Below, in pieces: positions 1 to 64,000 of a stretch of 64,000 bases of DNA. The notes under the pieces are model-generated. The model was given only the letters and a program-made list of their open reading frames with translations, was not told where the DNA came from and ran no database searches. The stretch is from the IMG/VR virus record IMGVR_UViG_3300036760_000522, positions 186,001-250,000 of that record. One strand, 5' to 3'. How positions within the stretch are numbered: position 1 is the stretch's first letter; each line of letters opens with the position of its first letter. A program made the translations under genes and the position numbers.

Positions 1-1149
1 CTCTTGCGACAAACAAAGACGTCCTCCGGCCAGCTTTGTGAACGGCTGGGCATTCGCACCAGAAAATCTCTGCGATGTAACCATCCGCCAGCTCTGACCA
101 AAGTCCCTGCTCACAAACCACGTCGCAATAGAAGGCACCACAGTGCTGTAGGCATAAAGACCGATGATCCCAGACTCCACTACCAATGACATCAACACAT
201 ATGCCGTGCTGCCAGCCAAAGGATTCGTGGCTGACGCCAATTGCGTCCAAGCGCTACTCGCCGACGGACTCGACAAAATAACCAAACCCACACTCAAGTC
301 GTCACTGACGATATACCAGACGTCCTCAACTTTGTCGTACGCTGTGAGGCGCTTTCCGTAGTCTCCTGCAAGGACAGGAAACGGTGGCGTCGAACACTGC
401 ACAGGTACCGGCAAGCTGACAAGGCTGAACGTGCTGCCATTCGCACTATAAACTATCTGGCTGTTGGAGCCACCCAACAGACCAATGGTCTTCCCAAGCC
501 CTGTGGCTAGGGATCGGATGGGTACTGACGACCCGTACGACACGCTTGTCCAACTAGCCACACCTCCAAGGTTACGTTCCAAAGTCGCCGTGCTGCCCAT
601 GTCACTCCAAGACGCCAGGAACACGTCATTGACACTGTCGTAGACCAAAGCTTGACAGATTTCGTCTGCGCCTAAACCGGCTCGTGTTTGCAACGTGAAC
701 ACAGGTACCGCCGCCAATGTGCCTTGGATGTACCCGTCAGTGTTTCCTGTAAACTGACGCAGACCAACAATGAAGGGTCCTGTTCGAGGCTTGACTGCTA
801 CACGCAAACACTCAGTTTCGTTGCTTTGATATGCCCCTATCACGCTGTTTCCAGTATCGCCCAATCCCGTAGCCACAAAGATCTTGAACTCATCAGCGGG
901 GTACCCCAAGTACGCGTTGGCCGTGATGATCGTGTAATGTGCCAAGTCTTCATTTGTTACAAGCGTACGATCCGCGAACTCAATGTCGGAACAGTCGTCT
1001 GCGACACCAAGAGATCCGAATTTCGTGAAAGACAACCAGTTGATTTCTGCAAACGTCCGCAAGCTTTCCAACATCTTGTTGACGTGGTCGTCGTCAAAGT
1101 CTTCACCTGTAAAAAAAGTGCCGAAAGGTTTGGGGTCTTGGTAGCTCAT
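1..1149 (-). CDS. Partial CDS (runs off the left edge): probable beta-propeller/Asp-box virion protein
   Basis: Absent from the ORF track. Manual translation from ATG 1149 (MSYQDPKPFG...) stays open for 383 codons to position 1. Contains Asp-box-like SRDFGQSW; starts 3 nt after the stop of the 2162-aa gene. Confidence 0.8.
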   Translation of the reverse strand, partial: MSYQDPKPFGTFFTGEDFDDDHVNKMLESLRTFAEINWLSFTKFGSLGVADDCSDIEFADRTLVTNEDLAHYTIITANAYLGYPADEFKIFVATGLGDTGNSVIGAYQSNETECLRVAVKPRTGPFIVGLRQFTGNTDGYIQGTLAAVPVFTLQTRAGLGADEICQALVYDSVNDVFLASWSDMGSTATLERNLGGVASWTSVSYGSSVPIRSLATGLGKTIGLLGGSNSQIVYSANGSTFSLVSLPVPVQCSTPPFPVLAGDYGKRLTAYDKVEDVWYIVSDDLSVGLVILSSPSASSAWTQLASATNPLAGSTAYVLMSLVVESGIIGLYAYSTVVPSIATWFVSRDFGQSWRMVTSQRFSGANAQPFTKLAGGRLCLSQE

Positions 1150-1152
1150 GGC

Positions 1153-4100
1153 TCAACACAGAGGCGATCCTAGGGGTCCGCCGATCTTAAAACAGTACAA
1201 ATCAGCCGTCATTGAGATAGCGTCGGATACTCCGATATCGAACGATTGAGGTCCGGGATCCACGGATACGCGCACTACGCCAGCACCCGGATCCCGCTCA
1301 ATCCGGTAGGTGTGGTACCGACCGTCCAGATAGTCGAGACTGATGGCACCCAAATATTTCCCATCTTGCTGATCCGAGACAATCGCGAAGCGCTCTGCTA
1401 TCCCGGAAGTCAACAAAGCAATCGCGACTGTAAACCCTGGCGCAGAAATTCCGAACCGAATCTGTGTGTCCCCGACACCAAGTGTCGAATCTGCGGCAAC
1501 TCGCAGTCGGAAAACAGCCTCCGTGATGAGACCAGGAGCATCGAGCAGCGGTGTCGGATTACGATACACTGTTGCCCCACCGACCGTACCATAGGACAAC
1601 GCACCCCCAGCAACGCTCGCGGAAACATCCACAGGAACGTCGCTCACAAGCTCCCAAGGCGTCGGCGCCGTCGTGTCGTTCTCAGGCAGAACTGTGCCGT
1701 CGTATGTCAAACAGACTTCTCTAACGTACTGGAATCCTCCAAGCTCAGGTCCACACGAATCATCAGCCGGCGCGATCAGCGCCAGGGCCCCAGTCGATTG
1801 TTCGATGACATCCAAACACGAGTACAAAATGTCATCCGGCACTTCAAGTCGAATGCGTGTTGAACCGTCATTCAAAACGAAGTCACCGTCATTGTTGAGC
1901 ACGTCTTCGGGGTTGTTCAGGACCGAGACGAACTCTGTAACGACGTAAGGAGCACGCGTCTCAAAAGTCTGCGTACTCGGCACCAACGGCGTACCTTCAT
2001 TGAGTTGGGTCCAAGCAGGCAAGCCAGGGTCTGCTAAGAAGTCAGGGTCCTTCCTCGGAACAATGCCGGTCGAGCTAGACTTGAAACTTGTCAGCTCATG
2101 TGGCAAAACTGTGTAGAGGCGCTCAGGACTCTCCATCACGTTCCACTGGTTGATGACTTGATGATGTGGAGCAATACGGAGCTCGGTCGGGCTCCGAGTA
2201 ATCCCGTATCGAACGTAGTTCCAACTCGACTGACACAGGTTTTCTGGACTGAACGAACCAAACACGATCGCGGGTAACGCAGCTGACAACGTCAACACGA
2301 TCCCAGAACTGCTACCTGGCAAGTCAGTAGAACTGTAGCTGATCCTGATCAGCGGATTAGGATCAGAGTCGAGAAACAAATCGACTTCTCCTGTACTGTC
2401 CTTGGACAACCGATACTTGTGCGAAATTGACCAGTCAGTCTCGCGAAGAATGCGATAATCAACTAACGATGGAGCAAGAGGCCATGTTGACGGGATCGTC
2501 AGAGTTGTCGAGCTCCCAACGCCGGAAATTTCATAGACGCCCTTGTTGGCCCCCGCGTCGACAATCAACAAATCGCCTGCAACCACACCAGAACCAAAAA
2601 AGTCCGCTAGAGGGTCTCCCAAGGCGTTACCGTTGATAGCGACGTTCCGTCCTGTGATCTTGGTCGAGGTGTGGTAACCCGTTAAAGCGTTAGGGTCGTA
2701 ACCCTTCCAAATACCAACAAAGCGTTGTAGGTCCGACCGTACTCGCCAAGCGTTGCAGTAATGCCAGTCTGCGACCGAAATCGATCCAACACTTACAGGT
2801 GTTGCCGATCCGAACGAGACCATGGCGTCAGTCGGGACAGGAACAGTGAACGAACTGTAGGCAAGTGACCCTACAAAAGTCCCGTCAATAAACAATGACA
2901 CCAAATCACCTGTCGTACTCTTCGACAAACGATACGTGTGAGGGTCTCCGTCAAACCAATCGAATGCAAAACGTCCAGGGACAAAGGGAACACCATCCGA
3001 GCAAAACGTCACATAGCGTACTCCTGCCAAAATCTCGAATTGCACACCAACGGCTCTGGCCCCATCGTACGCTTGAGCAAAGACCCCCGCAAAGCCAGAG
3101 CCATCGACGGTGTAGGAAATTGCTTCAACTCGAAACTCGAAAATGTAATCGACTCCTGACGCAATCACCCGCTGGTCTGAGAGAACAGGTTCCAGGTCTT
3201 CAATGAAGTAGAGAACGCCATCTGCGACCGAAGCGTCCGTCAGTCGAAGAATTCGTCCCACCATTGCAACGGCACTGCCGCCCGTTCGGGTCCAAACATA
3301 GGGCGAGAAATCCTCAGGCAGAGAACGTCCTCCATAGCTCAGCTTCGGAACCGCAGCGTCAGCGAGAAAACAGACTTGTGTCAGACGTTGACTGTCATCT
3401 ACTGCGAACATCAAACCGTACGGGTCGACGCCGTGTGTTTGTGTTCGGCCTTGCACTTCAACATCCACCACGAACTGTGAGGCTGAAGTGAGCAGCGGTT
3501 CCAGGCGTACGAAGCCTCGGAAGTCACCACCTATCAAACCAACTTGTGTGGCAGTAGAGGTGTCAGTAGCGCTTGTTGAGTCAAGCAGCAGAGTGTTAGT
3601 CGCTAGGATTGTTTCCGTTCCGTGGAAACCAATTGGGATCCACGGCTTGGCGTCGACCTCAGGCTCAACATTCGCCTCGTAACTCACGAAGCTGGATGGT
3701 GCCGTCTGTAACGCATTGGTCGGCAGGACTAAATACCGAACGAAATCCCACGCAGACACACTCGCAGCAGGACGAGACACTGAACCAAAGAAAACGTCCT
3801 GAACTTCGTCGAATGGTGAAGCCAGCTCTTCCAGAAACGGGGCTTCAACAGCAAGGATACGCAGAGTCTCAACAACTTCACCATCGACATAGAGCCGGAC
3901 TGTCCCGGAAAGATCACGGTAGAATCTGTAGCTGTGCAACACCCCCCAATCAAAATTGGCAGGCAGATTGGTTGGGTTGCCGAGTGTATCGACTCCTCCT
4001 GTCCACGCAGACACTAAGGCAGGATTGTCAGCGGATCCGCGTTTCAAGAGTCCAATTTTCTTGACGCCGGCAACATCCAAAAACCCGATTACGAAAGCCG

Positions 4101-7100
4101 AGACATCTTCAGTGAAGCCAGCAGCCACTCCTGTAAAGACGCCGTCGAGCGTCGCAGAAGTGATCTGAAAGCGCCAAGAAAGAGCTAGGATGTGAGGGAA
4201 GGACGTGTCGACTGTTCGAGTCCAGAAAATTGGTTGTCCAAAAGGGAAAGCTCCCGTCGATGCATCGATCACCGTTAGGACGCCAGCAGACGTGCTCGTG
4301 GTGCCTGTTCCACGGCGTACCCAAGGGACAGAATCAAGCTCAGGTAGTGTCGTGGCTTCGTAACTTACGAACGACTCGTTGACAATTCGTGTTTCCGAAG
4401 GGTACGCGATCCGGTGCGTCGGGCTGTTGAGCAATAGAAGCGTCGGATCGTTCAGAACCGGAGTATAGGCTCTCTCATAAGCACGATAGTGCAATTCCCG
4501 AAGCTGAGGCGGGTCAAGAGGTGCCGAGATGTCGAGGGGTGTGTAGTCACTCGGACGAATCAAAACGTTTCGGTACTGGTAAACGTGAGCTGATCGTGGC
4601 GAGACGTTGTTGAGTCGAAACTCCTTCGAGTTCAAACGCCGGATCTCTACGGTTGGGTTGCAACACCAGCTGTAGTTCACAGACACGAAGTCGTCAGGGT
4701 CAGGAGTAGTAGGCAGGACCACCTGACCCAACAACCCAATCACAGCATCCGGCACAACAAGGTTGCCGTTGACGATGACTTCAACATCGGAAGGGTCATC
4801 TGCAATCTCACCGTTGCGCGGATCAAAGAGTTCCCAAAACAAGGTTCCGCTGGATGGTTCCGGAACAGTGAAACTTGCTTGCAAGCGTGCTTGCGTCGAA
4901 GACGGTACGGACAATATTTTGAAAGTACCGGAAACCGTCGAGTACACAGTTCGGCTACCCGAACCTGTAAACAGTTCCAGCTTCACACTGTCCGCCGCGG
5001 ACAGTGAATCGTTGATCTGAACAGCCAACCCGACCACGGACGAACTCGTTGTCGGTGGTAGCCCCAAAGATCCGAGACGTAAGTATAGACCAACATGTTG
5101 TGCTGTGAGTGTCGCACCAGGCAACGTTACCTGTGACACACTGGTGATCGAAGCCCCAGAGCCTCTTTGTAGAACCAGCGGAGGGCGGGCAATGGGACCG
5201 CGATCTGTGAAAACGCTGCGTACAGTCAAAGGAACAGAAGACGAGAAGATTGCGGTATTGAAAGTCGGATCGGTCGGGTTACCTGCCACGTCCGTAGGCG
5301 TACCCAAAATGTTGACCGCCAACTGATACGATCCACTTCCAAGTCCCAGTGTTTCTAGAGAAACGCTTTCTGGACTGGTCGACCACACACGCTTGATTGC
5401 AACGCTCGTAGGACCTGTGATCGAATACTCGACAGGCGTCGTGAGCACACCGTTGGTCCGCATCGGCTGGTCAAACACGACAGTCACAACGCCTTCGTCT
5501 GTGACCGTCGTAGACTGGACCTGAGGACCAAGAATACCTGATGTGTAAAACACGTGATCGAAATCAAACAACGTATCCGCTCGTGTGCGGAGACCTCGAA
5601 TCTCAAGCAAGTAGTTCGCTTGATTGGTCAGCTTGTTCGTCGTCTCAAAAGCTATCTGTTCGACGGCCGAGAGATGACGCCAGCTGAGCGATCCGTTCTG
5701 GGAGTCCACCAAAGGTAACCGACGATCGATCTGAACGTCAATTGTAGTTAGTCCAGCTGTCGAAGCAGAACCTGTTGTGACAGGAAAGTCTGTTCCGTTG
5801 ACGTTCACTTGGTCGGAAATACCGACGGTGTCTCCCGACACAATGATAGGACCGACCGAAACGATCCGATAGACCCCCGGCACACGACCATTAAGAATTT
5901 CAATGTAGGAACCAACATCGTGACCAATGAACCCCCCATCGAGACGCAAAGTGTCCGAAAGAAAGTTGAGGTCCTGTACGTTGACCAGTAACCCTGTACT
6001 GCCCGTTTGAAGCACGTTCGCGATAGGGTTCGCACGCTGAATGTGCGCGGGCACACCGCCAGGTAGTGCGAGAAGTCGGTAGTGCGTGAGATCTTGAACG
6101 CCTGCGAACATCAGCTCAGGCACGGTCAACGTGACCCCAAACCCGTCGCTCGAAACAACGACAGGCACAGGGGTCTCGAGTTCAACCGTTACAAATTCAA
6201 ATATTGTAACGACGTCTTCGAGAACTCGCACGTTATCGGAAACGCGTGTGACGCTGTCTGTGACCGTATCGGAATCAGACAGGATCCGATCGACCTCAGC
6301 ACGCTCGGCTAAGACAGTATCGCCGGCTGTGACGCTGTCTTCGAGGACACGTGCGTTGTCTGAGTCTCGAGCGATCTCGTCTGGAATGTCGAAAATCGTG
6401 TCGTCAACATCAATGTCTACATCGATCGACTCCGCCAAGACGGTGTCCGTCGGACTAGCTACAACATCCGACAAAGAGACATCGACCAGACGATTCAAGA
6501 GAACAGCCAGATCGTCAAAAACAACGAGTAGTTCGATGAACTCTCGTACCCAAGCGACATCGCGAAGAATCGTCTCCGTCAGCGCCAATGAATCTGAAAC
6601 AACGACGCCACGTTCAGCGGTAACAAAGACTTGATCGGTGACCGCCGCAGTATCCGCCAGTGAAATGGCAATGGCCACTGAAGCTGAAACTGAATCCAGT
6701 ACGGTATCTGTGTCGGTAGCGAATCGCTCGTAAGGGACATCGATCGAGAGTGTGTCGCCGATGGAAATTGTGTCGCTAGCAATACCTCCTAGAATCGTCT
6801 CTACAGTGGTTGTGTCAGCAGCAACAATCGCATCCGAAAATTCCCGCTCATACAAGTTCCCAGCACTAAGGAGTTCCGTCAGCGAGACAATGTCTGCGAC
6901 TACCCGCTCATAGAAGACGTCAAGGGCAGTCGAGTCCGCAGTCGAGTCAATATCTTCGGAACTTCGCTGAAACTCGGCAGTTCTCGTAAGTTCGTCAAAA
7001 ACCGAAATCGTGTCGGCAGGGAAGACTGTCTCAACCAACAAAGAGGTGTCCGAAACACTGATCGTGTCGGATGCTTCCCGGGCGGTATTAGCCTCGGTGC

Positions 7101-7641
7101 TGATCTGATCGGTAAAGCTTGGGGCGTCCGAAACATCTCGTACATAGTTAGTCGCAACTTCCAATTGGTCGGTGACGGAAATCGTGTCATCACCAGAAAC
7201 ATTGGGCTCTGAAGTGACCTGATCCGTGAGTGTCGCAGTGTCGCTCGCATCACGGACGTAATCCGTGCTTGCTGCGATCTCGTCAGTAAAGCTGACGTTG
7301 TCGTTTACTCCGTAGAATCCCTCGATGACCAGTTGGTCAGCGACACTGAAGACATCGCTGACGCTACGTACGTAGTTGGTTTCGGCGAGACGCTCATCAA
7401 CCGCGCCTAAAACATCCGGCGAAGGTGTTCTTTGGAAGTCTAGACTCGTAAGTGCCGTGTCAGCGACGGAATCTGAATCCGAAGCTGACCGGTCGTAAGC
7501 GCTGGCACTCGACCCTGTGTCTGTGGTCGAAACAACGGACTCGTCGATGGTCGCCGAGTAGAGCGTACCAGTCGACGTGACTTCGCTCAGCGTGTGCGGG
7601 TCCTCGACCGCAATGGAATCGCCTAGTGTAACGTCGATCAC
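1153..7641 (-). CDS. Giant virion structural protein (2162 aa): N-terminal Asp/Ser/Thr repeat stalk followed by Ig-like and repeated lectin-like beta-sandwich domains (baseplate/fibre associated)
   Basis: Long ORF with beta-rich composition; ~20-aa repeats in the first ~490 aa; four (S/T)YxxxxxPE ... HxYR modules. Confidence 0.8.
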   Translation of the reverse strand: MIDVTLGDSIAVEDPHTLSEVTSTGTLYSATIDESVVSTTDTGSSASAYDRSASDSDSVADTALTSLDFQRTPSPDVLGAVDERLAETNYVRSVSDVFSVADQLVIEGFYGVNDNVSFTDEIAASTDYVRDASDTATLTDQVTSEPNVSGDDTISVTDQLEVATNYVRDVSDAPSFTDQISTEANTAREASDTISVSDTSLLVETVFPADTISVFDELTRTAEFQRSSEDIDSTADSTALDVFYERVVADIVSLTELLSAGNLYEREFSDAIVAADTTTVETILGGIASDTISIGDTLSIDVPYERFATDTDTVLDSVSASVAIAISLADTAAVTDQVFVTAERGVVVSDSLALTETILRDVAWVREFIELLVVFDDLAVLLNRLVDVSLSDVVASPTDTVLAESIDVDIDVDDTIFDIPDEIARDSDNARVLEDSVTAGDTVLAERAEVDRILSDSDTVTDSVTRVSDNVRVLEDVVTIFEFVTVELETPVPVVVSSDGFGVTLTVPELMFAGVQDLTHYRLLALPGGVPAHIQRANPIANVLQTGSTGLLVNVQDLNFLSDTLRLDGGFIGHDVGSYIEILNGRVPGVYRIVSVGPIIVSGDTVGISDQVNVNGTDFPVTTGSASTAGLTTIDVQIDRRLPLVDSQNGSLSWRHLSAVEQIAFETTNKLTNQANYLLEIRGLRTRADTLFDFDHVFYTSGILGPQVQSTTVTDEGVVTVVFDQPMRTNGVLTTPVEYSITGPTSVAIKRVWSTSPESVSLETLGLGSGSYQLAVNILGTPTDVAGNPTDPTFNTAIFSSSVPLTVRSVFTDRGPIARPPLVLQRGSGASITSVSQVTLPGATLTAQHVGLYLRLGSLGLPPTTSSSVVGLAVQINDSLSAADSVKLELFTGSGSRTVYSTVSGTFKILSVPSSTQARLQASFTVPEPSSGTLFWELFDPRNGEIADDPSDVEVIVNGNLVVPDAVIGLLGQVVLPTTPDPDDFVSVNYSWCCNPTVEIRRLNSKEFRLNNVSPRSAHVYQYRNVLIRPSDYTPLDISAPLDPPQLRELHYRAYERAYTPVLNDPTLLLLNSPTHRIAYPSETRIVNESFVSYEATTLPELDSVPWVRRGTGTTSTSAGVLTVIDASTGAFPFGQPIFWTRTVDTSFPHILALSWRFQITSATLDGVFTGVAAGFTEDVSAFVIGFLDVAGVKKIGLLKRGSADNPALVSAWTGGVDTLGNPTNLPANFDWGVLHSYRFYRDLSGTVRLYVDGEVVETLRILAVEAPFLEELASPFDEVQDVFFGSVSRPAASVSAWDFVRYLVLPTNALQTAPSSFVSYEANVEPEVDAKPWIPIGFHGTETILATNTLLLDSTSATDTSTATQVGLIGGDFRGFVRLEPLLTSASQFVVDVEVQGRTQTHGVDPYGLMFAVDDSQRLTQVCFLADAAVPKLSYGGRSLPEDFSPYVWTRTGGSAVAMVGRILRLTDASVADGVLYFIEDLEPVLSDQRVIASGVDYIFEFRVEAISYTVDGSGFAGVFAQAYDGARAVGVQFEILAGVRYVTFCSDGVPFVPGRFAFDWFDGDPHTYRLSKSTTGDLVSLFIDGTFVGSLAYSSFTVPVPTDAMVSFGSATPVSVGSISVADWHYCNAWRVRSDLQRFVGIWKGYDPNALTGYHTSTKITGRNVAINGNALGDPLADFFGSGVVAGDLLIVDAGANKGVYEISGVGSSTTLTIPSTWPLAPSLVDYRILRETDWSISHKYRLSKDSTGEVDLFLDSDPNPLIRISYSSTDLPGSSSGIVLTLSAALPAIVFGSFSPENLCQSSWNYVRYGITRSPTELRIAPHHQVINQWNVMESPERLYTVLPHELTSFKSSSTGIVPRKDPDFLADPGLPAWTQLNEGTPLVPSTQTFETRAPYVVTEFVSVLNNPEDVLNNDGDFVLNDGSTRIRLEVPDDILYSCLDVIEQSTGALALIAPADDSCGPELGGFQYVREVCLTYDGTVLPENDTTAPTPWELVSDVPVDVSASVAGGALSYGTVGGATVYRNPTPLLDAPGLITEAVFRLRVAADSTLGVGDTQIRFGISAPGFTVAIALLTSGIAERFAIVSDQQDGKYLGAISLDYLDGRYHTYRIERDPGAGVVRVSVDPGPQSFDIGVSDAISMTADLYCFKIGGPLGSPLC
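6170..7641 (-). repeat. Protein-level tandem repeat, ~18-21 aa unit (x-D-x5-D-x7-Y-x-R), over 20 copies
   Basis: e.g. SDVFSVADQ, SDTATLTDQ, DDTISVTDQ, SDAPSFTDQ, SDTISVSDT; degenerate at DNA level. Confidence 0.85.
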
Positions 7642-7748
7642 ACACTACCGCCCAAATCCGAACACCTACTAACGAACCGGATCAAAAGTGTTTTCCAGCG
7701 GCATCAGAAGGGACCTCACGTCTCAAAAAACAGCTGTTTCATCTGTTT

Positions 7749-8096
7749 TTGAACTGGGTTAAGCAGGAGAAGCGAAGGGACACGCGGAAATTGAAACAAA
7801 ACCACCAACGGCTCGCACACGAGCTCATGCAGTCACTGGGAAGCTGCCTCAAGCAGCCATTTCAACTTGTCGCTTACACTTCACACACGTCCCGAAATCC
7901 AGGCGCCGTCACATCGCTGTACTTCGTTGTGAGTTGTAAGCAAACCGACGTACGCGTTGATGTGACCTCCGACGGATTCGAAATCCAGCCCAACCAGGGG
8001 AACGCCAAGACACACACTACGGAGAGGGAACGCCACGATCAGAAGTCGTTGGTCGTACGCTTGCAAAGCTTACTCGACGGTTTCGGCCCGAACTGA
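7749..8096 (+). CDS. Hypothetical protein
   Basis: 115-aa ORF filling the gap at the start of the plus-strand island; start uncertain. Confidence 0.5.
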   Translation: MNWVKQEKRRDTRKLKQNHQRLAHELMQSLGSCLKQPFQLVAYTSHTSRNPGAVTSLYFVVSCKQTDVRVDVTSDGFEIQPNQGNAKTHTTERERHDQKSLVVRLQSLLDGFGPN

Positions 8097-8124
8097 GCGA
8101 AAGTGTTTTTGCTCTGTCTAGGTA

Positions 8125-8436
8125 GTGACCGTCCGTCGAATTGTCTCTCGCTACAAAGAAGGGATCATCCCGGCTTCTTACTTCAAGTCGGGCACAATAG
8201 TTCTCTACGGCAAGTACAAAAATCACCGCGGGAGAGTTGCGGGCTTTGGTCAAGACAAGTGGGGAAATCCGACGATTGAAATCGAACCCATTCCCAAAGG
8301 GCGCAAGCAAAACAAGGTCATCGGGCTCTACAGGATCTGGCGGGCGGATGTAAAAGAAAAAGCTCTGGCCGCTGTTCGCAAGACCGTAGCTCAACGCATT
8401 GTTGAACGACACCGCCAAGCAAATGGGACGTCCTAG
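8125..8436 (+). CDS. Small basic protein with KOW/SH3-like core; candidate internal virion protein
   Basis: GTIVLYGKYKNHRGRV core; N-terminal RRIVSRYKEG and C-terminal QRIVERHRQA leader-like motifs. Confidence 0.7.
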   Translation: MTVRRIVSRYKEGIIPASYFKSGTIVLYGKYKNHRGRVAGFGQDKWGNPTIEIEPIPKGRKQNKVIGLYRIWRADVKEKALAAVRKTVAQRIVERHRQANGTS

Positions 8437-8456
8437 TCATTGGTGTTTCAGTATCC

Positions 8457-9515
8457 GTGAAAGCACCGTTCCCGTACTTCGGCGGCAAAAGCCGGGTCGC
8501 TCAGGCTGTCTGGAAGGCGTTCGGAGAAAACGTACCGAACTACATAGAACCGTTCTGCGGGTCCTGTGCAGTGCTTCTTGCTCGCCCCGGTGGGCCCGGA
8601 AAGATTGAAACTGTCAACGACGGTTGTTCCTACATTTGCAATTTCTGGAGATCAATCAAACACAACCCACAAAAAACTGCCGAGTGGTGCGACTGGCCTG
8701 TGTCCGAACTCGATTTGCATGCACGTCACGCATGGCTCATCAAGCAGTCGATCGATCTCCGCGAGAAGCTCCGAGCTGATCCCGACTACCACGACGCCAA
8801 AATCGCAGGATGGTGGGTCTGGGGGATCTGCCAATGGATCGGAGGGGGTTGGTGCAAAACCCCCTACCAACAAAGGCCGCACCTACATGATGGCGACCGA
8901 GGTGTGAACGCGGCAGAAAAACAGCTGAAGCAACAAATCCCTGGGATCCACGCTTCCGGTGTGCACAGCTTTGGAACACGTCTCCCAGCTATCGGCAACG
9001 ATCGGGCGCTCAATGGCCTGACTGCATCACCGGCACTCGAATGGTTTCAAATGCTCTCACAACGCCTCAGGAGAGTTCGATTGGTCCACGGCGACTGGAC
9101 CAGGGTACTCGGGTCTTCGACGCTTGGGAAGGGCAGGAACGTCGGAGGAAGACGGCCTACAGCTGTTTTTCTCGACGCCCCTTACGACGACGAGTTACGG
9201 GACCCTGGACTCTACACTGAGGATACAAAAAACCTCTCAGTGAAAGTCCGCATTTGGGCCCTTGAGCACGGTGATGATCCAGACCTCAGGATCGCACTTT
9301 GTGGGCTTGCGTCGGAGCACGACGGCCACATGCCGGCGACTTGGCGTGTCCATCGTTGGACGGGGGCTTCCGGCTACTCACGTGGAAAAAACCGAAGTCG
9401 TACACGCCACGAAGAAACAATTTGGTTCAGTCCGCACTGCCTCCATGCCGAAATGGACGAAACACTTTCGGCGCTCCACAACTTCGATTCAATTTCAGAA
9501 GCCTCTGATTCGTAG
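8457..9515 (+). CDS. DNA adenine methyltransferase (D12/Dam-like)
   Basis: PFPYFGGKSR, YIEPFCGSCAV (motif I), VND and FLDAPY (DPPY variant). Confidence 0.85.
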   Translation: MKAPFPYFGGKSRVAQAVWKAFGENVPNYIEPFCGSCAVLLARPGGPGKIETVNDGCSYICNFWRSIKHNPQKTAEWCDWPVSELDLHARHAWLIKQSIDLREKLRADPDYHDAKIAGWWVWGICQWIGGGWCKTPYQQRPHLHDGDRGVNAAEKQLKQQIPGIHASGVHSFGTRLPAIGNDRALNGLTASPALEWFQMLSQRLRRVRLVHGDWTRVLGSSTLGKGRNVGGRRPTAVFLDAPYDDELRDPGLYTEDTKNLSVKVRIWALEHGDDPDLRIALCGLASEHDGHMPATWRVHRWTGASGYSRGKNRSRTRHEETIWFSPHCLHAEMDETLSALHNFDSISEASDS

Positions 9516-9523
9516 GTACTAAC

Positions 9524-9841
9524 ATGGCTTCCAAAATCACGATCGGCTGTAGCCCTTGGGGAGAAAACTGTGCACAGCTCGGACAACCCGGCTACGTTGA
9601 GCTCGCCCAGAGAGAGCTCAAGGCTTTCAAGGCTCAGCTAGAGCGTCACTTTGCCGCCAAACACAACGGCGCAAAGCCGACATGTCATCTTGTCATTGTC
9701 GGCAACGAACACGATTACGGGACATACTACGACGTCCAAGCCAGTTACCGAAACGGGACGGAAGAGGTCGACGCATTCTGGCTCGAGAGCAACACACCAG
9801 AAAACTGGGATGCTACAGCCACAGCCGAGCTCAACGCATGA
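9524..9841 (+). CDS. Hypothetical phage protein (HDYGTYYDV motif)
   Basis: Clean ORF 8 nt after the methylase; ATGA overlap with the next gene. Confidence 0.75.
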   Translation: MASKITIGCSPWGENCAQLGQPGYVELAQRELKAFKAQLERHFAAKHNGAKPTCHLVIVGNEHDYGTYYDVQASYRNGTEEVDAFWLESNTPENWDATATAELNA

Positions 9842-10083
9842 CTTTCACAGAATGGAAGCAAGCCTGCCTCACGACACTAGAAGATATCGGGCTACTCATC
9901 GATGACTTGTGGGATTCAGACGATCCTTACGAAGTCTTCCACATGAGCAGAGAGGCTTACAAAGCGCAACAAAGCCCGCGAAGTTTTGTCGAGGACATCT
10001 TCTCAGAGGAGATTGCGCGAGCTGAGGGCGAAGCTCAAGAACGGCGCGACGCGAACGCACACTACGTGGACAGCGAAGAATGA
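9838..10083 (+). CDS. Small acidic protein (81 aa)
   Basis: Start reassigned to ATG 9838 (ATGA overlap); 21 of 81 residues are Asp/Glu. Confidence 0.7.
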   Translation: MTFTEWKQACLTTLEDIGLLIDDLWDSDDPYEVFHMSREAYKAQQSPRSFVEDIFSEEIARAEGEAQERRDANAHYVDSEE

Positions 10084-10085
10084 AT

Positions 10086-10781
10086 TTAGATGTCGGCGTA
10101 ACCCCGGCCTCTTCGGGCACGAGGTCGAACCAGGAAGAATTCAAAAGATCCGTGAGTAGGAGACGCTACAGGTGTTCCGTGGACACCTGCGATTCCAACG
10201 TCGCGAAGCGTAATACCGCTCAAAGAAGTTCCTGGCGAGCCGTGGTTGAGCTTCCACCGACTCTGTAGACCGTTGACGATGTGATCGCTACCACGAGCCG
10301 CGAACAAAGCCTGGATCTCGTTGTCTGACAGAACCCTGGTGTAGAGCCGAATGTCTTCCAGGTAGCCGCCAAATGGGCGTCCACTGTCAACTGGACTAGC
10401 CCCGATTAGCAGATCAGATGTGTTAGTCCCAACCGAAGTTGGGACACCTCCAGAGCCATCCTCCACACCATTCACGTAGACTCGATGTTCCGTAGTGCCA
10501 TCTCGAATCCCGACAACAAAGTACGTTGTACTAGCCGAGATGGTTGTAGCCCCCGCAGCGACGGGATAGGACCCATTAAAAGTACCGAACTCTAAGACAT
10601 TGGAAGAGAGAACGCTGAATTCCCACCCTGATCCTGATCCTAGACTACCCTCTTTGGAGATGATCTCGTCGCGCGTTCCAGTGCTGTCACGACGAACCCA
10701 CGCCGTAACCGTCATGTTGTTCGTCGTCTCGTGATTGTCTGAGCAGTTGACCCAATTGGATCCGTTCAACAGGATCGACAT
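10086..10781 (-). CDS. LamG/concanavalin-A-like lectin domain protein
   Basis: MTVTAWV, RVYVNG, LLIGA, FGGYLEDIRLYTRVLSDNEIQAL: typical LamG_3 signature. Confidence 0.88.
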   Translation of the reverse strand: MSILLNGSNWVNCSDNHETTNNMTVTAWVRRDSTGTRDEIISKEGSLGSGSGWEFSVLSSNVLEFGTFNGSYPVAAGATTISASTTYFVVGIRDGTTEHRVYVNGVEDGSGGVPTSVGTNTSDLLIGASPVDSGRPFGGYLEDIRLYTRVLSDNEIQALFAARGSDHIVNGLQSRWKLNHGSPGTSLSGITLRDVGIAGVHGTPVASPTHGSFEFFLVRPRARRGRGYADI

Positions 10782-10811
10782 TGGACGGCCCGCATAAAAT
10801 CACAAACTGTG

Positions 10812-10845
10812 AAACCCATCTGGTTGTGGAGAACCAGATGGGTTT
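10812..10845. terminator. Perfect 14-bp inverted repeat, probable intrinsic terminator
   Basis: AAACCCATCTGGTT-gtggag-AACCAGATGGGTTT in the intergenic gap. Confidence 0.6.
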
Positions 10846-10891
10846 GTTGTTACGCCAACAAAACTTGGAGGGTGGGTGCCGAAAGTCCCGA

Positions 10892-11380
10892 TCAGGTAAC
10901 TCGCGCTCTGTAGGTGATTCGGAGCTTGTCTGCCGTAGTCTTGTTTACTGCCGTGAACGTCGACCGAGACAAAGCCGAACCACCAGGGCTCGTGTTCTGG
11001 TTCAACACAACAACCTCACGGATGTTGGTCGCCGACTTCGTACCGCCGCCAGACGGATACGAGATCACCCACTGGAACGTTCTGGTGGCCGCCAGAAGGG
11101 TTTTGCTGTCGACGGTATTCAACGTACCGGTCACAGGTGTAACCACGTTGGTCTGACCGCTGTTGGCAGCAACGCCCGACGTTCCGATCCTCATCTGATC
11201 GAAGTCGTTGGTATTGAGGCCTGTGGCCTGGCGCCAGATTTGGCGCTTGCCTGTGTTGACGACCAAGTTCAACGCGGTCCGGCGTTGAACGACCTTTGGC
11301 CCGTGCTTTCCAGAACGAATGACTTCAACTGTGAAGATCCCGCGGGCCGTCAGGGTCTCCGTTGCTTCGATGGGCTGCAT
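10892..11380 (-). CDS. Thr-rich tail-collar/fibre subunit-like protein (162 aa)
   Basis: Start reassigned to ATG 11380 (GGAGG SD upstream); NLVVNTG and IREVVVLN...SRSTFTAVNKT...LRITY resemble tail-collar fibre domains. Confidence 0.65.
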   Translation of the reverse strand: MQPIEATETLTARGIFTVEVIRSGKHGPKVVQRRTALNLVVNTGKRQIWRQATGLNTNDFDQMRIGTSGVAANSGQTNVVTPVTGTLNTVDSKTLLAATRTFQWVISYPSGGGTKSATNIREVVVLNQNTSPGGSALSRSTFTAVNKTTADKLRITYRARVT

Positions 11381-13223
11381 TGAGTGTTTCCTCCAACAGT
11401 TTGATATTGGCTTGCGCCTCCTCGAACGCCACGGATTCGGCATCGTCTGGAAGCAGCTCTAACACTCTGCGAGCGTAATAAAGACTTTCGTCGAGCTTCC
11501 CCAATTCAGCAAAAACAGTGGTCAGCCGCTGGCACGGCAGCCAGGTATAGCTAGCCATGTCGATCCACCAGATTGTGAAGGGTGGTTGCCCTATCGTGGT
11601 CGAAGCGTAGAGGTAGAAAGAAAGGGCTTCCTCGTAACGCTCAGCAATGTAAGCCAAATCTCCGAGACGTAGCCAATGCTCAGTCCGGCTCCAATCGTCT
11701 TCAGTGGCACGAATCAACACCTCTCGGGCCTTCCCCCATTGCTGTTCCGCGGTGTAAAGCTTCGCAAGCACAAGTCGTGTGTGATACCTGAGAGGCCCAT
11801 TCTTGGGAGGCAACGACAAGAACTCTTCAAGTCGTGCAATCGCACGCTTCGGGTCGTGTTCGCGCCACTCAGCTCCCAAATAGTGTAGCGAGTTTTCGTT
11901 GCGATTCGTGATCCAGTCATCCATCAGTGATTTGCGGTTCTGGACTTTCCTCTGCTTCTGTCGTGCCAGCTCACGGTCCTTTGCTCGTTCGTGTAAAGTT
12001 TGAACCTGTGGAAGTGTGATCGCCAAGTAGTCCGGCGGATAGTCCAACGTATTGTGTGTACCACGTGTGTAGCGAATCTTCGGGTCATTACGGCAGAGCC
12101 AAGGAAACACCCACCGTTGACCTGTACCTGTACGAAAAACAACGCCAACTTTCGCGCCCTTCGGCATCTGATCAAGACCGAGCAATGCTTCGAAACCTGA
12201 AATCAGACGCTCATGACCTTCCGTCATGAAAATCCAGTCAGACGTGCAATGGTCCAGGCACTGATTGCGGACCCACGCAAAATGGATCTGCTTTTGGATT
12301 TTCTCCTCGTCAGAAACTATCTCACCCAGTTCAATGAGATCCATCTTCGGCGGACCTGAAGGCTGATCCAAATCAAATACGACATCCGCGTACTTCTCAG
12401 CAATCTCTCGCGTGTTGTCGACAGTTCTCGGATCGATTCCGATCACCATCTCATCAGCGACTCCGCGAAAGCTCGCAAGCGTTGCTTCAAGGTCCTCAGC
12501 CTCGTCACGGACAGGCATCGTCACAGACAATGTGAACGACTTAGGGAAACCGCAGACCGCCAACAAATACGGGCCGAGTACCTCGATCCGCACATCTTTG
12601 AAGTATTGTGCCAAGTCACGCTTGAAGCTCATGGCATTGTATTTCACTGTGTGCTGAGGTTCTTCATCAGGACCCAGACGATCATTCGGTACCGAGAGTA
12701 ACGCTCGTCCCTCTTGAGCCGCCAACTTGAAAATCAAAGCCCGCGTCTCAGCAGACATGTGTTCGACGAACTCTGTCGCTACTACTATTGCTGGGGACTC
12801 TTCGTGAATCAGGTCACCGTTGGTTCCAACTAAGGCACGATGCGACAGCGCACGACGTATTTCACTTTCCTGATTCAAATCCGCGACTACCGTCTCGAGG
12901 TCTTTTTCCTTCGCTTGTTGCAAAGCCTCCGTGCTGTGGTCAACAACCAGGACATTGGCCTTACGGGTGTCTCTGAGACGCGCTCCCAATACCCCAGTAC
13001 CTCCACCGAGATCTACGACACGGGCATGGTACGGGAGAATGCGTTCAATCCTCGTGTACACTTGGCTCAACGCTTGTTTACGCCATTCCTCTTGATCCTT
13101 GTCTTTCCAAAGACGATTCCAAAGATCCGGCGAGTTCGCCAGACGCGCCTGACGCTCTGCCATAGCTGCATCCAAGGCAGCCCTGTCCGCCGTGACCGTA
13201 CCGGTCACATCTGAGGTATCCAT
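11325..13223 (-). CDS. SAM-methyltransferase + GT2 glycosyltransferase + TPR fusion
   Basis: VVDLGGGTG and TEFVEH (class I MTase); LSVTMPVRDEAEDL...FAWVRN...DWIF (GT2); C-terminal TPR-like helices; AAGGAG SD. Confidence 0.85.
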   Translation of the reverse strand: MDTSDVTGTVTADRAALDAAMAERQARLANSPDLWNRLWKDKDQEEWRKQALSQVYTRIERILPYHARVVDLGGGTGVLGARLRDTRKANVLVVDHSTEALQQAKEKDLETVVADLNQESEIRRALSHRALVGTNGDLIHEESPAIVVATEFVEHMSAETRALIFKLAAQEGRALLSVPNDRLGPDEEPQHTVKYNAMSFKRDLAQYFKDVRIEVLGPYLLAVCGFPKSFTLSVTMPVRDEAEDLEATLASFRGVADEMVIGIDPRTVDNTREIAEKYADVVFDLDQPSGPPKMDLIELGEIVSDEEKIQKQIHFAWVRNQCLDHCTSDWIFMTEGHERLISGFEALLGLDQMPKGAKVGVVFRTGTGQRWVFPWLCRNDPKIRYTRGTHNTLDYPPDYLAITLPQVQTLHERAKDRELARQKQRKVQNRKSLMDDWITNRNENSLHYLGAEWREHDPKRAIARLEEFLSLPPKNGPLRYHTRLVLAKLYTAEQQWGKAREVLIRATEDDWSRTEHWLRLGDLAYIAERYEEALSFYLYASTTIGQPPFTIWWIDMASYTWLPCQRLTTVFAELGKLDESLYYARRVLELLPDDAESVAFEEAQANIKLLEETLNAAHRSNGDPDGPRDLHS

Positions 13224-13268
13224 GTATTCTCCTTTGCCGTGCTCTCTAGAACACCGGCTGAACAGTCG

Positions 13269-14093
13269 TCAGCGGTCTTCGCGCCGACGTGGAGGTGTGG
13301 GATTGACGACAAAATGCTCAATCGTCTCAGGTTGCGTTCGCGGGATCACTTGCGTTCGCGCAGGGGCTGCATTTGTGAATGCCGGGGGTGGTCGTCGCTT
13401 GACCAGGATCGCAGTCAAATCAGATTCGCCTGTAAGCGTCGCTGACAAGATCCCATTGACCCACGAATACGTCTCGTCCGAGGTCGTGAACACGTCGAGC
13501 ACTGGAGCCCGATCATAGGCAGCTGCTGTACTTGTTTCGTCTGACGCAGCAACTGAGTCTTGGGGAAAGACGTCTTTGGCAAGACCTGCGGCCAAAGACT
13601 CAGCGACAGTAATCGTGTCTGAAAGTGTCAACGCGACGTCGATCGCGTAAGCCACTGAATCCGCCAACAACGCAGAATCCGAAACAACGCGCCCTAGCTC
13701 TGTCGCCGCCGAAACAGTGTCGGTAGTCGACATGTTGTCTGTCGACGTACTTTCCTGAACGAGTCCTGCTGTGATGCTGTCGGCAACAACTGCTGCATCC
13801 CCTAACGTGTATTGGTACTCTGCGGCAAGGGCGACTAGGTCTGGGTCCAAAGACAGTACATCATCTGAGGATCTGCCGTACGCCAGGCTTCCTGCTGCGG
13901 TATCCGGATCCAAAGAAGCTGTGTCGCCGAAAACACGCTCGTAGCTCAAGTCATCCAACAATGTATCGGTTGACGTATCCTCATCTTCCGAAGGCTGGCG
14001 GTCAAACATCGATGTACCTGTCGACAACAAATCGAACGCGGGTTCGTCGAGAACGCCAACAAGTTCGTCCGAAGTCACATCAAAAAGTGCCAT
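13269..14093 (-). CDS. Acidic repeat structural protein (same ~20-aa D-x5-D repeat as the giant protein)
   Basis: GDAAVVADS, TDNMSTTDT, SDSALLADS, SDTITVAES and others; Pro/Arg-rich tail. Confidence 0.8.
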   Translation of the reverse strand: MALFDVTSDELVGVLDEPAFDLLSTGTSMFDRQPSEDEDTSTDTLLDDLSYERVFGDTASLDPDTAAGSLAYGRSSDDVLSLDPDLVALAAEYQYTLGDAAVVADSITAGLVQESTSTDNMSTTDTVSAATELGRVVSDSALLADSVAYAIDVALTLSDTITVAESLAAGLAKDVFPQDSVAASDETSTAAAYDRAPVLDVFTTSDETYSWVNGILSATLTGESDLTAILVKRRPPPAFTNAAPARTQVIPRTQPETIEHFVVNPTPPRRREDR

Positions 14094-14101
14094 AGTTCAC
14101 C

Positions 14102-14491
14102 TCACACACAAAAACTGGAACGCAAACCTTGTTCGACAAAGCTCGGCAAGTTCACAACATCGAACCCCAGTGTTATCCGTTGCGACGGAGATGGGGCAAA
14201 AGCAAAATCGAGGACCCAACGGCCAAGCGACGAAGGAAAAAAGCGGATGCCGTAGCTTGACGAAGGCATCTCCGCCCAGTAAACCGAACCTGCGACGATC
14301 AAGCCGTCCGCAACACCGACACCGTCGACCAGGGTCCAACCAACCGCCTGGTTGTTGACCGTCAATGTGAATCCAATGCTCGCCGGCAAGAGACCGGTGA
14401 CTGGATTGAAGAAGTCCGAATTGAAGATATCAACCTGATCGAAGACGACCTGGTTGATTTGTACCGACCGATTGCGAAACGTCGCAGCCAT
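14102..14491 (-). CDS. Hypothetical beta-rich structural protein
   Basis: 129-aa ORF tightly packed in the operon. Confidence 0.7.
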   Translation of the reverse strand: MAATFRNRSVQINQVVFDQVDIFNSDFFNPVTGLLPASIGFTLTVNNQAVGWTLVDGVGVADGLIVAGSVYWAEMPSSSYGIRFFPSSLGRWVLDFAFAPSPSQRITLGFDVVNLPSFVEQGLRSSFCV

Positions 14492-14502
14492 CTCGGCTCA
14501 GA

Positions 14503-14889
14503 TCACGTCTCGGCAATGCTGAAAAACCCAGCCGGGAAAAATACGACATTGCCAATGTCGATGTCCTTCGGGGTAGCCAGGTCACCAAAGTAGAGCATGT
14601 TGCCAGCCGTCAACGCGTCGTACACTTTGACACCTACGGCAGGATTACCCCAAGCTTCAAGAGGAGTCGGAAACGTGATCGGAGCCGAGATGCTCGACAC
14701 GTTCAACACAGGTACAGCAAACGCCATGAGTTGCCGCACGTAAGACGGAGCAGTGACTTCCAATCCACCGCCAGCGCTTGTCGGAGCGGTCGTCGTAAGA
14801 GCCAAATACCAAGCGGTCGGAGGCGTGAAAAGGATCCCCCGAAGATTGTGATTCAGGTTTGCGACTCGCAAATAATCGCTCTTGTTCAC
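14503..14889 (-). CDS. Small phage tail-fibre-type protein
   Basis: YLALTTTAPTSAGGGLEV...SYVRQ...ITFP...YDALTAGNMLYFG pattern common to small phage fibre proteins; GGAGG SD. Confidence 0.75.
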   Translation of the reverse strand: MNKSDYLRVANLNHNLRGILFTPPTAWYLALTTTAPTSAGGGLEVTAPSYVRQLMAFAVPVLNVSSISAPITFPTPLEAWGNPAVGVKVYDALTAGNMLYFGDLATPKDIDIGNVVFFPAGFFSIAET

Positions 14890-14913
14890 GGAAGGTCCTC
14901 CACTTTCAATCGA

Positions 14914-15195
14914 TCAGGCGTGACAGGCGGCTTTGAGGTTCTTCAACGTCGTTGCGTACGGGAGAGCTGCAACCTTGCCCTGACTCGAGTACCAACCGTT
15001 TCGCAAGGAGTCGAAGTTAGCCAGGCTCGTGTCGAGAACGAAAGTCGTTTTGTTGTTTGCCTTTTCCGTCCGCAGCAGCGGGCATCCAGCAACAGACAAG
15101 TAGGCCGCGAAATACAAGTCAGTAGTTTTGTACTGAGGAGAAGGCGTTGAGTTGGGTTCTGATTTTTGCGGTGAGTTGGGTTCTGATTTTTCCAT
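14914..15195 (-). CDS. DUF5659-like small protein
   Basis: YKTTDLYFAAYL...TTFVL motif. Confidence 0.7.
   Translation of the reverse strand: MEKSEPNSPQKSEPNSTPSPQYKTTDLYFAAYLSVAGCPLLRTEKANNKTTFVLDTSLANFDSLRNGWYSSQGKVAALPYATTLKNLKAACHA
15148..15191. repeat. 20-bp direct repeat, period 24 bp (KSEPNS x2)
   Basis: TGAGTTGGGTTCTGATTTTT at 15148 and 15172. Confidence 0.9.
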
Positions 15196-15288
15196 CTTGT
15201 TTTGGACCTAAAACGTCAATTGACGATAAAGGGATAGGGTTTCTGGATCGGAGGTCGAATCGGGATATTGATTTTGAGTGTGACGGTC

Positions 15289-16458
15289 CTACAAAATGTT
15301 GATCGTAGGAGCCGAGTCCGTCACTGCCATTGTATCCCCCAACACAACATCGAGTGAATTGATGGATACTTGTGAGGATACGTGTCCTCGAACTTGCACA
15401 CGAACCAGCGTGGCCAACGTAAGACCTGAAACCAACGAAGCCGGAACCACGATTGAAGTCGCCGAAACGGATCCACCTGCCTGCTCAATTCGAACCTGAT
15501 CAAGCCGAATGATCGTCTGTCCTGTAATCAACTGAACGACAGTTTCCTTGCTGTCGAACGAGCCAAGGCCTACACCCGTAATCGTCACGGTCCCAGCCAA
15601 AACCACGAGTGTGATGTTGGGCAGTGGCGCAGTGAAGAGCGAAACTCCGTCGTCTTGTATCACAGACACAGCAGCGCCATTGGGCAAACCGCGACGAGAA
15701 TCTGGGTTGAAAGCTGAACTCCGATAGCCAAAAATCTGGCCCACCATGAAGCTTTCAACTGCGACAGTGGTTTCGATAAACTGCGGCGCAATCGCGTCCG
15801 CCAAATTCTCATGCGTACCACGACTCGTTGGCACCAAAGACAAAGCAGATGAATTGGTGCTTGCGCCAACCCCACTGATCGTTGCGACCGACACGTCTAA
15901 AACTCCGGCAACCGGGTTCAAAGCCGTGATGTACGTCGCAGCAGCAGGCATCGTCCGAGCAAGAGCCGCAGCACCAAGACCGAGAGGTGTGTTCGCAACA
16001 GACCCGTTCGCAACAGAGTCAATTTCCACATAGGAAGAGACTCCATGTGGACCTTCCAGAGCGACTCTGGAACCGCTTCCTGTGCCTTGGCGTGCGGTGA
16101 CACCCAAGGCAGTCAAAACCGTGTTGAGAGCGGCCAGAAGCGTTGTCAGTGAAGCGTACGCCGCTTGCGGTACAAGTACGACGGTGAACGATGATGCTGA
16201 GCTCGTTCGAATCCGCAAGTCGTCGTTACCTGCATTGATCGTCAACGGAAAGGATCCGACAATGTCAGATCCTTGGATGGTAGCTCCCGCCCCTGTCGTG
16301 GCGTGTGCCAAGACAGCTTCAACTTCCGCCACCGTGGGCCGTCCCACATAACGCTCTTGACCACGAGGCTCAACAGGGGCTCGATGTTGTGAGATGGGTT
16401 CTACGTCTCCGATGAGAAGAGGCCCCGGTAGATCGCCACGAACAACTCCTAAACGCAT
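15289..16458 (-). CDS. Virion structural protein with C-terminal IPT/TIG-like Ig domain
   Basis: Ala/Gly/Ser/Thr/Val rich; TVTITGVGL...GGSVSATSIVV; paralogous ends with 16838..17443. Confidence 0.75.
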   Translation of the reverse strand: MRLGVVRGDLPGPLLIGDVEPISQHRAPVEPRGQERYVGRPTVAEVEAVLAHATTGAGATIQGSDIVGSFPLTINAGNDDLRIRTSSASSFTVVLVPQAAYASLTTLLAALNTVLTALGVTARQGTGSGSRVALEGPHGVSSYVEIDSVANGSVANTPLGLGAAALARTMPAAATYITALNPVAGVLDVSVATISGVGASTNSSALSLVPTSRGTHENLADAIAPQFIETTVAVESFMVGQIFGYRSSAFNPDSRRGLPNGAAVSVIQDDGVSLFTAPLPNITLVVLAGTVTITGVGLGSFDSKETVVQLITGQTIIRLDQVRIEQAGGSVSATSIVVPASLVSGLTLATLVRVQVRGHVSSQVSINSLDVVLGDTMAVTDSAPTINIL

Positions 16459-16473
16459 TGCTTTTGCTCCTTA

Positions 16474-16827
16474 CTAGAGACGGCCTCGAGCTTCATCGAA
16501 CTTCAAATTCTGTAGTATCTGACCGTAGTCAGTGAAAAACTTGCTGATTGACCGAATGAACTCAAGGTCATCTGTGTTCCAAGCAAACTTTGCTTTCCTG
16601 AAATCGATCCGCATCCGGTTGATGAGTTTGACGTAGAGGGGTGCACGATCAAGCTGCCTGAACTCTGGAATTGCAGCTACAACTTGGTTGAGTTTGGCTT
16701 CTGCGAACTTGAGTAGGTTTCTCCGGTACGGGTCGGGAATGAGGTTTTTTGGTTGCCACCGACGATCGGTTCGGTAAAAATTCTGGCCTTCTGCATCCAG
16801 AATTTGTGGGATGATACTGAACGCCAC
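16474..16827 (-). CDS. Hypothetical protein
   Basis: 117-aa ORF within the operon. Confidence 0.7.
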   Translation of the reverse strand: MAFSIIPQILDAEGQNFYRTDRRWQPKNLIPDPYRRNLLKFAEAKLNQVVAAIPEFRQLDRAPLYVKLINRMRIDFRKAKFAWNTDDLEFIRSISKFFTDYGQILQNLKFDEARGRL

Positions 16828-16837
16828 ACGACTTCAT

Positions 16838-17443
16838 TCAAACAAGTGTGAACTGGTTACTCAACTGACCGTCGGCACGAACTCGAACCACATCCCCTGG
16901 AGCAAGGCCCACGATCAGGGTCGAGTCGATCACGATCGACGTAGCGCCTACAGCGCCCGGTGGAACCGCAATGATTTGCGCTTGCGTCAACGTGACATTT
17001 CCAACTCCGGCTCCCGTCAACGTCACGCTGGTAATGTCAGGCGACGTTGAAACGAAACCTGTTCCTGTGATCGTCAAATCTCCGGCAGCCGGTGAGTTGA
17101 GCGTCAAGGCTGTGATGACAGGAGCTGTCAAATCACTCGGACTGAACGTGAGGCTGGTGATCAACCCTGCATTCAAGAGGCCACGAATCTTGCCACCATC
17201 ACGACTGTGTACGACACGCGTCGTGAGTCGCAAATCGATGTAGCCAGGAATCAACGGCTCACCGGCTTTCGTGCGTCGTACGTAGCACGGTTGCTTCGGC
17301 TCATTCGCATAGCCGTCGCGTTTGTAGGCTCGAGGATCCCCTGTACTACCTAGGCGGTGAGCGCCCTTATTTGGCAGACCGTCGTCGATGTCGTCGACAA
17401 GAATCGGACCCTGAACCGTTTGGGCGTGTATGAGTCGCAGCAT
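16838..17443 (-). CDS. Virion structural protein with IPT/TIG-like Ig domain
   Basis: APVITAL...GDLTITGTGF...GAVGATSIVI; AGGAG SD. Confidence 0.8.
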   Translation of the reverse strand: MLRLIHAQTVQGPILVDDIDDGLPNKGAHRLGSTGDPRAYKRDGYANEPKQPCYVRRTKAGEPLIPGYIDLRLTTRVVHSRDGGKIRGLLNAGLITSLTFSPSDLTAPVITALTLNSPAAGDLTITGTGFVSTSPDITSVTLTGAGVGNVTLTQAQIIAVPPGAVGATSIVIDSTLIVGLAPGDVVRVRADGQLSNQFTLV

Positions 17444-17448
17444 TTTGA

Positions 17449-17483
17449 GGCTCCTACGTTCAGGAGCCCAATAAAGGAACTAG
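17449..17483 (-). promoter_or_regulatory. Putative late promoter plus hairpin sequestering the SD of 16838..17443
   Basis: CTAGTTCCTTTAT-tg-GGCTCCT-gaacgt-AGGAGCC-tcaaa-ATG. Confidence 0.55.
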
Positions 17484-18127
17484 CGAGGCAAGTAGTTCAC
17501 AAGCGCAGCCGAGAACGCTACCGTGCCCCCAGAGCCTCTTACCAGGACAGTGTCCTGTGGACCTTCCTCGTAACTCAAAACTGTCTGGGGAGCCACCTGA
17601 CGTTCTGGACCGCCTCTTTGGACAGCCACGTACAAGTTGGTACCGCCTGAAGCTGCCTCGTTCTTGAGGTAGAGATCACGGGTACGGAACAGCCAAAGCT
17701 CGAGTGAGCCGGCCACAGTCGCAGCGTTTGGTGCTGTACCCGCGATTTGCACTCGAGCGTGCCCATAGCGTTCCGCATCTGTCAAAACGATAGTCGGAGG
17801 GCCTGCCGTGCCGGCAACCCCGACATAATCCACAGGGACAAATCTCAGCCAAAAGTGTTGCGTATCGGAGATCCCTGCTAACGCAGCAAACGACGTAGGA
17901 TCGAAAGCGATCCGAATCTCATCGCGCGAATTGCTAATCGCCTGCAAGACGGCTGAATTGAGATTTGGGTCCAAATACCCTGAGGAGATGTCTGCGGTCA
18001 AAATCGGCGTGAAAGCGGCATCGAAATTAGTAGCCGCTTCCAAACGGTACCCTTTGACGCCGGACCGCTTTGGTGTCAACAAGTCGACGAGGTGTGGCCG
18101 ACGGCGAAAGATCGAAAAGTCCCTCAT
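17480..18127 (-). CDS. Hypothetical (probably structural) protein
   Basis: 215-aa beta-rich ORF; ATGA overlap with the upstream gene. Confidence 0.75.
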   Translation of the reverse strand: MRDFSIFRRRPHLVDLLTPKRSGVKGYRLEAATNFDAAFTPILTADISSGYLDPNLNSAVLQAISNSRDEIRIAFDPTSFAALAGISDTQHFWLRFVPVDYVGVAGTAGPPTIVLTDAERYGHARVQIAGTAPNAATVAGSLELWLFRTRDLYLKNEAASGGTNLYVAVQRGGPERQVAPQTVLSYEEGPQDTVLVRGSGGTVAFSAALVNYLPR

Positions 18128-18525
18128 GAGGTCGCTTCCTTTGCAACAAGTGCGTCATAAGTAGAAGCGGCTTCGTTACCTTTTGTTGCCCGAACTTGCT
18201 CTCGAGCATCGGCCCAAGTTGCAGCTTCAGCCCCTGCTAGGTTGGGTACTAGACGTGGCTTTTCCACGTGGTCTCTCTCACGCTTAGCGAGAACGTTTCG
18301 ATGCTGGGCTCGATATTTGTTCTCCTTGCCAGCCTTCGACATCCAGCCACCGGAGACGCCATCTTTCAATACAGTGCGGAAGGACGCCGTCAGCACCAAC
18401 TTGAGCGGACGGTTTTCATCGTCGAGTATTTGTTTAGCACCAGACTTGACAGAGTCGAACTCTTCGAACGAGAGTCGACGAGACACCTGAACCCCGTTCT
18501 GATCTTGAAATGTGTAAACAGGCAT
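18124..18525 (-). CDS. FmdB-like (MPxY) protein lacking the zinc-ribbon cysteines
   Basis: Starts MPVYTFQD; later VLKDGVSGGW. Confidence 0.65.
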   Translation of the reverse strand: MPVYTFQDQNGVQVSRRLSFEEFDSVKSGAKQILDDENRPLKLVLTASFRTVLKDGVSGGWMSKAGKENKYRAQHRNVLAKRERDHVEKPRLVPNLAGAEAATWADAREQVRATKGNEAASTYDALVAKEATS

Positions 18526-19326
18526 TTATTTTTCCCGACGCGGGACAACCCACTGTCTGGTAGTAGCTAACACCGCGGCTACATGCTTACAGACACGATT
18601 GTCACGCTCAGGGTCTCGTATGTTGGGTGGAGAGGCGGTTCCACGAGCCTTGCCGAGCTGAAAAGTTTCTTGCCGAGCGTGAAACTCTGGACCCAGCCAC
18701 TGCCATGCAGGACAAGAGCACGAAAGCTCGAGGTCAAGTTTCGTGAAATGTACTGCCGATCCCCGACGAACGGCTCGAACCTTTACGGCTTTGGCTCCGT
18801 TGCCACAATTCACACTAAAGATCCAACGCAGGTTTCTGGGATCAAATCGCTTCAAGGCAGCGGAACATCCAAGTGATCGCTCTTGGAACTTCGTATCCAA
18901 ACCTTCCAAGATCTGCTCCAGAGTTGCAGATGTCCGAATGCTTGAATCCCCGGACAACAACAGTGTCGGGGCTCCTTCCAAGCGCCAAAGCTCGACAACA
19001 AATGTCGCAGCCTTGTAGGTGTTGTCGGTATCGTCGCGATACGGATACTGTGTTTTTGTCGGAGGGTTTGGCGTGCCGAGACCAAAGTAGCTCGTCTCAC
19101 CACCGACGTCCCGAACATCTACACGTGAATGCTCCTTGGTCTTATCCGTAGGGTTCGTGATCCGCCAAATGGGCTCATCACGATTAGGCCGACGACGAGT
19201 GTCGTCAACGGGCTTCGCATGTGTCGACTGACCAGGAATGTCAGCGGGTAACGCGAGTCCACGACCAGGCGGATCTCCTGTAGGAGTCTCCGAAACCGCA
19301 CGCTGTGTTGTGAGGGCCTGTGACAC
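18526..19326 (-). CDS. SWIM zinc-finger protein
   Basis: CSCPAW...VCKHVAAVL. Confidence 0.8.
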   Translation of the reverse strand: MSQALTTQRAVSETPTGDPPGRGLALPADIPGQSTHAKPVDDTRRRPNRDEPIWRITNPTDKTKEHSRVDVRDVGGETSYFGLGTPNPPTKTQYPYRDDTDNTYKAATFVVELWRLEGAPTLLLSGDSSIRTSATLEQILEGLDTKFQERSLGCSAALKRFDPRNLRWIFSVNCGNGAKAVKVRAVRRGSAVHFTKLDLELSCSCPAWQWLGPEFHARQETFQLGKARGTASPPNIRDPERDNRVCKHVAAVLATTRQWVVPRREK

Positions 19327-19329
19327 AAC

Positions 19330-19437
19330 TTACTTCAACTTGAGTGCCCAAGACTCCAAACTATGCATGACCTTCTTGAACTCCGCAAGTGTGCGCACAG
19401 GGACAAGTGCGGACCGTCGATCGTAGCTGTAGGACAT
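19330..19437 (-). CDS. 35-aa peptide with MSYSYDRR leader
   Basis: Below the ORF-track cutoff: MSYSYDRRSALVPVRTLAEFKKVMHSLESWALKLK; AGGAG upstream; fills the gap exactly. Confidence 0.65.
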   Translation of the reverse strand: MSYSYDRRSALVPVRTLAEFKKVMHSLESWALKLK

Positions 19438-19450
19438 GATCTGACGACTC

Positions 19451-19756
19451 CTACCGACCGAACGATCGAACGATCCACTTTGATTTGAAGTCCCTCTCGA
19501 GACGCTCTATATACCGAAAAGCTTCTCCAATCGTGTGGTCAAGTTCGTACAAGTCTTTTTCGACCTTCTCGATTTCTGGATTGTCGTAGTTATCTGTGTA
19601 CACTACGCCGCTAGCGTCTCGACGCACGTCACCCAAAGCCAGGTGCAGGTGGCGAACCATAACACGAGCATCCAAAAGCTTGTCCACGGACTGCTTCAGG
19701 TAACCGAGAAGCTTGTCTGGAGATACTGACGCCCGTCGATCGTAACTGTAAGGCAT
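19451..19756 (-). CDS. Helical small protein with MPYSYDRRA leader; candidate internal virion protein
   Basis: 101-aa ORF whose 5' end is nearly identical to that of 19330..19437. Confidence 0.75.
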   Translation of the reverse strand: MPYSYDRRASVSPDKLLGYLKQSVDKLLDARVMVRHLHLALGDVRRDASGVVYTDNYDNPEIEKVEKDLYELDHTIGEAFRYIERLERDFKSKWIVRSFGR

Positions 19757-19762
19757 GATCTG

Positions 19763-21031
19763 TCAAACCTTCCAAGCGAGAGCGGCTTCCTTCTTCTTGA
19801 ACTGATTTGCTTCCCACTTCTTCTTGTCCTCTTCGGACATGTTTTCAGTGGGGTCTCCCGCCTCTTTCTTCTTGAACTGATTCGCCTCCCACTTCTTCTT
19901 GTCCTCTTCGGACATGTTCTCAGTGGGGTCCCCTGCTTCCTTTGTGAAGTTGTCCTTGTTCTTCTCGTGTTCAATCTTCCACTTCTTGGCGTCGGCTTCG
20001 GACATGTTCTCGGTCGGATCAGCCGGCTTGCCTTCTTCGAAGCGAGAGCGTTTGGCGTCGTCGTCTGAACTCGCCAAAACCGAGGGATCCAAGGAAAGTT
20101 CATTCTTGAGAAAACCGCCTAACCCAAGACGTGTTCTCATGATCTCACGTTTGAAGGCTTCCGACTTCTGTGTATCGATTGATCCGAGATGCACTAAAAC
20201 CGTTGCAATGCCGTCGACCACTTCGAGCAAATTGGTCAAAGACAACCGATAACGTTTCGCGTTAGCCTGGCGCATAGCCACCACAAGGCTCTTCCGCATG
20301 GTCTCAAACGCGATCGCTATTTGCGCGTCATCTACCGCAGCCAATTTGTTGACAACAGCATCCGGGACTGTGTGGCTCAAAACTGTAGCGAGTTCACGAG
20401 GGCTAGGACGTGAAGACCGATCTTCCAAAGAGCTTGCCAAATGCTCTAGCTGATCAGCAACCTGTCCGATGTCAGGCATCGTCGAGGCAACCACCGTAGG
20501 AGTTGTTATCACTCCTTCCGGATCCAAGCTCTCAACCAACGAGGCCACACGATCCAATGCCAATGCACCGCTCTCACGAGCTAGTTTTGCGATCTCACGG
20601 AGTTCGTCCGCGGCTTGTTTTGGCTTCATAGACACTCTATTTTCTTGCATCTGACGGTCCTCCGAACGACGCTGCACATAACGAATCCTCACGTCTTTGA
20701 GAACCCGTTCCAACTCTTCCACTTTCTCAGGCAAAAGCCCTTGCTTGATTTCCTCGTAGTCAAGACGATCTGCCGCGAGAGCTGTCGCCTCTAGAGCCTT
20801 TTGAAGCTTGAAGGCTGTCTCAGGGATGCTATTGACGAGATGGCCAGCGGTTTCGAAAATGTGATCCTTGTGTGAAGACTTGTTGATCAACACAGTTGTG
20901 TCCGCGATGTAGCGAACCAGTTGATCACAACGAAGACGCGCATCACCTAACTCCTCCATCAAATAGAGAAGAGCCCCCGCCTCCTTGGTCTGGTGCGCAG
21001 TCCGTTGCAAGCAACTGGTAAATTCATTCAC
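19763..21031 (-). CDS. Helical protein with C-terminal DPTENMSEED repeats; candidate head/internal protein
   Basis: 422-aa ORF with several KEA/RTA/KQA/KLA motifs. Confidence 0.8.
   Translation of the reverse strand: MNEFTSCLQRTAHQTKEAGALLYLMEELGDARLRCDQLVRYIADTTVLINKSSHKDHIFETAGHLVNSIPETAFKLQKALEATALAADRLDYEEIKQGLLPEKVEELERVLKDVRIRYVQRRSEDRQMQENRVSMKPKQAADELREIAKLARESGALALDRVASLVESLDPEGVITTPTVVASTMPDIGQVADQLEHLASSLEDRSSRPSPRELATVLSHTVPDAVVNKLAAVDDAQIAIAFETMRKSLVVAMRQANAKRYRLSLTNLLEVVDGIATVLVHLGSIDTQKSEAFKREIMRTRLGLGGFLKNELSLDPSVLASSDDDAKRSRFEEGKPADPTENMSEADAKKWKIEHEKNKDNFTKEAGDPTENMSEEDKKKWEANQFKKKEAGDPTENMSEEDKKKWEANQFKKKEAALAWKV
19785..20022 (-). repeat. 75-bp (25-aa) tandem repeat: two near-identical copies plus one diverged
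   Basis: KEAGDPTENMSEEDKKKWEANQFKK x2 and ADPTENMSEADAKKW. Confidence 0.9.
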
Positions 21032-21431
21032 CTGATGGATCCAATTTCTTCCGAAGAGCTTTCAAGTACGCTAGGGCGTTGGTATTCTCTTTGAGAGAAT
21101 ACAATGTGGTTTGACGAACAACCGTGACTCCTCGCTCTAGATCGTAGCGACCCAGTCCCCAGAGACGTGACATTGGGTCGTCACAAATCTTCAAGTCTCC
21201 CCCCTGCCTTGCGAAGTCGACAAGCTCGAGAGCAGAGACAACCTTTCGCTCAGGTATCAAAGGGCCGTTGCCGAACATAGGGAACTCCTCGAGAGCTTCC
21301 TTGTATCCAGGGTTTTGGACGATGATTCCGAACATGCCACGTTCATGATCATCCGCCCGATAAACGGTCAAACCATCCTTCTGGAGAGCTGAAATCCTCT
21401 CCAGAAGGAGCTCCTCCGTCATGGGCTTCAT
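21024..21431 (-). CDS. Hypothetical protein
   Basis: 135-aa ORF overlapping both neighbours. Confidence 0.7.
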   Translation of the reverse strand: MKPMTEELLLERISALQKDGLTVYRADDHERGMFGIIVQNPGYKEALEEFPMFGNGPLIPERKVVSALELVDFARQGGDLKICDDPMSRLWGLGRYDLERGVTVVRQTTLYSLKENTNALAYLKALRKKLDPSGE

Positions 21432-22351
21432 ACGAAAATCTCCGGGAACTCAGACATGATCGCGTCACGAGTCTCGACAGAGGTCTCAGCAGCCACAGCG
21501 GCTCGAAGCACATCCTGACGATCTCCATAGTCCGCCACCAAACGAGCGACCTTGCGCTTCACTGGCTGATCGAAGTCGTAGTTGTCTGGAAAGTCTGGAG
21601 TAATGGATCTTGCAACTTTCCTGCGTGTGTCAGTCGTGGCAACACGCGGAGTTAACGGTTTCATCGATCCAGGGCCATTCGTGTTTGTGATCCGCACGCC
21701 GTCCTGGACCACGACATCGTCCCCAGGACGTGCAGAAGTCTTGGGAGTACCGAGTGTCAAAGTAGACGAGATTCCTTCTTCACTAGCAATGCGCTTTGAA
21801 ACTGCGTCACGCCCAACGCTCATACTAGATTGAAAAAACGCAGCCTCATCTGTAGGCATACCAAGCAAAGCTTCGTCAACTGTCTGACCCTCTGCGGGGT
21901 CAATCTGAACATTGTTGAGCTGATTGTTGATCTCGGAAAGGCTTTCCAAACCTAGATTTGTCGAACTCTTCGCTGATGTGCGAAGCGTTCGAACGGTGTT
22001 CACATTGCCCGTCTCGATTGGGGCTTCTGTACTCGCCAGGTTCTTCTGCTGGACCGTTGGATCCATGACATTGCCGCCTTGAGCTGGACCGACTCTGATC
22101 CCAGCCCTCGGTGAAGCATGTCTCTTCGCAGTTGCAGGAGCGAGACTTGATGTTTCAGTTGCAACTCGACTCTTTAGCCAACCAGCTTTGATGGCCCCAC
22201 GAAGCTGAGGCAAAACGACCGGATCTTGGCCGTCGATCATCACTCGAGTCCCATCAAATAGGATGGTGGTGTCTTTTTCAACTGGAACGTTTAACCCTCC
22301 CAACAGGAAGCGTTGGGTGACTGTGTACTCGACGTATTGTTGTGTTCCCAT
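21428..22351 (-). CDS. Hypothetical protein (307 aa)
   Basis: Start reassigned to ATG 22351 (AAGGAG SD), which removes the overlap with the upstream gene. Confidence 0.75.
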   Translation of the reverse strand: MGTQQYVEYTVTQRFLLGGLNVPVEKDTTILFDGTRVMIDGQDPVVLPQLRGAIKAGWLKSRVATETSSLAPATAKRHASPRAGIRVGPAQGGNVMDPTVQQKNLASTEAPIETGNVNTVRTLRTSAKSSTNLGLESLSEINNQLNNVQIDPAEGQTVDEALLGMPTDEAAFFQSSMSVGRDAVSKRIASEEGISSTLTLGTPKTSARPGDDVVVQDGVRITNTNGPGSMKPLTPRVATTDTRRKVARSITPDFPDNYDFDQPVKRKVARLVADYGDRQDVLRAAVAAETSVETRDAIMSEFPEIFV

Positions 22352-22407
22352 TTTGGATCTCCTTCTATTTGTTTTTTTGGCGGATCGTTCAAGATCCGTA
22401 GAGTGTC

Positions 22408-23034
22408 TCAGTGCCCGTGTCCGAATGCCGTTTGGTACTTGGGCTTTCCGTCCCACTTGCTGGCAGAGTGTCCATCGATGGTGAATGACTGCCCCGACGG
22501 ACGGACTCGTTTGGTCGGACCCGTGAACTTGCCAGGAACGGCTACTACATAGTCAGTAGCCTCGTGCCCGCCTGTGGTTTTCTCTGCGATCTTTCGAACA
22601 AGGAGTACCTTGCCTCGAACCTCGACCACTTCATAGAAGTCGATGTTTGTCTGATCGTAGCCCCAACTCGTGTAGTAGATATCGCCAACGTCGGCATCGT
22701 GTTTGAACTCACGCCGCTCCTGTTGACGGTCCTCTTTCATCTTGAGCCGGGTTCTCTGGCCCGCAATTGTTTCTTCAATCTTCCGAGTCCGATCGGCCTC
22801 GCTGAGGAAACGGTAATTCCAGAGTGGCTTGTTGGCTTTGCCGGAGAAAGCGATCCCGTACGGCTTACTATTCGACTCCCAAGTCCAAATCGCGAGATCT
22901 GTACCCTCAGGGGTGATGGGATCCTTATCTCGTACCTCGGGCGGAAGATGAAACGACCGAGGTACGTGAAATCGACCCGGGAGGCCTGCCTCACGAAATC
23001 GGGCGACTACGTTCGAGATGATGACGGAATCCAC
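22408..23034 (-). CDS. SWGYDQTN-motif protein with an N-terminal VVARFREA leader
   Basis: VGDIYYTSWGYDQTNIDFYEVV; probable leaderless GTG start at 23034, 14 nt after the late-promoter motif. Confidence 0.75.
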   Translation of the reverse strand: MDSVIISNVVARFREAGLPGRFHVPRSFHLPPEVRDKDPITPEGTDLAIWTWESNSKPYGIAFSGKANKPLWNYRFLSEADRTRKIEETIAGQRTRLKMKEDRQQERREFKHDADVGDIYYTSWGYDQTNIDFYEVVEVRGKVLLVRKIAEKTTGGHEATDYVVAVPGKFTGPTKRVRPSGQSFTIDGHSASKWDGKPKYQTAFGHGH

Positions 23035-23057
23035 ATACACACAAACTGACAAAAGCA

Positions 23058-23687
23058 TTAGAGTGAGGAGGCGATCACTGTGTGCAAGGACTCATCGACA
23101 AAACGCCGCTTCGCTTGCGCATAGCGGCCCCAAAGAACGAAGACGACGGGTCGGCCAAGAGCATTGATGGCTTGAAGGGTCGCGTCTGTAAACGTTTCCC
23201 AGCCGTGGTCTCGGTGCGAACCAGGCTCACTGTCACGAACTGTCAGCACCGAATTGAGAAGCAAGATCCCTTGGCGAGCCCACCCCCACAAGGAGCCGTT
23301 CTGTCTAGTAACTCCAACATCCTGCTCAAGCTCGACGTAGATGTTCTGTAGGCTCGGTGGTGAGGCGTAACCGTGGGGCACGGAGAAGCAGAGGCCGTGA
23401 GCCTGTCCGAGCTTGTGATAGGGGTCCTGCCCCAAGATCACCACGCGGACGTCTTCGAGATGTGCCGCCTTGTAGGCGTTGAATATTTTGTGAGTAGGTG
23501 GATAGACAGGTAGCTGCTTCCGTTCGCTGCGTACGAAAGCAACCAACTCACGGAAGTACGCCTTTCTCGCCTCAGTACGAAAGAGTTCCTCCCATGCACC
23601 CCACAAGTTGTTCGTGTCCGCCACTCCTGTGAGCGAACACTGCACAAACGAAAGAGCCAAGAACCCGTAGGCTCCTGGCTCTTTCAA
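23058..23687 (-). pseudogene. ung: Family-1 uracil-DNA glycosylase, C-terminally truncated
   Basis: VILGQDPYH, HGLCFSV, PPSLQNI, LLLNSVLTV and VFVLWG present; stops at IASSL* before the HPSPLS motif. Confidence 0.8.
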
Positions 23688-23788
23688 TCTTCAAGGAGGT
23701 GTACGTACTGACTAACAATGCAGCGGGTTCAAAAGTAGTTTCCGTCTCAGGTCCGTTTGATGGGATCGCTACCAGTGGAGGACTGTCA

Positions 23789-24157
23789 ATGATTTACGAG
23801 TACAACGCCAAGCTTCTACGCGTCGTCGACGGGGACACTATTTGGCTTGATGTCAACCTTGGCTTCGGGATCCATGCGACGCTAGACTTTCGACTTTACG
23901 GAATCAACACTCCGGAAGTGATCGGAACAACCAAGACCGCTGGGCTCGCCGCCAAGGCCGAGCTTGAACGGCTTCTTTCCGTAGCTGCACAACTTGGAAA
24001 TCCTCTGAAAATTGAGAGTACGAAATCTGACAAGTACGGTCGATATTTAGCTGTCATCCACGTCAAACAAGCCGACGGTACGGAGATCGACGTCAACGAG
24101 GAACTGATCAAGCAAGGCCATGCGACGCGGTACTTTGGAGTTGGGCCCAAGGTTTGA
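23789..24157 (+). CDS. Thermonuclease (SNase family)
   Basis: RVVDGDT, RLYGINTPE, DKYGRYLA, VNEELIKQGHA; start reassigned to ATG 23789 (GGAGG SD). Confidence 0.9.
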   Translation: MIYEYNAKLLRVVDGDTIWLDVNLGFGIHATLDFRLYGINTPEVIGTTKTAGLAAKAELERLLSVAAQLGNPLKIESTKSDKYGRYLAVIHVKQADGTEIDVNEELIKQGHATRYFGVGPKV

Positions 24158-24171
24158 TCGGAAGTGTGGCC

Positions 24172-26070
24172 TCACACAAAAACAAAAACCTGCTCAGTAG
24201 CTGGCACCTTTCCTATTCTACCAAGAGGTAGAACCAAGGTGCGCTGCAAACGAAACCCTGCGAGACCTGCCAGTCGCACCAACTCGTCCGCAATCGGGAA
24301 CCGTTGTGCCCCTCGTCGCACATTCTTTGTGTTCACACAAAACAAACCACCGTCACGTAAGTGTCGTTTGGACTTCAACACGAACGGTTGAAGAAACCCT
24401 TCCAGCCAAAGATCCCACGTTGAATACCTGACCCAACTCTGCGCCGCACTATCAGAGTACTTCTCGACCGAAAAGTACGGAGGACTCGTTAGTACAAGAT
24501 CCGCGCGCAAGTCTGCCAGGTCCACGTCTTCGAACGGGTATTCAAAAAAGTCAAAATGGCCAACCACCGATTGCAAAGCTGTGTATGACGCACCAGCTTT
24601 AGGATGAGGATCAACGCCAACGTATCGTCTACCGCTTGCCAGAGTCCCTACAGCACGACCACCATAACCAGCACACGGATCCAAGACGGTACCGCCAACA
24701 GGGCACAACGCCTCCACCAGAGCCTTTGCAAAACAAGGGCGAAAATTGGTCGGGCCACGAACAACGGCCTGCAAAGCGCGAAACACACGTACAGGCTGCA
24801 CAGGATCACCAACAGCCAATTGAAACTTCACGGCCCTACGCACATATTCCTGGTCGTACCACGCCGATCGCACTGAAGGACGATCTTGATATCTAGCGTC
24901 ATATCTGTGTGGAAAGAACCGCTGACACAGCTTCGATCCTGAACGTGTTTCACGCACCAATCTATCTTCCACTAGTTCAGTTTTGGACAACAACAGCTTA
25001 GACCAATCTATCTCCGCCTCCTCCATCGACGGCACAACCAAAGGCAGCACAGTTCTCGAAAGAACAGCGACGACGCTCTCTACATACGTTAGTGTGCGAG
25101 CGTCCAGCCTCTTGATCGCAAGACTCGCAGTTTCAACGTCCAACTCGACTTTGCTGCTACGTGAAGGACGACCTGTACATCCAGGGGCTAAACCGTGTTG
25201 TTTCCTCCAACGCGAAACACTTGTGCGGGACACTTGAAGTACATCAGCGATGTCGTCGGTATGGAGGCCCCGATCAAATAACGATCGCAAACGATCGTAG
25301 GTCAACAGATCTCGAGGCGCTAAACCAGCCTTGGGCGTCTTGACAGCGATCTTGTAACCGAGGCTAGGATGTAGATGTGGACGCACCAAATCCAAAAACC
25401 TGTTCAGCGCTGTGCGCCCTTGAATGTGGAGGGATCCGTCCTCGTAGACTTTGCTTCTGATACCCAGACTTGTCAGAATTCCAACCTGCACGCGTTGATC
25501 CTCTAGTGAGGGACCAACAGTGATCCTTACGTAATTACCTGAACGCGATCCATCATCCATGAACCAGACAGCCAGAGCTAAGCCGTCTACCCACTCTACT
25601 GGCAAGCGTGTAAACGTTTTGGGCCCTGAACCTGACGGGTAGAACAACTGCCAATAAGGAAAGAGGGCTCGACACGCATGTGTGAACAATCGATGACCCA
25701 GATACTCCCCTTTATCTGCTTTCCGAATGGCTACTGTAAACACCCCCCACTCCTCAGCTTTCCACAACAAATACTCATGTTGTTTGACGGAGTGGTGTTC
25801 TTGGTATCGTGCTGTATTTGTACCAGAACGCCGTAAGTTACCGTCACCTAACATTGATCCAACTAGAATTGACCTCAGACGATCGGTCAAAGTATCTGGG
25901 AGCCCAAAGCGATCACTCTTAGTCAGTGTCGGAATGCCGTACTTCTGGCGAAGACGACTAACGTGTGCTTGGGAAATACCAAACACACGACCAATTTCGG
26001 TCTCTGTCTTGTGCTGATCAAGATAAAGGTCCCGCAGAAATTGTTCCGTCAATCGTGTCGACACCTTCAC
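24172..26070 (-). CDS. HTH + double-motif LAGLIDADG endonuclease + HTH + amino-DNA methyltransferase fusion
   Basis: LVGSMLGDG and LAVWFMDDG (LAGLIDADG_2); IADVLQVSRTSVSRW (HTH); VLDPCAGYGGR and LTSPPY (MTase). Confidence 0.85.
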   Translation of the reverse strand: MKVSTRLTEQFLRDLYLDQHKTETEIGRVFGISQAHVSRLRQKYGIPTLTKSDRFGLPDTLTDRLRSILVGSMLGDGNLRRSGTNTARYQEHHSVKQHEYLLWKAEEWGVFTVAIRKADKGEYLGHRLFTHACRALFPYWQLFYPSGSGPKTFTRLPVEWVDGLALAVWFMDDGSRSGNYVRITVGPSLEDQRVQVGILTSLGIRSKVYEDGSLHIQGRTALNRFLDLVRPHLHPSLGYKIAVKTPKAGLAPRDLLTYDRLRSLFDRGLHTDDIADVLQVSRTSVSRWRKQHGLAPGCTGRPSRSSKVELDVETASLAIKRLDARTLTYVESVVAVLSRTVLPLVVPSMEEAEIDWSKLLLSKTELVEDRLVRETRSGSKLCQRFFPHRYDARYQDRPSVRSAWYDQEYVRRAVKFQLAVGDPVQPVRVFRALQAVVRGPTNFRPCFAKALVEALCPVGGTVLDPCAGYGGRAVGTLASGRRYVGVDPHPKAGASYTALQSVVGHFDFFEYPFEDVDLADLRADLVLTSPPYFSVEKYSDSAAQSWVRYSTWDLWLEGFLQPFVLKSKRHLRDGGLFCVNTKNVRRGAQRFPIADELVRLAGLAGFRLQRTLVLPLGRIGKVPATEQVFVFV

Positions 26071-26210
26071 ACGATTAGCATACTTCTGTGCAACGATTCA
26101 GTGCTGTAGTGATTTTTCTCAGCAAACAAACCTGTCGGTAACCAGACACAGTACGAACCAAACACGGTTGCAATCGGAAAAAACGACGACGACCCAACAA
26201 TGATTGAAAT

Positions 26211-26247
26211 AGAAAAAGGCCGCCAGGGGTCTCCCAGCGGCCTTTCT
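26211..26247 (-). terminator. Intrinsic terminator after the major capsid gene
   Basis: AAAGGCCGC-TGGGAGACCCCTG-GCGGCCTTTTTCT on the minus strand. Confidence 0.85.
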
Positions 26248-26289
26248 AGATCAACGATTACAGATTGCTCAACTACTCTGAATCACTGA

Positions 26290-27174
26290 TCAAACTCTGG
26301 TCACGACCAGGCGGCTGACAGCACGTGGGTTGAACGCGCCGATGCCGATATTTTCAAAGACCGAAAATCCGATCAGACGGTTCTTGGGATCGTCGGCGCT
26401 CAAAACCGTGAGTTCTGTACGAACCGGGAACCGGCCAAAGTTCTCGGCTTCCGCGCAGATGTAGATGAACCCAACCGGTACGATTCTGCTCGTGATGATC
26501 TGCGCTCCCCACAACACAGCTTGTAGGCCTGTGTTGAGAAGGACGGCCTGGCTTTCGATATCCAGGATGTCCCGACCGAACTTGCGGATGTCCGCATAGT
26601 CGGTCGCGTTCATGAAGATCCGGGCGACCCGAAGCCCGTGACGCTCGACCTCTGCGAATGCGTCGGCCAAGAACGACGGTGAGACCGGTGCGACCACAGC
26701 CAAGTCAGGGTTGGTCTGACCGGGTAGTGTGTCGAAGCCGCTGACAGCAACGCTGTCAACGATTGCGAAACCGCGCTCGTCTTCAGCTGCTGCAATCTGC
26801 GCTTTCGCCAGGTCCTGAGCACGCTCGATCATGTCGAACCTGCGCTCCTTGATCTGGGAGAGCGGGATCTCAGGATTCGAAGCAATCTCGAAGACCGGGA
26901 AGATCACACGACGTGACTTCTGGATCGACTGGATGTTGGCGCCTTCTTCACCGACGACGAACGCCGTGACTTCAGGATCCTTGTCGTAAACAGGCAAGGC
27001 GCCGTCAGGCAGCTCTTCCACGAGGAAGCTCTTCCGGATGACTGCCACGTAGTCGCGTCGTAGACGCAACGATTGAATCATCGAAGCCGCAAGCTTCTCA
27101 CGCCCTTGCGGTGTTCTGATGTGTTCGCCGATTAGGCGCTGTCGGATCTCGTTACTGATTATGGAAGCTGACAT
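26290..27174 (-). CDS. Major capsid protein (HK97 fold)
   Basis: GREKLAASM...RRDY...ELPDGALPVYD, IFMNATDYADIRKFG, LWGAQII, IGAFNPRAV; follows protease, scaffold and decoration genes; strong terminator. Confidence 0.88.
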   Translation of the reverse strand: MSASIISNEIRQRLIGEHIRTPQGREKLAASMIQSLRLRRDYVAVIRKSFLVEELPDGALPVYDKDPEVTAFVVGEEGANIQSIQKSRRVIFPVFEIASNPEIPLSQIKERRFDMIERAQDLAKAQIAAAEDERGFAIVDSVAVSGFDTLPGQTNPDLAVVAPVSPSFLADAFAEVERHGLRVARIFMNATDYADIRKFGRDILDIESQAVLLNTGLQAVLWGAQIITSRIVPVGFIYICAEAENFGRFPVRTELTVLSADDPKNRLIGFSVFENIGIGAFNPRAVSRLVVTRV

Positions 27175-27194
27175 GTTTCACCTCAAATCCGAGA

Positions 27195-27818
27195 TCAGAC
27201 CCGGAGATCCAGAACCAGTAGTGTGTTGTTAGCGTCTGGGGCGATTCGTACGATCCCCATGAGGGTGACGAAGTCCCGGTTGTTCTGACCGGCTACGTTC
27301 CACTCGTAGGCATCTTCAATACGATTCGTCAAAAGACCATTGACGCTCGCGTAGAGTTTGTCGCCCTGCGCATACGTGAGAGCCGCAGAGCCACCAACTT
27401 GTTGTTGTGTTTCCCACAGGCTCACAGCGTCTGTGCCGAAACCACAGAGGAATGGGCCTCGACCCGAAGCGACGCCAGGCGTGTTCTCGAATGGGTTTCC
27501 GAGAGCGTCGTTGATGAAGAGACCGAGGGGCTTCTGGCCAGCAACGTAGGCCGCAGCAATCTGCACGGGGCCGCCGATGTAGCCGTTACCACCATCGGGG
27601 CGTGTGAACGCCACCGTGGCTCCCAAAACACCAACTCTGGTGATCCCACTCAAAGTGGTTGACTTGTTGGCTACTGCGGTGACGACTGGGGGATTCGCTT
27701 GCGTGAACGCATCTACCGTCAGGATCCCAATTGAGTTGCGGATCCCAGAGTGTAGAATTTGTACACGACCAGAGGTTTCCCTGAAGTCACCCGAGCCTTG
27801 ACCGATACTCAAAGGCAT
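27195..27818 (-). CDS. Capsid decoration/cement protein
   Basis: Position immediately before the MCP; PLGLFIND, YAQGDKLYASVNGLLT, MGIVRIAP. Confidence 0.7.
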   Translation of the reverse strand: MPLSIGQGSGDFRETSGRVQILHSGIRNSIGILTVDAFTQANPPVVTAVANKSTTLSGITRVGVLGATVAFTRPDGGNGYIGGPVQIAAAYVAGQKPLGLFINDALGNPFENTPGVASGRGPFLCGFGTDAVSLWETQQQVGGSAALTYAQGDKLYASVNGLLTNRIEDAYEWNVAGQNNRDFVTLMGIVRIAPDANNTLLVLDLRV

Positions 27819-27901
27819 AGATTTCTCCTAGCTGGGGTGGATTCGTCCCAGAAGGTGCTGGGCCACGATTCATTCCATCTGAGGCGCTAGTCTGATTTGG
27901 A

Positions 27902-29071
27902 CTAACGAAAAGCGTGACTCACGTCGGGTGGGGCGTCCCACAGACCTGCGAGGTTGTCAGATCCCGTCGCCGGGAGGTCTGATCCTGGAGTGCCGCCTAT
28001 ACGGCTCACACCCGGAGGTTTTGTTCCAAGTGTGCGACTTGCGGTCTTGACCCTGGTACCCGGATCATCAGCACTGGCAGTGATGCCAAAAGCTGCTTGA
28101 GCATTCTGGGCTTCAGGTGCTGAAGCGAAGATCTGTTGCAGATCAGGGTCCACTGCCACGTCATCGACCATCATCGACGGGCCCATGTCCTGAAAGAAGC
28201 CCATGTCATCATTGGCCATCTGCGGCTGTTGTTGAACGGGTTGCTGCTGCTGCTGAGCTTGCTGCTGCGGAGGCTGTTGTTGCAGCTGCTGCACAGCTTG
28301 TTGCACCATATCTTGGAGCTGAGCTTCTAGCTGCTGCTGTGACTGTACCTGCTGTTGCTGGACTTGTTGCTGAGCCAATTGCTGCACCATCTGGTTAGCA
28401 GTGACTGTGTCCCCCTGCTGCATGGCTGCGATCGCTTTTGCAGCAAGCTTCGCACGAGCTTCCTTCTGCTGTTCCTTATCATCATCTTGCTGCTGATCCT
28501 GAGCTTGCTTGCTCTTGTCTTTGTCAGCGTCGTCTTGCTGCTGCTGATCCTGAGCTTGCTTGCTCTTGTCTTTGTCAGCGTCGTCTTGCTGCTGCTGCTG
28601 CTGATCCTGAGCTTGCTTGCTCTTGTCTTTGTCAGCGTCGTCTTGCTGCTCGTCATCAGAGGCGAGACGTCGAACGGTATCGATCAAAACGCTATCGGGT
28701 AGGTGCATGAACCCGAGGGCCTGATCCTCCAAGAGTTGTGTCGAAGCGTTCTTGAGGAGATGCTTGGAAAGCTGGAGGCAGACCTCAGCTTTCTTCTCGA
28801 GCTTCTCGTCGTCTTCTTGCTCTTCGGCGGCGGTCTTGAAAGTGTCAGGCCTGAACGCAGGCATCCCGATCTCGTTTACACGAGTGTAGCCAGTAGAGTC
28901 GTACTCGTCCTTCCACCGACTCGGTGATACATCTTCTGCAAAGTCTGAAGGCGTACCGGTCACGTATGCGTCGGCAGCGGGTTGGGCCTGCAAATTCTCA
29001 GGCCGCATCGAATCAGGATCAGCCGCCAACTTGGCAATTCTCTCGCGGTCCCATGTAGATCGTTCACGCAT
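27902..29071 (-). CDS. Scaffolding/core protein with polyQ and acidic repeats
   Basis: Position between protease and capsid genes; low complexity; many (K/R)xA motifs. Confidence 0.75.
   Translation of the reverse strand: MRERSTWDRERIAKLAADPDSMRPENLQAQPAADAYVTGTPSDFAEDVSPSRWKDEYDSTGYTRVNEIGMPAFRPDTFKTAAEEQEDDEKLEKKAEVCLQLSKHLLKNASTQLLEDQALGFMHLPDSVLIDTVRRLASDDEQQDDADKDKSKQAQDQQQQQQDDADKDKSKQAQDQQQQDDADKDKSKQAQDQQQDDDKEQQKEARAKLAAKAIAAMQQGDTVTANQMVQQLAQQQVQQQQVQSQQQLEAQLQDMVQQAVQQLQQQPPQQQAQQQQQPVQQQPQMANDDMGFFQDMGPSMMVDDVAVDPDLQQIFASAPEAQNAQAAFGITASADDPGTRVKTASRTLGTKPPGVSRIGGTPGSDLPATGSDNLAGLWDAPPDVSHAFR
28485..28650 (-). repeat. Three tandem copies of DDADKDKSKQAQD(Q)n with n = 6, 4, 3
   Basis: Near-identical DNA units differing in CAG number. 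Confidence 0.92.
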
Positions 29072-29147
29072 AACTAAACTTCTCCGTCCGTTTTCGTCCC
29101 CGCAGAAAACTTGGTCACCTTCACCCAGATCACCGATAAAAAAGGAA

Positions 29148-30566
29148 TCACGTAGTTCCTAGGTCAAAGAGCTGACCTTTCTCGATCAAAGCTTTTTGCT
29201 CCGCCGCTGTGAGCACATGACCCAAAACCCTCTGACAAACCGCTAAAAATGCGGTATTTCCGCCATGTCGACGTGGACCTCCCACCTCAAGAACGGTTCG
29301 GTAAACCCGATCAGTCCCCGCCTGCTTGATTCGACCCATTTGGTCCAAAACCCTAGATATTACAAGTACTTCCGCTCCTGACAAAGATTTGTTGTTCGCA
29401 ACACGACGCCAACCACCAAGTCGATGCAAGACAAAACCTGTCAAGATTCGTTGCACACAGTCCGGATTCCGTATTCGAGCAGACAAGTAGCGCTCGACTG
29501 ATCTGAACTCGGGGATCTTAGAAGCTTCGTGTGTGAGGCCTCCATTCGTGTCATCTCGCAGAGTTGAACGAGGTGGAACAGGCCCGTTCAAGTCACTTCG
29601 AACCTTCTCCAAAGCCTTCTGCCGAATCAATTTAGCGACCTCATCAACAGCGGTATCAATATCGCTCGGGGAGCCAGAAGGCGTCACCTCGTTTGACGGA
29701 TCAACGAAGGGGTTCTGATCTTGTGCTGCTTTAAGCGAAGCACCAAGAGTCGCCGTTGGTGGACGTAAAGGCAAAACTTGGTTGAGCTGTGATGCGGCAG
29801 CTTCGCCTGGAAAAAGGTTACGAACAACTGCACCCTTGAATGCCGGATTCGCAACCCAAGATGCCTCGATGAATTTTACGCTGTCATTTTCTGAGGCGTT
29901 GCCACACAACTCTGCCACTTTGTGTGTCTTCCCAAAAGCGTCTTTGAACGTGTTTCCCTTCGCGTATTTTATGTGGCTGCAAAGCTCTGTGTCGTCAGTG
30001 GCCACGTTTCCGCAGAACGAACACTGGCTGTAGAGAATTGAACAACCCATGCTGAGAGAATTGATCTTCCCTGACTCGATCCCAGCAATCAAAGCTCGGT
30101 GCTTCCGATCAGTCGCCACCAAAATGTCAATGTAGACACTCGGGCCCGTGTCCCGGGCCACAGCGTCAATGATCCGTCCCTTGGAGAGCTCCTTGACCTG
30201 TAGGTGCTCCATGAAATTGTTGGCACCAATGAACGTACGATACGTTGCCAACAACAACGGACGGGACCACGCGTCGTTGTTGTTATTTATAAAACGAGAC
30301 GTCTCCGACGTGATGTAGTAATCAAGGAAACGCCGGTTGACTTCAAAGCTGCCTTGTAAGTGACGACCCAGTGGACCTGGACCATTTTCGGTATCCACTG
30401 ACGCCATGATCGTGGCGTGACTCAACAAGTACTGTGCCGGATCGTATTTCTGTAACACAGTGCTCTGTGTAGCAACCTTGCGCCCAGCGGTGACATGACG
30501 CTGCCAAGCATCAACTGAAGCCAAAGGCTCCGCGACTACTGCGTTGGCGTACTTAAGAAAGGCCAT
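29148..30566 (-). CDS. Prohead (maturation) protease with zinc-finger insertion
   Basis: NNNDAW, FMEH...SKGRIIDA, SLSMGC...CSFCG...CSH, FIEASWVANPAF. Confidence 0.8.
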   Translation of the reverse strand: MAFLKYANAVVAEPLASVDAWQRHVTAGRKVATQSTVLQKYDPAQYLLSHATIMASVDTENGPGPLGRHLQGSFEVNRRFLDYYITSETSRFINNNNDAWSRPLLLATYRTFIGANNFMEHLQVKELSKGRIIDAVARDTGPSVYIDILVATDRKHRALIAGIESGKINSLSMGCSILYSQCSFCGNVATDDTELCSHIKYAKGNTFKDAFGKTHKVAELCGNASENDSVKFIEASWVANPAFKGAVVRNLFPGEAAASQLNQVLPLRPPTATLGASLKAAQDQNPFVDPSNEVTPSGSPSDIDTAVDEVAKLIRQKALEKVRSDLNGPVPPRSTLRDDTNGGLTHEASKIPEFRSVERYLSARIRNPDCVQRILTGFVLHRLGGWRRVANNKSLSGAEVLVISRVLDQMGRIKQAGTDRVYRTVLEVGGPRRHGGNTAFLAVCQRVLGHVLTAAEQKALIEKGQLFDLGTT

Positions 30567-30750
30567 TTCTTTCCTGTTGCGTCACATGGCCGTCGACAGG
30601 GCACTTGTACATGTCTCGAGCCACACAAAACATCTCCGCACCGCACTCTGGACAAATCACGCGAAGCGTCGGACGAAGCACTGCACCTGTCTGCCCACCG
30701 GGGTAGACAGGTTTGACTTCAACGACATCTCCATACTTCACGAACGGCAC
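30553..30750 (-). CDS. Small zinc-ribbon protein
   Basis: CPECG...CPVDGH; starts PFVKYG, like the AFLKYA start of the protease. Confidence 0.65.
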   Translation of the reverse strand: MPFVKYGDVVEVKPVYPGGQTGAVLRPTLRVICPECGAEMFCVARDMYKCPVDGHVTQQERNGLS

Positions 30751-30752
30751 AA

Positions 30753-31013
30753 TCAGCCTTCCAGCAATTTGATTGTCGAACGAAGTGTTTGACCGTGGCC
30801 GCTTACCAACAGCGTTTCGCAGAGATACCGAGCCGCAACGTGCCCCTTGAAGCTGTCGAGAAAGGTCTTCAAACGTTGCTTGTCATCAGTCTTGAGGATC
30901 TGTTGCAAGTCATTGAGAACCTCTGGACGGATACTGCCTGCGGTTACACACTCCTGATAGGCGTGTGCCGCTTGTAACAAGGCTTGTTTGTTCGTCATCA
31001 CACCAATCACCAC
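30753..31013 (-). CDS. Hypothetical protein
   Basis: Fills the gap; start uncertain. Confidence 0.6.
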   Translation of the reverse strand: MVIGVMTNKQALLQAAHAYQECVTAGSIRPEVLNDLQQILKTDDKQRLKTFLDSFKGHVAARYLCETLLVSGHGQTLRSTIKLLEG

Positions 31014-31669
31014 CCAACAGGGGCGCCTTCCGGTCCCAAAATATCAGCTTGTCGAATCAAGTAGAGGTCTCGGGGACAAGCGAACAGTTTGACCTTCTGT
31101 CCTTTGCTCATCTTGTACGTGGTACGTCGCATGCTCGTCCCACACCTCGGACAATTCGGGCGGCCAATCTCAACTTCCGAACGTGTTGCACGATGTTGTC
31201 GATTCTGTGAAAACCAATACGTGGCTTGCTTGTCAGCAAGACCGGACCAGTAGAGGGACTCCGCAAGAGCCGCAAATCTGTAGAACTTCGCAGTTTCCTG
31301 TCGTATGGTTCTGTCCCCAATTTCAGACCCGTACCGCCTCCATTGATCATCGTAAGAGGCAACTTCAGACAGACCTGCATGAAACGATCTGGCCAGCTCG
31401 CGGTAGAACTCCGGGTTCTCGACCAACCACCAAACTGCGGCTGACTTCGTGCCGAACCCATTCACCGAAGACGGAAGACACACCGCGAACGTGATTCCTA
31501 CCTTAGCTAGAGACTCCTCCGTCGACTGTTGGTCGAATGGCCACGCAACCTTGATGTTAGGAGAGACCTCTACGATTCGCCCAACGTAGGGCGACAAACC
31601 GTGCGACCCGAACTTCTGAACCAAGTCACCGGGGCCGAACGAGCGATCGTAGTCCCAGTAGTTGGACAT
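31007..31669 (-). CDS. Hypothetical head-module protein with C-terminal zinc ribbon
   Basis: CPRCG...ACPRD. Confidence 0.75.
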   Translation of the reverse strand: MSNYWDYDRSFGPGDLVQKFGSHGLSPYVGRIVEVSPNIKVAWPFDQQSTEESLAKVGITFAVCLPSSVNGFGTKSAAVWWLVENPEFYRELARSFHAGLSEVASYDDQWRRYGSEIGDRTIRQETAKFYRFAALAESLYWSGLADKQATYWFSQNRQHRATRSEVEIGRPNCPRCGTSMRRTTYKMSKGQKVKLFACPRDLYLIRQADILGPEGAPVGW

Positions 31670-31674
31670 TCATT

Positions 31675-32610
31675 TCACGGTGCGAGAGCGCGCCCTGTAG
31701 ATGACTTGCCGTCCTGAACCGCCTGTGTTTGGTCGTCAGCGTAAGCCGCCATGTAGGGCTCATCAGCGTCGGTCTGTATGGGCCTCGAAGGAGAATTGAA
31801 CGTCGACATGTACGACTCGTCGGAATCGCTCTTCAAAACCTTGGCGTTCTTCAGGGTCTCAACTTGACGTTTAGCCAACGAGCCCTGTCCGTACATACCG
31901 GCTTCGACACGATCCGCGATCTTGTCCAAATGGTTGACAAGCCCCTTGGCTGTGTCAAACGGCATGCCCCAAGACGCGTGTCGCTCCTGAATTGTGTTTG
32001 CAGCTGTATCGAGGTTGCTCAAAACCGTATCGACTGCTGTCTTCTGTTCTTTCGTCATAACTGTTCCTCTCGTACTTGACTGAATTGTCAAAAGAGTATT
32101 CCCAACCCCTGGCTCAGACCGACCAGATAACTTGGCAAGCAAGCGGTTGTAGACCATGGGATCCAGGTCCGTGGTGGTCGTAGGCCCGGCACCGCGTATC
32201 GCCAGATCCAAAGCTGCTCGATACTTGGTCTCAGGATCCATCAGACGCAGAAGCTCAGAATTCAAGCGTTCACGAGCAAGCCTAAGTATCAAGCTCTCAT
32301 CGTGGTCACGACGTTGCGTCCACATAGCTCCGGCCGGAGGCTTGTGATCCTTGGGATCGACGCCGTGGTAAACAGCTTCAACCAACTTCGACATCGATTT
32401 TCGGAAATCATAAGAAGATCCGCCAATCGATTTGTAGTTCTTGCTACGGTCCGGATCGTTGTCTGTATCTGGGTCCCGCTCGGGTTCAGGATCGACTTGG
32501 TTGCGCTGCCTGTCGTGCCGTGGAGGCTTGGATCGAGGGGACTCCCTGACCAGACGAGTCTCTTCGTCCTCTTCACGCTCACCGACAGTTTTAGTCGCCC
32601 ACAACTCCAC
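31675..32610 (-). CDS. Hypothetical head-module protein
   Basis: 311-aa ORF; twin C-terminal motifs SDSDESYM and TDADEPYM. Confidence 0.75.
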   Translation of the reverse strand: MELWATKTVGEREEDEETRLVRESPRSKPPRHDRQRNQVDPEPERDPDTDNDPDRSKNYKSIGGSSYDFRKSMSKLVEAVYHGVDPKDHKPPAGAMWTQRRDHDESLILRLARERLNSELLRLMDPETKYRAALDLAIRGAGPTTTTDLDPMVYNRLLAKLSGRSEPGVGNTLLTIQSSTRGTVMTKEQKTAVDTVLSNLDTAANTIQERHASWGMPFDTAKGLVNHLDKIADRVEAGMYGQGSLAKRQVETLKNAKVLKSDSDESYMSTFNSPSRPIQTDADEPYMAAYADDQTQAVQDGKSSTGRALAP

Positions 32611-32641
32611 AAAAGAGACGGGCGAACAAACAGTTCACTGG

Positions 32642-33727
32642 CTACGCAGAGCGTGGCGCCAGCTGTTCGTGCAGGTATCCCGCGGGACCTTGCTGCCTCA
32701 GGTTCGTCGGATCAGGCACAAGACCCCACTTAGGCGGGTACCACTGAGGTATCGGAAATGGCTTAGGGCGGTAGCGCTTCTTGATCCTGACGCGCTTGAG
32801 CATCCCTTTGAAAGCGGAATGTGAAGCCCGGGAGTACTTACCGATCTCGCAGAACAAGTTCTGACAATCGATCAGTTTCAGGGGACGTCCCCACAAGCCC
32901 TTCCAGAGTAGTCCTCGAGAGTGGAACTCCTCTTCGGCTCTATCACAGACAACCTTGATGACGTCTGCTTCCGACAAGTCGCCGATATCCGTGAAGCACT
33001 TCCGGATCCCGTCTTTGGCACCAAGACCTGCAACGACGTAGTCGTTCTCCGAAAAATTACAGATCGGGCTATAGTTGATATCGACTGCCAACTGAAAAGC
33101 GAGGAACGGACCAAACGACGGGATCGCATGAATCCTGTGGTAAAGGGTCTCGTACGTGTCAGCCGTGTACACAAGCATCGGCAGCTCACCCAACATCGAC
33201 TGCTCCAACAGGCGTAAATGTGCGTGGTGCTTGCTCCTCAAGTTGTCAATGTTTGGACACGGGAGTACGTAAGCGCTGTTGTAGATGGCCTCTCCATAGA
33301 CCTTCAACAGGTCCAGCGACCTTGCGTACAATGCGTATGAGAAGGTTTTCCACGTCAACTCGCCATGTTGTGAAGTCAACCATTCCCAAGTCTCGATCTT
33401 GTTGAACATACGAAAAAGCATGATCCGGAAAAGGATTTCCTCAGGCGATTGGATCCCTTCGTAGATCACGTGGCGAACCAGGTACTGGCTCACACGATCC
33501 GACACCCGGTACACATTCGTGAAACGGTACCCGTTGAGAATCGGATTCGTAGTCCACGGAGGATCCTCTCCGTGGAATCGACGATAGAAAACGTCCTGAC
33601 GAGCGTACGCGAAAGACCAATACAGGTCGTAAATGTCTGTTACAACGAGATGTCGGTTACCAGAGATACGTATGGCCCTCTTGGCCATCGACTTCGGCGC
33701 TAAGATCTTACCCAACTTACCTGTCAC
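32642..33727 (-). CDS. aGPT-PPase1 / 5-hmdU DNA kinase helical-domain family protein (thymidine hypermodification)
   Basis: YWSFAYARQDVF...PPWTTNPIL...RFTNVYRVSDRVSQYL, LFRMFNKIETW, GPFLAFQLAVD, DCQNLFCEIGKY. Confidence 0.8.
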   Translation of the reverse strand: MTGKLGKILAPKSMAKRAIRISGNRHLVVTDIYDLYWSFAYARQDVFYRRFHGEDPPWTTNPILNGYRFTNVYRVSDRVSQYLVRHVIYEGIQSPEEILFRIMLFRMFNKIETWEWLTSQHGELTWKTFSYALYARSLDLLKVYGEAIYNSAYVLPCPNIDNLRSKHHAHLRLLEQSMLGELPMLVYTADTYETLYHRIHAIPSFGPFLAFQLAVDINYSPICNFSENDYVVAGLGAKDGIRKCFTDIGDLSEADVIKVVCDRAEEEFHSRGLLWKGLWGRPLKLIDCQNLFCEIGKYSRASHSAFKGMLKRVRIKKRYRPKPFPIPQWYPPKWGLVPDPTNLRQQGPAGYLHEQLAPRSA

Positions 33728-35565
33728 CCGAACCGACCTTCTTCCTGTTGTTGGGCTTCATCTTTGTGATTCATCTCGAGCTTCAGGTACTTGGAAATAC
33801 GTTCCAAGACATCCGTCTTGTCAACCAAGAGACGCCCCACCTCGTTGTAGAGCGAGCGCAAAACCTCATTGAATATAGCGTCGTTGACAGTGAAAAGGTC
33901 ACGTTCGATTTTGGACTTTGTATCACTCGGGTCGATATTCAACGTCTCAAGAATGAGGTCGATTGAGATCGATCCCTTCGAGTACAGATTGTACAGATCG
34001 TTGAATGTATCTTGGCTGTCTCTCAGCGGCAAGCGTGTGAAAGACAGCTTCGGATGCAACACGACTTCCTGTCCCCACTCGTCCTCCTCGATGAACCCCA
34101 TACGTCTTGCTATCGGGCGGAAAAGGTACTCCTCGACGTACTCCTGCAAGATCTCCCGAAGATGCAAGTAACGTTGATTGATGACCTCAAGCTTGAGACG
34201 GTCACCGGAGTACAAAGACTCCCCAGACATCAAACTTTCCGTCACGCCGAGACCTGCCAAGATTCTACGTTGGACTTGCTCATACTCCGCTGACAAATCC
34301 AGGAGACGATCTCGGGCCCCCATCTCCTCCCAGTGAACTTCATAGTTGGCGACAATCGAGTAGTCAGGATCGACAAGCGCCAGATCCACCTGCTCACGCA
34401 ACGCGTCAGTATCGATATCGCTCAACCCTTCGGCCCACACGATGCGCTTAGGAGTCATTGCCCGAGACGCGATGGACGTCTGAGCCTGCCGAAGTTTATC
34501 AACGTAGATCAGCGACCTAAGGCATCTCCCCAATATAGGTTGACCTATACTGATGTCAGCGTCTTTGCTGCCTGTCAAAATGTAACCGAACGATCCTGCG
34601 TCTGGATCGGTACCAAGGGGTATTGTCTTGCCTGCTTCGAGACATGTGCGAACTTCATTCGGAATCTGTTCGACCAATTTTTTCGCGTCTACATCTCCGG
34701 TTTTCGCACGCTCAATCATTTGACGGTCGCGCTCAGACGGAATCAACTCAATGAGAGGACGGTCACTGTAGCTGAACGTGGTGATTTTTACTTTATCAAT
34801 AGGTATTACTATCAGTCGATCCCACCCTGCATAGTGTTTCTTGTAGTAAGCTGATTCGGCCGCGTCCGTCTCGGGGGTGTCTTCCCAAATTGTCTTGTCT
34901 TGATCGACTGTAGTTCCGTCCTCACGCAAGACGGCTTCCTTGATCGTCTTCTTCGTGCGACCCAAGTCTTCCGGGACTTCAACTGAAGAGTCCTCCGCAA
35001 AAATGCACGTGACGCCGTCGAGCCAGTAATGATGTACGATCGTGATCAGTCGTTGGAACAACTTGATCTTCTTACACATCCGCTCGAAGCGAGACAGAAT
35101 GTACTTTCCGTAATTCTCCGGTGAGCTGAAACCCTCTGGTGCTCTGAGCGGTTTCGGGGCAGTCAGTCGAACTTTCGAGAGAGGAAGCTCTGTGTGGATG
35201 TCAATGGCTTGTCCGACGATCTCATCCGAGTTGTAGAAGTGCCGGAAAATCTCTCGTCGCTCACGAACGCTTTGCGGCAGCTCGAGAAAGTCCGTGGATA
35301 GCTGGGGGCTGTAGAAATTGCTCTGGGAGCTTTGCATGGTCCCACCAGCAGCACCCAAACCAATCCCCGTCCCGCCTCCAAGGCCCATGCTGCTGAGTCC
35401 GAACCCACCCAAAGCACCACTCGACTGAACACGACGAGCAAGACGCTCCTTGAACGTCAGCTGGCTACTGTACGCCCCAGACACGTAAGGCTTGGTTAAT
35501 CTGCGCGGATCTGGAACCTGAATCGCAGCGGAATACCGTCCCGGAAAATTTGAGTAAGCCATCAA
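33724..35565 (-). CDS. Portal protein
   Basis: FYNSDEIVGQAIDIHTELP, ILGRCLRSL, ILAGLGVTESLMSGE, IARRMGF; lies between terminase and head genes. Confidence 0.8.
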   Translation of the reverse strand: MMAYSNFPGRYSAAIQVPDPRRLTKPYVSGAYSSQLTFKERLARRVQSSGALGGFGLSSMGLGGGTGIGLGAAGGTMQSSQSNFYSPQLSTDFLELPQSVRERREIFRHFYNSDEIVGQAIDIHTELPLSKVRLTAPKPLRAPEGFSSPENYGKYILSRFERMCKKIKLFQRLITIVHHYWLDGVTCIFAEDSSVEVPEDLGRTKKTIKEAVLREDGTTVDQDKTIWEDTPETDAAESAYYKKHYAGWDRLIVIPIDKVKITTFSYSDRPLIELIPSERDRQMIERAKTGDVDAKKLVEQIPNEVRTCLEAGKTIPLGTDPDAGSFGYILTGSKDADISIGQPILGRCLRSLIYVDKLRQAQTSIASRAMTPKRIVWAEGLSDIDTDALREQVDLALVDPDYSIVANYEVHWEEMGARDRLLDLSAEYEQVQRRILAGLGVTESLMSGESLYSGDRLKLEVINQRYLHLREILQEYVEEYLFRPIARRMGFIEEDEWGQEVVLHPKLSFTRLPLRDSQDTFNDLYNLYSKGSISIDLILETLNIDPSDTKSKIERDLFTVNDAIFNEVLRSLYNEVGRLLVDKTDVLERISKYLKLEMNHKDEAQQQEEGRFG

Positions 35566-35984
35566 GCTTCGATTTCACCGAACAAGTCGTCTAAGGTGTC
35601 AGGCGTGGAAACAGGAGCCAAGCGGCGTGTGGGTTTCTGTTGCTTCTCTCTAGACTGCTGCTCTTTTCGCACACGGTCCTCTTCAGCCTCTGCCCTAGCG
35701 CGTTCTACAATTCTCTCCACCACACTGGTTCGACGAAGACCTTGAGCGACTGCCCCGGCAAACCTCAGGTAAGCGTTGGCAAAAATAAGGTATCCAGACG
35801 CCACAGACGATGAGGGAGACGATCTACGTGCCGTCTCCCGCAAATTCACCGACGATTGGTACACGTCGCGAGTCACACGCTCCAAATCCGCCACCAAACC
35901 CTTGTGGGTATCGTGCATCGAAAGCAACTCCCGATCAGAGTCAACTTCGGCATTGGGCGCGGTAGGTGTGGGCACGGTCGGCAT
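35562..35984 (-). CDS. Hypothetical helical protein
   Basis: 140-aa ORF. Confidence 0.7.
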   Translation of the reverse strand: MPTVPTPTAPNAEVDSDRELLSMHDTHKGLVADLERVTRDVYQSSVNLRETARRSSPSSSVASGYLIFANAYLRFAGAVAQGLRRTSVVERIVERARAEAEEDRVRKEQQSREKQQKPTRRLAPVSTPDTLDDLFGEIEA

Positions 35985-35986
35985 AG

Positions 35987-36505
35987 CTAGATAGACACCT
36001 GTATCCCGAGAAACTCACTGTTCACAGATTTTGGCAATTGTGCAACATGTCCAACCACCGCTGCCGGGGCAAATAAGCTGCCTGACAGTGTCAATTCGTC
36101 TTCAGGTGTCCAGAAACCACGACTTGAAAAATACAAGAGTTGGTTGACTGTGTAGATCAACAGAACCAACGGACCGCCACCAATGCGTGAGGCGTAGGTG
36201 TAGCGCTCGTAAGTAGACGTAGAAATAAGACACCCACCAAAAAGCATGGTTGCGTATCGATAGACAAGCTGTTGGCGAGTCGTCGAAGCAAAGTCGTCCC
36301 CTGGTTCATCTGATCCCCAGATCAAAAACCCACAAGCTCGCCCGTCAGAATAGTCCACCGTCCGATCATCAATCGGCACATCGGCCCAACGAATCCCTTG
36401 GCCCCCAGGCCATCCTCCAACAACCATGGTTGGCTGAATGGTAACGGTCGTCGAGTCTTCCTTGTAGAAGACGACACAATCCCGTGTACGAAGCGTGTCC
36501 AACAT
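35987..36505 (-). CDS. Decoration-protein paralog 3 (172 aa)
   Basis: Start reassigned to ATG 36505 (MLDTLRTRDCVVF) to match the paralogs. Confidence 0.8.
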   Translation of the reverse strand: MLDTLRTRDCVVFYKEDSTTVTIQPTMVVGGWPGGQGIRWADVPIDDRTVDYSDGRACGFLIWGSDEPGDDFASTTRQQLVYRYATMLFGGCLISTSTYERYTYASRIGGGPLVLLIYTVNQLLYFSSRGFWTPEDELTLSGSLFAPAAVVGHVAQLPKSVNSEFLGIQVSI

Positions 36506-36510
36506 GAAGA

Positions 36511-37032
36511 TCACATAATCGTTTGAAGGGTCAAATAGTTGGCCGTAATGACGGTTGGTGCTTGAACAACAAGGCCTGTGTAGTTTGTGTTTGGAGCTCG
36601 AGGGTCGGCTGACAAGGTCCACTCGTCTTCCACTGTCCAAAAACCACGAAGAGAGAAACGCAGCTTTGAACCTTCCACGTAGACCAAGGGGACCAAAGGG
36701 CCGCCCCCTGTACGAGAGGTGTAAGTGTACTGCTCAAAAGTTGTCGTAGCGATCAGCCAACTGCCAATGCACAAAATGACAGCGCCGTATCTAACCTGGT
36801 TGCCGACAAGCGAGATGTACTGATCCGAGGATTCATCTGATCCCCAGAGGGCAAAACCTCCGAACGAACCGTCTGAGTACGTCGTAAGAAATTCGTCTTG
36901 CGGAGAATCCTGCCACTGAAATCCTTGACCACCAGGCCATCCTCCAACCTGAGCCACAGGCGTGATCGCAACTGGATAGGCGTCGCTTCGGTGGAAAACG
37001 ACACAATCCCGAGTCCTGAAAAGTTCGGCCAT
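36511..37032 (-). CDS. Decoration-protein paralog 2 (173 aa)
   Basis: RTRDCVVF, GGWPGGQG, GFALWGSDE, SLRGFWTVEDE. Confidence 0.85.
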   Translation of the reverse strand: MAELFRTRDCVVFHRSDAYPVAITPVAQVGGWPGGQGFQWQDSPQDEFLTTYSDGSFGGFALWGSDESSDQYISLVGNQVRYGAVILCIGSWLIATTTFEQYTYTSRTGGGPLVPLVYVEGSKLRFSLRGFWTVEDEWTLSADPRAPNTNYTGLVVQAPTVITANYLTLQTIM

Positions 37033-37550
37033 TACAAAGTCGTCTGGATGGTCAAGTAGTTCTCGGTCACCGCGGTTGGTGCTTGAACAACAAGGCCTGT
37101 GTAGTTTGTGTTTGGGGCCCGTGGATCAGCCGAGAGCGTCCACTCGTCTTCCACTGTCCAAAAACCACGAAGAGAGAAACGCAAACGGTCTGAAGCGTTG
37201 TACGTCAGTGGTACAAGGGGACCTGCTGTTCGAGATGCGTAGGTGTAGCGCTCGTAAGTCGAGGTCATGATAAGCCACGACCCTACAGCCATTGTCGAAA
37301 CTCGGTAAAACGGCTGGTTACGTGTCATCGATGTGAACTGATCCGAGATCTCGTTAGAACCCCAAAGAATGAAGCCGCCCGGCTCACCATCAGAGTAGGA
37401 AACTAAAAACTCATCCCGCGTAGAAAGAACCCAACGAATCCCTTGGCCCCCAGGCCATCCTCCCGCGGCCAACGCTTCAGACACAGTGACGGGGTACTCA
37501 TCACTGCGAAACAAGATCACGCAGTCTCGTGTGCGAAATTGCTCTGACAC
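37032..37550 (-). CDS. Decoration-protein paralog 1 (172 aa)
   Basis: RTRDCVIL, GGWPGGQG, GFILWGSNE, SLRGFWTVEDE. Confidence 0.85.
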   Translation of the reverse strand: MSEQFRTRDCVILFRSDEYPVTVSEALAAGGWPGGQGIRWVLSTRDEFLVSYSDGEPGGFILWGSNEISDQFTSMTRNQPFYRVSTMAVGSWLIMTSTYERYTYASRTAGPLVPLTYNASDRLRFSLRGFWTVEDEWTLSADPRAPNTNYTGLVVQAPTAVTENYLTIQTTL

Positions 37551-37553
37551 GTC

Positions 37554-37802
37554 TCAGTCCTTGGGTGTTCGAGTACGTGTTGGCATCTTGCTCCACGCAG
37601 CTATTACTTTTTCCAACAAGCTGAGCTGTAACAGGGATCCACTAACCAGCGCCTCCCAGTTTCCTCGACACCTCCGAAACACATTTCGAATCGCAGCAAA
37701 GTCCTGTGGAGAAGTCACCAGGTCTTCTCCACATAAGTGGTCCACGAACTGACGAATCACACGATTCGCAAAGATCACGTCTGGTATCTCAACAGAATCC
37801 AT
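37554..37802 (-). CDS. Hypothetical protein
   Basis: 82-aa ORF; GAGG SD. Confidence 0.7.
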   Translation of the reverse strand: MDSVEIPDVIFANRVIRQFVDHLCGEDLVTSPQDFAAIRNVFRRCRGNWEALVSGSLLQLSLLEKVIAAWSKMPTRTRTPKD

Positions 37803-37808
37803 GCAACC

Positions 37809-39794
37809 TCAGAATCTGGCACGTCGAGGAACGAACCGCGGCGAAACCCCGTGGCGACGTGCCCGCATCATCTGGTATCGACGAGGCGTCATAGTTGTAT
37901 AGGTAGGGTCTCGCGAAAACAATGAGCCGTTGGCCGCATGTTTCTGATTTGCGAGAAACTCTGAAGAGAGGGACACAGCTCGTACGTATGCATCAGCAGA
38001 GTCGTCGAAAGAACCGTGCTTCTGAGGTGCTTGGACATTCACCATATACTTCGTCTTCAAAGTAGCCTGCAAAGCAAACAACTCCAGGATGAAATCCGAG
38101 TGCCGCTCTCCGTCACGAGCCCGCTCTGGAATAGGGAAGTCGTAGAGCCGAAGTCGACCGTCGTACATCAACATCTTGGTGTTTTGAAACATCTTGCTAC
38201 GTTGATCAGGTGTGAAAAACTGTGATGTGAATTGCTTGAGACCCTTCTTGTGCAACGCCTGCTCCAGAGGCAAACCGTTCCACCGGTCGAACAAGCCAGC
38301 TGTGACGTGAAACCACGAACAAACTAGCTCAATCCACTTGGCGATCTCGTCAAAATCTAGCCGTTCCACATCCTGCAAAGACTTTGCAAACTCTGTCGAA
38401 TAGCGACCTTCCAAATGTGGGTTTAGGTCTTTCCACTGACACCCTGCACGCCAAACCTCATGATAGTCCAGGACGACGCTGTCGCGCTCCGGGTGCGTGA
38501 TACAAATCACTGTACCGTCATTGACCAAACCTACGTCTAACCCCATCTGGTGAGGTTCACGAGGACGTGCACGAGACTTAGGTCTCAAGTCACGGTCGAC
38601 GCAAGCCAACAAGTCCGGCTTGCGTTCAATCCACCCAACGCTTTGATCGGAAAACCGGGCACCGTACTCCGTCATGAACACGACGGGGTTTTTGTGGTAC
38701 TCAGTCCGAAAGTAGGCGCCCGAGACTGTGGGGTTGACTTCCCAGGTCGGGGCTTGAATCGCCAAGGTGTAAGCCGCACCAGGATCGTTACGCATCGCCA
38801 AATCGTACTGGTCGAAAAACTTCCCTGACTTTCCTAAAGGTGATGAGATCAGGATGATTCTCGATTCAACGAGGGCTTCCTGTTGTGTCACGGAATCAAC
38901 GAGTATTCGTTTTGTGACTGGATCCTTTCGTGTGTAGGCCGCAGTCGAAGGCGTCAATGCCGAGTAAATCTCTTCAGCCGATCTTCCACCCTTAGTCAAG
39001 TAATGAGCGACCTCATCCAACACGATCAATATATTACCGGGACCACGCAAACTTCGTGCAACACAAGGTTTGAACGTCACACGAATCGACGCTTTACCGG
39101 AAAACGTCGTGTACTTACCGTCACTCTCTCGAGTAGAGACCCCGTGTTTCTCGAGATCACGCGGTGTACGAAAATTCATGAACGTGAGGTTGTTGTTGGC
39201 AATGAACGGCTTGAAATATGAACATCTCCCAACATGAGTTGCCACCTCATTGAACAACAATCCGGCTTGTTCCTTGTCCGTGCCAATGGACGTCAGCTGA
39301 ATCCGACTGCCATCAATGAGTCCGTAGTAAGCTTGAGGGTCATACAAATTCAGTAGCCGATAGACCTCATAGCTTGCAAAGATCCCTGCCATGGCAGTCT
39401 TGCCAGACCGTCGACCAACAGCCAAAACCAATTCACGTCGATCATATGAGGGCTCGTTGATGTTACAGCGACCCTCATTGTACAAATAGTGGAGGTACTC
39501 CACCTCCGTGAACTCGTACAACGTACGAGTTTTGAACATGTCCGTGATGATGATCCGATCTGTCAGATCATCCGGCAAACGATCCAACAGATCGAGTCCG
39601 TAGTAGAGCTTGATGATGAATCGCTGAACCGGGTAGAGCTTCATGCCGAGTCCCCAGGAACTCTCGGCATACGTGAGCACATCAAAAATCGGTGCTATTA
39701 CGTTGTTGTCACCATCTGCCTTGGCAATATCCCGACCAGCTTGTCGAATGAGTGATGCAAGCGACCCAGCGGGAGTCTCGATATTCGCAGCCAT
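37809..39794 (-). CDS. terL: Terminase large subunit
   Basis: Walker A GRRSGKT, Walker B LIVLDE, coupling motif ISSP, nuclease GLDVG, DRWN, DDSADA. Confidence 0.92.
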   Translation of the reverse strand: MAANIETPAGSLASLIRQAGRDIAKADGDNNVIAPIFDVLTYAESSWGLGMKLYPVQRFIIKLYYGLDLLDRLPDDLTDRIIITDMFKTRTLYEFTEVEYLHYLYNEGRCNINEPSYDRRELVLAVGRRSGKTAMAGIFASYEVYRLLNLYDPQAYYGLIDGSRIQLTSIGTDKEQAGLLFNEVATHVGRCSYFKPFIANNNLTFMNFRTPRDLEKHGVSTRESDGKYTTFSGKASIRVTFKPCVARSLRGPGNILIVLDEVAHYLTKGGRSAEEIYSALTPSTAAYTRKDPVTKRILVDSVTQQEALVESRIILISSPLGKSGKFFDQYDLAMRNDPGAAYTLAIQAPTWEVNPTVSGAYFRTEYHKNPVVFMTEYGARFSDQSVGWIERKPDLLACVDRDLRPKSRARPREPHQMGLDVGLVNDGTVICITHPERDSVVLDYHEVWRAGCQWKDLNPHLEGRYSTEFAKSLQDVERLDFDEIAKWIELVCSWFHVTAGLFDRWNGLPLEQALHKKGLKQFTSQFFTPDQRSKMFQNTKMLMYDGRLRLYDFPIPERARDGERHSDFILELFALQATLKTKYMVNVQAPQKHGSFDDSADAYVRAVSLSSEFLANQKHAANGSLFSRDPTYTTMTPRRYQMMRARRHGVSPRFVPRRARF

Positions 39795-39799
39795 GGCAT

Positions 39800-40396
39800 T
39801 TAACGAGCCAGACTGTCGACGCGTTCCTCCCAGCCTACCAACCTGTTCTCCAGGGCATTGAAAAACACGTTTACCTGTTCAGGTGCCAAGGTCGCTTGTG
39901 CCGCGTCGCGGATAACGTCAATAAAGTGTGAGAACACCTTCTGGAATTTCTCTCCACGCAAGTTGATAGACCCGCCATTCATGCGTTGCAGCTCGACTTC
40001 CAATCGCATCAGCTCGCGTAACGCGATAACACGAGTTCGTGAAACCGTCGTCGAGTCGTAGCCGTTCCTGTCCAACAGCTCTCGATTGAAATGCATAGCC
40101 GAAACCTCTTCGGCTATCTCACGACGGACCGTGTACAACAAATCGAGGGTCGCCCCACCCTTGCGTTCTTCAGCGTAACGTATCAGATCGTTGTTTTTCA
40201 GATAGAGCTTGCGTTGGACGTCTACCTGCTCATTTGTAGAATCTTGATCAAGAATCTTTTTTGCCGCCGTGCGAAGACCGTGTTGTCGACGACCCCGAGC
40301 AATTGGGATGAGATCACCACCAGCCGCCGCCCGAGCAGCTTCCAAAGCCTCGGGTGTTCCAACTACGTCATTTGGCTGGTCGTCTAACGGCTTCAC
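39800..40396 (-). CDS. Probable terminase small subunit
   Basis: Helical 198-aa protein directly upstream of terL (positional inference). Confidence 0.5.
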   Translation of the reverse strand: MKPLDDQPNDVVGTPEALEAARAAAGGDLIPIARGRRQHGLRTAAKKILDQDSTNEQVDVQRKLYLKNNDLIRYAEERKGGATLDLLYTVRREIAEEVSAMHFNRELLDRNGYDSTTVSRTRVIALRELMRLEVELQRMNGGSINLRGEKFQKVFSHFIDVIRDAAQATLAPEQVNVFFNALENRLVGWEERVDSLAR

Positions 40397-40761
40397 AAAT
40401 CCTCCGTCTTGATCAAATACTGAGACAAGTTGTAAACAGAGTCGTACCCACGATCCTTTGGAACTTGTTTCTCAATCGCCCGTTCCAAATCACGCCCTGT
40501 CTCGTACAAGTTTTGTACCGCGAGGTTCTTTGGTGACGGAGAGAACACATCCTTTGGGCGTATGTCCCGACGATCGGGCTCAACAGCTTCCGGATTGTTA
40601 CCTGCCAAATCAGCCCCCTGTTCACGCTGCAAAGGGACCGTGATCCCCTTTGGTTTGTTGACAGGTTGTGTATTCTTCCGCGCACGAGAGCGTCCGCCTG
40701 GCAATTGATCCGCCAAACGTAAATACGCCTGTACAACTCTCCGTGCAGATTCCGAACTCAC
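40393..40761 (-). CDS. Small protein with RRVVQAYLRLA leader; candidate internal virion protein
   Basis: 122-aa ORF overlapping both neighbours. Confidence 0.75.
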   Translation of the reverse strand: MSSESARRVVQAYLRLADQLPGGRSRARKNTQPVNKPKGITVPLQREQGADLAGNNPEAVEPDRRDIRPKDVFSPSPKNLAVQNLYETGRDLERAIEKQVPKDRGYDSVYNLSQYLIKTEDL

Positions 40762-42044
40762 AAGTTTTGTCTACCTATTTGTATCGAGGCACTCGACACA
40801 CACGAGTCTTTTTCCGCCGTGATCGTGATTGGCTTTTGTGTCAACCCGTATTCCTTCACAATCGAAGGGGGTGCAGAAGCCCCGGAAGCGACCTTCTGAA
40901 CAAGTACAGGTTCTGGCCTTGGGGGATCAGCTGAAATTCGCTTGTTGAGGACTGAACAGAGATCCGTTCCTGTGGCTCGGTGAACACAGGAAGCGCACTT
41001 CGGTCCTTGTTTCACACGCACGACTTCTGTCTTTGCTCGAAACTGACGAGCAGCCGTACGGCAAGACCCGTAATCGTCGTAGACAGTAGGATCAATGAAG
41101 GTCCTTCCTTGACCAGACGCGAGCAACTCACGCAACGCAACAGCCTCCGCCTTCAATTCCGCGGGCAAAAACTTCGTCTGCAAAGAAGACAACAGCGCAT
41201 TGCCTTGCATCCCAGTGTTCACCAACTGAGACGCAACACGAACTACTGGTGTCAGACGTGGAAGATCTTTGCGGATCAAACGATCCGGAGAGATCAGAGC
41301 GCTTCCCTCTACCACTTTCGGAAAACTAGTACGTGGAGGCGCGGAAGGAGGCGTAGGTAGGAATGCATTTCGTATACGAGTTTTTGGGTCTGCCTCAGCA
41401 CTTCCTCGGACCCCACGAGACTGCTCCACGCTCTCTGCCAAGGCGGGAGTGTAAGGAACGTCGAGAACGAGCTGTTTGTGAAAAACACCACAATGGTTGT
41501 TGTGTTTGTGACAACAGTCTTGACACGCGGTCTTTGCAACCAAGTACCTACTAGTGCTCGCAAAACGGTGCACGAAATCGATCTCATTGGCAGATCGATT
41601 GGCACAGTTGGGGAAGTCTTCAGCTGCGATATAGAGACGGCCCAAAAGTCCTCGCTCTGCAAGTGTCTGTAACACTTCGTTCTTCGCGAGCAGCAGACTT
41701 GTCGTATCATGGTGTGACAGCAAGGCGGTCCGGATCTCTTGTGAATTCGCTGTGCGCATGACAGCCAAACGTGCTGTGCGAACAACTTCACGAATCGTCG
41801 CCTCTGGTGAGGACCGCAGCTTCCCATGAGCTGTAGAAAGATCCCCCATCGTTTTAGGTTCACCCCGATTGGGAACCAAGCGCTCCGAAGGTCCGTCTTC
41901 CAAACCCCACAAAACTTGCAGATCCGGAACCGTGTCCAGATTCTGTTTCGGAAGCACAGTGTCTCGACTCCTCAGCCAGGACAAATCCACCAGGCTGCTA
42001 TCTTTGATCATGCGCGAGAGGTTCATCAGGTCTCCTGGGGCCAA
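40758..42044 (-). CDS. Cys-cluster protein (two CxxC...C modules)
   Basis: ACQDCCHKHNNHCGVFHKQL and KCASCVHR...CSVLNKRI; RVA/RTA/KVA motifs. Confidence 0.78.
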   Translation of the reverse strand: MAPGDLMNLSRMIKDSSLVDLSWLRSRDTVLPKQNLDTVPDLQVLWGLEDGPSERLVPNRGEPKTMGDLSTAHGKLRSSPEATIREVVRTARLAVMRTANSQEIRTALLSHHDTTSLLLAKNEVLQTLAERGLLGRLYIAAEDFPNCANRSANEIDFVHRFASTSRYLVAKTACQDCCHKHNNHCGVFHKQLVLDVPYTPALAESVEQSRGVRGSAEADPKTRIRNAFLPTPPSAPPRTSFPKVVEGSALISPDRLIRKDLPRLTPVVRVASQLVNTGMQGNALLSSLQTKFLPAELKAEAVALRELLASGQGRTFIDPTVYDDYGSCRTAARQFRAKTEVVRVKQGPKCASCVHRATGTDLCSVLNKRISADPPRPEPVLVQKVASGASAPPSIVKEYGLTQKPITITAEKDSCVSSASIQIGRQNL

Positions 42045-43003
42045 TCGTAGAGTGGATCTGGCCGGTATTCGACGGTAGTCGGTGAAAAACGCACGTAAGG
42101 AGTTGTCACGTCTTGCTCGCTGTAACTCGTGTTCATCAAACCCCGATCAATAACCGACAGACTGGGCTCGTGATCCGGCAGCTGAGATTGTGTGTTGACC
42201 AGATTACCTCCGTCACCCCGATAGTAATCAGCCCGCGCAACAGGACTCTCGCTGTCGTTCGGAAGAAAGCCAAACGAATGCCGACTGTCACTCATGGGTG
42301 AAGACTCGTGTGTCGGAGGGACATCTTGCCCCGGCTGCTGCGACACAGGGCCCCAGTACCCGTAATCAATTCCTTGTCCTCGGGCACCATAGCCCATACC
42401 AAAATCCCACGCGTCAGTTGGAGTTTCGTCCCACGCGTCATCAGGAACGGTCGATGTGGCAAAATCCAAACTGGACCAAACCTGATCGTCTTCCGAAAGA
42501 GGATCCCCACAACAACCGGCTGTCCAATCGTAACGGTACGAAGCCTCCTTAGGTCTCGACTTGTTGTTGGAATTCTCCGTGTCCTGCAAAACTTTCTCGG
42601 ATCTTTCAGGTCGGTTACGAAGGTCTTCAGACTCTTCTACGAAAAGCTCAATGTCCTTCTGATCATCCGATGGAAGCTCCTTCAGTTCAGCCTTCCAATG
42701 AGGTGCATTGATTTCGTCGTGTAGGACGTCCGTAGCAGCACTCAAATTCTCACACGCCTGGTTCAACATGCGCCGGACGTCTTGCACGCTCGAGACGTAG
42801 CCACGTCCACCAATCAGCCCATCTGGACTGACTGTGGAGCTCTTGATTCGACTAAAATGGCGATACGCCGACAGTGCGTGGCCTAGACCCACGCTGGCCG
42901 CCCACAACGTCCTTGCAAGAGGTTTGAGAGATCGCGAAGCAAACGGGTAATCCTTTGGGATCTGTCGTTTCAACGCTGTCGGAGGCGGAGGTTGCTCAGG
43001 CAT
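42026..43003 (-). CDS. Hypothetical protein with acidic low-complexity C-terminal half
   Basis: 325-aa ORF. Confidence 0.75.
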   Translation of the reverse strand: MPEQPPPPTALKRQIPKDYPFASRSLKPLARTLWAASVGLGHALSAYRHFSRIKSSTVSPDGLIGGRGYVSSVQDVRRMLNQACENLSAATDVLHDEINAPHWKAELKELPSDDQKDIELFVEESEDLRNRPERSEKVLQDTENSNNKSRPKEASYRYDWTAGCCGDPLSEDDQVWSSLDFATSTVPDDAWDETPTDAWDFGMGYGARGQGIDYGYWGPVSQQPGQDVPPTHESSPMSDSRHSFGFLPNDSESPVARADYYRGDGGNLVNTQSQLPDHEPSLSVIDRGLMNTSYSEQDVTTPYVRFSPTTVEYRPDPLYDWPQET

Positions 43004-43235
43004 TCGACTCCTTCAGTGGGGCTCCGTTGTCCTGAAATAGGCGCTCAATATACAGGTCTCCGCCGTCACGTCGGATCCCCCATAAATCTCGTGATGCTAA
43101 ATTGACTAGCGTGTCGGCTGATACTCGCCGAAAACCGTTCAAGTCAGGGATCGTTGCGACCTTTACACGTGTTGTCACACGTGTTGGGGCACTAAGAAAG
43201 CTGTCGAAGCTTGTAGTCGAAAATTCGATCCTCAT
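42996..43235 (-). CDS. Small hypothetical protein
   Basis: RDLWGI...YIERLF; overlaps both neighbours. Confidence 0.7.
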   Translation of the reverse strand: MRIEFSTTSFDSFLSAPTRVTTRVKVATIPDLNGFRRVSADTLVNLASRDLWGIRRDGGDLYIERLFQDNGAPLKESNA

Positions 43236-44137
43236 GTAACCACCAGTCGAACCAAAACGTCCACGTAGTTGTTCAAACTGTACCCAGAAACACGAAGTGT
43301 CTCCTCGTACGTCCCAGGCAACAACCCATCAACAGGCTCAACCAAAATACTCACGGCCTGTACCCCTGCCGTCACTGTACCAGACACAGGCGTGAACGAA
43401 GAAAGCCACGAGAGCGACAGGCCCGTCAATCGAGCTACTTGAAACTCGAGAACCGAGCCCGAAGCCCCGGTGTTCGACACATTGAACTGCTGACTAGGAA
43501 CTACCGGGAACGGTCCGCTTATTGGACGTACGACGCTGAATTGAACCAACGGCGTCGACAACACAATGACAGCCTTGGGCCTCACAGTGATGAGCACAGG
43601 AACCGCCTGTGGAGTGTTCAGAGCTGTTGGGTCCTGCACAGTAATCATCCCGGAATAGGGGCTACTGGAGGCCACCAAGTCCGTGGAATCGACGGCCACA
43701 CTGAACGACCCTGACTCATTGGATGCTAAATTTCCTACCGAGCCTGGCGTAGCTTGAATGTACGGTGCCGACGAAGTTAGGACGGCGTTCAACAACGAAC
43801 CAAATGTGCCACTGTTGGCGACCGAGACCGTTTGGGCCACTGACAGTCCGCGACCTTCATCAACAGCGAACCCTAGAGACGTTGGAGGTCCAACCAAGAT
43901 CTTCGGTTTGTAGGTCGCCTTGAGTGTGTCAATAGACTCGCTCATCGCTTGAACCACCTCACCAGGCAAAGGTGTCGTATCGCGAAACAACCCAAACGGC
44001 GTCACGATCTCAACAACGGAGTACACAGGGTACGCGCCCGTGACATCCAGTCTGGTCTTCCAACGCCAGACGCGTCCTGCGACAGTAGTGCTAAATCCTA
44101 CGTCCTGAACGCTGATACTGGCTGCCGAGATCGCCAC
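43232..44137 (-). CDS. Structural protein with two BACON/Ig-like domains
   Basis: Repeated QTVSVANSG...L / QQFNVSNTG...L and YSGMITV / YEETLRV. Confidence 0.75.
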   Translation of the reverse strand: MAISAASISVQDVGFSTTVAGRVWRWKTRLDVTGAYPVYSVVEIVTPFGLFRDTTPLPGEVVQAMSESIDTLKATYKPKILVGPPTSLGFAVDEGRGLSVAQTVSVANSGTFGSLLNAVLTSSAPYIQATPGSVGNLASNESGSFSVAVDSTDLVASSSPYSGMITVQDPTALNTPQAVPVLITVRPKAVIVLSTPLVQFSVVRPISGPFPVVPSQQFNVSNTGASGSVLEFQVARLTGLSLSWLSSFTPVSGTVTAGVQAVSILVEPVDGLLPGTYEETLRVSGYSLNNYVDVLVRLVVT

Positions 44138-44168
44138 AAACTCGGCAAATGAACAAACGAATTAGTGA

Positions 44169-44438
44169 TTACGCAACGGCGTCAGCCGGGCAGCCCTCAC
44201 AGGGCGTGACCGGCAAGGGTCCAAATTCTGGAGCGTTACGGTCGTCGTCAGTCGTCTCGAACCACATCTGACCAACCCCAAGCGCACCCAAACCACCCCT
44301 GAGAATGTGCTTACCTGTCTTGCACTTAGCGTGAACGAAATGTCCTTGTCCGTAAAAGATGCGCGGACCATTCACTTCAACGTCGAGGGCTTTCGCAACT
44401 CGAATACTGGAGGCTTCCAAAGAATCAGCAGTAATCAT
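44169..44438 (-). CDS. Small Cys/His-containing protein (89 aa)
   Basis: Start reassigned to ATG 44438, 1 nt after the upstream stop. Confidence 0.55.
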   Translation of the reverse strand: MITADSLEASSIRVAKALDVEVNGPRIFYGQGHFVHAKCKTGKHILRGGLGALGVGQMWFETTDDDRNAPEFGPLPVTPCEGCPADAVA

Positions 44439-44439
44439 G

Positions 44440-45102
44440 TCACTCACAGACGTTTCCACCCCTATTTGCCCACTGGGGCAAAGAGACGGCGCGCAAGATA
44501 TTAAAATTTTTCGCAGCAATAGTGCTGAAAATCTTCTCATACGGAACGTACTTTGAATCTTCTTCGGCCGCGCCTTTCAAGCGATCAACAGCACGAAAAA
44601 AATAGTGACGCACACCACTCTGTGGGATGCTCAGGCGCAAAGCCACTTCAGACTGACAGGTAGTCTGCCACATGCCCACCAAAATGTTGACGTCTCGAGA
44701 ACTGAACAGCGATGACAAGTCAGTACGCATGTCCTCTTCCGTGACCTGCGGTATGCTCAACAAGAATTTTAGCCGCTTGATCCCGCGAGCAAGTCGGTAG
44801 CTGACAGCCGCTTGTGTCACTTCGAAGATCGCTGCAATGTCGGCCTGCTTCTTCCGCAAAATGTAGTAGAGCAAAATCAAATCGGCCTCACGCCCCGGGA
44901 TACGATCCAACAAAGGCATGATTTTCTCTTCATACGAACTGGTGGCAAAGAACGCTTCCAAATCCTCGGTACTGACGCCCTCGATAGAATCAGCGTCGAC
45001 ACTGTCACCTGTGTCGTCAGCAAAAAAGGCGTCGTCTTCAGACGAGAATCGGGTAGCCAATCTCATCGGATCAATCGGGATCACATATCCGGCAGTACTC
45101 AC
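44440..45102 (-). CDS. Tandem sigma-70 region-4-like HTH protein (phage transcription factor)
   Basis: LDRIPGREADLILLYY...KQADIAAIFEVTQAAVSYRLARG plus a second HTH CQSEVALRLSIPQSGVRHYFFRA; GGAGG SD. Confidence 0.75.
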   Translation of the reverse strand: MSTAGYVIPIDPMRLATRFSSEDDAFFADDTGDSVDADSIEGVSTEDLEAFFATSSYEEKIMPLLDRIPGREADLILLYYILRKKQADIAAIFEVTQAAVSYRLARGIKRLKFLLSIPQVTEEDMRTDLSSLFSSRDVNILVGMWQTTCQSEVALRLSIPQSGVRHYFFRAVDRLKGAAEEDSKYVPYEKIFSTIAAKNFNILRAVSLPQWANRGGNVCE

Positions 45103-45122
45103 GTGCTTACCTCCACGAAGAA

Positions 45123-46973
45123 TTAAATCGCAAGTGACGACATGTAGTCTTGCGAGTCGTTACCAACCACAACATCCGACTGCGGAAAGAACGCAGACAA
45201 CAAACCTTCAAACTGTATGCCAATGGACTGCAAACGTTTGGTGGCGGAGGCCTGATCAGGCTCCGCAGAGATCGTTGTTACGTCCACATCCTGTAGGGAC
45301 ATCAGTTCCAGATTCAACTTGACGGTCGACTCCGCAGTCTGCAAACGAGCGTACTGTGCCTTGGTCACAGACGCCAGCCCGGACTGATAGATCCTGTCAA
45401 CAGAGCCATAGGCCTTCAAGAGATCCGTGAGTACTTTCTTCGGCACTCGACAGACTCCGCTCAAATTATCACTCGTGTCGCCAAACATGGCTCGCAATTC
45501 GAGCATTTTTCCGGGAGGTACACCAAAACGACGAGATACCTCCGCAGAATCAAAGAGCACTTCATTACGTGCGCCCGTAGCTGGCACCAAAACGTGTGTA
45601 CGGTCAGTAACCAACTGTAGAAAATCCCGGTCCGATGAAAAGATGAGGTTGTTTTGATCAACCAGATCGCGCCTCACCAAAGTCGCAATCACGTCATCCG
45701 CCTCCTCAGCAGGGTTCCAGTGTTGTCTGACCCCTACAACGGGTAGCAGCGTGCGCAGCGTAGCAACCACCCACGAGATGTCCTGGGACTTCCTCGTGGC
45801 CTTGTAGGCAGCATATCGGGCCTTGCGACGTGCTGAGGACCCGTCCCACGCCACCCGCAAGGCTGCGGTCGAGTAACGCTTTCGAAGGGAATCCAAGCTG
45901 CGCAAAAATCCAAGGACGGCTCCGGACGGCTCCCCTTGATGAGTCAGGGTGTTCAGCCCTTTAGCGTAGAAGCAACGGTACGCCAAGGCGTGACCGTCTA
46001 CGATGACGTTGTGTATCAACTTCCCTCCATCCTCTTGTTGTGACGAGAACTGTCGTGACAAGTTGTCGACCTCTTCCCAAAGTTTCTGCAAACGATCAAC
46101 TATGCTCGCCACGTGTTTTAGGTGGCGCCACCACTGACGTATCGTTCGCAAGCCAGTATCAGACAAGCGATACGCGACGACAAACGTGCACAACAAATGT
46201 CCACGACTCTCCAGACGATGGAGACGGTTGTAGTCATCGCAATCACGATGCAACGACTGCCATTGCTGTCGAATCGTGGTATCAAAAGCCAGGAATCCGC
46301 ACAAATAACGCCCAGAAACGTACCACTGATTGACGGATCGGTAATCCCTATAAACATTCACCAGAAAATCTGGCGTCAAAGAGTTCCAACAGAAAATCGC
46401 TCGGGTGTCACGAGTCCACTTCAGCAAAACATCAATACGATCGCGCTGATTGGACCACGTGGCTCGCTCCACAACTTGCAAGGCAGAACGAGGGATCGTC
46501 AACAAGGCTTCCTTGGACCTCAACTTGAGACGAACTTGCACCATGTCGCGTTCCGGTATCTCCTCGTGAACGTCAGCTTGCAAGCCATGATATATGCCTG
46601 TAGTGATCACGACGACGTCGCCGATGCCTATGCCCTGATCCGTGAAAGTGCGGATCTGATTTTGCAATTTCTCTACAGCGTCATCACTTACAGTTGATAG
46701 AGTTCTATTATGTCCTGGTTTCACCAGAACAGAAGTCACGAATTTGGTGCCCTCGAGTTTGAAAAAATCATCAGTTCGACGACGCCCGTCAAGTCTGACA
46801 AATGCGTAGCCGTCCACCAAATACTGATAGGTTCGGCTGCCGCCGACTACAGACACAGCAGCCGGAACAAATACCTCAGCACCCTTCAGTGATCGTGTAA
46901 TAGCGTCCGAAAGGATCTTGGGGTCCTCTTGCTCACCACGAGCGCTCAACTCCAGGACTACCCACTCGCCCAC
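45123..46973 (-). CDS. NusG-family (NGN + KOW) domain fused to a Pol I-type 5'-3' exonuclease/flap endonuclease
   Basis: EWVVL...EVFVP...LVDGYAFV and IGDVVVITTGIYHGLQA (NusG/KOW); IVDGHALAYR, EADDVIA, SSDRDFLQL, GDTSDNL (5'-3' exonuclease). Confidence 0.85.
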   Translation of the reverse strand: MGEWVVLELSARGEQEDPKILSDAITRSLKGAEVFVPAAVSVVGGSRTYQYLVDGYAFVRLDGRRRTDDFFKLEGTKFVTSVLVKPGHNRTLSTVSDDAVEKLQNQIRTFTDQGIGIGDVVVITTGIYHGLQADVHEEIPERDMVQVRLKLRSKEALLTIPRSALQVVERATWSNQRDRIDVLLKWTRDTRAIFCWNSLTPDFLVNVYRDYRSVNQWYVSGRYLCGFLAFDTTIRQQWQSLHRDCDDYNRLHRLESRGHLLCTFVVAYRLSDTGLRTIRQWWRHLKHVASIVDRLQKLWEEVDNLSRQFSSQQEDGGKLIHNVIVDGHALAYRCFYAKGLNTLTHQGEPSGAVLGFLRSLDSLRKRYSTAALRVAWDGSSARRKARYAAYKATRKSQDISWVVATLRTLLPVVGVRQHWNPAEEADDVIATLVRRDLVDQNNLIFSSDRDFLQLVTDRTHVLVPATGARNEVLFDSAEVSRRFGVPPGKMLELRAMFGDTSDNLSGVCRVPKKVLTDLLKAYGSVDRIYQSGLASVTKAQYARLQTAESTVKLNLELMSLQDVDVTTISAEPDQASATKRLQSIGIQFEGLLSAFFPQSDVVVGNDSQDYMSSLAI

Positions 46974-46976
46974 AAG

Positions 46977-48404
46977 TTACACGCCTGTTGCCAGAGTGGT
47001 GTGGAACTGCCAAAATTTCAGACGCCATTCCGGAGGCGTCAAAAATCCTTCTCGTGAGAGGACTTTAGGCTTCGGCACTGGATCCGTCTTCTGTCCTCGT
47101 GACGCTTCTCGAGGAACAGCCACTACATCCATGGATGTCAACGCCTGCACATCAGGGGATCCCAAATTTCCGATCCCGTCTGCACGCAACCCAGTCACTG
47201 TAGGCGCCGCCACGACAAGCTTGGCCGGATTGTGTTGTGGCAGTGCTGGCGTCGACTCTTTAGCTGTCGGTTCCTTAGCTGTCGACATTGCTGTAGGTGC
47301 AGCTGTCGACACAGGAGCAGGTATTGTAGGTGCAGCCACAAAAAACACAGGAGCCTGTTGCTGCGCTGGTCTGTCAGGAGCGCCAGAAGCACACAAGACT
47401 GCATCGCAGATCAAACTTGATCGTGTAACACGTCCAGGCTTCATCAAGTATTCAACCAAACGGATCACGCCGGCTTGATACTTAGTCCAAACACGAGCCG
47501 CCAAGTCACGATCGACGCGTGAGTAGTCAGCTACCATATTGTTGGCCAGACGAAAGCTATTCATCGCAGCCTCAGCCAAGCCCTCAGAAACTGCGTCCGG
47601 AGAAACACGGTCACAGATCTCCTCAATCAACTGTACCGCTGTGGAGGTGTCGCCAAGAGCCAGTAGGATCTCATAGTACCGTGTAACATCCGACAGATTC
47701 AAGTGCTCACGTGCCGAAGTCAGTGTGACAGGACCCAACTGGGCTAGCATCTCCAACGTGTTTAGAGCGTCACGCACATGCCCCAAGGAGTGGTCCACCA
47801 CCGTCCACACAGCGTCGTCTTCGTACGTCACACCCTCTTGAGTAAGAACCCACGTAAGACGTGCAAACACGTGTTCCCGAGTGATCCTCCGAATCTGATG
47901 CTCCTCACAGCGGGAACGGATCGGTGCCCGTATCTTGTCAGGTTCCGTAGTGCAGAAAATACCTACTAGTAGTTTGTCTTCCAACGGCTTCAGCAAAACG
48001 TCCTGGGCATCCCGACTCATGCGATGAACTTCGTCGAAAATGTAAATTCGTTTTGACGCGCCTGCGACCAGAAACGGCAGACTATCGACAATGGCTCTGA
48101 CATTGTCGATAGTGCCTCGACTAGCAGCGTCCATCTCCTGCAAAGCCGGGGCAGTCTCATTCAGTGTATCGAGGCAGTTTTCACACTGATTGCACGGCTC
48201 AGAGTCCTCAGTTAGGGCCTGACACAACAAAGCGCGGGCCAGGATGCGGGCCAGGGTTGTTTTGCCGCGTCCAGCTCCTCCACTGAAAATGTAGCTCGTG
48301 TCGAGCCCTGTGCCTCGACGCAAACGCGACTTCAGGACTTGGACGGCTCCCTCTTGGCCGAGCACGTCGCTGAACCGCAGCGGCCTGTACCTAACATCCC
48401 ACAT
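46977..48404 (-). CDS. dnaX: DNA polymerase III gamma/tau clamp loader
   Basis: RYRPLRFSDVLGQ, GGAGRGKTT, CNQCENC, DEVH, IRSRC. Confidence 0.92.
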   Translation of the reverse strand: MWDVRYRPLRFSDVLGQEGAVQVLKSRLRRGTGLDTSYIFSGGAGRGKTTLARILARALLCQALTEDSEPCNQCENCLDTLNETAPALQEMDAASRGTIDNVRAIVDSLPFLVAGASKRIYIFDEVHRMSRDAQDVLLKPLEDKLLVGIFCTTEPDKIRAPIRSRCEEHQIRRITREHVFARLTWVLTQEGVTYEDDAVWTVVDHSLGHVRDALNTLEMLAQLGPVTLTSAREHLNLSDVTRYYEILLALGDTSTAVQLIEEICDRVSPDAVSEGLAEAAMNSFRLANNMVADYSRVDRDLAARVWTKYQAGVIRLVEYLMKPGRVTRSSLICDAVLCASGAPDRPAQQQAPVFFVAAPTIPAPVSTAAPTAMSTAKEPTAKESTPALPQHNPAKLVVAAPTVTGLRADGIGNLGSPDVQALTSMDVVAVPREASRGQKTDPVPKPKVLSREGFLTPPEWRLKFWQFHTTLATGV

Positions 48405-48416
48405 CGCTGGCAGTGG

Positions 48417-48926
48417 TCAGGAAGACTGTAAGAGGTCGCTGCTGCCGTTTGTCTCTTGATCGGCTTCCTGTAAGCTATCAGTCGACAAGAACGAAATGTC
48501 GATCTTCTGTGCAACGCTCACAAACCCTGTCAGCTGATCATGCCAGGCACCGTGCCGCTCCAGGATCTTTTGGAACTCGGCGATGTCTGGCTCACGAAGC
48601 TTCCAGGTCATCTCCCCTGTTTCTTCGTCTTCTTCACCTGTACAGCGTTCCAAGTAGTGGTCAACTAACGCGGTGCGTTGATCTGCATCAAGAGTTTTCC
48701 AGACGTCCGCCGCGATCTCGATGACGAAATCACAATCCAGAGCCCATTCCAAGAAGCCACTGATCCGCCGGGATTTTCCCGGGATCGGGCGGCCATTCTT
48801 ATCGGTCGATGCCTCACTTACAAAAACGTACATCAAACGGGCATCTGCCAACTCAGAGTGGTATTTTGGAATCAACGCCACCGCAACCTTCTCCACAGCT
48901 TCACCTTCAGACCAAACTTTCGACAT
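48417..48926 (-). CDS. Putative phage metallopeptidase-like protein (degenerate metal site)
   Basis: DFVIEI...W...QRTALVDHYLERC...PDIAEF...ERHG; AAGGAGG SD. Confidence 0.7.
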   Translation of the reverse strand: MSKVWSEGEAVEKVAVALIPKYHSELADARLMYVFVSEASTDKNGRPIPGKSRRISGFLEWALDCDFVIEIAADVWKTLDADQRTALVDHYLERCTGEEDEETGEMTWKLREPDIAEFQKILERHGAWHDQLTGFVSVAQKIDISFLSTDSLQEADQETNGSSDLLQSS

Positions 48927-48941
48927 AATTTGAGACCTCCT

Positions 48942-49637
48942 TCAAATCGACACAACACCAGCACCAGCAAAAAGTCGTCGCAATTCGGCGTCACCAAGTT
49001 CCTCCCACAGCTCGCCGGGATCTTTGGTCATCCCGCCTCGTTTTCTGGCCACGCGCAAACAGACGTCGTGTATCCGGAACTCCGAGCCGTAATGATCCTG
49101 AAATCTCCGCACAGCCCGCCTACCCTCCAAATCCGCATCAGCTAGGAGGACTATGTCCGAAACCATGCGTCGGAGAAATCTGAGCATCAGGCGCGACGGA
49201 GACAAGCCAAGGACCGCAGCTGTCTCCGGGAACACGCGCTCAACAGGGAAGAAATCAAAGACACCCTCAACCAACACAGCGCGTTGTGCTGCCCAAATTA
49301 TCGGAGCCGTAACCCCTAAGCCAAACGAGCACAACACGTTGCGATCCACCACATAGTCGTGGTACCCGCGAACAGCTTGGTCGATGCTTCGAAACTGAAA
49401 TCCTCGCACACACCCAAGAGCATCCGTTAGGGGAAAGAGGAAAGCGTTGTCCAGCTTTCGACCCGCCCACCACAGCTGAAACTCCTTCGGCACGAAAGAG
49501 GGCAGAGGGGAATTCAAAAATCCCACTTGATGCCGAACGATCTGATCGTTTGACGCACCTCGTGCCCACAGGGCTTCCTGTGCCTGTGTTCCATCTAAGC
49601 CCTGAGCATGGTGAACAAGATCATCTAGCCAGGTCAT
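48942..49637 (-). CDS. DnaG-like primase catalytic/Toprim domain without zinc-binding domain
   Basis: FLFPL...GFQFR, LVEGVFD, ADAD, KDPGE. Confidence 0.8.
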   Translation of the reverse strand: MTWLDDLVHHAQGLDGTQAQEALWARGASNDQIVRHQVGFLNSPLPSFVPKEFQLWWAGRKLDNAFLFPLTDALGCVRGFQFRSIDQAVRGYHDYVVDRNVLCSFGLGVTAPIIWAAQRAVLVEGVFDFFPVERVFPETAAVLGLSPSRLMLRFLRRMVSDIVLLADADLEGRRAVRRFQDHYGSEFRIHDVCLRVARKRGGMTKDPGELWEELGDAELRRLFAGAGVVSI

Positions 49638-50244
49638 GAATCACAACCACAGCGCGATCCGCCTTGATCAAGCACACAGACACATGATCATCAGAACGAA
49701 AATAGAAGCCTGCATCCTTCGGATCCGCGAACAGGAGAGCGACGTTGTCAGCCAAAGCATCCCCAGCACAGACTACTTTGAGAGATTGAACCGTCGTGAC
49801 ACAGCCACGCGTCAGCATCAAATGATCAGCATCGCTCTCGGATAGACCTCCTTCGCAAACGAGGTGCAAGAGTTTGTATGGCAAAACGAGAGAACTCGGG
49901 TACAGGCCTGCTTCTCTGACTCTGTCGTACGCTGATCGAAAAGAAGTGCAGCGATTTCCCCACGAGTAAAAAGTCGACAGCTTGTCCAGCTCACTGTACA
50001 ACGCACTCAAAAGAGAGGCTTCTTTTTCCATCTCACAAACAGCGAAAGCGTGACGCACCATCCCCTCCAAAGGTCGAGTTAAGGTGAACCTTCCACTAGT
50101 CAATGAAGCGACGACAGGGGTGTCATTCTCACGAACCTGACGGGCCCCACAAATAGGAGCCACGAAATCACCATCGGGCCCCATCCGACGCCCAATACGC
50201 TCAAACTGCAAGCAGCATCGAAGAGCGGACACCAACATTTTCAC
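49621..50244 (-). CDS. Hypothetical protein
   Basis: 207-aa ORF within the operon. Confidence 0.7.
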   Translation of the reverse strand: MKMLVSALRCCLQFERIGRRMGPDGDFVAPICGARQVRENDTPVVASLTSGRFTLTRPLEGMVRHAFAVCEMEKEASLLSALYSELDKLSTFYSWGNRCTSFRSAYDRVREAGLYPSSLVLPYKLLHLVCEGGLSESDADHLMLTRGCVTTVQSLKVVCAGDALADNVALLFADPKDAGFYFRSDDHVSVCLIKADRAVVVIHDLAR

Positions 50245-50768
50245 TCACCCAATCGTTGCAAGCTCAAGCGTCTGGACACTGCCCTCAACCACTTGCTCCG
50301 TCTGGTCCTCCACACTAAAATAAGGCTTTGCCACCAAGTCAGGGTTGGTGCAGAAACAGCTTGCAGTATCCACACAAGTTCAAATACTTGGGGCAAGTTT
50401 TGCTCAAGCCAAGCAAGGTCTTGTAGTTGGTCGCGATATGTTGTTAAAACATCACCCCTGGTTGTTTTCGAAGTGTAGTACGGACACGCTAGTGCCATCT
50501 CAACGTCTTCACAAATCGTGCCGGGCCACGACACAACATCCTCCGACCCTAACATACACAAACCGATCGTCGCTTCACCCGCCAACGCAATCCTGTTGTA
50601 GTTGGGATTGTCGATCTCACCGATCCGACGGCGAGTGTCAAGAGGATGCCGGTAGTTGTGTTTACAATGGTGCGGCTGCCGCTGCTCGATCTCAGCTAGT
50701 CGTCTGACCAACTCCTCGTTCACAAGGTAGCGGACACGAGCCTCGACTTCTTGTCGTGATCGCATCAC
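50241..50768 (-). CDS. Hypothetical Cys-containing protein
   Basis: 175-aa ORF within the operon. Confidence 0.7.
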   Translation of the reverse strand: MMRSRQEVEARVRYLVNEELVRRLAEIEQRQPHHCKHNYRHPLDTRRRIGEIDNPNYNRIALAGEATIGLCMLGSEDVVSWPGTICEDVEMALACPYYTSKTTRGDVLTTYRDQLQDLAWLEQNLPQVFELVWILQAVSAPTLTWWQSLILVWRTRRSKWLRAVSRRLSLQRLGE

Positions 50769-50771
50769 TAA

Positions 50772-51455
50772 CTACGCTCGACGCAAAACGAGATGGGTAC
50801 CATCAGAGACCTCTTCCTCTTGACACCGGTAAGCCGAGTGTGCGTGATCCAGAAAAGCGGTCTTCTGTGTGACCAGAAGGACGTCGAAACCAAGACGGTC
50901 CGCTAAATCTCGAATGAAACGCCCCGCGGCGTCAACGTAGTCGTCAGACACAGCTGCCAACGACTCATCTAAGATCAGAAATGGCCAAAGCTTCAATTTC
51001 TTGATCGCCAAGATTCTCAAGATCAAAGATACCACGGAACTAGGGCCTCCTCCGAAGGAGTCCAAAGGGGGTCCGACATGTGAAAAAGGGTCGTCTAGAG
51101 TACCTCGACGTATAGCGAACTCGACTGAAATCTTGTTGTACTTCGGACCAACATCCGACTCCAAACTGAGATTCAGGTCGTGGAACACTGTGTGTAAGCC
51201 TTCCGTCGCCACACGCTCTACAGAGCGAACTTGTTGGTTGACGAGCTGATCCATCAAAATGTGGAACAGCTCACCGACCTTGGACAGAATCTCGATCTCT
51301 GCGTCCAAATCGCGGATTTTTTTCGCACAAGAATCTGCATCAGATTGTACGGAGTCACGCAAAGTGTGTAGCTTGACGGCTTTCTGTACGACCAGATCTG
51401 TGCGCCGCGTGAGATCCGCTACGTCATGGACGTTGTGAAGCGCGACACTTGACAC
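50772..51455 (-). CDS. sbcC: SbcC/Rad50 C-terminal half (signature motif + Walker B)
   Basis: Coiled coil, then SFGGG, FLILDESLAAVS, LLVTQ. Confidence 0.8.
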   Translation of the reverse strand: MSSVALHNVHDVADLTRRTDLVVQKAVKLHTLRDSVQSDADSCAKKIRDLDAEIEILSKVGELFHILMDQLVNQQVRSVERVATEGLHTVFHDLNLSLESDVGPKYNKISVEFAIRRGTLDDPFSHVGPPLDSFGGGPSSVVSLILRILAIKKLKLWPFLILDESLAAVSDDYVDAAGRFIRDLADRLGFDVLLVTQKTAFLDHAHSAYRCQEEEVSDGTHLVLRRA

Positions 51456-52693
51456 AGGTGTGCTCCCTCTTGTCCTTCAGTAGGAACCACCAATTTTCCT
51501 GACTCCGTCAAGTGATACTCATCCACTGTACAAAAGGCCAAACGAGTCGAACTTTTTTTCTCCTCAGTGCCGGTGGTAGCAGCAGCCTTGGACGGTATCA
51601 GCAATGCACGAAGCTCCACCAAATGGCTCTTGGACTTGTCAAATAGAGACAAAAAACTACGAATGTTGATGTTAGAAGCAAACGTGGGTTTCTCTGCCTG
51701 CCGGACAGGATCTGTCTCGACGGGCATGCTCGTCACAACATCCGAATCCAAACTGCAACGAAACAGCAGCTTTGAATCTTCGTACGTGACTCGCACCTTG
51801 TCTTGTGGACGGTCCCCGAACTCTGCAATCATCTGCCGCAGCACTCGAACAATCTGGTCCCGAGGCACACGCAGAATGAACTTGGCGTATTCGTCCGGCG
51901 GATAGCCGTAGCGACTATGCTCTTGAACGTGCCTCGTCCAACCAAACACTGACTTGATCTCGGACGAGCCGGGGACCTGGTCTTTCGCGAAACACATCCG
52001 CTCTTCAACCTGAACACGGACTGTCGGAGAACACTTGGACAAGTAACTGATCAACATAGGGACATGGTGCGCATGGATGCCAAACCCTTTGTCCTTCAGT
52101 GACGGACTGTGAAAATGACAAACACGTTGTCCGTCCGCTGCAAAAAAAGTGCCGTTACCAGATGCGTACTCTGCACGAGCACTGTCGAACAACTGTGCAA
52201 CACGCAACGGATTCGACTCATCGGTGCCGTCAGGTGCCAAGTAGTCCGCCACCTGTGACAAGGCTTCCCGCAAGAGTACTGTCGAGAACACGTAATCCGT
52301 ATCCTGTGCGCTTCTCTTGATACTCGTAAATGCAGATTTATAGAAATCTGGATCATGTGACGATCTATCAGCGGTGACGCCCTCCTCGGTACGATACTTC
52401 ACCCAATGGCGGTCTCCGTCCTTGCCAGGCTCAATCTCAATCCAACCGTTCAAATGCTTCAAAGCTTCGACACGATCAGCCGGCCACGAAAACATCATGG
52501 CGCCTTCACCATCAACCATTTCGCACGGTATGGACACTCGAGAGTAGTGAAAGCGGTCCTGAGAATGCACCAACATCTGGTCATCCTGTGTAGTAAACAG
52601 GTAGGCTTTCTCGTGGTCCACACTCAAAGGCTTGACTACCGAGACACGGTTCAAAGCCTCATTCAGATCCTTCAGCTGTACCCTGACCTTCAT
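51419..52693 (-). CDS. DNA polymerase III beta sliding-clamp-like protein
   Basis: Starts MKVRVQLKDLNEALNRV; FFAADGQRV; three-domain size; DnaX nearby. Confidence 0.65.
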   Translation of the reverse strand: MKVRVQLKDLNEALNRVSVVKPLSVDHEKAYLFTTQDDQMLVHSQDRFHYSRVSIPCEMVDGEGAMMFSWPADRVEALKHLNGWIEIEPGKDGDRHWVKYRTEEGVTADRSSHDPDFYKSAFTSIKRSAQDTDYVFSTVLLREALSQVADYLAPDGTDESNPLRVAQLFDSARAEYASGNGTFFAADGQRVCHFHSPSLKDKGFGIHAHHVPMLISYLSKCSPTVRVQVEERMCFAKDQVPGSSEIKSVFGWTRHVQEHSRYGYPPDEYAKFILRVPRDQIVRVLRQMIAEFGDRPQDKVRVTYEDSKLLFRCSLDSDVVTSMPVETDPVRQAEKPTFASNINIRSFLSLFDKSKSHLVELRALLIPSKAAATTGTEEKKSSTRLAFCTVDEYHLTESGKLVVPTEGQEGAHLCQVSRFTTSMT

Positions 52694-52968
52694 TTCATTT
52701 CTCCTTCAAACGCAGCTAGCGCCTTCTCTACTTCTTGTAGTTTGCCTTCAAAGTCTTTCAATCGCTCCTCGAGATCCGCTTGTAGCTTCTCCCGTGTCTC
52801 CTTCAGGGTCTTCGGGTTGTACCCCGCCTTCTCGATTTCCTGAGTCAGAGCAATCAGCTCCTGTTTCTTGGCGGCTAAGAGTCCACCCAAGGTGCTCCGC
52901 TTCTCCGAAGCAGCAGCATAACGTTTACTCAGCTCATCGACCTTGGCTTGAATCAGTTCTGGCGTCAT
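52690..52968 (-). CDS. Pure coiled-coil protein (92 aa)
   Basis: Start reassigned to ATG 52968 (10 nt after GGTGT); heptad pattern. Confidence 0.75.
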   Translation of the reverse strand: MTPELIQAKVDELSKRYAAASEKRSTLGGLLAAKKQELIALTQEIEKAGYNPKTLKETREKLQADLEERLKDFEGKLQEVEKALAAFEGEMK

Positions 52969-53836
52969 ATTTTTTCTTACACCCAAACGAGTAGTCACAA
53001 AACTGGCACTGCTGACGCGTCGGCTTAGGCACGAAGACCTGATCAGGGTCCTCTCCGTCGGCTAGATGGCGTAACAGTCCACGAATCTCTACAACAACAC
53101 CAAGAGTGGCCTCGTAGAGGTCGTCTAGATCATTTTTTACAGGCTCGTACCAATCAACGCTTTCTGGTGGCCAATATCTCCAGAAAACAAAACCCACACG
53201 ATCTGGCACGTAACCATAGCGACGCTCACAGAGCATTGCGTACCAAGCTAGCTGTTTGGGGTCTTCGTACTTCTCACGCCAGCGAGACCCCTTACCATCC
53301 AAGATCACACGATCGTTGTTGGGCCGGGTCCTGTGCATCATGAAGTCAGACCGTCCTGCAAGAGTTGCGGCCGGGAGACGCAAATCCAACTTGTGCTCAA
53401 CGCGAACTTTTTTGCCGAGTAACCTGTAGTGTCGAATTATCTGGAGACCACGAGCGACTGTGGCCCGCACATCCGACATAAGTTCATTCAGGTCAACGTA
53501 GAGCGCTTTGGGATGCTCAGCGTCCCGCCAACCTAAGTACGCCTTAGGACTCCCGTCCTTGTCCTGTGTGCGATAACGTATCGTGCGCGTCACGGTCTCG
53601 TCGACACGTGCCAATAGCCAAGCTGTGGCGTCAGCGTCCCGCCAACCCTCATCGACATAAAATCTGCCGAACAGGTTCCCCACGGCGTCCCCATAAAGGG
53701 TCGCAAGTGTATCTGGCAACCCGGGCAAAATCGTACCGTTCACGTAACGATGCCAATAAGCGTAGGGACAGTTCCCGTACAGCCTTCGACCGGAATACGA
53801 GATGTACCCGTCCCAAAGACCGTCAACTCTGATCAT
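52934..53836 (-). CDS. PD-(D/E)XK (RecB/AddB/Cas4-like) nuclease with 4-Cys cluster
   Basis: ISYS...CPY, GRSDF, ILDGK, QLAWYA, CQFCDYSFGC. Confidence 0.85.
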   Translation of the reverse strand: MIRVDGLWDGYISYSGRRLYGNCPYAYWHRYVNGTILPGLPDTLATLYGDAVGNLFGRFYVDEGWRDADATAWLLARVDETVTRTIRYRTQDKDGSPKAYLGWRDAEHPKALYVDLNELMSDVRATVARGLQIIRHYRLLGKKVRVEHKLDLRLPAATLAGRSDFMMHRTRPNNDRVILDGKGSRWREKYEDPKQLAWYAMLCERRYGYVPDRVGFVFWRYWPPESVDWYEPVKNDLDDLYEATLGVVVEIRGLLRHLADGEDPDQVFVPKPTRQQCQFCDYSFGCKKKYDARTDSSQGR

Positions 53837-54804
53837 GAAGCAATGCGAGCCCGTTCCAGATAGGCCAACGCACGTACCCGTACCTCTGGTGCAAAATCTA
53901 GCTTCTCGACACTCGTCACGAAGTCATCATCCGCGGATGTTTCAAGCTCCGTCTCAAGCTGTTTCACAAACTGATTGATCACAACAACCTGTTGGTCTTC
54001 TCTGGTCTTCCGATCGAAGTCAAAGACTTCTTCAGGCGGAGCCACAGTAAGAGGAATGTCCTCCACCTCAATGCCGTCCTGTGTGATCGTCAGGACAGCT
54101 ACCTTCGGCACGCGATTGATGTTCTCGTGCGTCAATGCTCCTCGAGACACAGCGCCTTGATTGACGAAGATTCGACCATTCAAACTTACAATGCCTTGAT
54201 CCCGATGCCAATGACCGAAACAAAATACATCCGGACCGCCTTCGTAGATGAGAGTCTGATACCGGAAGACTGGCTCGCCAAAGAACTCCTCGACGTGTGC
54301 CGGCGGATTCTCGCCGGCCAACGCGTGGACCACCGCAATCAAATGTGTGTCCCCCGGTTGCTTTCGTATTGCCTGGATCTCTTCCACCGTCCGATGAGCA
54401 CTATACGGAACGCCCACTACACGCACTCTCAAACCACCGTCCTCGAAGACGACGTCACGGAGATGGCGAAAACAGGTCTGATACAAGACACCCAACGGTT
54501 GCTGAGATATCGTATCCAAATTATCCCCGACGACATCGTGGTTACCCTCAACGCACCAGACAGGGCACGGGTAGTTCGCGTGTAGCTCCAACACCTTCAC
54601 AACAAGTGCGTGAGATGTCCTGGACGCGGTCTTAACGTGAATAAAGTCTCCGCCATCCAAAACAGCCACAGCGCGACGTGCCTTAGCAATCTCTCCGATT
54701 TGTGTGAGGCTAGACAGAATCTCGGCCAGATAGTCCCCCTTCCAACTAGGAGGTGAGCGGTCAGCGGCGTGTACGTCAGTACGGTAAACAAAAACCAGAC
54801 TCAT
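53833..54804 (-). CDS. sbcD: SbcD/Mre11 metallophosphoesterase nuclease
   Basis: TDVH, GGDF, GNHD, VVH, GHWH, NQGAVSR. Confidence 0.88.
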   Translation of the reverse strand: MSLVFVYRTDVHAADRSPPSWKGDYLAEILSSLTQIGEIAKARRAVAVLDGGDFIHVKTASRTSHALVVKVLELHANYPCPVWCVEGNHDVVGDNLDTISQQPLGVLYQTCFRHLRDVVFEDGGLRVRVVGVPYSAHRTVEEIQAIRKQPGDTHLIAVVHALAGENPPAHVEEFFGEPVFRYQTLIYEGGPDVFCFGHWHRDQGIVSLNGRIFVNQGAVSRGALTHENINRVPKVAVLTITQDGIEVEDIPLTVAPPEEVFDFDRKTREDQQVVVINQFVKQLETELETSADDDFVTSVEKLDFAPEVRVRALAYLERARIAS

Positions 54805-56156
54805 GCGACCTCGCTATGGACGTGCACGACCGTAATGATTTGTCCGCACGTCGGACAAACTCCGAGTTCCTTCATCTCCTGATCAAGCCGACGAAACTCC
54901 GACTCGTGGTTAGACAGGTCTTGTGACAGTTTATGGATCGTTCCAGTAAACTCGGTAAACTTGATCAACATGCGACCAATAGCTTGCAATTGTCTGGCTT
55001 CAGCTACCAAAGCCGACGGTTCCGGAGGAATGGCCAGATTCGATGTGGACAACAATCGGCGATAAGTCTGTGCACGCAGACTCAACGTTTCCAAGAACCT
55101 GCCAACTTGGGTCAATTCTCGCGCCTGCTGTTGAACACCGTCGTAAACCGGCAAATCACACGTAGCTGGACCCTCGGCCGCAGCAACTGTCGACGTCAGA
55201 GTCCTATGAAGAGCTTCGAAAACCACCACGAGACGCAAACACCTTGAAGCTTCTCGTATAGTGTCTGGAACCTCGATGCGAGGAGACAGTGCGCGTTCAA
55301 CGTTGCCAACGAAACTGTTCAAGCGCTCTGAGCTAACCGAGTAACCGTGGACCTGTCGAACCGCCTGATCAAGATCTCGAACCTGATAGTAATGAGGGAC
55401 CTTGGGTCTCAAAGCTTTCGTGATCGCTTCGTACCAACGCTTCAAAATCAAGGCGCGGTCCAGAAACGAAACTACGACCCCGACACGTTCACGTGCAGTA
55501 TTTACTGCCTGCTGCTGTTCTCGCACAGCTTCAACAGGTACTTGATCGAGGCCTACATAGCGTGTGAGTCTTCCGTTGTAGTCCGCAAGATCCTCGCATC
55601 GGACACGTCGTTCTGAAACTGCCGACTTGCGATCCTTAGAAACCAAAGATGACGCCGAGTTGATTCCGTCCAAACGAGCCACGTCACTCAAGACATCCGC
55701 GACCACAGGTCCAGACTGGTCCAGTAAGAAGACAGGCTCGAACTGTTTGGCAATCTGGATCAGCTCCTTGCTGGTCCCGATACGAACGGTGCGAAAGTCT
55801 GGCAACAGAAAGTCAGGTGTTCCGCGCTCCAAGCCCTCATACACATCCGTCCGACCGTTCCGCGTCACCGTATAGCGGTTCTCTGAATCTCCCTTGGCCC
55901 AAACCACTTCGATCTGAGAGGTCTTGACTCGAACCGACGCAAAGCAGCGGCACTTCTTGGCTCCACGTAGGCGACGTTCACACGTCAGGCCATGTCTGAC
56001 GAAGGAGGTCCCCACCGCGCCTGTCAACGCGTATCGTAAGGCCCGAGCAATCGCACTCTTGCCGGTGTTGCTGCGACCAACGATCGAAACGAATCCTTGT
56101 ACCACCAAACGGACATGTGTGATGGACTGGAAGTTGTTGACCTCGACTTCGATCAA
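54801..56156 (-). CDS. sbcC: SbcC/Rad50 N-terminal half (Walker A to zinc hook)
   Basis: VNNFQS, GRSNTGKS, Q-loop, terminal CPTCGQ. Confidence 0.85.
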   Translation of the reverse strand: MIEVEVNNFQSITHVRLVVQGFVSIVGRSNTGKSAIARALRYALTGAVGTSFVRHGLTCERRLRGAKKCRCFASVRVKTSQIEVVWAKGDSENRYTVTRNGRTDVYEGLERGTPDFLLPDFRTVRIGTSKELIQIAKQFEPVFLLDQSGPVVADVLSDVARLDGINSASSLVSKDRKSAVSERRVRCEDLADYNGRLTRYVGLDQVPVEAVREQQQAVNTARERVGVVVSFLDRALILKRWYEAITKALRPKVPHYYQVRDLDQAVRQVHGYSVSSERLNSFVGNVERALSPRIEVPDTIREASRCLRLVVVFEALHRTLTSTVAAAEGPATCDLPVYDGVQQQARELTQVGRFLETLSLRAQTYRRLLSTSNLAIPPEPSALVAEARQLQAIGRMLIKFTEFTGTIHKLSQDLSNHESEFRRLDQEMKELGVCPTCGQIITVVHVHSEVA

Positions 56157-57613
56157 GTTTCCTCTAGAGGCGCTAACAGATCATCCTCGTCAACTGCGTC
56201 CGCAACCTCTTCAACTTCCACCTCCACATCTGACCCATCGTCCCCATCTGCATCCATGCCAAGGCTCGACAAGAGGGCGTCATCCTCGCTCACAACAGTG
56301 TCTTCCGGTTCAGGCACTAACATGTTGTCACTGTCGTCACGAATCGCTGTAAGAACCAGAGTTTTCAGTTTCTCGAAAGATGCAGAATTCTGAATCAGGT
56401 ATTCTCGCAACTGCTCGCGTCCCCTGAAAGTATGGTCGGCGTACACGTAAGAAGATCCCGCCTTCTTGACAAGGCGATTGACCACCGCGGCTTCAATCAA
56501 ACTGTAGTGGTCGTCGTAACCATGGTTGAATCGAATGAAGACTCCTGCGACGCGCCCCTCCATAGCGTCTAGCTTCGACTTAACCACACGCACCCGTGTG
56601 TGGTTTCCGTACGGATAGTACACGTCCTTGCCAGTCACCTTGTCTCGGCGTTTGATACGCTCTGATTTCGTGCGGTTAAAACTCAAGCGCAAATAGGCGT
56701 AGAACTTCAACGCTTTCCCGCCAGCTGTGTTGGTATCCATCTGCGGGGCCCCGTAGCTACCGCCCCCAATCAACGATCTGGTTTGGTTTACCAGGATGAG
56801 TGCCATGCCCGTTGGAGACAACTTAGTGCTGCCCAACAACGCCGCAAGTTTTGGTAACGTATCTGAAAGTCCTCTCGCGCGAGCACCGATGGTAGCGTGT
56901 TCGTCGAGTCCCTTCTCGAGTTCGGACCTCGGAACCATGGCTGCAACAGAGTCAATCACGGCCAAATCACAACCCTGACGCATGGCCATTGCCAACAACT
57001 TCCAGCTCTCTTCCATCGAAGTCGGTTCGTAGTGCAGGAGTCGCTCCTCGAGATTGACGCCTATTTTTCGAGCATACCTGGGATTGAGAGCATGCTCGTG
57101 ATCCAGATACAGGCACCAACCCCCCTGTCGTTGACACGCAGCAATAGCTTCGAGGGCAGCGGTTGTCTTACCGCTCGCCTCAGGCCCAAAGATCTCAGTG
57201 ATCTTGCGTCGCGGATACCCGAGACAAATGGGCTTTCCGTTTTCCGCTAGCGTGCCGCCAATCAAGTGATCCAGAAGAAATGAACCAGAAGAAACAGAAG
57301 CGTAATTGTCACTGTGTTTGACTACTGCCTTAACCCCTGTTCGACGTTGTATTTCAGTGCGTGCAGCAGCAACCTGCTTCGCGGATTCCGCAGCACGCTT
57401 ACGTTGATCCGTCAATACCACCTGATCGGACAACGGTGAACGTGTGTTTTTGGGCTTAGCAGGCACAGGTTTCTTGTCGACTACCTCCTGCACTGCGGCT
57501 TTCACAGGTTTCTTCGCAGCATTTACTGATTCCAATTTCACTTCCTTATGGGGAACGGTCTCAACAGGGACCGACGAACTCCTCACAGAGCTGAACAACT
57601 TCCTAGCAGCCAT
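56153..57613 (-). CDS. recA: RecA recombinase with basic N-terminal and acidic C-terminal extensions
   Basis: EIFGPEASGKTT, VIDSVAAM, ILVNQ, GGKALKFYA. Confidence 0.95.
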   Translation of the reverse strand: MAARKLFSSVRSSSVPVETVPHKEVKLESVNAAKKPVKAAVQEVVDKKPVPAKPKNTRSPLSDQVVLTDQRKRAAESAKQVAAARTEIQRRTGVKAVVKHSDNYASVSSGSFLLDHLIGGTLAENGKPICLGYPRRKITEIFGPEASGKTTAALEAIAACQRQGGWCLYLDHEHALNPRYARKIGVNLEERLLHYEPTSMEESWKLLAMAMRQGCDLAVIDSVAAMVPRSELEKGLDEHATIGARARGLSDTLPKLAALLGSTKLSPTGMALILVNQTRSLIGGGSYGAPQMDTNTAGGKALKFYAYLRLSFNRTKSERIKRRDKVTGKDVYYPYGNHTRVRVVKSKLDAMEGRVAGVFIRFNHGYDDHYSLIEAAVVNRLVKKAGSSYVYADHTFRGREQLREYLIQNSASFEKLKTLVLTAIRDDSDNMLVPEPEDTVVSEDDALLSSLGMDADGDDGSDVEVEVEEVADAVDEDDLLAPLEET

Positions 57614-58272
57614 TGCTTGAGACCCTCTTCATTTGGATCGACTGGAACCTTGGAGAACCTGAAAAAGCGCTGTCCCTCCTTAGACACCAAACCTCGATGA
57701 TGGGGCCGCAGATCCTGCTCTTGAGGGCCCATACGAAAAAACGAACTCTTCTCAGACGGCGTCAGGTCCGCCACCTCCAAAGAGCCGTCGAGAACAGACC
57801 AAAACCAAGCCGCGGAACGCGCTATCAAATAGGCATCAGCTTCATCATGAGTCCAGCGTCGTACACCTGTATCGGCCTTCGCGGCTTCTTTCATGTCCTG
57901 TTTATCCATCTTGCCGCGTCGCACGGAAGGATCCAACTTGGCTAGCATCTTGACTGTCGAAGGATCGAAAAAAACAACATCTCGGCGGCACAAATAAACA
58001 GCTTCGTTGACGTACACGAACAATGCGTAGAGGCCCGGACTCCAGGACTCACCAAAAGGCGGGGACTCGACACCGACAGCTTCGATCTCCGGGTGATCGC
58101 AAATCAACTTGACCAACAAAGATCGAAGCTGAAGGTACCGAACAAGGAACACTTCTCGTGCCGAAGTACGAAAGACTCCCTTGGCACGTACACGATCTGC
58201 ACCCAACATCCTCGAATCGTGTACGCACCAACCGAAGCCGGTCAACGACGGATCAACACCTAGTGTGATCAA
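57583..58272 (-). CDS. ruvC: RuvC-like Holliday junction resolvase
   Basis: LGVDPSLTGFGW, VGVE, DEADAYLIA. Confidence 0.85.
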   Translation of the reverse strand: MITLGVDPSLTGFGWCVHDSRMLGADRVRAKGVFRTSAREVFLVRYLQLRSLLVKLICDHPEIEAVGVESPPFGESWSPGLYALFVYVNEAVYLCRRDVVFFDPSTVKMLAKLDPSVRRGKMDKQDMKEAAKADTGVRRWTHDEADAYLIARSAAWFWSVLDGSLEVADLTPSEKSSFFRMGPQEQDLRPHHRGLVSKEGQRFFRFSKVPVDPNEEGLKQWLLGSCSAL

Positions 58273-59153
58273 ACGTTGTCAATCAAATCTGAGAAGTCAT
58301 CAGACCCCGTGTCAGCAGCTACAGAAGAAGAGGCGTCGAGCCCCAACTTTTCGCTCAACTCCAGAGTCGTCATTGTACGGAACGGTATCAGTTTCTTCCC
58401 GTAGAACGCGTAGGCCTTCTCCAAAATCTCGTAATGCAAGTCCGGCCAACGAAGTTTTCCGCTCTCGTCACGAGCTGTCCAAAAGGCCTTACCGGCAGGA
58501 TCCACGTTGAAGTTCTGGTACCCACTATTTGTGCACACCAACATCAGATCTTGTGTGGCTAACGACAGGTCATTCTCCTTCAATGACTTTTGCAGCTCAT
58601 TGAGCCGTTGATACACCGCGGAGCTAGGCCGCCATGGGACAACATACCAATCCTTCTGCACGCGTTCCTTCATGAGATTGCCTTGTCGATCCGTCGGATA
58701 GACCACCAAGACTGTCGTGAAGTAGACCTTCGAGTCTCCCATCTTCTCCCAAATTTTGTCGGCTTCCGGGCCCTCTTTGCCCGTACGCATAGCGTACCCG
58801 ACGCCTTCCTTGTAGTACGCTGTGGTCGGCACGAATCTAACCTGAGAAGTGTCCAGCACCTCATGGGGCTGCAACTGCCCGACTGGCTTGTTGCGTTCCT
58901 CAGCGCGTCGTGTGAGTGCCTTAACAATTCCAGTCTTCAGCTCAGCATCGGTGATATCCGGCTTTTTCAGCTTCAATGCACGCGTCACCGCTACCTTGAG
59001 CGGGCTGAAGTACAGCAAAGCCACGCGGTAGCGGTGATCTTTTTCGCCCTTGAACCATGAAGACCGTGTTGTGTACTTGGACACCTCGTCATCGGACAAG
59101 CCAATATCTGCGTCACCAACATCCGGAACTTCTACCTCAAATTCTTCTGACAT
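58269..59153 (-). CDS. T4 gp32-like single-stranded DNA-binding protein
   Basis: WFK...YRV, acidic tail DDFSDLIDNV, position next to recA/ruvC; AGGAG SD. Confidence 0.65.
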   Translation of the reverse strand: MSEEFEVEVPDVGDADIGLSDDEVSKYTTRSSWFKGEKDHRYRVALLYFSPLKVAVTRALKLKKPDITDAELKTGIVKALTRRAEERNKPVGQLQPHEVLDTSQVRFVPTTAYYKEGVGYAMRTGKEGPEADKIWEKMGDSKVYFTTVLVVYPTDRQGNLMKERVQKDWYVVPWRPSSAVYQRLNELQKSLKENDLSLATQDLMLVCTNSGYQNFNVDPAGKAFWTARDESGKLRWPDLHYEILEKAYAFYGKKLIPFRTMTTLELSEKLGLDASSSVAADTGSDDFSDLIDNV

Positions 59154-59163
59154 TTTTCACTCC

Positions 59164-59239
59164 TAGAGGGGTTTAGTGGGGAGCGGAGAACTGACAAGGG
59201 GTTTGTTTCAAGGACAGTCTCCACCACCCCGATCCTCTA
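59164..59239 (-). promoter_or_regulatory. Long imperfect stem-loop in the 5' leader of the SSB gene
   Basis: TAGAGG..GGGG..GGAGA.CTG / CAG.TCTCC..CCCC..CCTCTA, ending at the SD. Confidence 0.55.
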
Positions 59240-60019
59240 CTACACCAAGTCATCCAAAAACTTTTGCATGGCAATTTCGTCAGGATCAGTAGGCGCGTCC
59301 TCCGCCTCTTTAAGTTCAGACGCCGCAAACAAGTCGTCGAACGCCTCTTCTGCGGTTTGCGGTTTTTCAATTTCAGGTGTCGCTTCTTCCGTTTCAACCT
59401 CTCCGTCACCTTCATTTTGTGGCGGAGAGGTTGAAACAGGACCACCTTCCAGCCAATTCAAGAGACTCTCGTCGTCATCTGGCATAGTCTTCGACGATCT
59501 AGTATCCTTTCGCGGCTCCTCCCCCTCGTCACCGTAAAACGCTCCTGTTTTGAGCGAAGAAACTATCAAGCTGCGTTGCATCCGAATAGACGACACTGTG
59601 CTTTCTAGTTCCTGATGCCGATGTCGGATCACCCGATTAACAAGTTTGAGTTCCTTGATCGCGAGACTGCATATCGAGATCTTGGAACGATCCTCTTTCA
59701 AAATGTGGTTGATCATGGCTACCCGATCTCGGAGATTGGGCAGCATGGTTACACGCCTATCAGTCGACAGAAGATCGTCGCTTGAGACTTGGTACGCAGC
59801 CTCGTACGCAGCCAGGTCCATCTCGAGTTGGTGGAGTTCCCGGTAGACTTCGGACGAAAAGAGGCTCACACGGTTCAGGAAACCGCGCGTTTTGAAAATC
59901 AGGTCCTGTAAATACGGAGGACCGAGGGACGCTGGATCAGAAACCAGATCGACCGTCAGTGTCGCAAGCTCTTTGTAGATCTGCTCAATTCGCTCGGGGC
60001 TCACCGGTGGATACAACAC
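59240..60019 (-). CDS. Coiled-coil protein with acidic tail (possible recombination mediator)
   Basis: Helical N-half and acidic C-tail; start may be GTG 60004. Confidence 0.7.
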   Translation of the reverse strand: MLYPPVSPERIEQIYKELATLTVDLVSDPASLGPPYLQDLIFKTRGFLNRVSLFSSEVYRELHQLEMDLAAYEAAYQVSSDDLLSTDRRVTMLPNLRDRVAMINHILKEDRSKISICSLAIKELKLVNRVIRHRHQELESTVSSIRMQRSLIVSSLKTGAFYGDEGEEPRKDTRSSKTMPDDDESLLNWLEGGPVSTSPPQNEGDGEVETEEATPEIEKPQTAEEAFDDLFAASELKEAEDAPTDPDEIAMQKFLDDLV

Positions 60020-62213
60020 CGGTGAGTGCAGACTCCAAAACCGAGGACAAAACCGTGTTCCTATTGACCACTTGGTTGTTGTCTACAGCCCGCTGAACAG
60101 CTTGCACCGAGCCGATCAACCAAACGCGTTTCCGAGCCCTCGTCACTGCCGTGTACAGGAGATTGCGCTGCAACATGATGCCCTGTGAAGGCATGATCGG
60201 CAAAATAATGTGATCGAATTCCGAGCCTTGACAGCGATGCACGGTGACTGCGTAAGCCAGCTTCAATTTCTTCGCAGCCTCATGAGGCTCAAAGTCAACC
60301 AAGAAAACAGGGCCATCAGGATTTGTGTCGTGTATGCGAACCGACATCGTACCGTCACGACCAATCGTTCTCAATGTTCCGACATCCCCATTGTAAACGT
60401 TGAGACGGTAGTCATTCGCGATCACCATTACTCGATCGCCCTCTCGAAATCGTGTAGCTCCGTGTTTGTACTCGGGCGGTCCTTCAGGATTCAAAGCATC
60501 CCGCAAACTCATATTCAAACTGTCGACGCCTATTGTGCCTTTGTACTTGGGCGACAGGATCTGAAAATTGGCATGCTGATTCTTCAGTTTCACAGCCATA
60601 TCCACAATCAGCTTCAGGATTGCGTCTTCGCTCTCGAGGGGTTTGAACCGAAACTCTGAAGTGGCCGCCTGCTGCAAGTTAGGCAATTGCCCACCATGAA
60701 TCGCGTGTGCCGCCGAGACGATCTCCCCTTTCACAGACTGGCGAAACACCTCCGTGAGTCTGACCTGTGGAATTTTACTGCAACGAAGCAGCTCACACAA
60801 AACGTGGCCCGGTCCGACACTCGGCAACTGGGCGTCGTCGCCGACCAAAATCAGCCGTGTTCCAGGGTGCAATGCAACCAAGAGTCGATACAGCAATTCT
60901 TGGTCGACCATGGACATCTCGTCCAAAATAACGGCGTCGGCGGTGTAGCGACGAAAGGCATTGAAACCCCAGGACTCGCCGTCATAACCAAGAGCTCTGT
61001 GTACCGTAGAGGCTGGACGGCCAGTCATCGCTGACAACCGTTTAGCCGCGATCCCTGTAGGAGCCATCAATTTCACATTGAGCTTGGCTTCCTCGAGTAA
61101 GTGCACAATCGCTCGAGTCGTCTGTGTTTTTCCTGTTCCAGGCAACCCTGTGATGACCAGTACGTGTTCACGGGCCAAGGTCTCGACTGCTTGTCGTTGT
61201 GACGCCGACAACGTCATGTGAGACTTTTCGTAAGCAATCAAAAATGGATCGAGGTCCACCTTGATCGTCGAGGATGTAACCAGCGATACCAAGTGCTTCG
61301 CGGTATCCCGCTCATATCTGTACAAATCGTTCAAGTAGAGACCCGCACGATCAATCGTCACCGCCTTTTGACGTGACAAGGCCTTCACCGCTTCGTCAAT
61401 CGCGCCCTTCTCGTCGGGCTTGTACTCCAACGGTTCCACATCTTCTTGCCGTGGGAGAGTCTCCAGAATCCGGAGCAACCCTGTTCGACCTAAGTAGAGA
61501 TGTCCCCGTCGAGAGCCCTCCTGCAAGGCCCACAGAATGGCTCCTTGCACACGTCGAGGATCTGATAGTGCAACCCCTAAATGTAAAGCTACACGGTCAA
61601 CCCGTGCGAAAGGCAGGAAGCCGATCTCCGTCAACCGATACGGGTTTCCCAAGATCACTCCAGGGGCTTCAGACCCAAAACGGATCATAGCCGCTTGAGT
61701 TTCCGTAGGACTGAGCCCTCCATCCCTCAGCAACACAGACAGGTCTCGTCGTTGTAGCGCTAGATCCCAAGCCAGTGTGGCGCCGGACAAGGCCTCACGC
61801 GTGACAACGTTGTTGGCCAAGTCTGAGATCTCGGATGCTTTTTCGGACAAAGCGTCAAACGTCTCTTCTTTGTACCGCTCTGCAATCAGACTGACGACGC
61901 GATAATCTGCCAACCCGTCGATGCAGCGCAGGAAAAGCACGATCTCTTGCAAATTCGGCGTGCTCAAGTAATCCCACGTACGAAACGAAAACGCGTCACC
62001 GTAGCGCTTGTTACGTGTCCACCTACCAACCAAACGAATCGGGATCCCCTCGTAAACTGTGGCAAGCCCGTACAGATTGCCCTTGGCTTTTACGGGTCTC
62101 CCAGTACCTGCGTCTAGCGACAAAATGTAGTAAGACTCTCGATTGAAAATGATCGAGTTGACAACGCCATCAATGACGCTGTCTTCCTTCTTCGACGACT
62201 CGTCCTCGAACAC
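59985..62213 (-). CDS. recD2: RecD2-type SF1B helicase
   Basis: NPYRL, GLPGTGKT, DEMSM, GDDAQLPSVGPG, LTEVFRQ, TVHRCQGSE, YTAVTRA. Confidence 0.93.
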   Translation of the reverse strand: MFEDESSKKEDSVIDGVVNSIIFNRESYYILSLDAGTGRPVKAKGNLYGLATVYEGIPIRLVGRWTRNKRYGDAFSFRTWDYLSTPNLQEIVLFLRCIDGLADYRVVSLIAERYKEETFDALSEKASEISDLANNVVTREALSGATLAWDLALQRRDLSVLLRDGGLSPTETQAAMIRFGSEAPGVILGNPYRLTEIGFLPFARVDRVALHLGVALSDPRRVQGAILWALQEGSRRGHLYLGRTGLLRILETLPRQEDVEPLEYKPDEKGAIDEAVKALSRQKAVTIDRAGLYLNDLYRYERDTAKHLVSLVTSSTIKVDLDPFLIAYEKSHMTLSASQRQAVETLAREHVLVITGLPGTGKTQTTRAIVHLLEEAKLNVKLMAPTGIAAKRLSAMTGRPASTVHRALGYDGESWGFNAFRRYTADAVILDEMSMVDQELLYRLLVALHPGTRLILVGDDAQLPSVGPGHVLCELLRCSKIPQVRLTEVFRQSVKGEIVSAAHAIHGGQLPNLQQAATSEFRFKPLESEDAILKLIVDMAVKLKNQHANFQILSPKYKGTIGVDSLNMSLRDALNPEGPPEYKHGATRFREGDRVMVIANDYRLNVYNGDVGTLRTIGRDGTMSVRIHDTNPDGPVFLVDFEPHEAAKKLKLAYAVTVHRCQGSEFDHIILPIMPSQGIMLQRNLLYTAVTRARKRVWLIGSVQAVQRAVDNNQVVNRNTVLSSVLESALTGVVSTGEPRAN

Positions 62214-62216
62214 TGT

Positions 62217-63149
62217 CTATCGATCTATGCTAGGAACCGCGGCCATCGCCAGCGTATGAAAATGTGTGGGGTCCTTAGCGGTCGTCAAATCCAAATCAAA
62301 ATTTGGAATCACAGCCTGGGCAATGAGCTTGGCCTTGAACTCGCCAACTTCACGGTCGGACAAACCGTACACGGCTATCTCCTTGTCGGACATCGAGGCC
62401 ACTCGTCCCATATTTCCGATAAGGCAATTCATCTCCATGCGACTGAATGTGACGGCACAACGGGCGTAATCGACCCAAGCCTCGAAGGCCAGCGGTGCAA
62501 CACAACGAGCTAAACCAGCCTTGACCCGAGCGAATTCCTGTATCTCCCACTGAGCGTGTGAGTCCGTCCGCAGAGTCAGGAAATGGAGCAGATTGTGGAG
62601 ATCAATCTTCCAGTACCACTCCGTATACAAGCCTAGACTGAGAGGAACACGAGCAAGCTCCCGAGCGATCTCCTCGGTTAGAGCATCAACGTACCCAGAA
62701 CTAACGTGGCTGTAGAGCACTTTCCACGTCGACATCCAACGATCATAGGTTTCACGGTCGGTCTGTTCACTGCGCCCCTGGCGGTTCGCACTGCTCTGTT
62801 TTCGGAAGACTTCAAACTCCGGAACGTAGAATTGTAAAGGAGCCAACGAATACCGCATTGAGAATTCGTTCACATTTGCCGTGCGATGTCGGATCAACTG
62901 ACGCGCAACGAAAATCGGCAGTTTCACGTGAAACTTCAACTCCACCATTTCTAGTGGTGTGGTGTGGTGCTGACGAACCAAATACCGGATTAGGCCACGA
63001 TCGTCACTTACGGTCTTCGTGCCCGGTCCATAGGAAACCCGAGCAGCCTGTACGATCGAGGCGTCCCCGCCCATATAGTCGACGAGAGCAACGAACCCGT
63101 GATTCAAAACCGGAAAGTACTTGCCTTTGACTTCGTCTGCGGTGGGCAT
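62217..63149 (-). CDS. thyX: Flavin-dependent thymidylate synthase
   Basis: AARVSY, HTTPLE, RHRTANVNEFSMRY, ELARVPL, AQWEI. Confidence 0.95.
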   Translation of the reverse strand: MPTADEVKGKYFPVLNHGFVALVDYMGGDASIVQAARVSYGPGTKTVSDDRGLIRYLVRQHHTTPLEMVELKFHVKLPIFVARQLIRHRTANVNEFSMRYSLAPLQFYVPEFEVFRKQSSANRQGRSEQTDRETYDRWMSTWKVLYSHVSSGYVDALTEEIARELARVPLSLGLYTEWYWKIDLHNLLHFLTLRTDSHAQWEIQEFARVKAGLARCVAPLAFEAWVDYARCAVTFSRMEMNCLIGNMGRVASMSDKEIAVYGLSDREVGEFKAKLIAQAVIPNFDLDLTTAKDPTHFHTLAMAAVPSIDR

Positions 63150-63182
63150 GGGAGCCCTAACACCGGCTCAGAAACCAAGGAT

Positions 63183-63962
63183 TTAGCACAAATCTACGAA
63201 AGCAATCTCAGAGATACACGCTGTACCGAGCTTGCGAGCCGCCTGAGCCTTCGACGACGTTGACTCCGGATCCGACATAACCAAGTACGTGAGACCGCGC
63301 ACAACGGACGATTTGACCGATGCGCCTGCCTGCTCAGCCAAACGTTCAAGCTCAGCTCTAGGTCGCGACGACTTGCCTGTGAAGCACACCGACTTGCCTG
63401 TGAGCTTACCTGAAGAACGTTCCCGCAAAGAAACTCCAGCCTCCAAAATGTCATCCACCATGGCGTGGTTCTTTGTCAGCCAAGCGACCAAAGCCTCAGC
63501 TCGAGAAGGACCGACGCTTGGCACAGTACACAGCTGATTCGATCGCGCTGTCCGAAGCTTTTCCACAGTGTAGAAACCCGCCAACACGAGTGCTTCGAAT
63601 GTGATCTCCCCACAAAGCGGAACACAAAGTGACCCAAGGAACTTGGGTAAGGAAACAGGTAGCGGGCGACGCAGCTCCGACAATAACTTCCTCGCAGATA
63701 CCTCTCCCAAGCCAGAAATCCCGACCAAGTCCTCGTACCGAAGCCGGTACAGGTCCGCAACAGACTCCACGTGTTTTCCGACGACGAGTTTCTCGATCAC
63801 GACCTCGCCCCATTCCAAGATCCCAAGCCCTTTGACCCAGCGACGAATTCGGCCCACCGTTTGAGCCGGGCAATTTTCGACATTGGTGCAGACAAGATGC
63901 TCTCCTTCCCAGTGGACAGCGGACTGACACGCTGGACACACTTCAGGAAACAATGCCAACAC
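63183..63962 (-). CDS. ligA: NAD-dependent DNA ligase, C-terminal part only (Zn finger, HhH, BRCT)
   Basis: CPAC...CTN...CPAQ, HhH motifs, LTGKSVCFTG...SSKAQAARKLG; in-frame TAA at 63995-63993 upstream. Confidence 0.85.
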   Translation of the reverse strand: MLALFPEVCPACQSAVHWEGEHLVCTNVENCPAQTVGRIRRWVKGLGILEWGEVVIEKLVVGKHVESVADLYRLRYEDLVGISGLGEVSARKLLSELRRPLPVSLPKFLGSLCVPLCGEITFEALVLAGFYTVEKLRTARSNQLCTVPSVGPSRAEALVAWLTKNHAMVDDILEAGVSLRERSSGKLTGKSVCFTGKSSRPRAELERLAEQAGASVKSSVVRGLTYLVMSDPESTSSKAQAARKLGTACISEIAFVDLC

Positions 63963-64000
63963 CCCTTTCGAAAAAACACAACAACTGATAGTTTACCCAC

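What the first reader, a model, noticed from the sequence alone, without database searches (positions are those of the whole stretch)
19330..19762. Adjacent unrelated genes share a 30-bp 5' module encoding M(P/S)YSYDRR: a cassette array with a second leader type
Seen: 19414..19443 and 19733..19762 are 27/30 identical, covering 6 nt of leader plus the first 8 codons. The proteins then diverge completely (MPYSYDRRA-SVSP, 101 aa; MSYSYDRRSA-LVPV, 35 aa, not in the ORF track). Both leaders end in an RxA site. Weaker echoes occur at MSNYWDYDRS (31669) and KEASYRYDWTA (42026 gene). Inference: a second capsid-targeting peptide whose DNA also serves as a recombination handle for gaining, losing or swapping cargo cassettes, as at the variable T4 internal-protein loci.
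Basis: partly seen in the sequence, partly recalled or inferred. Interest (0 to 1): 0.74.

Follow-up and report, generated by a model that had tools for sequence, protein, structure and literature searches.

The report
N-terminal address tag in huge phages
The shared 30-bp gene start encodes a short N-terminal peptide (M-x-Y-x-Y-D-R-R) that a whole clade of 300-435 kb environmental phages puts on dozens of otherwise unrelated small proteins; it looks like a protein address label, perhaps for loading cargo into the capsid, but where it sends proteins is not shown.

Summary
In detail: 19414-19443 and 19733-19762 are 27/30 identical and start two adjacent minus-strand genes, E (101 aa) and F (35 aa). 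It is not a local oddity. In the 301.5-kb phage genome, Y-x-Y-D-R-R occurs six times in six-frame translation (0.07 expected). Every copy lies 1-4 residues after an ATG, at four loci. The same tag heads 2-12 genes in each of at least nine related huge-phage contigs. Codons vary synonymously, so the peptide is what is selected. The cargos (35-507 aa) are unrelated to one another and mostly ORFans. Orthologous cargos carry either this tag or a second leader (R-V-A-A-R-Y/F), so leaders are modular. The E/F site is a variable slot in a conserved head-module operon, holding 0, 1 or 2 cassettes in different relatives. At another locus an indel is bounded exactly by two leader modules, which supports a recombination handle there; the F indel is not bounded this way. 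Capsid targeting is the best analogy (T4 capsid targeting sequence, encapsulin loading peptides) but is untested, and no T4-type cleavage site follows the tag. The two "weaker echoes" are not members. The tag is real and I found no description of it in the literature searched; its destination is unknown.

The parts
19451..19756 (-). Cassette E: 101-aa protein. It has the tag M-P-Y-S-Y-D-R-R, an A/S-rich linker and a two-helix hairpin cargo.
   Evidence: ORF. An 84%-identical orthologue in G001/L003/L004 keeps the tag with 3 synonymous changes. AF2 model: residues 1-12 are unstructured, helices at 13-45 and 60-99, pLDDT 78.
19733..19762 (-). The 30-bp 5' module of E (6 nt of leader, CAGATC, plus 8 codons).
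19330..19437 (-). Cassette F: 35-aa ORF. It has the tag M-S-Y-S-Y-D-R-R followed by a short amphipathic helix-like tail. It may be a truncated cassette.
   Evidence: ORF, with AGGAG 8-10 nt upstream of the ATG. It is absent from the close relatives, and no homologue of its tail was found anywhere.
19414..19443 (-). The 30-bp 5' module of F.
   Evidence: 27/30 identical to the E module.
19340..19458 (-). 119-nt segment present here but missing in relatives G001 and L004. It carries F's ribosome-binding site, tag and 32 codons. The junctions share only a 2-nt (GT) microhomology.
   Evidence: Alignment A1.
19763..21031 (-). Conserved backbone gene upstream of the slot (422 aa; conserved N-terminal domain, repeat-bearing C-terminus). 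E's ATG lies 6 nt after its stop codon.
18526..19326 (-). Conserved backbone gene downstream of the slot (SWIM zinc-finger protein, 266 aa). In G002, G003 and G005 it directly follows the homologue of the 422-aa gene.
   Evidence: Pfam SWIM hit; synteny.
8125..8436 (+). A gene in the window that carries the other leader type (T1, R-[VI]-[AV]-x-R-[YFW]). It begins M-T-V-R-R-I-V-S-R-Y; its G005 orthologue begins ...A-V-R-V-A-A-R-W.
29148..30566 (-). Head maturation protease, a candidate processing enzyme if the tag is a propeptide.
   Evidence: phrog_18299, E = 7e-13.
27902..29071 (-). Q/D/K-rich low-complexity protein between the protease and the capsid gene; probably the scaffold and a candidate receptor.
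   Evidence: Translation; position in the head module.
26290..27174 (-). HK97-fold major capsid protein, the most conserved protein of the clade (80-81% identity across tag-bearing genomes) and a candidate receptor.
   Evidence: Pfam Phage_capsid.
31007..31669 (-). Not a member. The N-terminus MSNYWDYDRS only resembles the tag by chance.
   Evidence: Orthologues begin M-I-D-Y-W-K-L-V-K, and the G001 orthologue reads Y-W-D-Y-A-R-S.

Best explanation
SHOWN:
- The 30-bp module encodes a short peptide tag at the extreme N-terminus: Met, 0-3 residues, then Y-x-Y-D-R-R. An Ala/Ser/Thr(/Pro)-rich linker follows, and AF2 models the tag as disordered.
- The tag is conserved across a clade of huge environmental phages whose typical shared proteins are only 25-50% identical.
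- It sits on many unrelated, fast-turning-over cargo proteins of 35-507 aa. Most are ORFans; several are zincin-like HExxH metallopeptidases.
- On orthologous cargo it is interchangeable with a second leader, T1 (R-V-A-A-R-Y/F), which also heads a topoisomerase-IB/GNAT gene.
- E and F are two such cassettes inserted in a slot between two conserved genes of the head-module operon. Cassette number at this slot differs between relatives.

INFERRED:
- The tag is a docking or address peptide read by a conserved receptor.
- The most plausible destination is the assembling prohead, by binding the scaffold core or the inner face of the HK97-fold shell. Tagged cargos would then be packaged and delivered with the DNA. 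This would work like the T4 capsid targeting sequence or an encapsulin cargo-loading peptide.
- The E and F modules also share a DNA-level copy. Such modules can serve as short direct repeats for gain or loss of cassettes; this is seen at one T1 locus.

CONFIDENCE: about 0.9 that this is a selected, modular N-terminal peptide leader; about 0.4 that its destination is the capsid.
For: Reality and specificity of the tag:
- G000 has 6/6 strict hits at N-termini against 0.07 expected.
- IMG/VR pattern scans hit almost only huge-phage contigs.
- Per-genome counts are G003 12, G002 6, G006-G008 3 each, G009, G005 and G001 2 each. Reversed-pattern controls are 0 everywhere.
- Nearly all hits lie 0-3 codons after an ATG.

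Peptide-level selection:
- Every constrained codon varies synonymously (TAC/TAT, GAC/GAT, CGN and AGR), with no replacement of Y, Y, D or the first R in 40 instances found by a pattern that fixes them.
- The E orthologue has 3 synonymous and 0 non-synonymous changes in the tag.

Cargo:
- The cargos of the six G000 tagged genes have no homologue in G002, G003, G005 or W01.
- There are no Pfam or PHROG families apart from one SprT-like hit.
- HExxH is present in 5 of the larger cargos. The model of one such family has pLDDT 85 and weak zincin/M34-like matches.

Modularity:
- In the HExxH-422 family, about 11-12 of 30 homologues carry this tag or a near variant of it, and about 8-9 carry the second leader, at the same position before a conserved block.
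- The HExxH-236 and 110-aa families show the same exchange.
- Combined or duplicated tags occur.

Consistent with late or virion use:
- E and F are co-oriented and tightly spaced inside the head module. The capsid gene, protease and scaffold-like gene lie upstream and a 'head protein' gene downstream.
- No terminator, significant RNA structure or Rfam family lies between them.
- The capsid protein is by far the most conserved protein in the clade.

Cassette dynamics.

Disordered tags.
Against: - There is no direct evidence of virion location. No cultured relative carries the tag: Tunturi_5 and LR745208.1 have 0 strict hits, and the Tunturi paper reports no virion proteomics.
- No conserved protease site follows the tag. 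[LI]-x-E and [AGS]-x-E are at background frequency.
- Some tagged genes sit outside structural modules. C and D follow a topoisomerase gene, and B lies inside a tRNA array.
- A few occurrences are internal or C-terminal (G003 L023 and L038; internal S-Y-D-R-R in two G000 proteins). This fits a general binding motif as well as it fits an N-terminal signal.
- The prediction of capsid protein with E gave no answer.
Confidence: 0.4

Rival explanations
1. The tag is a short linear docking motif for a hub that is not the virion. Candidates are a phage or host protease/unfoldase adaptor (a degron that times cargo turnover), a chaperone, or a replication or transcription factory. Tagged proteins are recruited or destroyed together.
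For: - The tag is a disordered, terminal peptide followed by a flexible linker.
- It is sometimes duplicated in one N-terminus, as avidity motifs are.
- Internal and C-terminal occurrences exist.
- Tagged genes also lie outside structural modules.
- Cargos include enzymes that act on DNA or proteins, namely a T1-tagged topoisomerase IB and zincins.
- No cleavage site follows the tag.
Against: - No candidate hub was identified.
- E, F and A sit inside late-looking structural operons.
- A degron on dozens of accessory proteins, conserved more strictly than almost any protein of the clade, has no precedent I know of.
Confidence: 0.3
2. The tag is a self-association element. An alternating-aromatic beta-strand with an Asp/Arg salt-bridge pair would let all tagged proteins co-assemble with one another into a common body or condensate, inside or outside the head, without a dedicated receptor.
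For: - The Y-x-Y pattern, the D-R-R charges and strict invariance of these five residues fit such an element.
- Tandem duplication of the motif occurs in single proteins.
- Many different cargos per genome carry it.
Against: - AF2 gives the tag no structure.
- The chemically different, helix-prone T1 leader substitutes for it on orthologous cargo. That is hard to reconcile with homotypic zippering.
Confidence: 0.1
3. The similarity is only a local duplication remnant. F is an unexpressed leftover of a partial duplication of E's start, and the motif has no function of its own.
For: - F is only 35 aa and is absent from the closest relatives.
- Its tail has no homologue.
- E and F share the non-coding CAGATC, so a DNA copy event did occur.
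- A tag-only remnant exists elsewhere: in G003 L038 an ORF stops right after the tag.
Against: - The motif is not unique to these two genes. There are four further N-terminal copies in this genome and dozens across the clade, with synonymous variation.
- F keeps an intact ribosome-binding site and tag, and tight operon spacing.
- This rival can hold for F as a gene (about even odds that it is a remnant) but not for the tag.
Confidence: 0.03
4. The element acts as nucleic acid, not as peptide. It would be a translation-initiation or regulatory RNA site, or purely a recombination site, that happens to lie in codons 1-8.
For: - It always overlaps the start codon.
- Many tagged genes in G002 and G003 lack an obvious Shine-Dalgarno sequence.
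- Leader modules bound an indel at one T1 locus.
Against: - Third codon positions and the Arg codon family (CGN versus AGR) vary freely while the amino acids are invariant.
- Upstream sequences are unrelated between loci.
- There is no significant RNA structure (z = -0.62) and no Rfam family.
- The distance from the ATG varies by 0-3 codons.
Confidence: 0.03

Closest known systems
T4 capsid targeting sequence (CTS) on internal proteins IPI-III and Alt
   Same: A short N-terminal peptide is the only thing shared by a diverse, fast-evolving set of small proteins (PMC3012670; PMC7411985). The loci are variable between relatives. A prohead protease and a scaffold-like protein are encoded nearby.
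   Different: There is no sequence resemblance. No [LI]-x-E-type cleavage site ends the tag. The tag is only 6-8 residues and stricter than the CTS. At least two interchangeable leader types exist. Tagged genes are scattered, some of them outside structural modules. Virion location is unproven.
Encapsulin cargo-loading peptides (from my own knowledge of the field)
   Same: A short terminal peptide with a flexible Ala/Pro/Ser-rich linker on unrelated cargos, sometimes repeated. The receptor would be the inner face of an HK97-fold shell protein, and here the capsid protein is the most conserved protein.
   Different: Here the tag is N-terminal, belongs to a tailed phage and has a different motif. 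Binding to the capsid protein was not supported or refuted.
N-terminal propeptides of giant-phage ejection proteins (SPN3US, phiKZ-like)
   Same: They are proposed to target proteins into the prohead in giant phages (PMC7411985).
   Different: Those propeptides are 100-130 residues long, belong to paralogous families and end at A-x-E sites. Here there is a 6-8-residue tag, non-homologous cargos and no such site.
Phage P1 Dar antirestriction proteins and MuF-anchored 'polyvalent' proteins (from my own knowledge; Iyer et al. 2017, not re-read here)
   Same: Enzymatic or anti-defence cargos are packaged in heads. Zincin-like metallopeptidase modules are typical, and weak fold matches of one tagged cargo include large 'minor capsid'/PolyVal proteins.
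   Different: There is no MuF fusion and no large multidomain protein. Here the cargos are free-standing and carry a peptide tag.
Conserved N-terminal trafficking modules of polymorphic effectors, and RiPP leader peptides
   Same: The logic is the same: a conserved leader joined to a hypervariable cargo, often in tandem arrays.
   Different: No secretion system or modifying-enzyme cluster is linked to the tagged genes. Cargos reach 507 aa and are folded domains.

Membership tests
T4-type capsid targeting sequence (CTS) proteins | A short N-terminal peptide shared by otherwise unrelated proteins of one phage. | tested here: met
   Six genes in G000 and 2-12 in relatives; the cargos are unrelated.
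T4-type capsid targeting sequence (CTS) proteins | The leader ends at a prohead-protease site ([LI]-x-E in T4, A-x-E in SPN3US) and is removed. | tested here: not met
   [LI]xE occurs in 14% of tagged proteins against 19% background, and [AGS]xE in 26% against 23%, within 22 aa after the tag. Only a tendency to R-x-A is seen (60% against 12%). Cleavage itself cannot be tested, and a protease of different specificity is not excluded.
T4-type capsid targeting sequence (CTS) proteins | Tagged proteins are found inside proheads or virions and are ejected. | not testable with these tools
   All tag-bearing genomes are metagenomic. There is no proteomics for relatives.
T4-type capsid targeting sequence (CTS) proteins | A prohead protease and a scaffolding core are encoded. 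| tested here: met
   Protease at 29148-30566 (phrog_18299) and a Q/D/K-rich scaffold-like protein at 27902-29071.
T4-type capsid targeting sequence (CTS) proteins | Loci are hyperplastic between close relatives, with cassette gain, loss or swap. | tested here: met
   The E/F slot holds 0, 1 or 2 cassettes. C+D are replaced by a T1-led HExxH gene in G001. A T1 tandem pair in G001 corresponds to a single gene in G000, with breakpoints in the leader.
Encapsulin-type cargo-loading peptide | A terminal peptide with a flexible linker on diverse cargos. | tested here: met
   Logo and linker composition; the tag is disordered in AF2 models.
Encapsulin-type cargo-loading peptide | The peptide binds the inner surface of the HK97-fold shell protein. 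| tested here: inconclusive
   Complex prediction of capsid protein with E: 'no answer', score 0.00. This is not evidence either way.
Tat/Sec signal peptide | A twin-arginine motif or basic n-region followed by a hydrophobic h-region and an A-x-A site. | tested here: not met
   After R-R comes a polar A/S/T/P-rich linker and no hydrophobic stretch. A-x-A occurs in 9% against 14% background. The cargos are modelled as soluble helical or zincin domains.
Paralogous protein family (the tag as the conserved end of one fold) | Detectable homology beyond the motif. | tested here: not met
   All-against-all BLAST of cargos finds only orthologue pairs. Lengths run from 35 to 507 aa and the predicted folds differ.

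The most novel reading that the evidence does not exclude
Huge phages of this clade use a small 'sorting code' of interchangeable N-terminal address peptides: Y-x-Y-D-R-R, R-V-A-A-R-Y/F, and probably lineage-specific ones such as N-P-R-K-A-F-E and T-L-R-S-K-L-I-R-L-A-H. One or a few highly conserved receptors read the code and load a large, rapidly exchanged arsenal into the capsid for co-injection, or into a so far unknown intracellular compartment. The arsenal would include ORFan effectors, zincin proteases and a topoisomerase IB. The leader-coding DNA doubles as the crossover point that shuffles cassettes.
Probability: 0.3. Interest if true: 0.85.

Novelty: new variant of a known kind. Interest (0 to 1): 0.75.

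Why it matters
If the tag is an address label, it gives a sequence-only way to list the delivered or co-localised accessory proteins of uncultured 300-435 kb phages, most of which are ORFans. It also points to a conserved receptor that can be looked for, and supplies a 6-8-residue handle for loading foreign proteins. In addition, it shows that leaders and cargos recombine as modules in huge phages, which would explain how their accessory gene sets turn over while the head genes stay fixed. I found no description of this motif in the literature searched.

Tried and rejected
- **Reads from other runs.** Read laying of four sediment runs on 17500-22500 gave only thin, fragmented contigs, and none bridges the F indel. 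Uninformative.
- **Complex prediction.** Complex prediction of the capsid protein with E returned 'no answer'.
- **Family searches.** Pfam and PHROGs on E, F, A-D, their neighbours and ten larger tagged proteins found nothing except one SprT-like hit.
- **Cultured phages.** blastn and tblastn of the locus and of E against GenBank phages found no match. The HExxH-422 cargo hits only the uncultured LR745208.1.
- **ESM Atlas.** The search with the 487-aa tagged protein gave only weak zincin/LPD leads.
- **Receptor by phylogenetic profile.** Fifty G000 genes are present in tag-bearing G002, G003 and G005 but not detected in the tag-less LR745208.1. That is too many, and the result is confounded by divergence.
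- **Shared promoter.** A T-rich box seen upstream of some tagged genes is not specific to them.
- **RNA element.** Rejected.
- **Sigma-70-like hit over E's start.** It is made of the stop and leader sequence and I take it as coincidence.
- **The 'echoes'.** MSNYWDYDRS (31669) is rejected by its orthologues. KEASYRYDWTA is at neither end of the 42026-43003 ORF nor at the start of the 40758-42044 gene, and it lacks D-R-R.
- **'MNIET'.** This N-terminus occurs in 3-4 G000 genes but is absent from relatives, so it was left as a note.
- **Literature.** A search for the motif found nothing relevant.

Full report
**Setting.** The window is bases 186001-250000 of a single 301,550-bp virus record, here called G000. 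It encodes an HK97-fold capsid protein (26290-27174), a head maturation protease (29148-30566), a 5-hmdU DNA kinase and replication genes. Its capsid protein is 72% identical to that of the uncultured 485-kb phage LR745208.1 (here W01), 47% to the Acidobacteria jumbo phage Tunturi_5 and 37% to Bacillus phage G. Almost all genes in the window are on the minus strand.

**Observation.**
- On the minus strand, both 19762-19733 and 19443-19414 read CAGATC-ATG followed by seven codons: M-P-Y-S-Y-D-R-R and M-S-Y-S-Y-D-R-R. They are 27/30 identical, and the similarity ends at codon 8.
- The genes are E (19451-19756, 101 aa) and F (19330-19437, 35 aa).
- E starts 6 nt after the stop of a 422-aa gene. 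F starts 13 nt after E's stop and has an AGGAG upstream. F's stop lies 3 nt before the GTG of a SWIM zinc-finger gene.
- Nothing suggests an RNA element: folding gives z = -0.62, Rfam finds no family, and there is no minus-strand terminator between the genes.

**The motif is a genome-wide N-terminal tag.**
- Six-frame translation of the whole genome contains Y-x-Y-D-R-R exactly six times, against 0.07 expected from composition. Seven permuted versions occur 0 times.
- All six copies lie 1-4 residues after an ATG that opens an ORF, where only 4% of six-frame positions lie.
- Besides E and F, the tagged genes are A (genome 56937, 58 aa, inside a tail-fibre-like operon), B (119255, 103 aa, antisense inside a tRNA array) and the adjacent pair C and D (130008 and 129671, 109 and 137 aa, directly after a topoisomerase-IB/GNAT gene).
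- Beyond the tag the six proteins are unrelated, and none has a Pfam or PHROG family.

**The tag is clade-wide.**
- Scanning IMG/VR for three codon-degenerate versions of M-(x)-Y-S-Y-D-R-R returned almost only very large contigs, 73-435 kb.
- Counting the general pattern in whole records gave the following. G003 (417 kb): 12. G002 (407 kb): 6. G006 and G007 (398 and 435 kb, both complete with terminal repeats): 3 each. G008: 3. G009, G005 and the close relative G001: 2 each. The reversed-pattern control was 0 in every record.
- Nearly every hit is 0-3 codons after an ATG, on ORFs of 35-507 aa.
- These genomes share 80-81% capsid identity with G000, but typical shared proteins are only 25-50% identical and just 61 genes are common to all.
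- LR745208.1 and Tunturi_5 have no strict copy.
- The logo from 43 non-redundant proteins is Met, 0-3 residues, Y, [S>T,N,D,F..], Y, D, R, R, followed by A/S/T-rich positions +1 to +4 and frequent Pro at +5 to +7. The invariant positions are partly fixed by how I searched.

**Selection acts on the peptide.**
- In 40 instances every constrained codon varies at its third base (TAC 32/TAT 8; GAC 24/GAT 16), and Arg switches between CGN and AGR.
- The E orthologue in G001 has three synonymous and no non-synonymous changes in the six motif codons.
- Upstream leaders are unrelated between loci.
- Among 780 pairs of tags, 6/6 identity of the six bases before the ATG occurs only between orthologues and between E and F. 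So E and F additionally share a DNA-level copy (duplication or gene conversion). The high identity inside the codons is largely expected, because F's tag is also 16/16 identical to unlinked C.

**Leaders are modular.**
- The cargos of A-F have no homologue in G002, G003, G005 or W01.
- Some cargo families are wider, however, and these carry alternative leaders. The 422-aa HExxH protein of G002 has 30 metagenomic homologues that all share a conserved block (..L-R-K-D-F-L-T-L..).
- Before that block, about 11-12 of them carry Y-x-Y-D-R-R or a near variant (one carries it twice). About 8-9 carry a different leader, T1, of the form M-D-P-x-x-x-R-[VI]-A-x-R-[YF]. A few have neither.
- W01 and G001 carry T1-like versions of this family. 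A 236-aa HExxH family and a 110-aa family show the same exchange.
- T1 is itself enriched at N-termini across the clade. In G000 it heads the topoisomerase-IB/GNAT gene and the window gene 8125-8436.
- Tags can be combined, as in Y-S-Y-D-R-R-S-R-V-A-A-R.
- AF2 models show both tagged proteins I modelled with an unstructured tag. E has residues 1-12 disordered and then a two-helix hairpin (pLDDT 78). The HExxH-422 protein has residues 1-8 disordered and then a well-modelled domain (pLDDT 85), with weak matches to gluzincin/M34-like peptidases and to phage 'putative peptidases'.

**Cassette dynamics.**
- In G002, G003 and G005 the homologue of the 422-aa gene is followed directly by the SWIM gene. 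G001 and an independent Logan contig (L004) have E only. G000 has E and F. W01 has an unrelated 188-aa gene there. So this is a variable slot in a conserved head-module operon.
- F sits on a 119-nt segment (19340-19458) whose junctions share only GT. That indel is not bounded by the leader modules, and recombination between the modules could not produce the E-only state.
- C and D are replaced in G001, from 8 nt before C's ATG to D's stop, by a T1-like-led 405-aa HExxH gene of the family above.
- An A-like tagged gene and a T1 gene sit among tRNA genes in G001 but elsewhere in G000.
- At genome 122649, G000 has one T1 gene where G001 has two in tandem. The two G001 copies share an identical 26-nt start. 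G000 equals the upstream flank of copy 1, plus the module, plus the cargo of copy 2. That is the signature of crossover within the leader DNA. The 'recombination handle' idea is therefore supported at one locus and not at the two others I could examine.

**Mechanism.**
- What is shown is a selected, disordered, extreme-N-terminal peptide with a linker, on many unrelated cargos, interchangeable with a second leader. That is the anatomy of an address or docking signal.
- I favour loading into the prohead (about 0.4), for four reasons. The closest precedents are capsid loaders: the T4 capsid targeting sequence (PMC3012670, PMC7411985) and, from my own knowledge, encapsulin loading peptides. E, F and A lie in structural operons next to the protease, scaffold-like and capsid genes. 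The capsid protein is the only protein conserved nearly as well as the tag. Enzymes such as zincins and a topoisomerase are plausible co-injected cargo.
- Against this: there is no virion data, no T4- or SPN3US-type cleavage site, some tagged genes lie outside structural modules, and a few occurrences are internal or C-terminal.
- The main rival is a docking motif for a non-virion hub, such as a degron, a chaperone or a replication factory (about 0.3). A self-association tag is possible (about 0.1). A nucleic-acid element and a meaningless duplication are essentially excluded for the motif, although F itself may be a truncated remnant (about even odds).

**Comparison and novelty.** In logic this resembles the T4 capsid targeting sequence. 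It fails the one sequence-testable defining feature, a protease site at the end of the leader, and shares no sequence with it. I therefore file it as 'works like', not as a member. I found no mention of the motif in the literature searched. I rate it a new variant of a known kind, of high interest because it is clade-wide, strictly conserved and directly testable.

Noticed in passing
window 19791-19930: A 75-bp tandem repeat (1.9 copies, 95% identical) lies in the 3' end of the 422-aa gene and encodes repeated ..D-P-T-E-N-M-S-E-E-D-K-K-K-W-E-A-N-Q-F-K-K-K-E-A-G.. units. Orthologues are called at 395-aa (JGI call on L003/G001) and 419 aa, so copy number or start choice may vary.
   Followed up: partly
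window 24172-26070: An ORF that hits LAGLIDADG homing endonuclease, HTH and N6/N4 DNA methylase domains sits directly after the capsid gene. The close relative G001 has SNase and UDG genes there instead, and LR745208.1 has a 1229-aa version. This looks like a mobile insertion hotspot beside the capsid gene.
   Followed up: no
G003 (for example 134322-134902 and 142482-148332), LR745208.1 (for example 351543-352536) and G003 385259-387552: There are further lineage-specific N-terminal leader families on small unrelated proteins. M-(S)-N-P-R-K-A-F-E occurs about 10 times and M-D-x-L-R-W-K-T 4 times in G003. M-T-L-R-S-K-L-I-R-L-A-H-x-N-P-x-L-R-x-Q-L-L-P-L-L-K-E-A occurs 6 times in LR745208.1. None has a Pfam match.
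   Followed up: partly
window 37809-39794; genome 58847, 72632 and 281240: Three or four G000 genes begin M-(x)-N-I-E-T, out of 5 NIET in all six frames; the motif is absent from relatives. The 661-aa gene in the window (37809-39794) also has an internal S-Y-D-R-R at residue 116, and a 321-aa gene next to cassette A has an internal S-Y-D-R-R-K-T.
   Followed up: partly
window 35987-37550: Three tandem paralogues of 172-173 aa all begin ..F/L-R-T-R-D-C-V... They are conserved in G001, G002 and W01, and a copy occupies the E/F slot in LR745208.1.
   Followed up: no
G002, G003 and G005 intergenic regions: The heptamer CGGTGTA (GGTGTA in 69, 40 and 21 upstream regions; 9-15-fold enriched) is a candidate clade-specific promoter element. 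It is not enriched in G000.
   Followed up: no
window 32642-33727: A 5-hmdU DNA kinase (Pfam E = 6e-96) implies hypermodified thymidine in this phage's DNA.
   Followed up: no
genome 119255-119566 (L009 6256-6567): Tagged gene B lies antisense between tRNA-Arg and tRNA-Met inside a tRNA array. G001 has about 21 tRNA genes in the corresponding 19 kb, with extra tagged cassettes inserted between them.
   Followed up: partly
genome 130010-131458 (L008 6011-7465): A type IB topoisomerase domain is fused to a GNAT acetyltransferase domain, and the protein is headed by the T1 leader. One metagenomic homologue of the HExxH-422 family carries the Pfam topoisomerase I domain PF01028 on the same protein.
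   Followed up: no

Follow-up and report, generated by a model that had tools for sequence, protein, structure and literature searches.

Single-chain LAGLIDADG homing endonucleases of the I-SceI/I-WcaI family (Pfam PF03161) carry two LAGLIDADG motifs in one chain, each with a catalytic Asp, and are mobile at one fixed site. The known enzymes are about 235 aa long and are encoded in group I introns of organelle rRNA genes, and I-SceI-type enzymes recognize sites of about 18 bp. The free-standing Seg and Mob homing endonuclease genes of T4-like phages are instead intergenic cassettes beside a conserved gene, present in some close relatives and absent from others, with divergence of the flank next to the insert and an expected role in excluding the markers of a co-infecting relative. 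These are GIY-YIG or HNH nucleases with no methylase, and their carriers are immune through target-site sequence differences. Single-chain restriction-modification enzymes (Type IIG/IIC/IIL, e.g., MmeI, BpuSI and Eco57I) do join a nuclease to an amino-methyltransferase, but they use an N-terminal PD-(D/E)XK nuclease, a gamma-class N6-adenine methylase and a C-terminal target-recognition domain, recognize short sites and act as cellular defense. Homing endonucleases and restriction enzymes share three nuclease folds. LAGLIDADG is the classic exception, with no known link to DNA modification, and to our knowledge no restriction-modification enzyme with a LAGLIDADG nuclease is known. Our own literature searches, which covered an incomplete library and so are not proof of novelty, found no description of a natural LAGLIDADG-methylase fusion.

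We examined such a fusion in a 64,000-nt stretch (the window; positions 186,001 to 250,000 of IMG/VR record IMGVR_UViG_3300036760_000522) from a 301-kb phage-G-like jumbo phage. An earlier note, made from the sequence alone, had described a LAGLIDADG homing endonuclease fused to a DNA methyltransferase right after the capsid terminator, in a single ORF with two HTH modules and without intein or intron features. That observation is confirmed. One uninterrupted ORF runs from 24172 to 26070 on the minus strand and encodes 632 aa from a GTG start. A public gene call of 626 aa implies that the TTG at 26052, which has an AAGGTG upstream, is the likelier start. All of the motifs listed in the note are present: MLGDG at aa 73-77, FMDDG at aa 170-174, DPCAGYGG at aa 464-471 and TSPPY at aa 528-532. 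We found no Hint/intein domain by Pfam search and no intron or other Rfam family above threshold, and so an intein or intron origin was rejected. The ORF is separate from its neighbors and stands alone between a terminator and a convergent gene.

The upstream neighbor (26290-27174, minus strand) is the major capsid (head) protein gene. It matches phrog_2522, major head protein, at E 9e-51, and is 37% identical to Bacillus phage G gp27 and 72% identical to LR745208. Its Rho-independent terminator lies at 26206-26247 (minus strand), 44 nt after the capsid stop, and consists of a 13-15-bp G+C-rich hairpin (26213-26247) followed by a U-tract; folding of the 101-nt stretch gave -38.6 kcal/mol, with z -5 against shuffles. 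A leader of about 135 nt (26071-26205, minus strand) separates this terminator from the fusion ORF. On the other side, a staphylococcal-nuclease-like gene (23699-24157, plus strand; phrog_452, E 1e-28) is convergent with the fusion ORF, marks the right-hand border of the insert and is not part of it.

AlphaFold predicted the structure of the fusion protein with a mean pLDDT of 88.7. The N-terminal HTH module (aa 9-55; 25906-26046, minus strand) matches HTH_28 and Sigma70_r4 at aa 15-44 and has modeled helices at aa 9-18, 23-30 and 34-43. It is followed by a single-chain LAGLIDADG domain of the I-SceI type (aa 59-245; 25336-25896, minus strand), which matches LAGLIDADG_2 (PF03161) at aa 66-185 with E 5e-18 and 66.1 bits against a cut-off of 25. 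A profile search of PDB gave I-WcaI at 1.6e-16 and I-SceI at 1e-14. The model has the pseudo-dimeric alpha-beta-beta-alpha-beta-beta-alpha fold with a DNA-binding saddle, and Foldseek matched it to I-SceI, I-WcaI and I-DmoI with TM by target of 0.58-0.73, the highest being I-SceI (1r7m). Motif 1 (aa 68-77, ILVGSMLGDG; 25840-25869, minus strand) carries the catalytic Asp76 and aligns with the GDA of I-SceI, and motif 2 (aa 165-174, ALAVWFMDDG; 25549-25578, minus strand) carries the catalytic Asp173 and aligns with FMDDGG of I-SceI. The second HTH module (aa 252-300; 25171-25317, minus strand) matches HTH_23 at aa 264-291 with E 6e-9 and is followed by a flexible linker (aa 298-307, pLDDT below 50). 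Relative to I-SceI and I-WcaI, this nuclease is free-standing in a phage, carries two extra HTH modules and has a 300-aa methyltransferase fused to its C-terminus.

The methyltransferase module (aa 331-632; 24175-25080, minus strand) comprises a helical N-terminal subdomain plus a class-I fold. It matches phrog_12517 at aa 436-586 and N6_N4_Mtase (PF01555) at aa 524-585, with 32.6 bits against a cut-off of 26.7. Motifs X and I, the SAM-binding region, lie at aa 439-473 (GPTNFRP...VLDPCAGYGGRA; 24652-24756, minus strand), and motif IV, the catalytic loop of amino-methyltransferases, lies at aa 526-533 (VLTSPPYF; 24472-24495, minus strand). TSPPY is the N4-cytosine type, and L-T-S-P-P-Y at aa 527-532 fits the PROSITE N4_MTASE signature [LIVMF]-T-S-P-P-[FY]. 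A 330-aa stand-alone homolog is annotated as an N4-cytosine methylase through IPR017985. The modified base was not determined, and by fold alone the domain also resembles m2G RNA methyltransferases such as Trm11 and TrmN. In beta-class N4-cytosine/N6-adenine methyltransferases the order is IV-VIII, then the target-recognition domain, then X-I. Here both regions align with that class at sequence level, but X-I precedes IV-VIII: 2zie (TTHA0409) aligns query 492-609 to chain 5-128, whereas the N4C methylase 8s9n aligns query 440-500 to chain 193-253. The module is thus a circularly permuted relative and not a beta-class member. It has no target-recognition domain between the halves, where a helical N-terminal subdomain and fused DNA-binding modules stand instead, and none is recognizable after motif VIII.

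The earlier note had held that its reading would fail if the fusion were a one-off, a frameshift artifact or inactive in either domain, and had called for a domain-architecture search. That search returned about 80 protein clusters of full-length homologs, at 34-60% identity, with the same Pfam architecture and in the same frame, and 288 viral contigs carry the fusion. The contig from the source run is identical to the window over the whole 22800-28000 stretch. A frameshift or assembly artifact was therefore rejected. Only 2-3 contigs in 185,579 species genomes carry the fusion, so it is essentially confined to phages. As for activity, no cleavage site, methylation site or activity is known, but both catalytic centers are kept under purifying selection. 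D76 and D173 are invariant in 46/46 non-redundant fusions spanning 19-89% domain identity, and D172 and G174 are also invariant. DPC[AS]G[YWF]GGR and TSPPY[FW] are nearly invariant across the fusions, with D464, C466 and G468-R472 invariant. dN/dS is 0.04-0.11 in both halves, and the halves co-diverge (Mantel r 0.92), with mean identity of 0.38 for the methylase half and 0.35 for the nuclease half. WhiA, a bacterial transcription factor in which a LAGLIDADG fold is followed by an HTH domain, appeared among the structural matches. WhiA has lost the catalytic acidic residues and is vertically inherited, whereas here the residues are invariant and the gene is sporadic.

In every fusion locus with upstream sequence, the fusion gene lies directly 3' of the capsid gene of phage-G-like jumbo phages. 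In an unbiased capsid-seeded sample of 62 informative loci, this slot was empty in 27, held stand-alone LAGLIDADG genes in 19, the fusion in 13 and another methylase fusion in 3. Tandem arrays also occur, and in one locus (L134) the methylase module sits at this slot next to an HNH homing-endonuclease gene. At least 30 changes of slot state are needed on the capsid tree. Capsids that are 93-97% identical carry fusions that are only 26-61% identical, and the Mantel correlation of fusion with capsid is 0.35. Two loci (L088 and L089) carry an in-frame internal-deletion relic of a fusion gene, and another (L055) carries a LAGLIDADG copy with both catalytic residues replaced, which fits degeneration and loss in the homing cycle.

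Clean empty alleles were found twice. Locus L137, which is empty, differs from L020 by a 2.47-kb indel lying exactly between the terminator and the next gene. The window itself is collinear over 13 kb, at about 90% identity, with a near-isogenic empty allele in two loci (L326 and L327), except that 24161-26288 is replaced by 87 other nt; the joint was also seen in the run X4 contig. A metagenome scan with the neighboring staphylococcal-nuclease-like protein gave a best match only 57% identical, and the empty allele was reached instead through the capsid's 90% cluster. Positionally equivalent hairpins occur in L326, L137 and L020, and homology with the empty alleles ends after the terminator. 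Because both alleles keep the terminator, the insert proper is about 24161-26205, with its left end just after the U-tract. The staphylococcal-nuclease-like gene is also present in L326.

Within the capsid gene, the window and L326 differ at 33 positions, 32 of them synonymous, with none in nt 1-350 and 22 in nt 729-864, next to the insert. This steep gradient is suggestive of co-conversion of flanking markers but is not proof of it, since the pair is mosaic elsewhere too (9 of 29 left-flank 100-nt bins are at or below 90% identity). The clade-wide tests are weak. A sliding-window ANOSIM of capsid sequence against slot content showed no clear rise towards the 3' end, and the contrast between 5' and 3' capsid identity in pairs with the same or different slot content was small (0.037 against 0.020, p 0.013) and drew on pairs that are not independent. 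A search for the nuclease's target as a stretch of unusually conserved synonymous sites in the capsid gene also yielded no candidate that stands out; third positions are saturated everywhere, at about 1.3 bits. The densest cluster of differences between the filled and empty alleles is 8 synonymous changes in 20 nt of the capsid gene (26376-26395, minus strand; codons DDPKNRLIG). By itself it is not significant (roughly p 0.1), and it is only a lead for the target or immunity site.

We interpret the feature as a site-specific selfish cassette of about 2.05 kb, made of the leader plus one ORF. In this view, during mixed infection with a relative lacking the cassette, the nuclease would make a double-strand break in or near the 3' part of that relative's capsid gene, and repair from the carrier genome would copy the cassette, with a stretch of the capsid 3' end, into the naive genome. 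The tethered methyltransferase, brought to the same DNA by the HTH-LAGLIDADG-HTH part, would methylate a base in or beside the recognition site on the carrier's own genome copies, which would therefore not be cut. Immunity would then come from methylation rather than from mutation of the target site, a restriction-modification logic applied to homing. What our analysis establishes is the architecture, the intact active-site residues, purifying selection on and co-divergence of both halves, strict site specificity, the sporadic distribution with many gains and losses, the near-isogenic empty allele, the deletion relic and the divergence gradient in the capsid gene. That the protein cleaves, where it cleaves, what it methylates and that methylation protects are inferences; neither cleavage of a long (about 18-22 bp) site nor formation of m4C was measured, and the complex with DNA was not modeled.

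We are confident that this is a mobile homing-endonuclease-methylase fusion with both halves functional, but regard self-protection by the methylase as tentative. The earlier note's interpretation, either a selfish nuclease that protects its own allele by methylation or a methylase with a long recognition site, is thus partly supported: the fusion is old and widespread, and the gene behaves as a free-standing homing-endonuclease gene beside a conserved gene, but neither protection of the carrier's allele nor methylation of a long site was shown. Tethered, site-directed methylation is plausible because the same methylase module is also fused to HTH plus Ros/MucR or C2H2 zinc-finger arrays in other phage proteins. 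In addition, cytosine methylation inside a LAGLIDADG target can block cleavage, as reported for I-CreI-derived meganucleases, although this was not tested here. However, stand-alone LAGLIDADG genes thrive in the same slot without a methylase, and three fusion-clade-like nucleases lack the methylase yet keep both catalytic Asp, so methylation is not obligatory for immunity.

If the methylase does protect the carrier, this is a new solution to a problem that every free-standing homing gene faces, namely how not to cut its own genome, and a new form of phage-against-phage interference in jumbo phages. The boldest version, which we consider somewhat less likely than not, is that this would be the first natural restriction-modification-like use of the LAGLIDADG fold, with a tethered N4-cytosine methylase marking the nuclease's own long recognition site. 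That would let the element target capsid-gene sequence that cannot easily mutate and serve as a weapon between co-infecting jumbo phages, with several rival lineages (two deep fusion clades, a stand-alone clade, and an HNH gene paired with a methylase gene) contesting the same slot. The family also offers dozens of natural, diverged pairs of a long-site DNA reader with a tethered methylase, which are of interest for programmable methylation and as new meganuclease scaffolds. The natural filled, empty, tandem and relic alleles, including a near-isogenic filled/empty pair, make the question directly testable with cloned DNA, without a cultured host.

The alternative that survives best, although we think it unlikely, is that the nuclease drives site-specific spread as above while the methylase is useful cargo with its own short specificity, protecting the phage, for example, against a host restriction enzyme. 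The fusion would then merely tie a beneficial gene to the selfish one and slow loss of the cassette. Stand-alone homologs of the methylase module, of about 294-350 aa, do exist, so the module may have a short specificity of its own; nucleases of the same clades work without a methylase; and purifying selection on both halves is predicted by this reading as well. However, the habitual fusion of the module to long arrays of sequence-specific DNA-binding domains points to tethered rather than free methylation, 44% of close relatives carry nothing in the slot, and the phage already has two further conventional PF01555 methylases. The methylase half also diverges as fast as the nuclease half, which is unexpected if its specificity had to match a host enzyme.

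Less likely still is a site-directed methylase that is not a homing element, in which the HTH-LAGLIDADG-HTH part serves only as a long-site recognition module in place of a target-recognition domain. Such a protein would lay a rare epigenetic mark, for example one regulating late transcription or packaging near the capsid gene, and presence and absence would reflect ordinary phage mosaicism. The lack of a recognizable target-recognition domain, the nuclease-free DNA-binding arrays of sister proteins and the earlier domestication of LAGLIDADG folds as DNA binders, as in WhiA, are compatible with this. Domesticated LAGLIDADG proteins such as WhiA and many maturases typically lose the catalytic Asp, though, and both are invariant here. 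Stand-alone, evidently nucleolytic relatives and an HNH homing gene occupy the same slot, and the many state changes together with the decay relic fit the homing cycle better than a housekeeping regulator. Finally, a single-chain restriction-modification-like weapon that attacks unmethylated DNA of competing phages or the host at many sites and spreads by ordinary recombination recalls Type IIG/IIC enzymes in joining nuclease and methylase, and rapid diversification relative to the capsid fits a conflict system, but this is very unlikely because sites of about 18 bp are too rare for general restriction and the single genomic site is the hallmark of homing rather than of a defense island. With its LAGLIDADG nuclease, no C-terminal target-recognition domain and confinement to phages, the protein is not a member of the Type IIG/IIC enzymes even if it may work like one.

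No clear promoter was found in the leader of the cassette. A sigma-70 scan found no match in the leader, and an 8-mer search of the window's intergenic regions found no shared promoter motif. The leaders of relatives, on the other hand, carry a TTGACx-N17-TATxCT-like site.

Window 24172-26070 holds a single uninterrupted minus-strand ORF of 632 aa. A public gene call for the same protein (P0001) is 626 aa long, which corresponds to the TTG at 26052. Because this codon is preceded by AAGGTG, it is probably the real start. Pfam identified HTH_28 at aa 15-44, LAGLIDADG_2 at aa 66-185 (E 5e-18), HTH_23 at aa 264-291, and N6_N4_Mtase at aa 524-585, the last above its curated cut-off. PHROGs added a "homing endonuclease with LAGLIDADG motif" family over aa 60-242 and an unnamed family, phrog_12517, over aa 436-586. 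An earlier note, made from the sequence alone, had described this ORF as a LAGLIDADG homing endonuclease fused to a DNA methyltransferase directly after the capsid terminator, and every motif it read in the protein is present where it was placed. That observation is real. The upstream gene, at 26290-27174, is the major head protein gene; its product matches phrog_2522 (E 9e-51) and is 37% identical to Bacillus phage G gp27. A strong terminator hairpin with a U-tract lies at 26206-26247, 44 nt after the capsid stop. The note had seen no intein splice motifs or flanking intron, and our searches likewise found no intein domain and no intron family.

The window is part of a 301.5-kb virus record with direct terminal repeats. 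That record has no other LAGLIDADG gene, but it encodes two further conventional PF01555 DNA methylases, at positions 260821-261813 (-) and 166523-167257 (+) of the genome, outside the window or at its edge.

We used AlphaFold, with 20 homologues, to investigate the structure of the fusion protein. The model has a mean pLDDT of 88.7, and its only disordered linker is at aa 298-307, between the second HTH and the methylase half. The nuclease part superposes on I-SceI (TM 0.73 by target), I-WcaI and I-DmoI. A sequence profile of the family yielded hits to I-WcaI (1.6e-16) and I-SceI (1e-14) with both LAGLIDADG motifs in register, which places D76 and D173 on the catalytic acidic residues of I-SceI. 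By sequence, active-site residues and fold, the protein is a member of the I-SceI-type LAGLIDADG family.

The methylase part is a class-I fold. At sequence level, its aa 492-609 align with the N-terminal part, and its aa 440-500 with the C-terminal part, of beta-class DNA methylases (2zie and the N4-cytosine methylase 8s9n). It is therefore not a beta-class methylase but a circularly permuted relative of that class, with motifs X-I first, followed by IV-VIII, and it has no target-recognition domain after motif VIII. Motif IV is L-T-S-P-P-Y, the N4-cytosine signature in PROSITE. By fold alone, however, the domain also resembles m2G RNA methyltransferases, so the substrate base is inferred rather than shown. 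A 330-aa stand-alone homologue in a Vibrio phage is annotated as an N4-cytosine methylase on the basis of the same signature.

The fusion is an old and maintained family. About 80 protein clusters share the full architecture at 34-60% identity, and 288 viral contigs encode a relative. Among one genome for each of 185,579 prokaryote species, only two or three MAG contigs carry the full fusion, and all other matches are LAGLIDADG-only. Across 46 non-redundant fusions, D76 and D173 never vary, and motif I (DPC[AS]G[YWF]GGR) and motif IV (TSPPY[FW]) are nearly invariant. In the closest pairs, dN/dS is 0.065 and 0.107 for the nuclease half and 0.044 and 0.081 for the methylase half. The two halves diverge in step (Mantel r 0.92) and at similar rates, with mean identities of 0.35 and 0.38. 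The note had named in advance what would overturn its reading, namely that the fusion was a one-off or a frameshift artefact, or that either domain was inactive; on every count that sequence can test, none of these applies.

In every fusion locus with upstream sequence, the capsid gene lies directly 5' on the same strand. To obtain a sample that was unbiased with respect to the content of this slot, we then seeded a search with the capsid protein instead of the fusion. Among 62 informative loci, the slot just after the capsid gene held nothing in 27, one to three stand-alone HTH-LAGLIDADG-HTH genes in 19, the fusion in 13, and the methylase module with another N-terminus in 3. Tandem arrangements also occur, including a stand-alone gene followed by a fusion, a fusion followed by a stand-alone gene, and three stand-alone genes in a row. 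In one locus (L134), an HNH homing-endonuclease gene (6262-7263; phrog_559, with a treble-clef zinc finger) is followed by a separate gene (7529-8827) for a 432-aa protein carrying the same methylase module, so that nuclease and methylase are two adjacent genes rather than one fusion. In the capsid slot, or just behind a fusion, loci L036 (4441-7029) and L057 (4570-6711) encode proteins of 862 and 713 aa with the methylase module at the C-terminus and a long N-terminal part that matches only unnamed phage families (phrog_13389, phrog_28936).

On a capsid DNA tree of 95 sequences, the slot content needs at least 30 changes. The fusion alone needs at least 24, of which 9 are forced by well-supported branches. 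Phages whose capsids are 93-97% identical carry fusions that are only 26-61% identical. The nuclease-domain tree shows one well-supported stand-alone clade and at least two deep fusion clades, so several rival lineages contest one site. The gene behaves like the free-standing Seg and Mob genes of T4-like phages, but with another nuclease fold.

Two comparisons resolved empty alleles at the nucleotide level. Loci L137 and L020 are 90% identical through the capsid gene. L020 has 2.47 kb, made up of the fusion gene and short flanks, exactly between the T-tract of the terminator and about 30 nt before the next gene, where L137 has 45 nt. The second case is closer. When public contigs were aligned to the window, a contig from another sediment sample covered the capsid side and the SNase side but skipped 24161-26288, with 87 other letters in between. 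We recovered that contig (L327), along with a 159-kb contig having the same arrangement (L326), through the 90%-identity cluster of the capsid. The window and L326 are collinear over about 13 kb at 89-91% identity, and this indel is the only large difference. Both alleles keep a terminator hairpin at the same distance from the capsid stop. The insert proper therefore runs from just after the U-tract (about 26205) to about 11 nt past the stop of the ORF, an end that is 4 nt from the stop of the convergent SNase gene.

The SNase gene is a staphylococcal-nuclease-like gene (phrog_452) at window 23699-24157 (+), and its stop codon is 14 nt from that of the fusion ORF. It is also present in the near-isogenic empty allele L326, but it is absent from other relatives such as L083 and L005, where a UDG-family gene follows directly. 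It is therefore a second variable gene in the same region.

Between the window and L326, the capsid gene has 33 differences, 32 of them synonymous. None fall in nt 1-350, 2 fall in nt 351-512, 9 in nt 513-660, and 22 in nt 729-864. Identity per 100 nt, counted from the junction, runs 0.49, 0.83, 0.95, 0.93, 0.98, 0.99, 0.99, 1.0, 1.0, 1.0. This is what is expected if the cassette arrived together with the adjoining capsid 3' end from a more distant donor, that is, by co-conversion after a cut in that region. However, the two genomes are mosaic elsewhere too, with 9 of 29 left-flank bins at or below 90% identity, and clade-wide tests of the same idea were weak or null, so the gradient does not settle whether co-conversion took place. 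The densest cluster of differences, 8 synonymous changes within 20 nt at window 26376-26395, is only a lead for the target or immunity site.

Decayed copies were found as well. Loci L088 (5993-6286) and L089 (4208-4501) carry, right after the capsid gene, a 97-aa ORF whose residues 22-46 match fusion residues 5-29 and whose residues 45-93 match fusion residues 583-631. This is a natural in-frame internal-deletion relic. In locus L055, a LAGLIDADG copy with N and R at the two catalytic positions stands in front of an intact fusion within a single stop-free frame of 1230 aa (6204-9896). Either a decayed gene has been read through into a live one, or this is a true double-domain protein. Together with the empty, single and tandem states, the relic and the decayed copy cover the stages of the homing cycle.

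Two observations favor tethered, site-directed methylation as the role of the methylase. First, the module has no target-recognition domain of its own after motif VIII. Second, in other genes of these phages, the same module is fused to arrays of sequence-specific DNA binders. This sister family (L051 4324-6921, L066 4209-6410, L073 4660-6933, and L163 1746-4022 (-)) comprises proteins of 733-865 aa with HTH modules plus Ros/MucR, C2H2 or zinc-ribbon fingers. No nuclease domain is recognizable in them, and their genes are not linked to the capsid gene. One copy (L073) lies in the same 380-kb genome as a capsid-linked fusion (L009). LAGLIDADG enzymes are known to be sensitive to cytosine methylation inside their target. 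Taken together, this makes self-protection of the carrier genome the reading we rank first, although only tentatively. Three observations count against such protection being obligatory: stand-alone nucleases prosper in the same slot, three fusion-clade-like nucleases lack the methylase yet keep both Asp residues, and stand-alone methylase homologues of 294-350 aa exist.

The main rival, which we consider possible but less likely, is that the methylase is useful cargo with its own short specificity. A pure site-directed methylase with a silent nuclease is improbable, as it is hard to reconcile with invariant catalytic residues and homing-like population behavior. A general restriction-like weapon is the least likely, being hard to reconcile with the single fixed site.

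The note had proposed either a selfish nuclease that protects its own allele by methylation or a methylase with a long recognition site, and our results bear out only part of that interpretation. The finding is more than the note could see: it is a widespread, site-specific, mobile homing-endonuclease-methylase cassette with natural filled, empty, tandem and relic alleles. The enzymatic activities and the protective role of the methylase are inferred, not shown. The protein is not a Type IIG enzyme, since the nuclease fold, domain order and context all differ, although it may work like one. We found no paper describing a natural LAGLIDADG-methylase fusion in full-text searches, which covered an incomplete body of literature.

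The methylase module also occurs away from the capsid slot in a 290-kb phage genome (G002) whose slot is empty. It carries three paralogous proteins of ~405 aa (L160 905-2125, L161 754-1974, and L162 750-1961) with the methylase module and an unrecognized ~200-aa N-terminus, and one of these lies next to a thymidylate-synthase-like gene. Upstream of the fusion start in loci L002-L004, L016 and L022, the leaders share, at ~40-110 nt, a TTGACx-N17-TAT(A/T)CT-like promoter bracketed by an inverted repeat, TGTAAACA...TGTTTA. The repeat is a possible operator for the protein's own HTH modules, but the window's own leader has no clear copy.

The largest ORF in the window, of 2162 aa at 1153-7641 (-), was not examined. 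Two neighboring structural-region proteins, at window 19763-21031 (-) and 27902-29071 (-), have internal repeats. One is a thrice-repeated GDPTENMSE(E/A)D(K/A)KKW... unit at its C-terminus. The other has DDADKDKSKQAQDQQQ repeats followed by a long Gln-rich tract, lies between the protease-like gene and the capsid gene, and looks scaffold-like.

Follow-up and report, generated by a model that had tools for sequence, protein, structure and literature searches.

Four predicted beta-tulip cement-type proteins in a huge-phage genome, three of them kept one of each among relatives

Homology and the class of the predicted folds support the assignment of four proteins of a huge-phage genome to the beta-tulip capsid cement or decoration type. 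One of them, p207, is encoded directly upstream of the major capsid gene, and the other three, copies A, B and C (the trio), form a tandem string near the portal gene and belong to three types that relatives keep as a one-of-each set. A first-pass annotation of this DNA had proposed a four-member decoration-protein family, and both the profile homology and the cement-protein fold speak for it.

Head genes and the four-member family

The window, which is the whole stretch of 64,000 nucleotides that we analysed, comes from a virus record of 301,550 bp that has terminal repeats, and genetic code table 11 was applied throughout. All four genes lie on the minus strand, their open reading frames were confirmed, and they have the capsid, portal and terminase genes as neighbours, as the first-pass annotation had named them. 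The gene of p207 (27195-27818; 207 aa) ends 20 nt before the start of the gene for the HK97-fold major capsid protein (26290-27174, minus strand; PF05065, E 5.3e-6; phrog_2522, E 8.6e-51), to which the cement proteins presumably bind. On the other side of p207 lie the gene of a Gln-rich protein (27902-29071, minus strand; weak PHROG match), a putative scaffolding protein to judge from its composition and its place between the protease and p207, and the gene of the head maturation protease (29148-30566, minus strand; phrog_18299, E 7.2e-13; phrog_2774, E 4e-23).

The trio consists of copy A (37032-37550; 172 aa, GTG start), copy B (36511-37032; 173 aa), whose start codon overlaps the stop codon of A (TAATG), and copy C (35987-36505; 172 aa from an ATG inside a longer 217-aa ORF that begins with TTG). 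It had been described as lying beside the portal gene (33724-35565, minus strand; phrog_16240, E 6.9e-26): the two are indeed close, but the description is approximate, because the gene of a 140-aa protein without a Pfam or PHROG family match (35562-35984, minus strand) separates copy C from the portal gene, and that of an 82-aa protein without a Pfam match (37554-37802, minus strand) separates copy A from the terminase large subunit (37809-39794, minus strand; phrog_2, E 3.3e-19). The 82-aa gene comes before the trio and the 140-aa gene after it in most relatives as well. The string is tightly packed and, as its spacing suggests, probably translationally coupled: A starts 3 nt after the 82-aa gene stops, B is separated from C by 5 nt and C from the 140-aa gene by 2 nt, while A overlaps B and the 140-aa gene overlaps the portal gene.

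From their sequences the common paralogy of A, B and C is beyond doubt, as the tandem copies are 51-65% identical overall (A versus B 65%, E 3e-85; A versus C 51%, E 3e-57). Codons of about 121-160 of B share 78-98% nucleotide identity with A versus 42-69% in the upstream windows, and third-position identity is 64% there versus 32% upstream. Judged by this pattern, the 3' third of B is gene-converted with A in this lineage. Because the C-terminal third of the two proteins is homogenised, any type-specific interface would have to lie elsewhere.

As a single pair, p207 and the trio are weakly alike (BLASTP, 34% identity over 50 residues, E 6e-4 in one comparison). Alignment of the family profiles by hhalign, with 79 diverse p207-family representatives on one side, gives a probability of 93.0% and an E-value of 3.5e-7 over 91 columns, and joins the C-terminal halves of the proteins (p207 111-206 to copy A 77-171); shallow alignments (Neff 1.7) had earlier given a probability of 57.6%, which rose to 93% after representatives at 50% identity were added. 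Among the 150 p207-family representatives, the trio HMM matches 18 at E<1e-3, with a best E-value of 3.6e-7. In six-frame whole-genome searches, moreover, the p207-family profile picks out copy C here (E 5.3e-6) and, in the uncultured huge phage LR745208.1, its only trio-family gene (E 7.9e-6). On these profile comparisons p207 is a distant homologue of the trio and the four proteins are one remote family, which upholds a kinship that had been proposed from three motif pairs aligned by eye. Two of these pairs fall within the significant alignment; the third (PLGLFIND / PGGFILWG) does not, and its sole support is a transitive link via Tunturi_5 gp333, the second step of which (E 0.17) is not significant. 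At the sensitivity used, profile searches find exactly four family members in this genome. A candidate fifth member at G000:299885-300043 (E 0.004, with an internal TGA) was dropped, as the family profile at E<=1 did not recover the match.

Predicted fold and solved cement proteins

The AF2 model of copy A (pLDDT 88.3, pTM 0.84) has a beta-tulip barrel with a small mixed alpha/beta subdomain, and it matches 13 solved phage cement or decoration proteins with VIA Z-scores of 11.6-8.1 over 101-141 aligned residues. Among them are the cement proteins of HFTV1, BB1, Pam3, Patience, FCWL1, TW1, E217, Sf11, XM1, phiCD508 and Adjutor, with phiBB1 represented by two sequence clusters (8phs_AM and 8phq_AD). 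A Foldseek match in the PDB has an E-value of 3.6e-5, and a match in the Atlas reaches a TM of 0.84 to a cluster carrying Phage_cement. Weaker structural matches were obtained to phi29 gp8.5 and gp12 (Z 6.8-7.2), herpesvirus Tri2 (Z 3.6-4.3) and MoeA/gephyrin, and lambda gpD reaches only Z 3.5. phi29 gp8.5 and gp12, Tri2 and MoeA/gephyrin correspond to the published classes of beta-tulip proteins (bioRxiv 10.1101/216911), and these weaker matches are the signature of that fold.

The model of p207 is of low confidence (pLDDT 56.4), and its agreement in fold is supportive rather than conclusive: its matches at Z>=2 are solely capsid cement and herpesvirus triplex proteins, with Z 7.2-5.2 for the cement set and Pam3 (7.2), TW1 (7.1) and Sf11 (6.8) as the best. 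The language-model neighbours of p207 carry PF22758/PF23982; those of copy A are all below 0.8 and uninformative. The Pfam models Phage_cement (PF22758), Phage_cement_2 (PF09956) and XM1_gp53 (PF23982) have no significant match among the four proteins and 80 close relatives, and 6 of the 79 distant p207-family representatives match Pfam cement models weakly (best E 1.9e-4). As no Pfam cement model is matched above threshold, the membership is at the level of the fold or superfamily and not of a Pfam family. Scans against Pfam and PHROG found no family for the four proteins or for the 80 relatives, and three profiles run against the sequences of the PDB returned nothing meaningful.

Beta-tulip cements are small trimers at the three-fold or quasi-three-fold joints between the capsomers of HK97-fold heads. 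Trimeric examples are those of HFTV1 (8qsy), Borrelia phiBB1 (8phs/8phq), cyanophage Pam3 gp6 (8hdt), the capsid-stabilising protein of TW1 (5wk1), E217/Pa193, XM1 gp53, P23-45/P74-26 and lambda gpD. The proteins studied here are like the solved cements in size (about 130-210 aa), in fold, which copy A matches over its whole length and the p207 model matches in the same set, and in the placement of their genes in the head module: p207 by the capsid gene, and the trio between terminase and portal here and just past the capsid gene in some relatives. They are unlike the cements that were checked, which are single-gene homotrimers, in that four members are present in one genome and three of them form an anciently fixed one-of-each set.

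The capsid protein of the window is 37% identical to gp27 of Bacillus phage G, and gp26 of that phage is encoded directly upstream of gp27, as p207 is here. gp26 was experimentally assigned as a capsid decoration gene (PMC12484599). In a BFVD search with copy A the predicted gp26 structure ranks second among viral matches (E 7.2e-5), the agreement being one of position and predicted fold only: for sequence homology hhalign gives E 0.69 with the p207 family and 0.17 with the trio family, and the p207-family profile finds nothing in phage G. In Tunturi_5, to which the capsid protein is 47% identical, gp333 aligns weakly with the p207 family (E 0.0027) and gives no signal with the trio. Neither in phage G nor in Tunturi_5 was a trio-family gene detected.

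Three types of the trio among relatives

Hundreds of homologues are present on contigs of up to 620 kb, in a widespread clade of huge phages, and the trio and p207 families have from several hundred to more than 1,200 relatives in the databases. Among cultured phages, no member of the clade carrying the trio was found. The trio copies of 63 distinct related loci form three position-specific groups. A tree of 173 copies, drawn from 65 distinct loci that include the window and LR745208.1, has three position-specific clades with SH-aLRT values of 96, 90 and 99 (the last for type 3), and copies A, B and C fall into the clades of types 1, 2 and 3, respectively. A constraint of all 58 first-position copies to one clade is not rejected (p-AU 0.825) and scores 28.65 log-likelihood units above the free tree.

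Where a locus has two tandem copies, these are of types 1 and 3, and every dispersed or singleton copy is of type 2. Six loci have types 1 and 3 alone between terminase and portal, with type 2 far off where the record is long enough, and records of 372 kb and 529 kb thus hold 2+1 = 3 copies. The one-of-each set is kept in relatives with the exception of the distant LR745208.1. Whether relatives always keep three copies had been raised as a check on the family, and the number three proved to be strongly conserved, with no free variation in copy number. Across lineages the orthologues are only ~45-60% identical, and the order of the types is fixed. Three orthologous types are kept one of each even where the middle type has moved, which shows that the three are not redundant.

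The differentiation of the types is modest: identity is 57-61% within a type versus 48-52% between types. Strong type signature residues were considered as a mark of an ordered heterotrimer, but at a threshold of 85% each type has only one or two of them, and 40 columns are conserved in all three types. A softer ranking by mutual information gives about 19 type-discriminating positions, clustered at 87-92, 118-124 and 137-167, and is suggestive, not decisive. Those of type 3, the most differentiated type, are W92, W137, R144, the loss of N147, K159 and G167.

LR745208.1 (485 kb) is the closest public record in the phage collection, with a capsid protein 72% identical to that of the window and a p207 orthologue (43.5% identity) that is likewise encoded directly upstream of the capsid gene. 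Its one trio-family gene (35% identity) lies about 9 kb past the capsid gene, and a second copy was not found, even in a search with its own protein.

Trimer composition and what it would mean

The reading that we favour, although we stop short of calling it probable, is that p207 would be a general homotrimeric cement and the trio an ABC heterotrimer on the capsid shell that arose from an old triplication. p207 has the classic place for a cement gene, directly upstream of the capsid gene, and would most likely serve as the general cement, as gp26 in phage G. A second cement gene would have been triplicated long ago, the single copy in LR745208.1 probably representing the state before this event, and A, B and C would co-assemble 1:1:1 into a pseudo-symmetric trimer. 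Since relatives keep one of each, the three products are not interchangeable, and the most likely reason would be such co-assembly. What the data show is the homology of the four proteins, the class of their fold, the setting of their genes in the head module and the conservation of the one-of-each set; we infer that the proteins are present in the virion, how their trimers are composed and that sites are divided with p207. That an obligate ABC heterotrimer and a separate p207 homotrimer share out the non-equivalent three-fold sites on a very large capsid is a possibility that we hold with considerable doubt. Against a 1:1:1 heterotrimer count the modest type differentiation, the homogenised C-terminal third of A and B in this lineage and the fact that types 1 and 3 are not co-transcribed with type 2 in some genomes. 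Prediction of the A+B+C complex (one run, type-specific alignments) scored 0.76 versus 0.67 for a control in which chain 2 was an unrelated protein, and is not specific. Literature searches found no heterotrimeric phage cement proteins.

One would argue that the trio instead forms three homotrimers, each at its own class of quasi-equivalent three-fold sites and sharing the lattice with p207. The one-of-each conservation suggests co-assembly but does not prove it: a 1:1:1 heterotrimer would account for it, and three site-specific homotrimers would do so just as well. Those phage cements of this fold that were checked are homotrimers, which counts against a heterotrimer and in favour of this alternative, and separate homotrimers would leave the type 2 gene free to sit apart from types 1 and 3. 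A genome of roughly 300 kb also implies a large T number and many non-equivalent three-fold sites. Penton-adjacent and hexon-only sites on a large-T capsid are an example of such site classes. However, fixed differences between the types are few, and the interface and capsid-binding motifs are largely shared (the 40 common columns), so that exclusive self-assembly would be hard to enforce. Additionally, the tight 1:1:1 gene string suits equal dosage, whereas the numbers of sites would normally differ. We consider site-specific homotrimers rather unlikely.

The fold alone leaves the function of the trio and p207 unfixed, and copy A also matches phi29 gp8.5 and gp12; a beta-tulip protein could serve as the base of a head fibre (as phi29 gp8.5), as a display module or as a factor for assembly only. 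However, copy A resembles cement proteins more closely (Z 8-11.6) and along its entire length, it has no added fibre or enzymatic domain, the 172 aa being the cement module alone, and the trio genes are always in the head module, so that a job other than cementing is improbable.

The first-pass annotation had placed the trio at the portal vertex, as an asymmetric ABC heterotrimer specialised for it. The trio does lie between terminase and portal in 41 of the 63 distinct related loci, with 6 more having two copies there, and an asymmetric trimer could in principle suit the symmetry-broken sites around the portal. The claim, however, rested only on gene adjacency, and relatives do not conserve this arrangement: in at least five distinct loci (L056, L064, L070, L073 and L031) the copies lie downstream of the capsid gene, behind a homing-endonuclease insert and with no terminase or portal nearby, in L065 neither terminase nor portal adjoins the trio, type 2 is dispersed in the 2+1 genomes, and the single copy of LR745208.1 lies 9 kb beyond the capsid gene. 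Even in the window the 140-aa gene stands between trio and portal. The strongest structural matches are to cement proteins of the shell in general, and those entries that are labelled 'portal' are ordinary decoration chains seen in maps of the portal vertex. Lattice sites cannot be read from sequence, and with no reason to place the trio at the portal vertex the specialisation is unsupported and very improbable. That the copies are redundant and kept for dosage only is scarcely credible: they are tandem paralogues of identical fold with local A/B gene conversion, but dosage copies would be lost or homogenised, whereas here three types persist at ~45-60% orthologue identity in a fixed order, and the third type is kept even when dispersed.

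If the trio is the ABC heterotrimer that we favour, a parallel in architecture would be the herpesvirus triplex (Tri1 + 2 x Tri2), which likewise has a beta-tulip core, is a heterotrimer of related but distinct chains and sits at three-fold sites. The triplex proteins are far larger and have extensive insertions; they lie embedded within the capsid floor, procapsid assembly depends on them, and their stoichiometry is 1:2. The trio, in contrast, would be three compact 172-aa chains in a proposed heterotrimer, similar to the triplex at Z of about 3.6-4.3; large insertions in the tulip loops and a capsid-floor role are not seen in it, and we do not class it as a triplex member. That beta-tulip proteins form heterotrimers in herpesvirus triplexes, which is a precedent for the reading that we favour, and the link between phage decoration proteins and triplexes, have been published (bioRxiv 10.1101/216911).

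Cement proteins are well-known stabilisers of phage heads, and in this clade of huge phages four homologous cement genes are maintained, three of them as a strict one-of-each set. The two families have no Pfam or PHROG match, and their members in the genomes of huge phages can now be labelled as cement-type proteins. A heterotrimeric trio would show how very large capsids handle many non-equivalent three-fold sites, and would give the herpesvirus triplex, a complex believed to have evolved from phage decoration proteins, a counterpart among phages. With a single copy in LR745208.1 and three types here, it would also be a living example of the passage from homotrimer to heterotrimer.

Homology and fold of the four proteins

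The first-pass annotation had placed the three tandem copies and p207, the 207-aa protein encoded just upstream of the major capsid gene, in one decoration-protein family. The paralogy of the trio is borne out by pairwise comparison: copies A and B are 65% identical (E 3e-85) and copies A and C 51% (E 3e-57). Compared pairwise, the link of p207 to the trio is marginal (34% along 50 residues; the E of 6e-4 refers to this comparison alone), and hhalign with shallow alignments gave a probability of 57.6%. Because scans of the family libraries (Pfam and PHROG) returned no name for either family, we ran an exhaustive representative search with the p207 profile, which collected 197 proteins at E<=1e-3, and built a deep alignment of 79 diverse full-length p207-family members. 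With this alignment the match to the trio family rose to a probability of 93.0% (E 3.5e-7, 91 columns, p207 residues 111-206 corresponding to 77-171 of copy A), which upholds p207 as the fourth member. Two of the three motif pairs that had been aligned by eye lie within this significant region, but the third (PLGLFIND and PGGFILWG) is linked only transitively, and partly non-significantly, via Tunturi_5 gp333. Searched with the trio HMM, 18 of the 150 p207-family representatives listed score E<1e-3, and whole-genome scans with the deep p207 profile found copy C in the genome of the window (E 5.3e-6) as well as the lone trio-family gene of LR745208.1, an uncultured 485-kb relative (E 7.9e-6). 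At the sensitivity used, profile scans give a genome total of three trio genes and one p207. A candidate fifth member outside the window, close to the genome end (G000:C1:299885-300043, in coordinates of the whole record; a weak hit of copy A, 38% over 48 residues, E 0.004), has a TGA inside and was missed by the family profile, and is probably a chance match.

The AlphaFold2 model of copy A, built from a 45-sequence alignment, is confident (pLDDT 88.3, pTM 0.84). It matches 13 representative solved chains at Z of at least 8 (11.6 to 8.1, with alignments of 101-141 residues), every one a capsid cement or decoration protein of a phage or archaeal virus: HFTV1, phiBB1 (two chains), Pam3, Patience, FCWL1 (two chains), TW1, E217, Sf11, XM1, phiCD508 and Adjutor. 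The lower-ranked matches (phi29 gp12 and gp8.5, P23-45, herpesvirus triplex Tri2, MoeA/gephyrin and lambda gpD) are the classes of the beta-tulip fold defined in the study of P74-26 (bioRxiv 10.1101/216911). Foldseek is in agreement (phiBB1, E 3.6e-5), Bacillus phage G gp26 ranks second among the predicted viral structures matched (E 7.2e-5), and a search of the ESM Atlas clusters gave a TM of 0.84 over 165 residues to a cluster in which the members with an annotation are labelled Phage_cement or XM1_gp53. The model of p207, made from an alignment that predates the deep one, is poor (pLDDT 56.4); all its matches listed are cement or triplex proteins (Pam3 Z 7.2, TW1 7.1, Sf11 6.8). The language-model neighbours of p207 include the Atlas cluster matched by copy A, and a few distant p207-family members touch Pfam cement models. 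We consider it very likely that all four proteins are of the cement class. Among the solved structures, copy A matches two sequence clusters (<40% identity) from one virus in two cases, phiBB1 (8phs_AM and 8phq_AD) and FCWL1 (9kmg_a and 9kmh_ak), so some of these phages may carry more than one cement paralogue.

The head gene module

The IMG/VR record is 301,550 bp long and has direct terminal repeats, therefore its source is an uncultured jumbo phage; the window covers its bases 186001-250000, and the nearest record is IMGVR_UViG_3300037424_001177 (97% identity in copy A). All genes of interest lie on the minus strand. In transcription order, a gene for a 198-aa protein is followed by the large terminase (37809-39794, 661 aa, uninterrupted), an 82-aa protein, copy A (37032-37550), copy B (36511-37032), copy C (35987-36505), a 140-aa protein and the portal (33724-35565, 613 aa, uninterrupted). 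The junctions are narrow: 3 nt between the 82-aa gene and copy A, a TAATG overlap between A and B, 5 nt between B and C, 2 nt between C and the 140-aa gene, and an overlap of the latter with the portal. The genes from the 82-aa protein to the portal form a tightly packed string that is probably translationally coupled. Directly downstream of the portal stands a 361-aa 5-hmdU DNA kinase (32642-33727; PF18723, E 6.3e-96), which suggests thymidine hypermodification in the phage DNA. Three unknown proteins separate it from the head protease (29148-30566), after which come a scaffold-like protein (27902-29071), p207 (27195-27818) and the major capsid protein (26290-27174). Glutamine is extremely abundant in the scaffold-like protein, whose translation contains three near-identical DDADKDKSKQAQDQQQ-type units.

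The capsid protein shares 37% identity with phage G gp27 and 47% with its counterpart in Tunturi_5; the hosts of these two cultured phages are a Bacillus and a member of the Acidobacteriota (Tunturiibacter), respectively. Each of the two has a 165-aa gene immediately before the capsid gene. The phage G one is annotated as capsid decoration, and its product was reported to be seen by proteomics and cryo-EM (PMC12484599). Since p207 occupies the same pre-capsid slot, its position corresponds to that of a known decoration gene. No trio-family copy was detected in the genomes of phage G or Tunturi_5.

Just after the capsid gene lies a 632-aa homing endonuclease-methylase fusion (24172-26070; LAGLIDADG, HTH and N6/N4 DNA methylase), and a similar insert in the related locus L058 (6488-9055) parts the capsid gene from the trio. 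Terminase and portal frames of about 1,100 aa with intein splicing and/or LAGLIDADG domains occur in relatives (L011, 6368-9730 and 12691-16047), and long terminase or portal ORFs are also present in L023, L028, L020, L042, L061 and others. In many relatives the homologue of the 82-aa gene is part of an open frame of about 350-390 codons instead of a small gene of its own; these ORFs, about 1.05-1.2 kb long, precede copy 1 (L009, L015-L019, L024-L026, L032, L034, L036, L043, L049-L050, L054-L055).

Copy number and types among relatives

The IMG/VR scan yielded 76 loci, 63 of them distinct. Database homologues from which such triplets can be drawn number at least 576. Three tandem copies are present in 50 of the 63, two copies in eight (two of these at contig ends) and one copy in five, the last in fragments that are 6-23% complete. 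The 50 include L023, where the middle copy (10519-11030) is split between two frames (profile positions 1-29 and 25-171) by a frameshift or a sequencing error. Two records with two tandem copies each, of 372 kb (78% complete) and 529 kb (100% complete), were found by whole-record search to have the third copy elsewhere. The retention of three copies among relatives is thus strong, but LR745208.1 has a single divergent copy that is a long-branch outlier on the tree; no second trio-family copy was found there, even with its own protein as query.

A maximum-likelihood tree of 173 copies, made in quick search mode, has three clades that track gene position (SH-aLRT 96, 90 and 99). Three first-position copies fall just outside the type-1 clade in the free tree; when all 58 first-position copies were forced into a single clade, the likelihood improved (+28.65, p-AU 0.825). 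Identity is 57-61% within types versus 48-52% between them, and the positions that tell the types apart are concentrated at 87-92, 118-124 and 137-167, type 3 being the most distinct. The tandem pairs consist of types 1 and 3, and all dispersed or singleton copies are type 2. The head module encodes four homologues with the cement-type fold, three of which make up a non-redundant, co-ordered set. The simplest history is that a second cement gene from the p207 lineage was triplicated before the clade radiated, and that one of each type was kept per genome.

Over their 3' thirds (36511-36700 and 37032-37190, minus strand), copies A and B are 78-98% identical at the nucleotide level, and identity at third codon positions is 64% there versus 32% upstream. 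This pattern points to gene conversion between A and B over the C-terminal third in this lineage.

Proposed assembly and possible placement of the trio

The four proteins would sit on the outer face of the expanded capsid, at its three-fold joints, each attached by a flexible arm at its N-terminus; in copy A, residues 1-9 have lower model confidence and contain a conserved R-x-R-D motif. In this scheme the role of general cement would fall to p207, and the trio may co-assemble as a 1:1:1 heterotrimer (about 57 kDa), to which we give slightly less than an even chance. We prefer it because paralogues derived from a homotrimer and still sharing most interface motifs are expected to co-assemble, because equal dosage would fit so compact a gene string, and because the related beta-tulip fold forms heterotrimers in herpesviruses (bioRxiv 10.1101/216911). 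However, the modest differentiation of the types and the A/B conversion weaken the case for an ABC interface with a strict order. A complex prediction of A, B and C did not discriminate: it scored 0.76, and 0.67 with an unrelated protein in place of chain 2. The main rival, in which each type forms its own site-specific homotrimer on a lattice of large T, would account equally well for the conservation of one copy of each type; we regard it as rather unlikely, though the likeliest after the heterotrimer. As to the portal, most loci have the order terminase-trio-portal (41 distinct loci with three copies and six with two), but in L056, L064, L070, L073 and L031 the trio follows the protease, p207, capsid gene and a homing-endonuclease insert with neither terminase nor portal nearby, and in L065 neither adjoins it. 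As type-2 genes are also dispersed in some genomes and the LR745208.1 copy lies 9 kb past the capsid gene, the proposed specialisation for the portal vertex loses gene adjacency, its sole basis, and is very improbable.

In the literature searched we found no description of a three-paralogue cement set with a fourth homologue. Cement proteins are established in fold and role, and the novelty lies in the strict conservation of three paralogues that share a capsid module with a fourth homologue throughout a large clade of uncultured phages.
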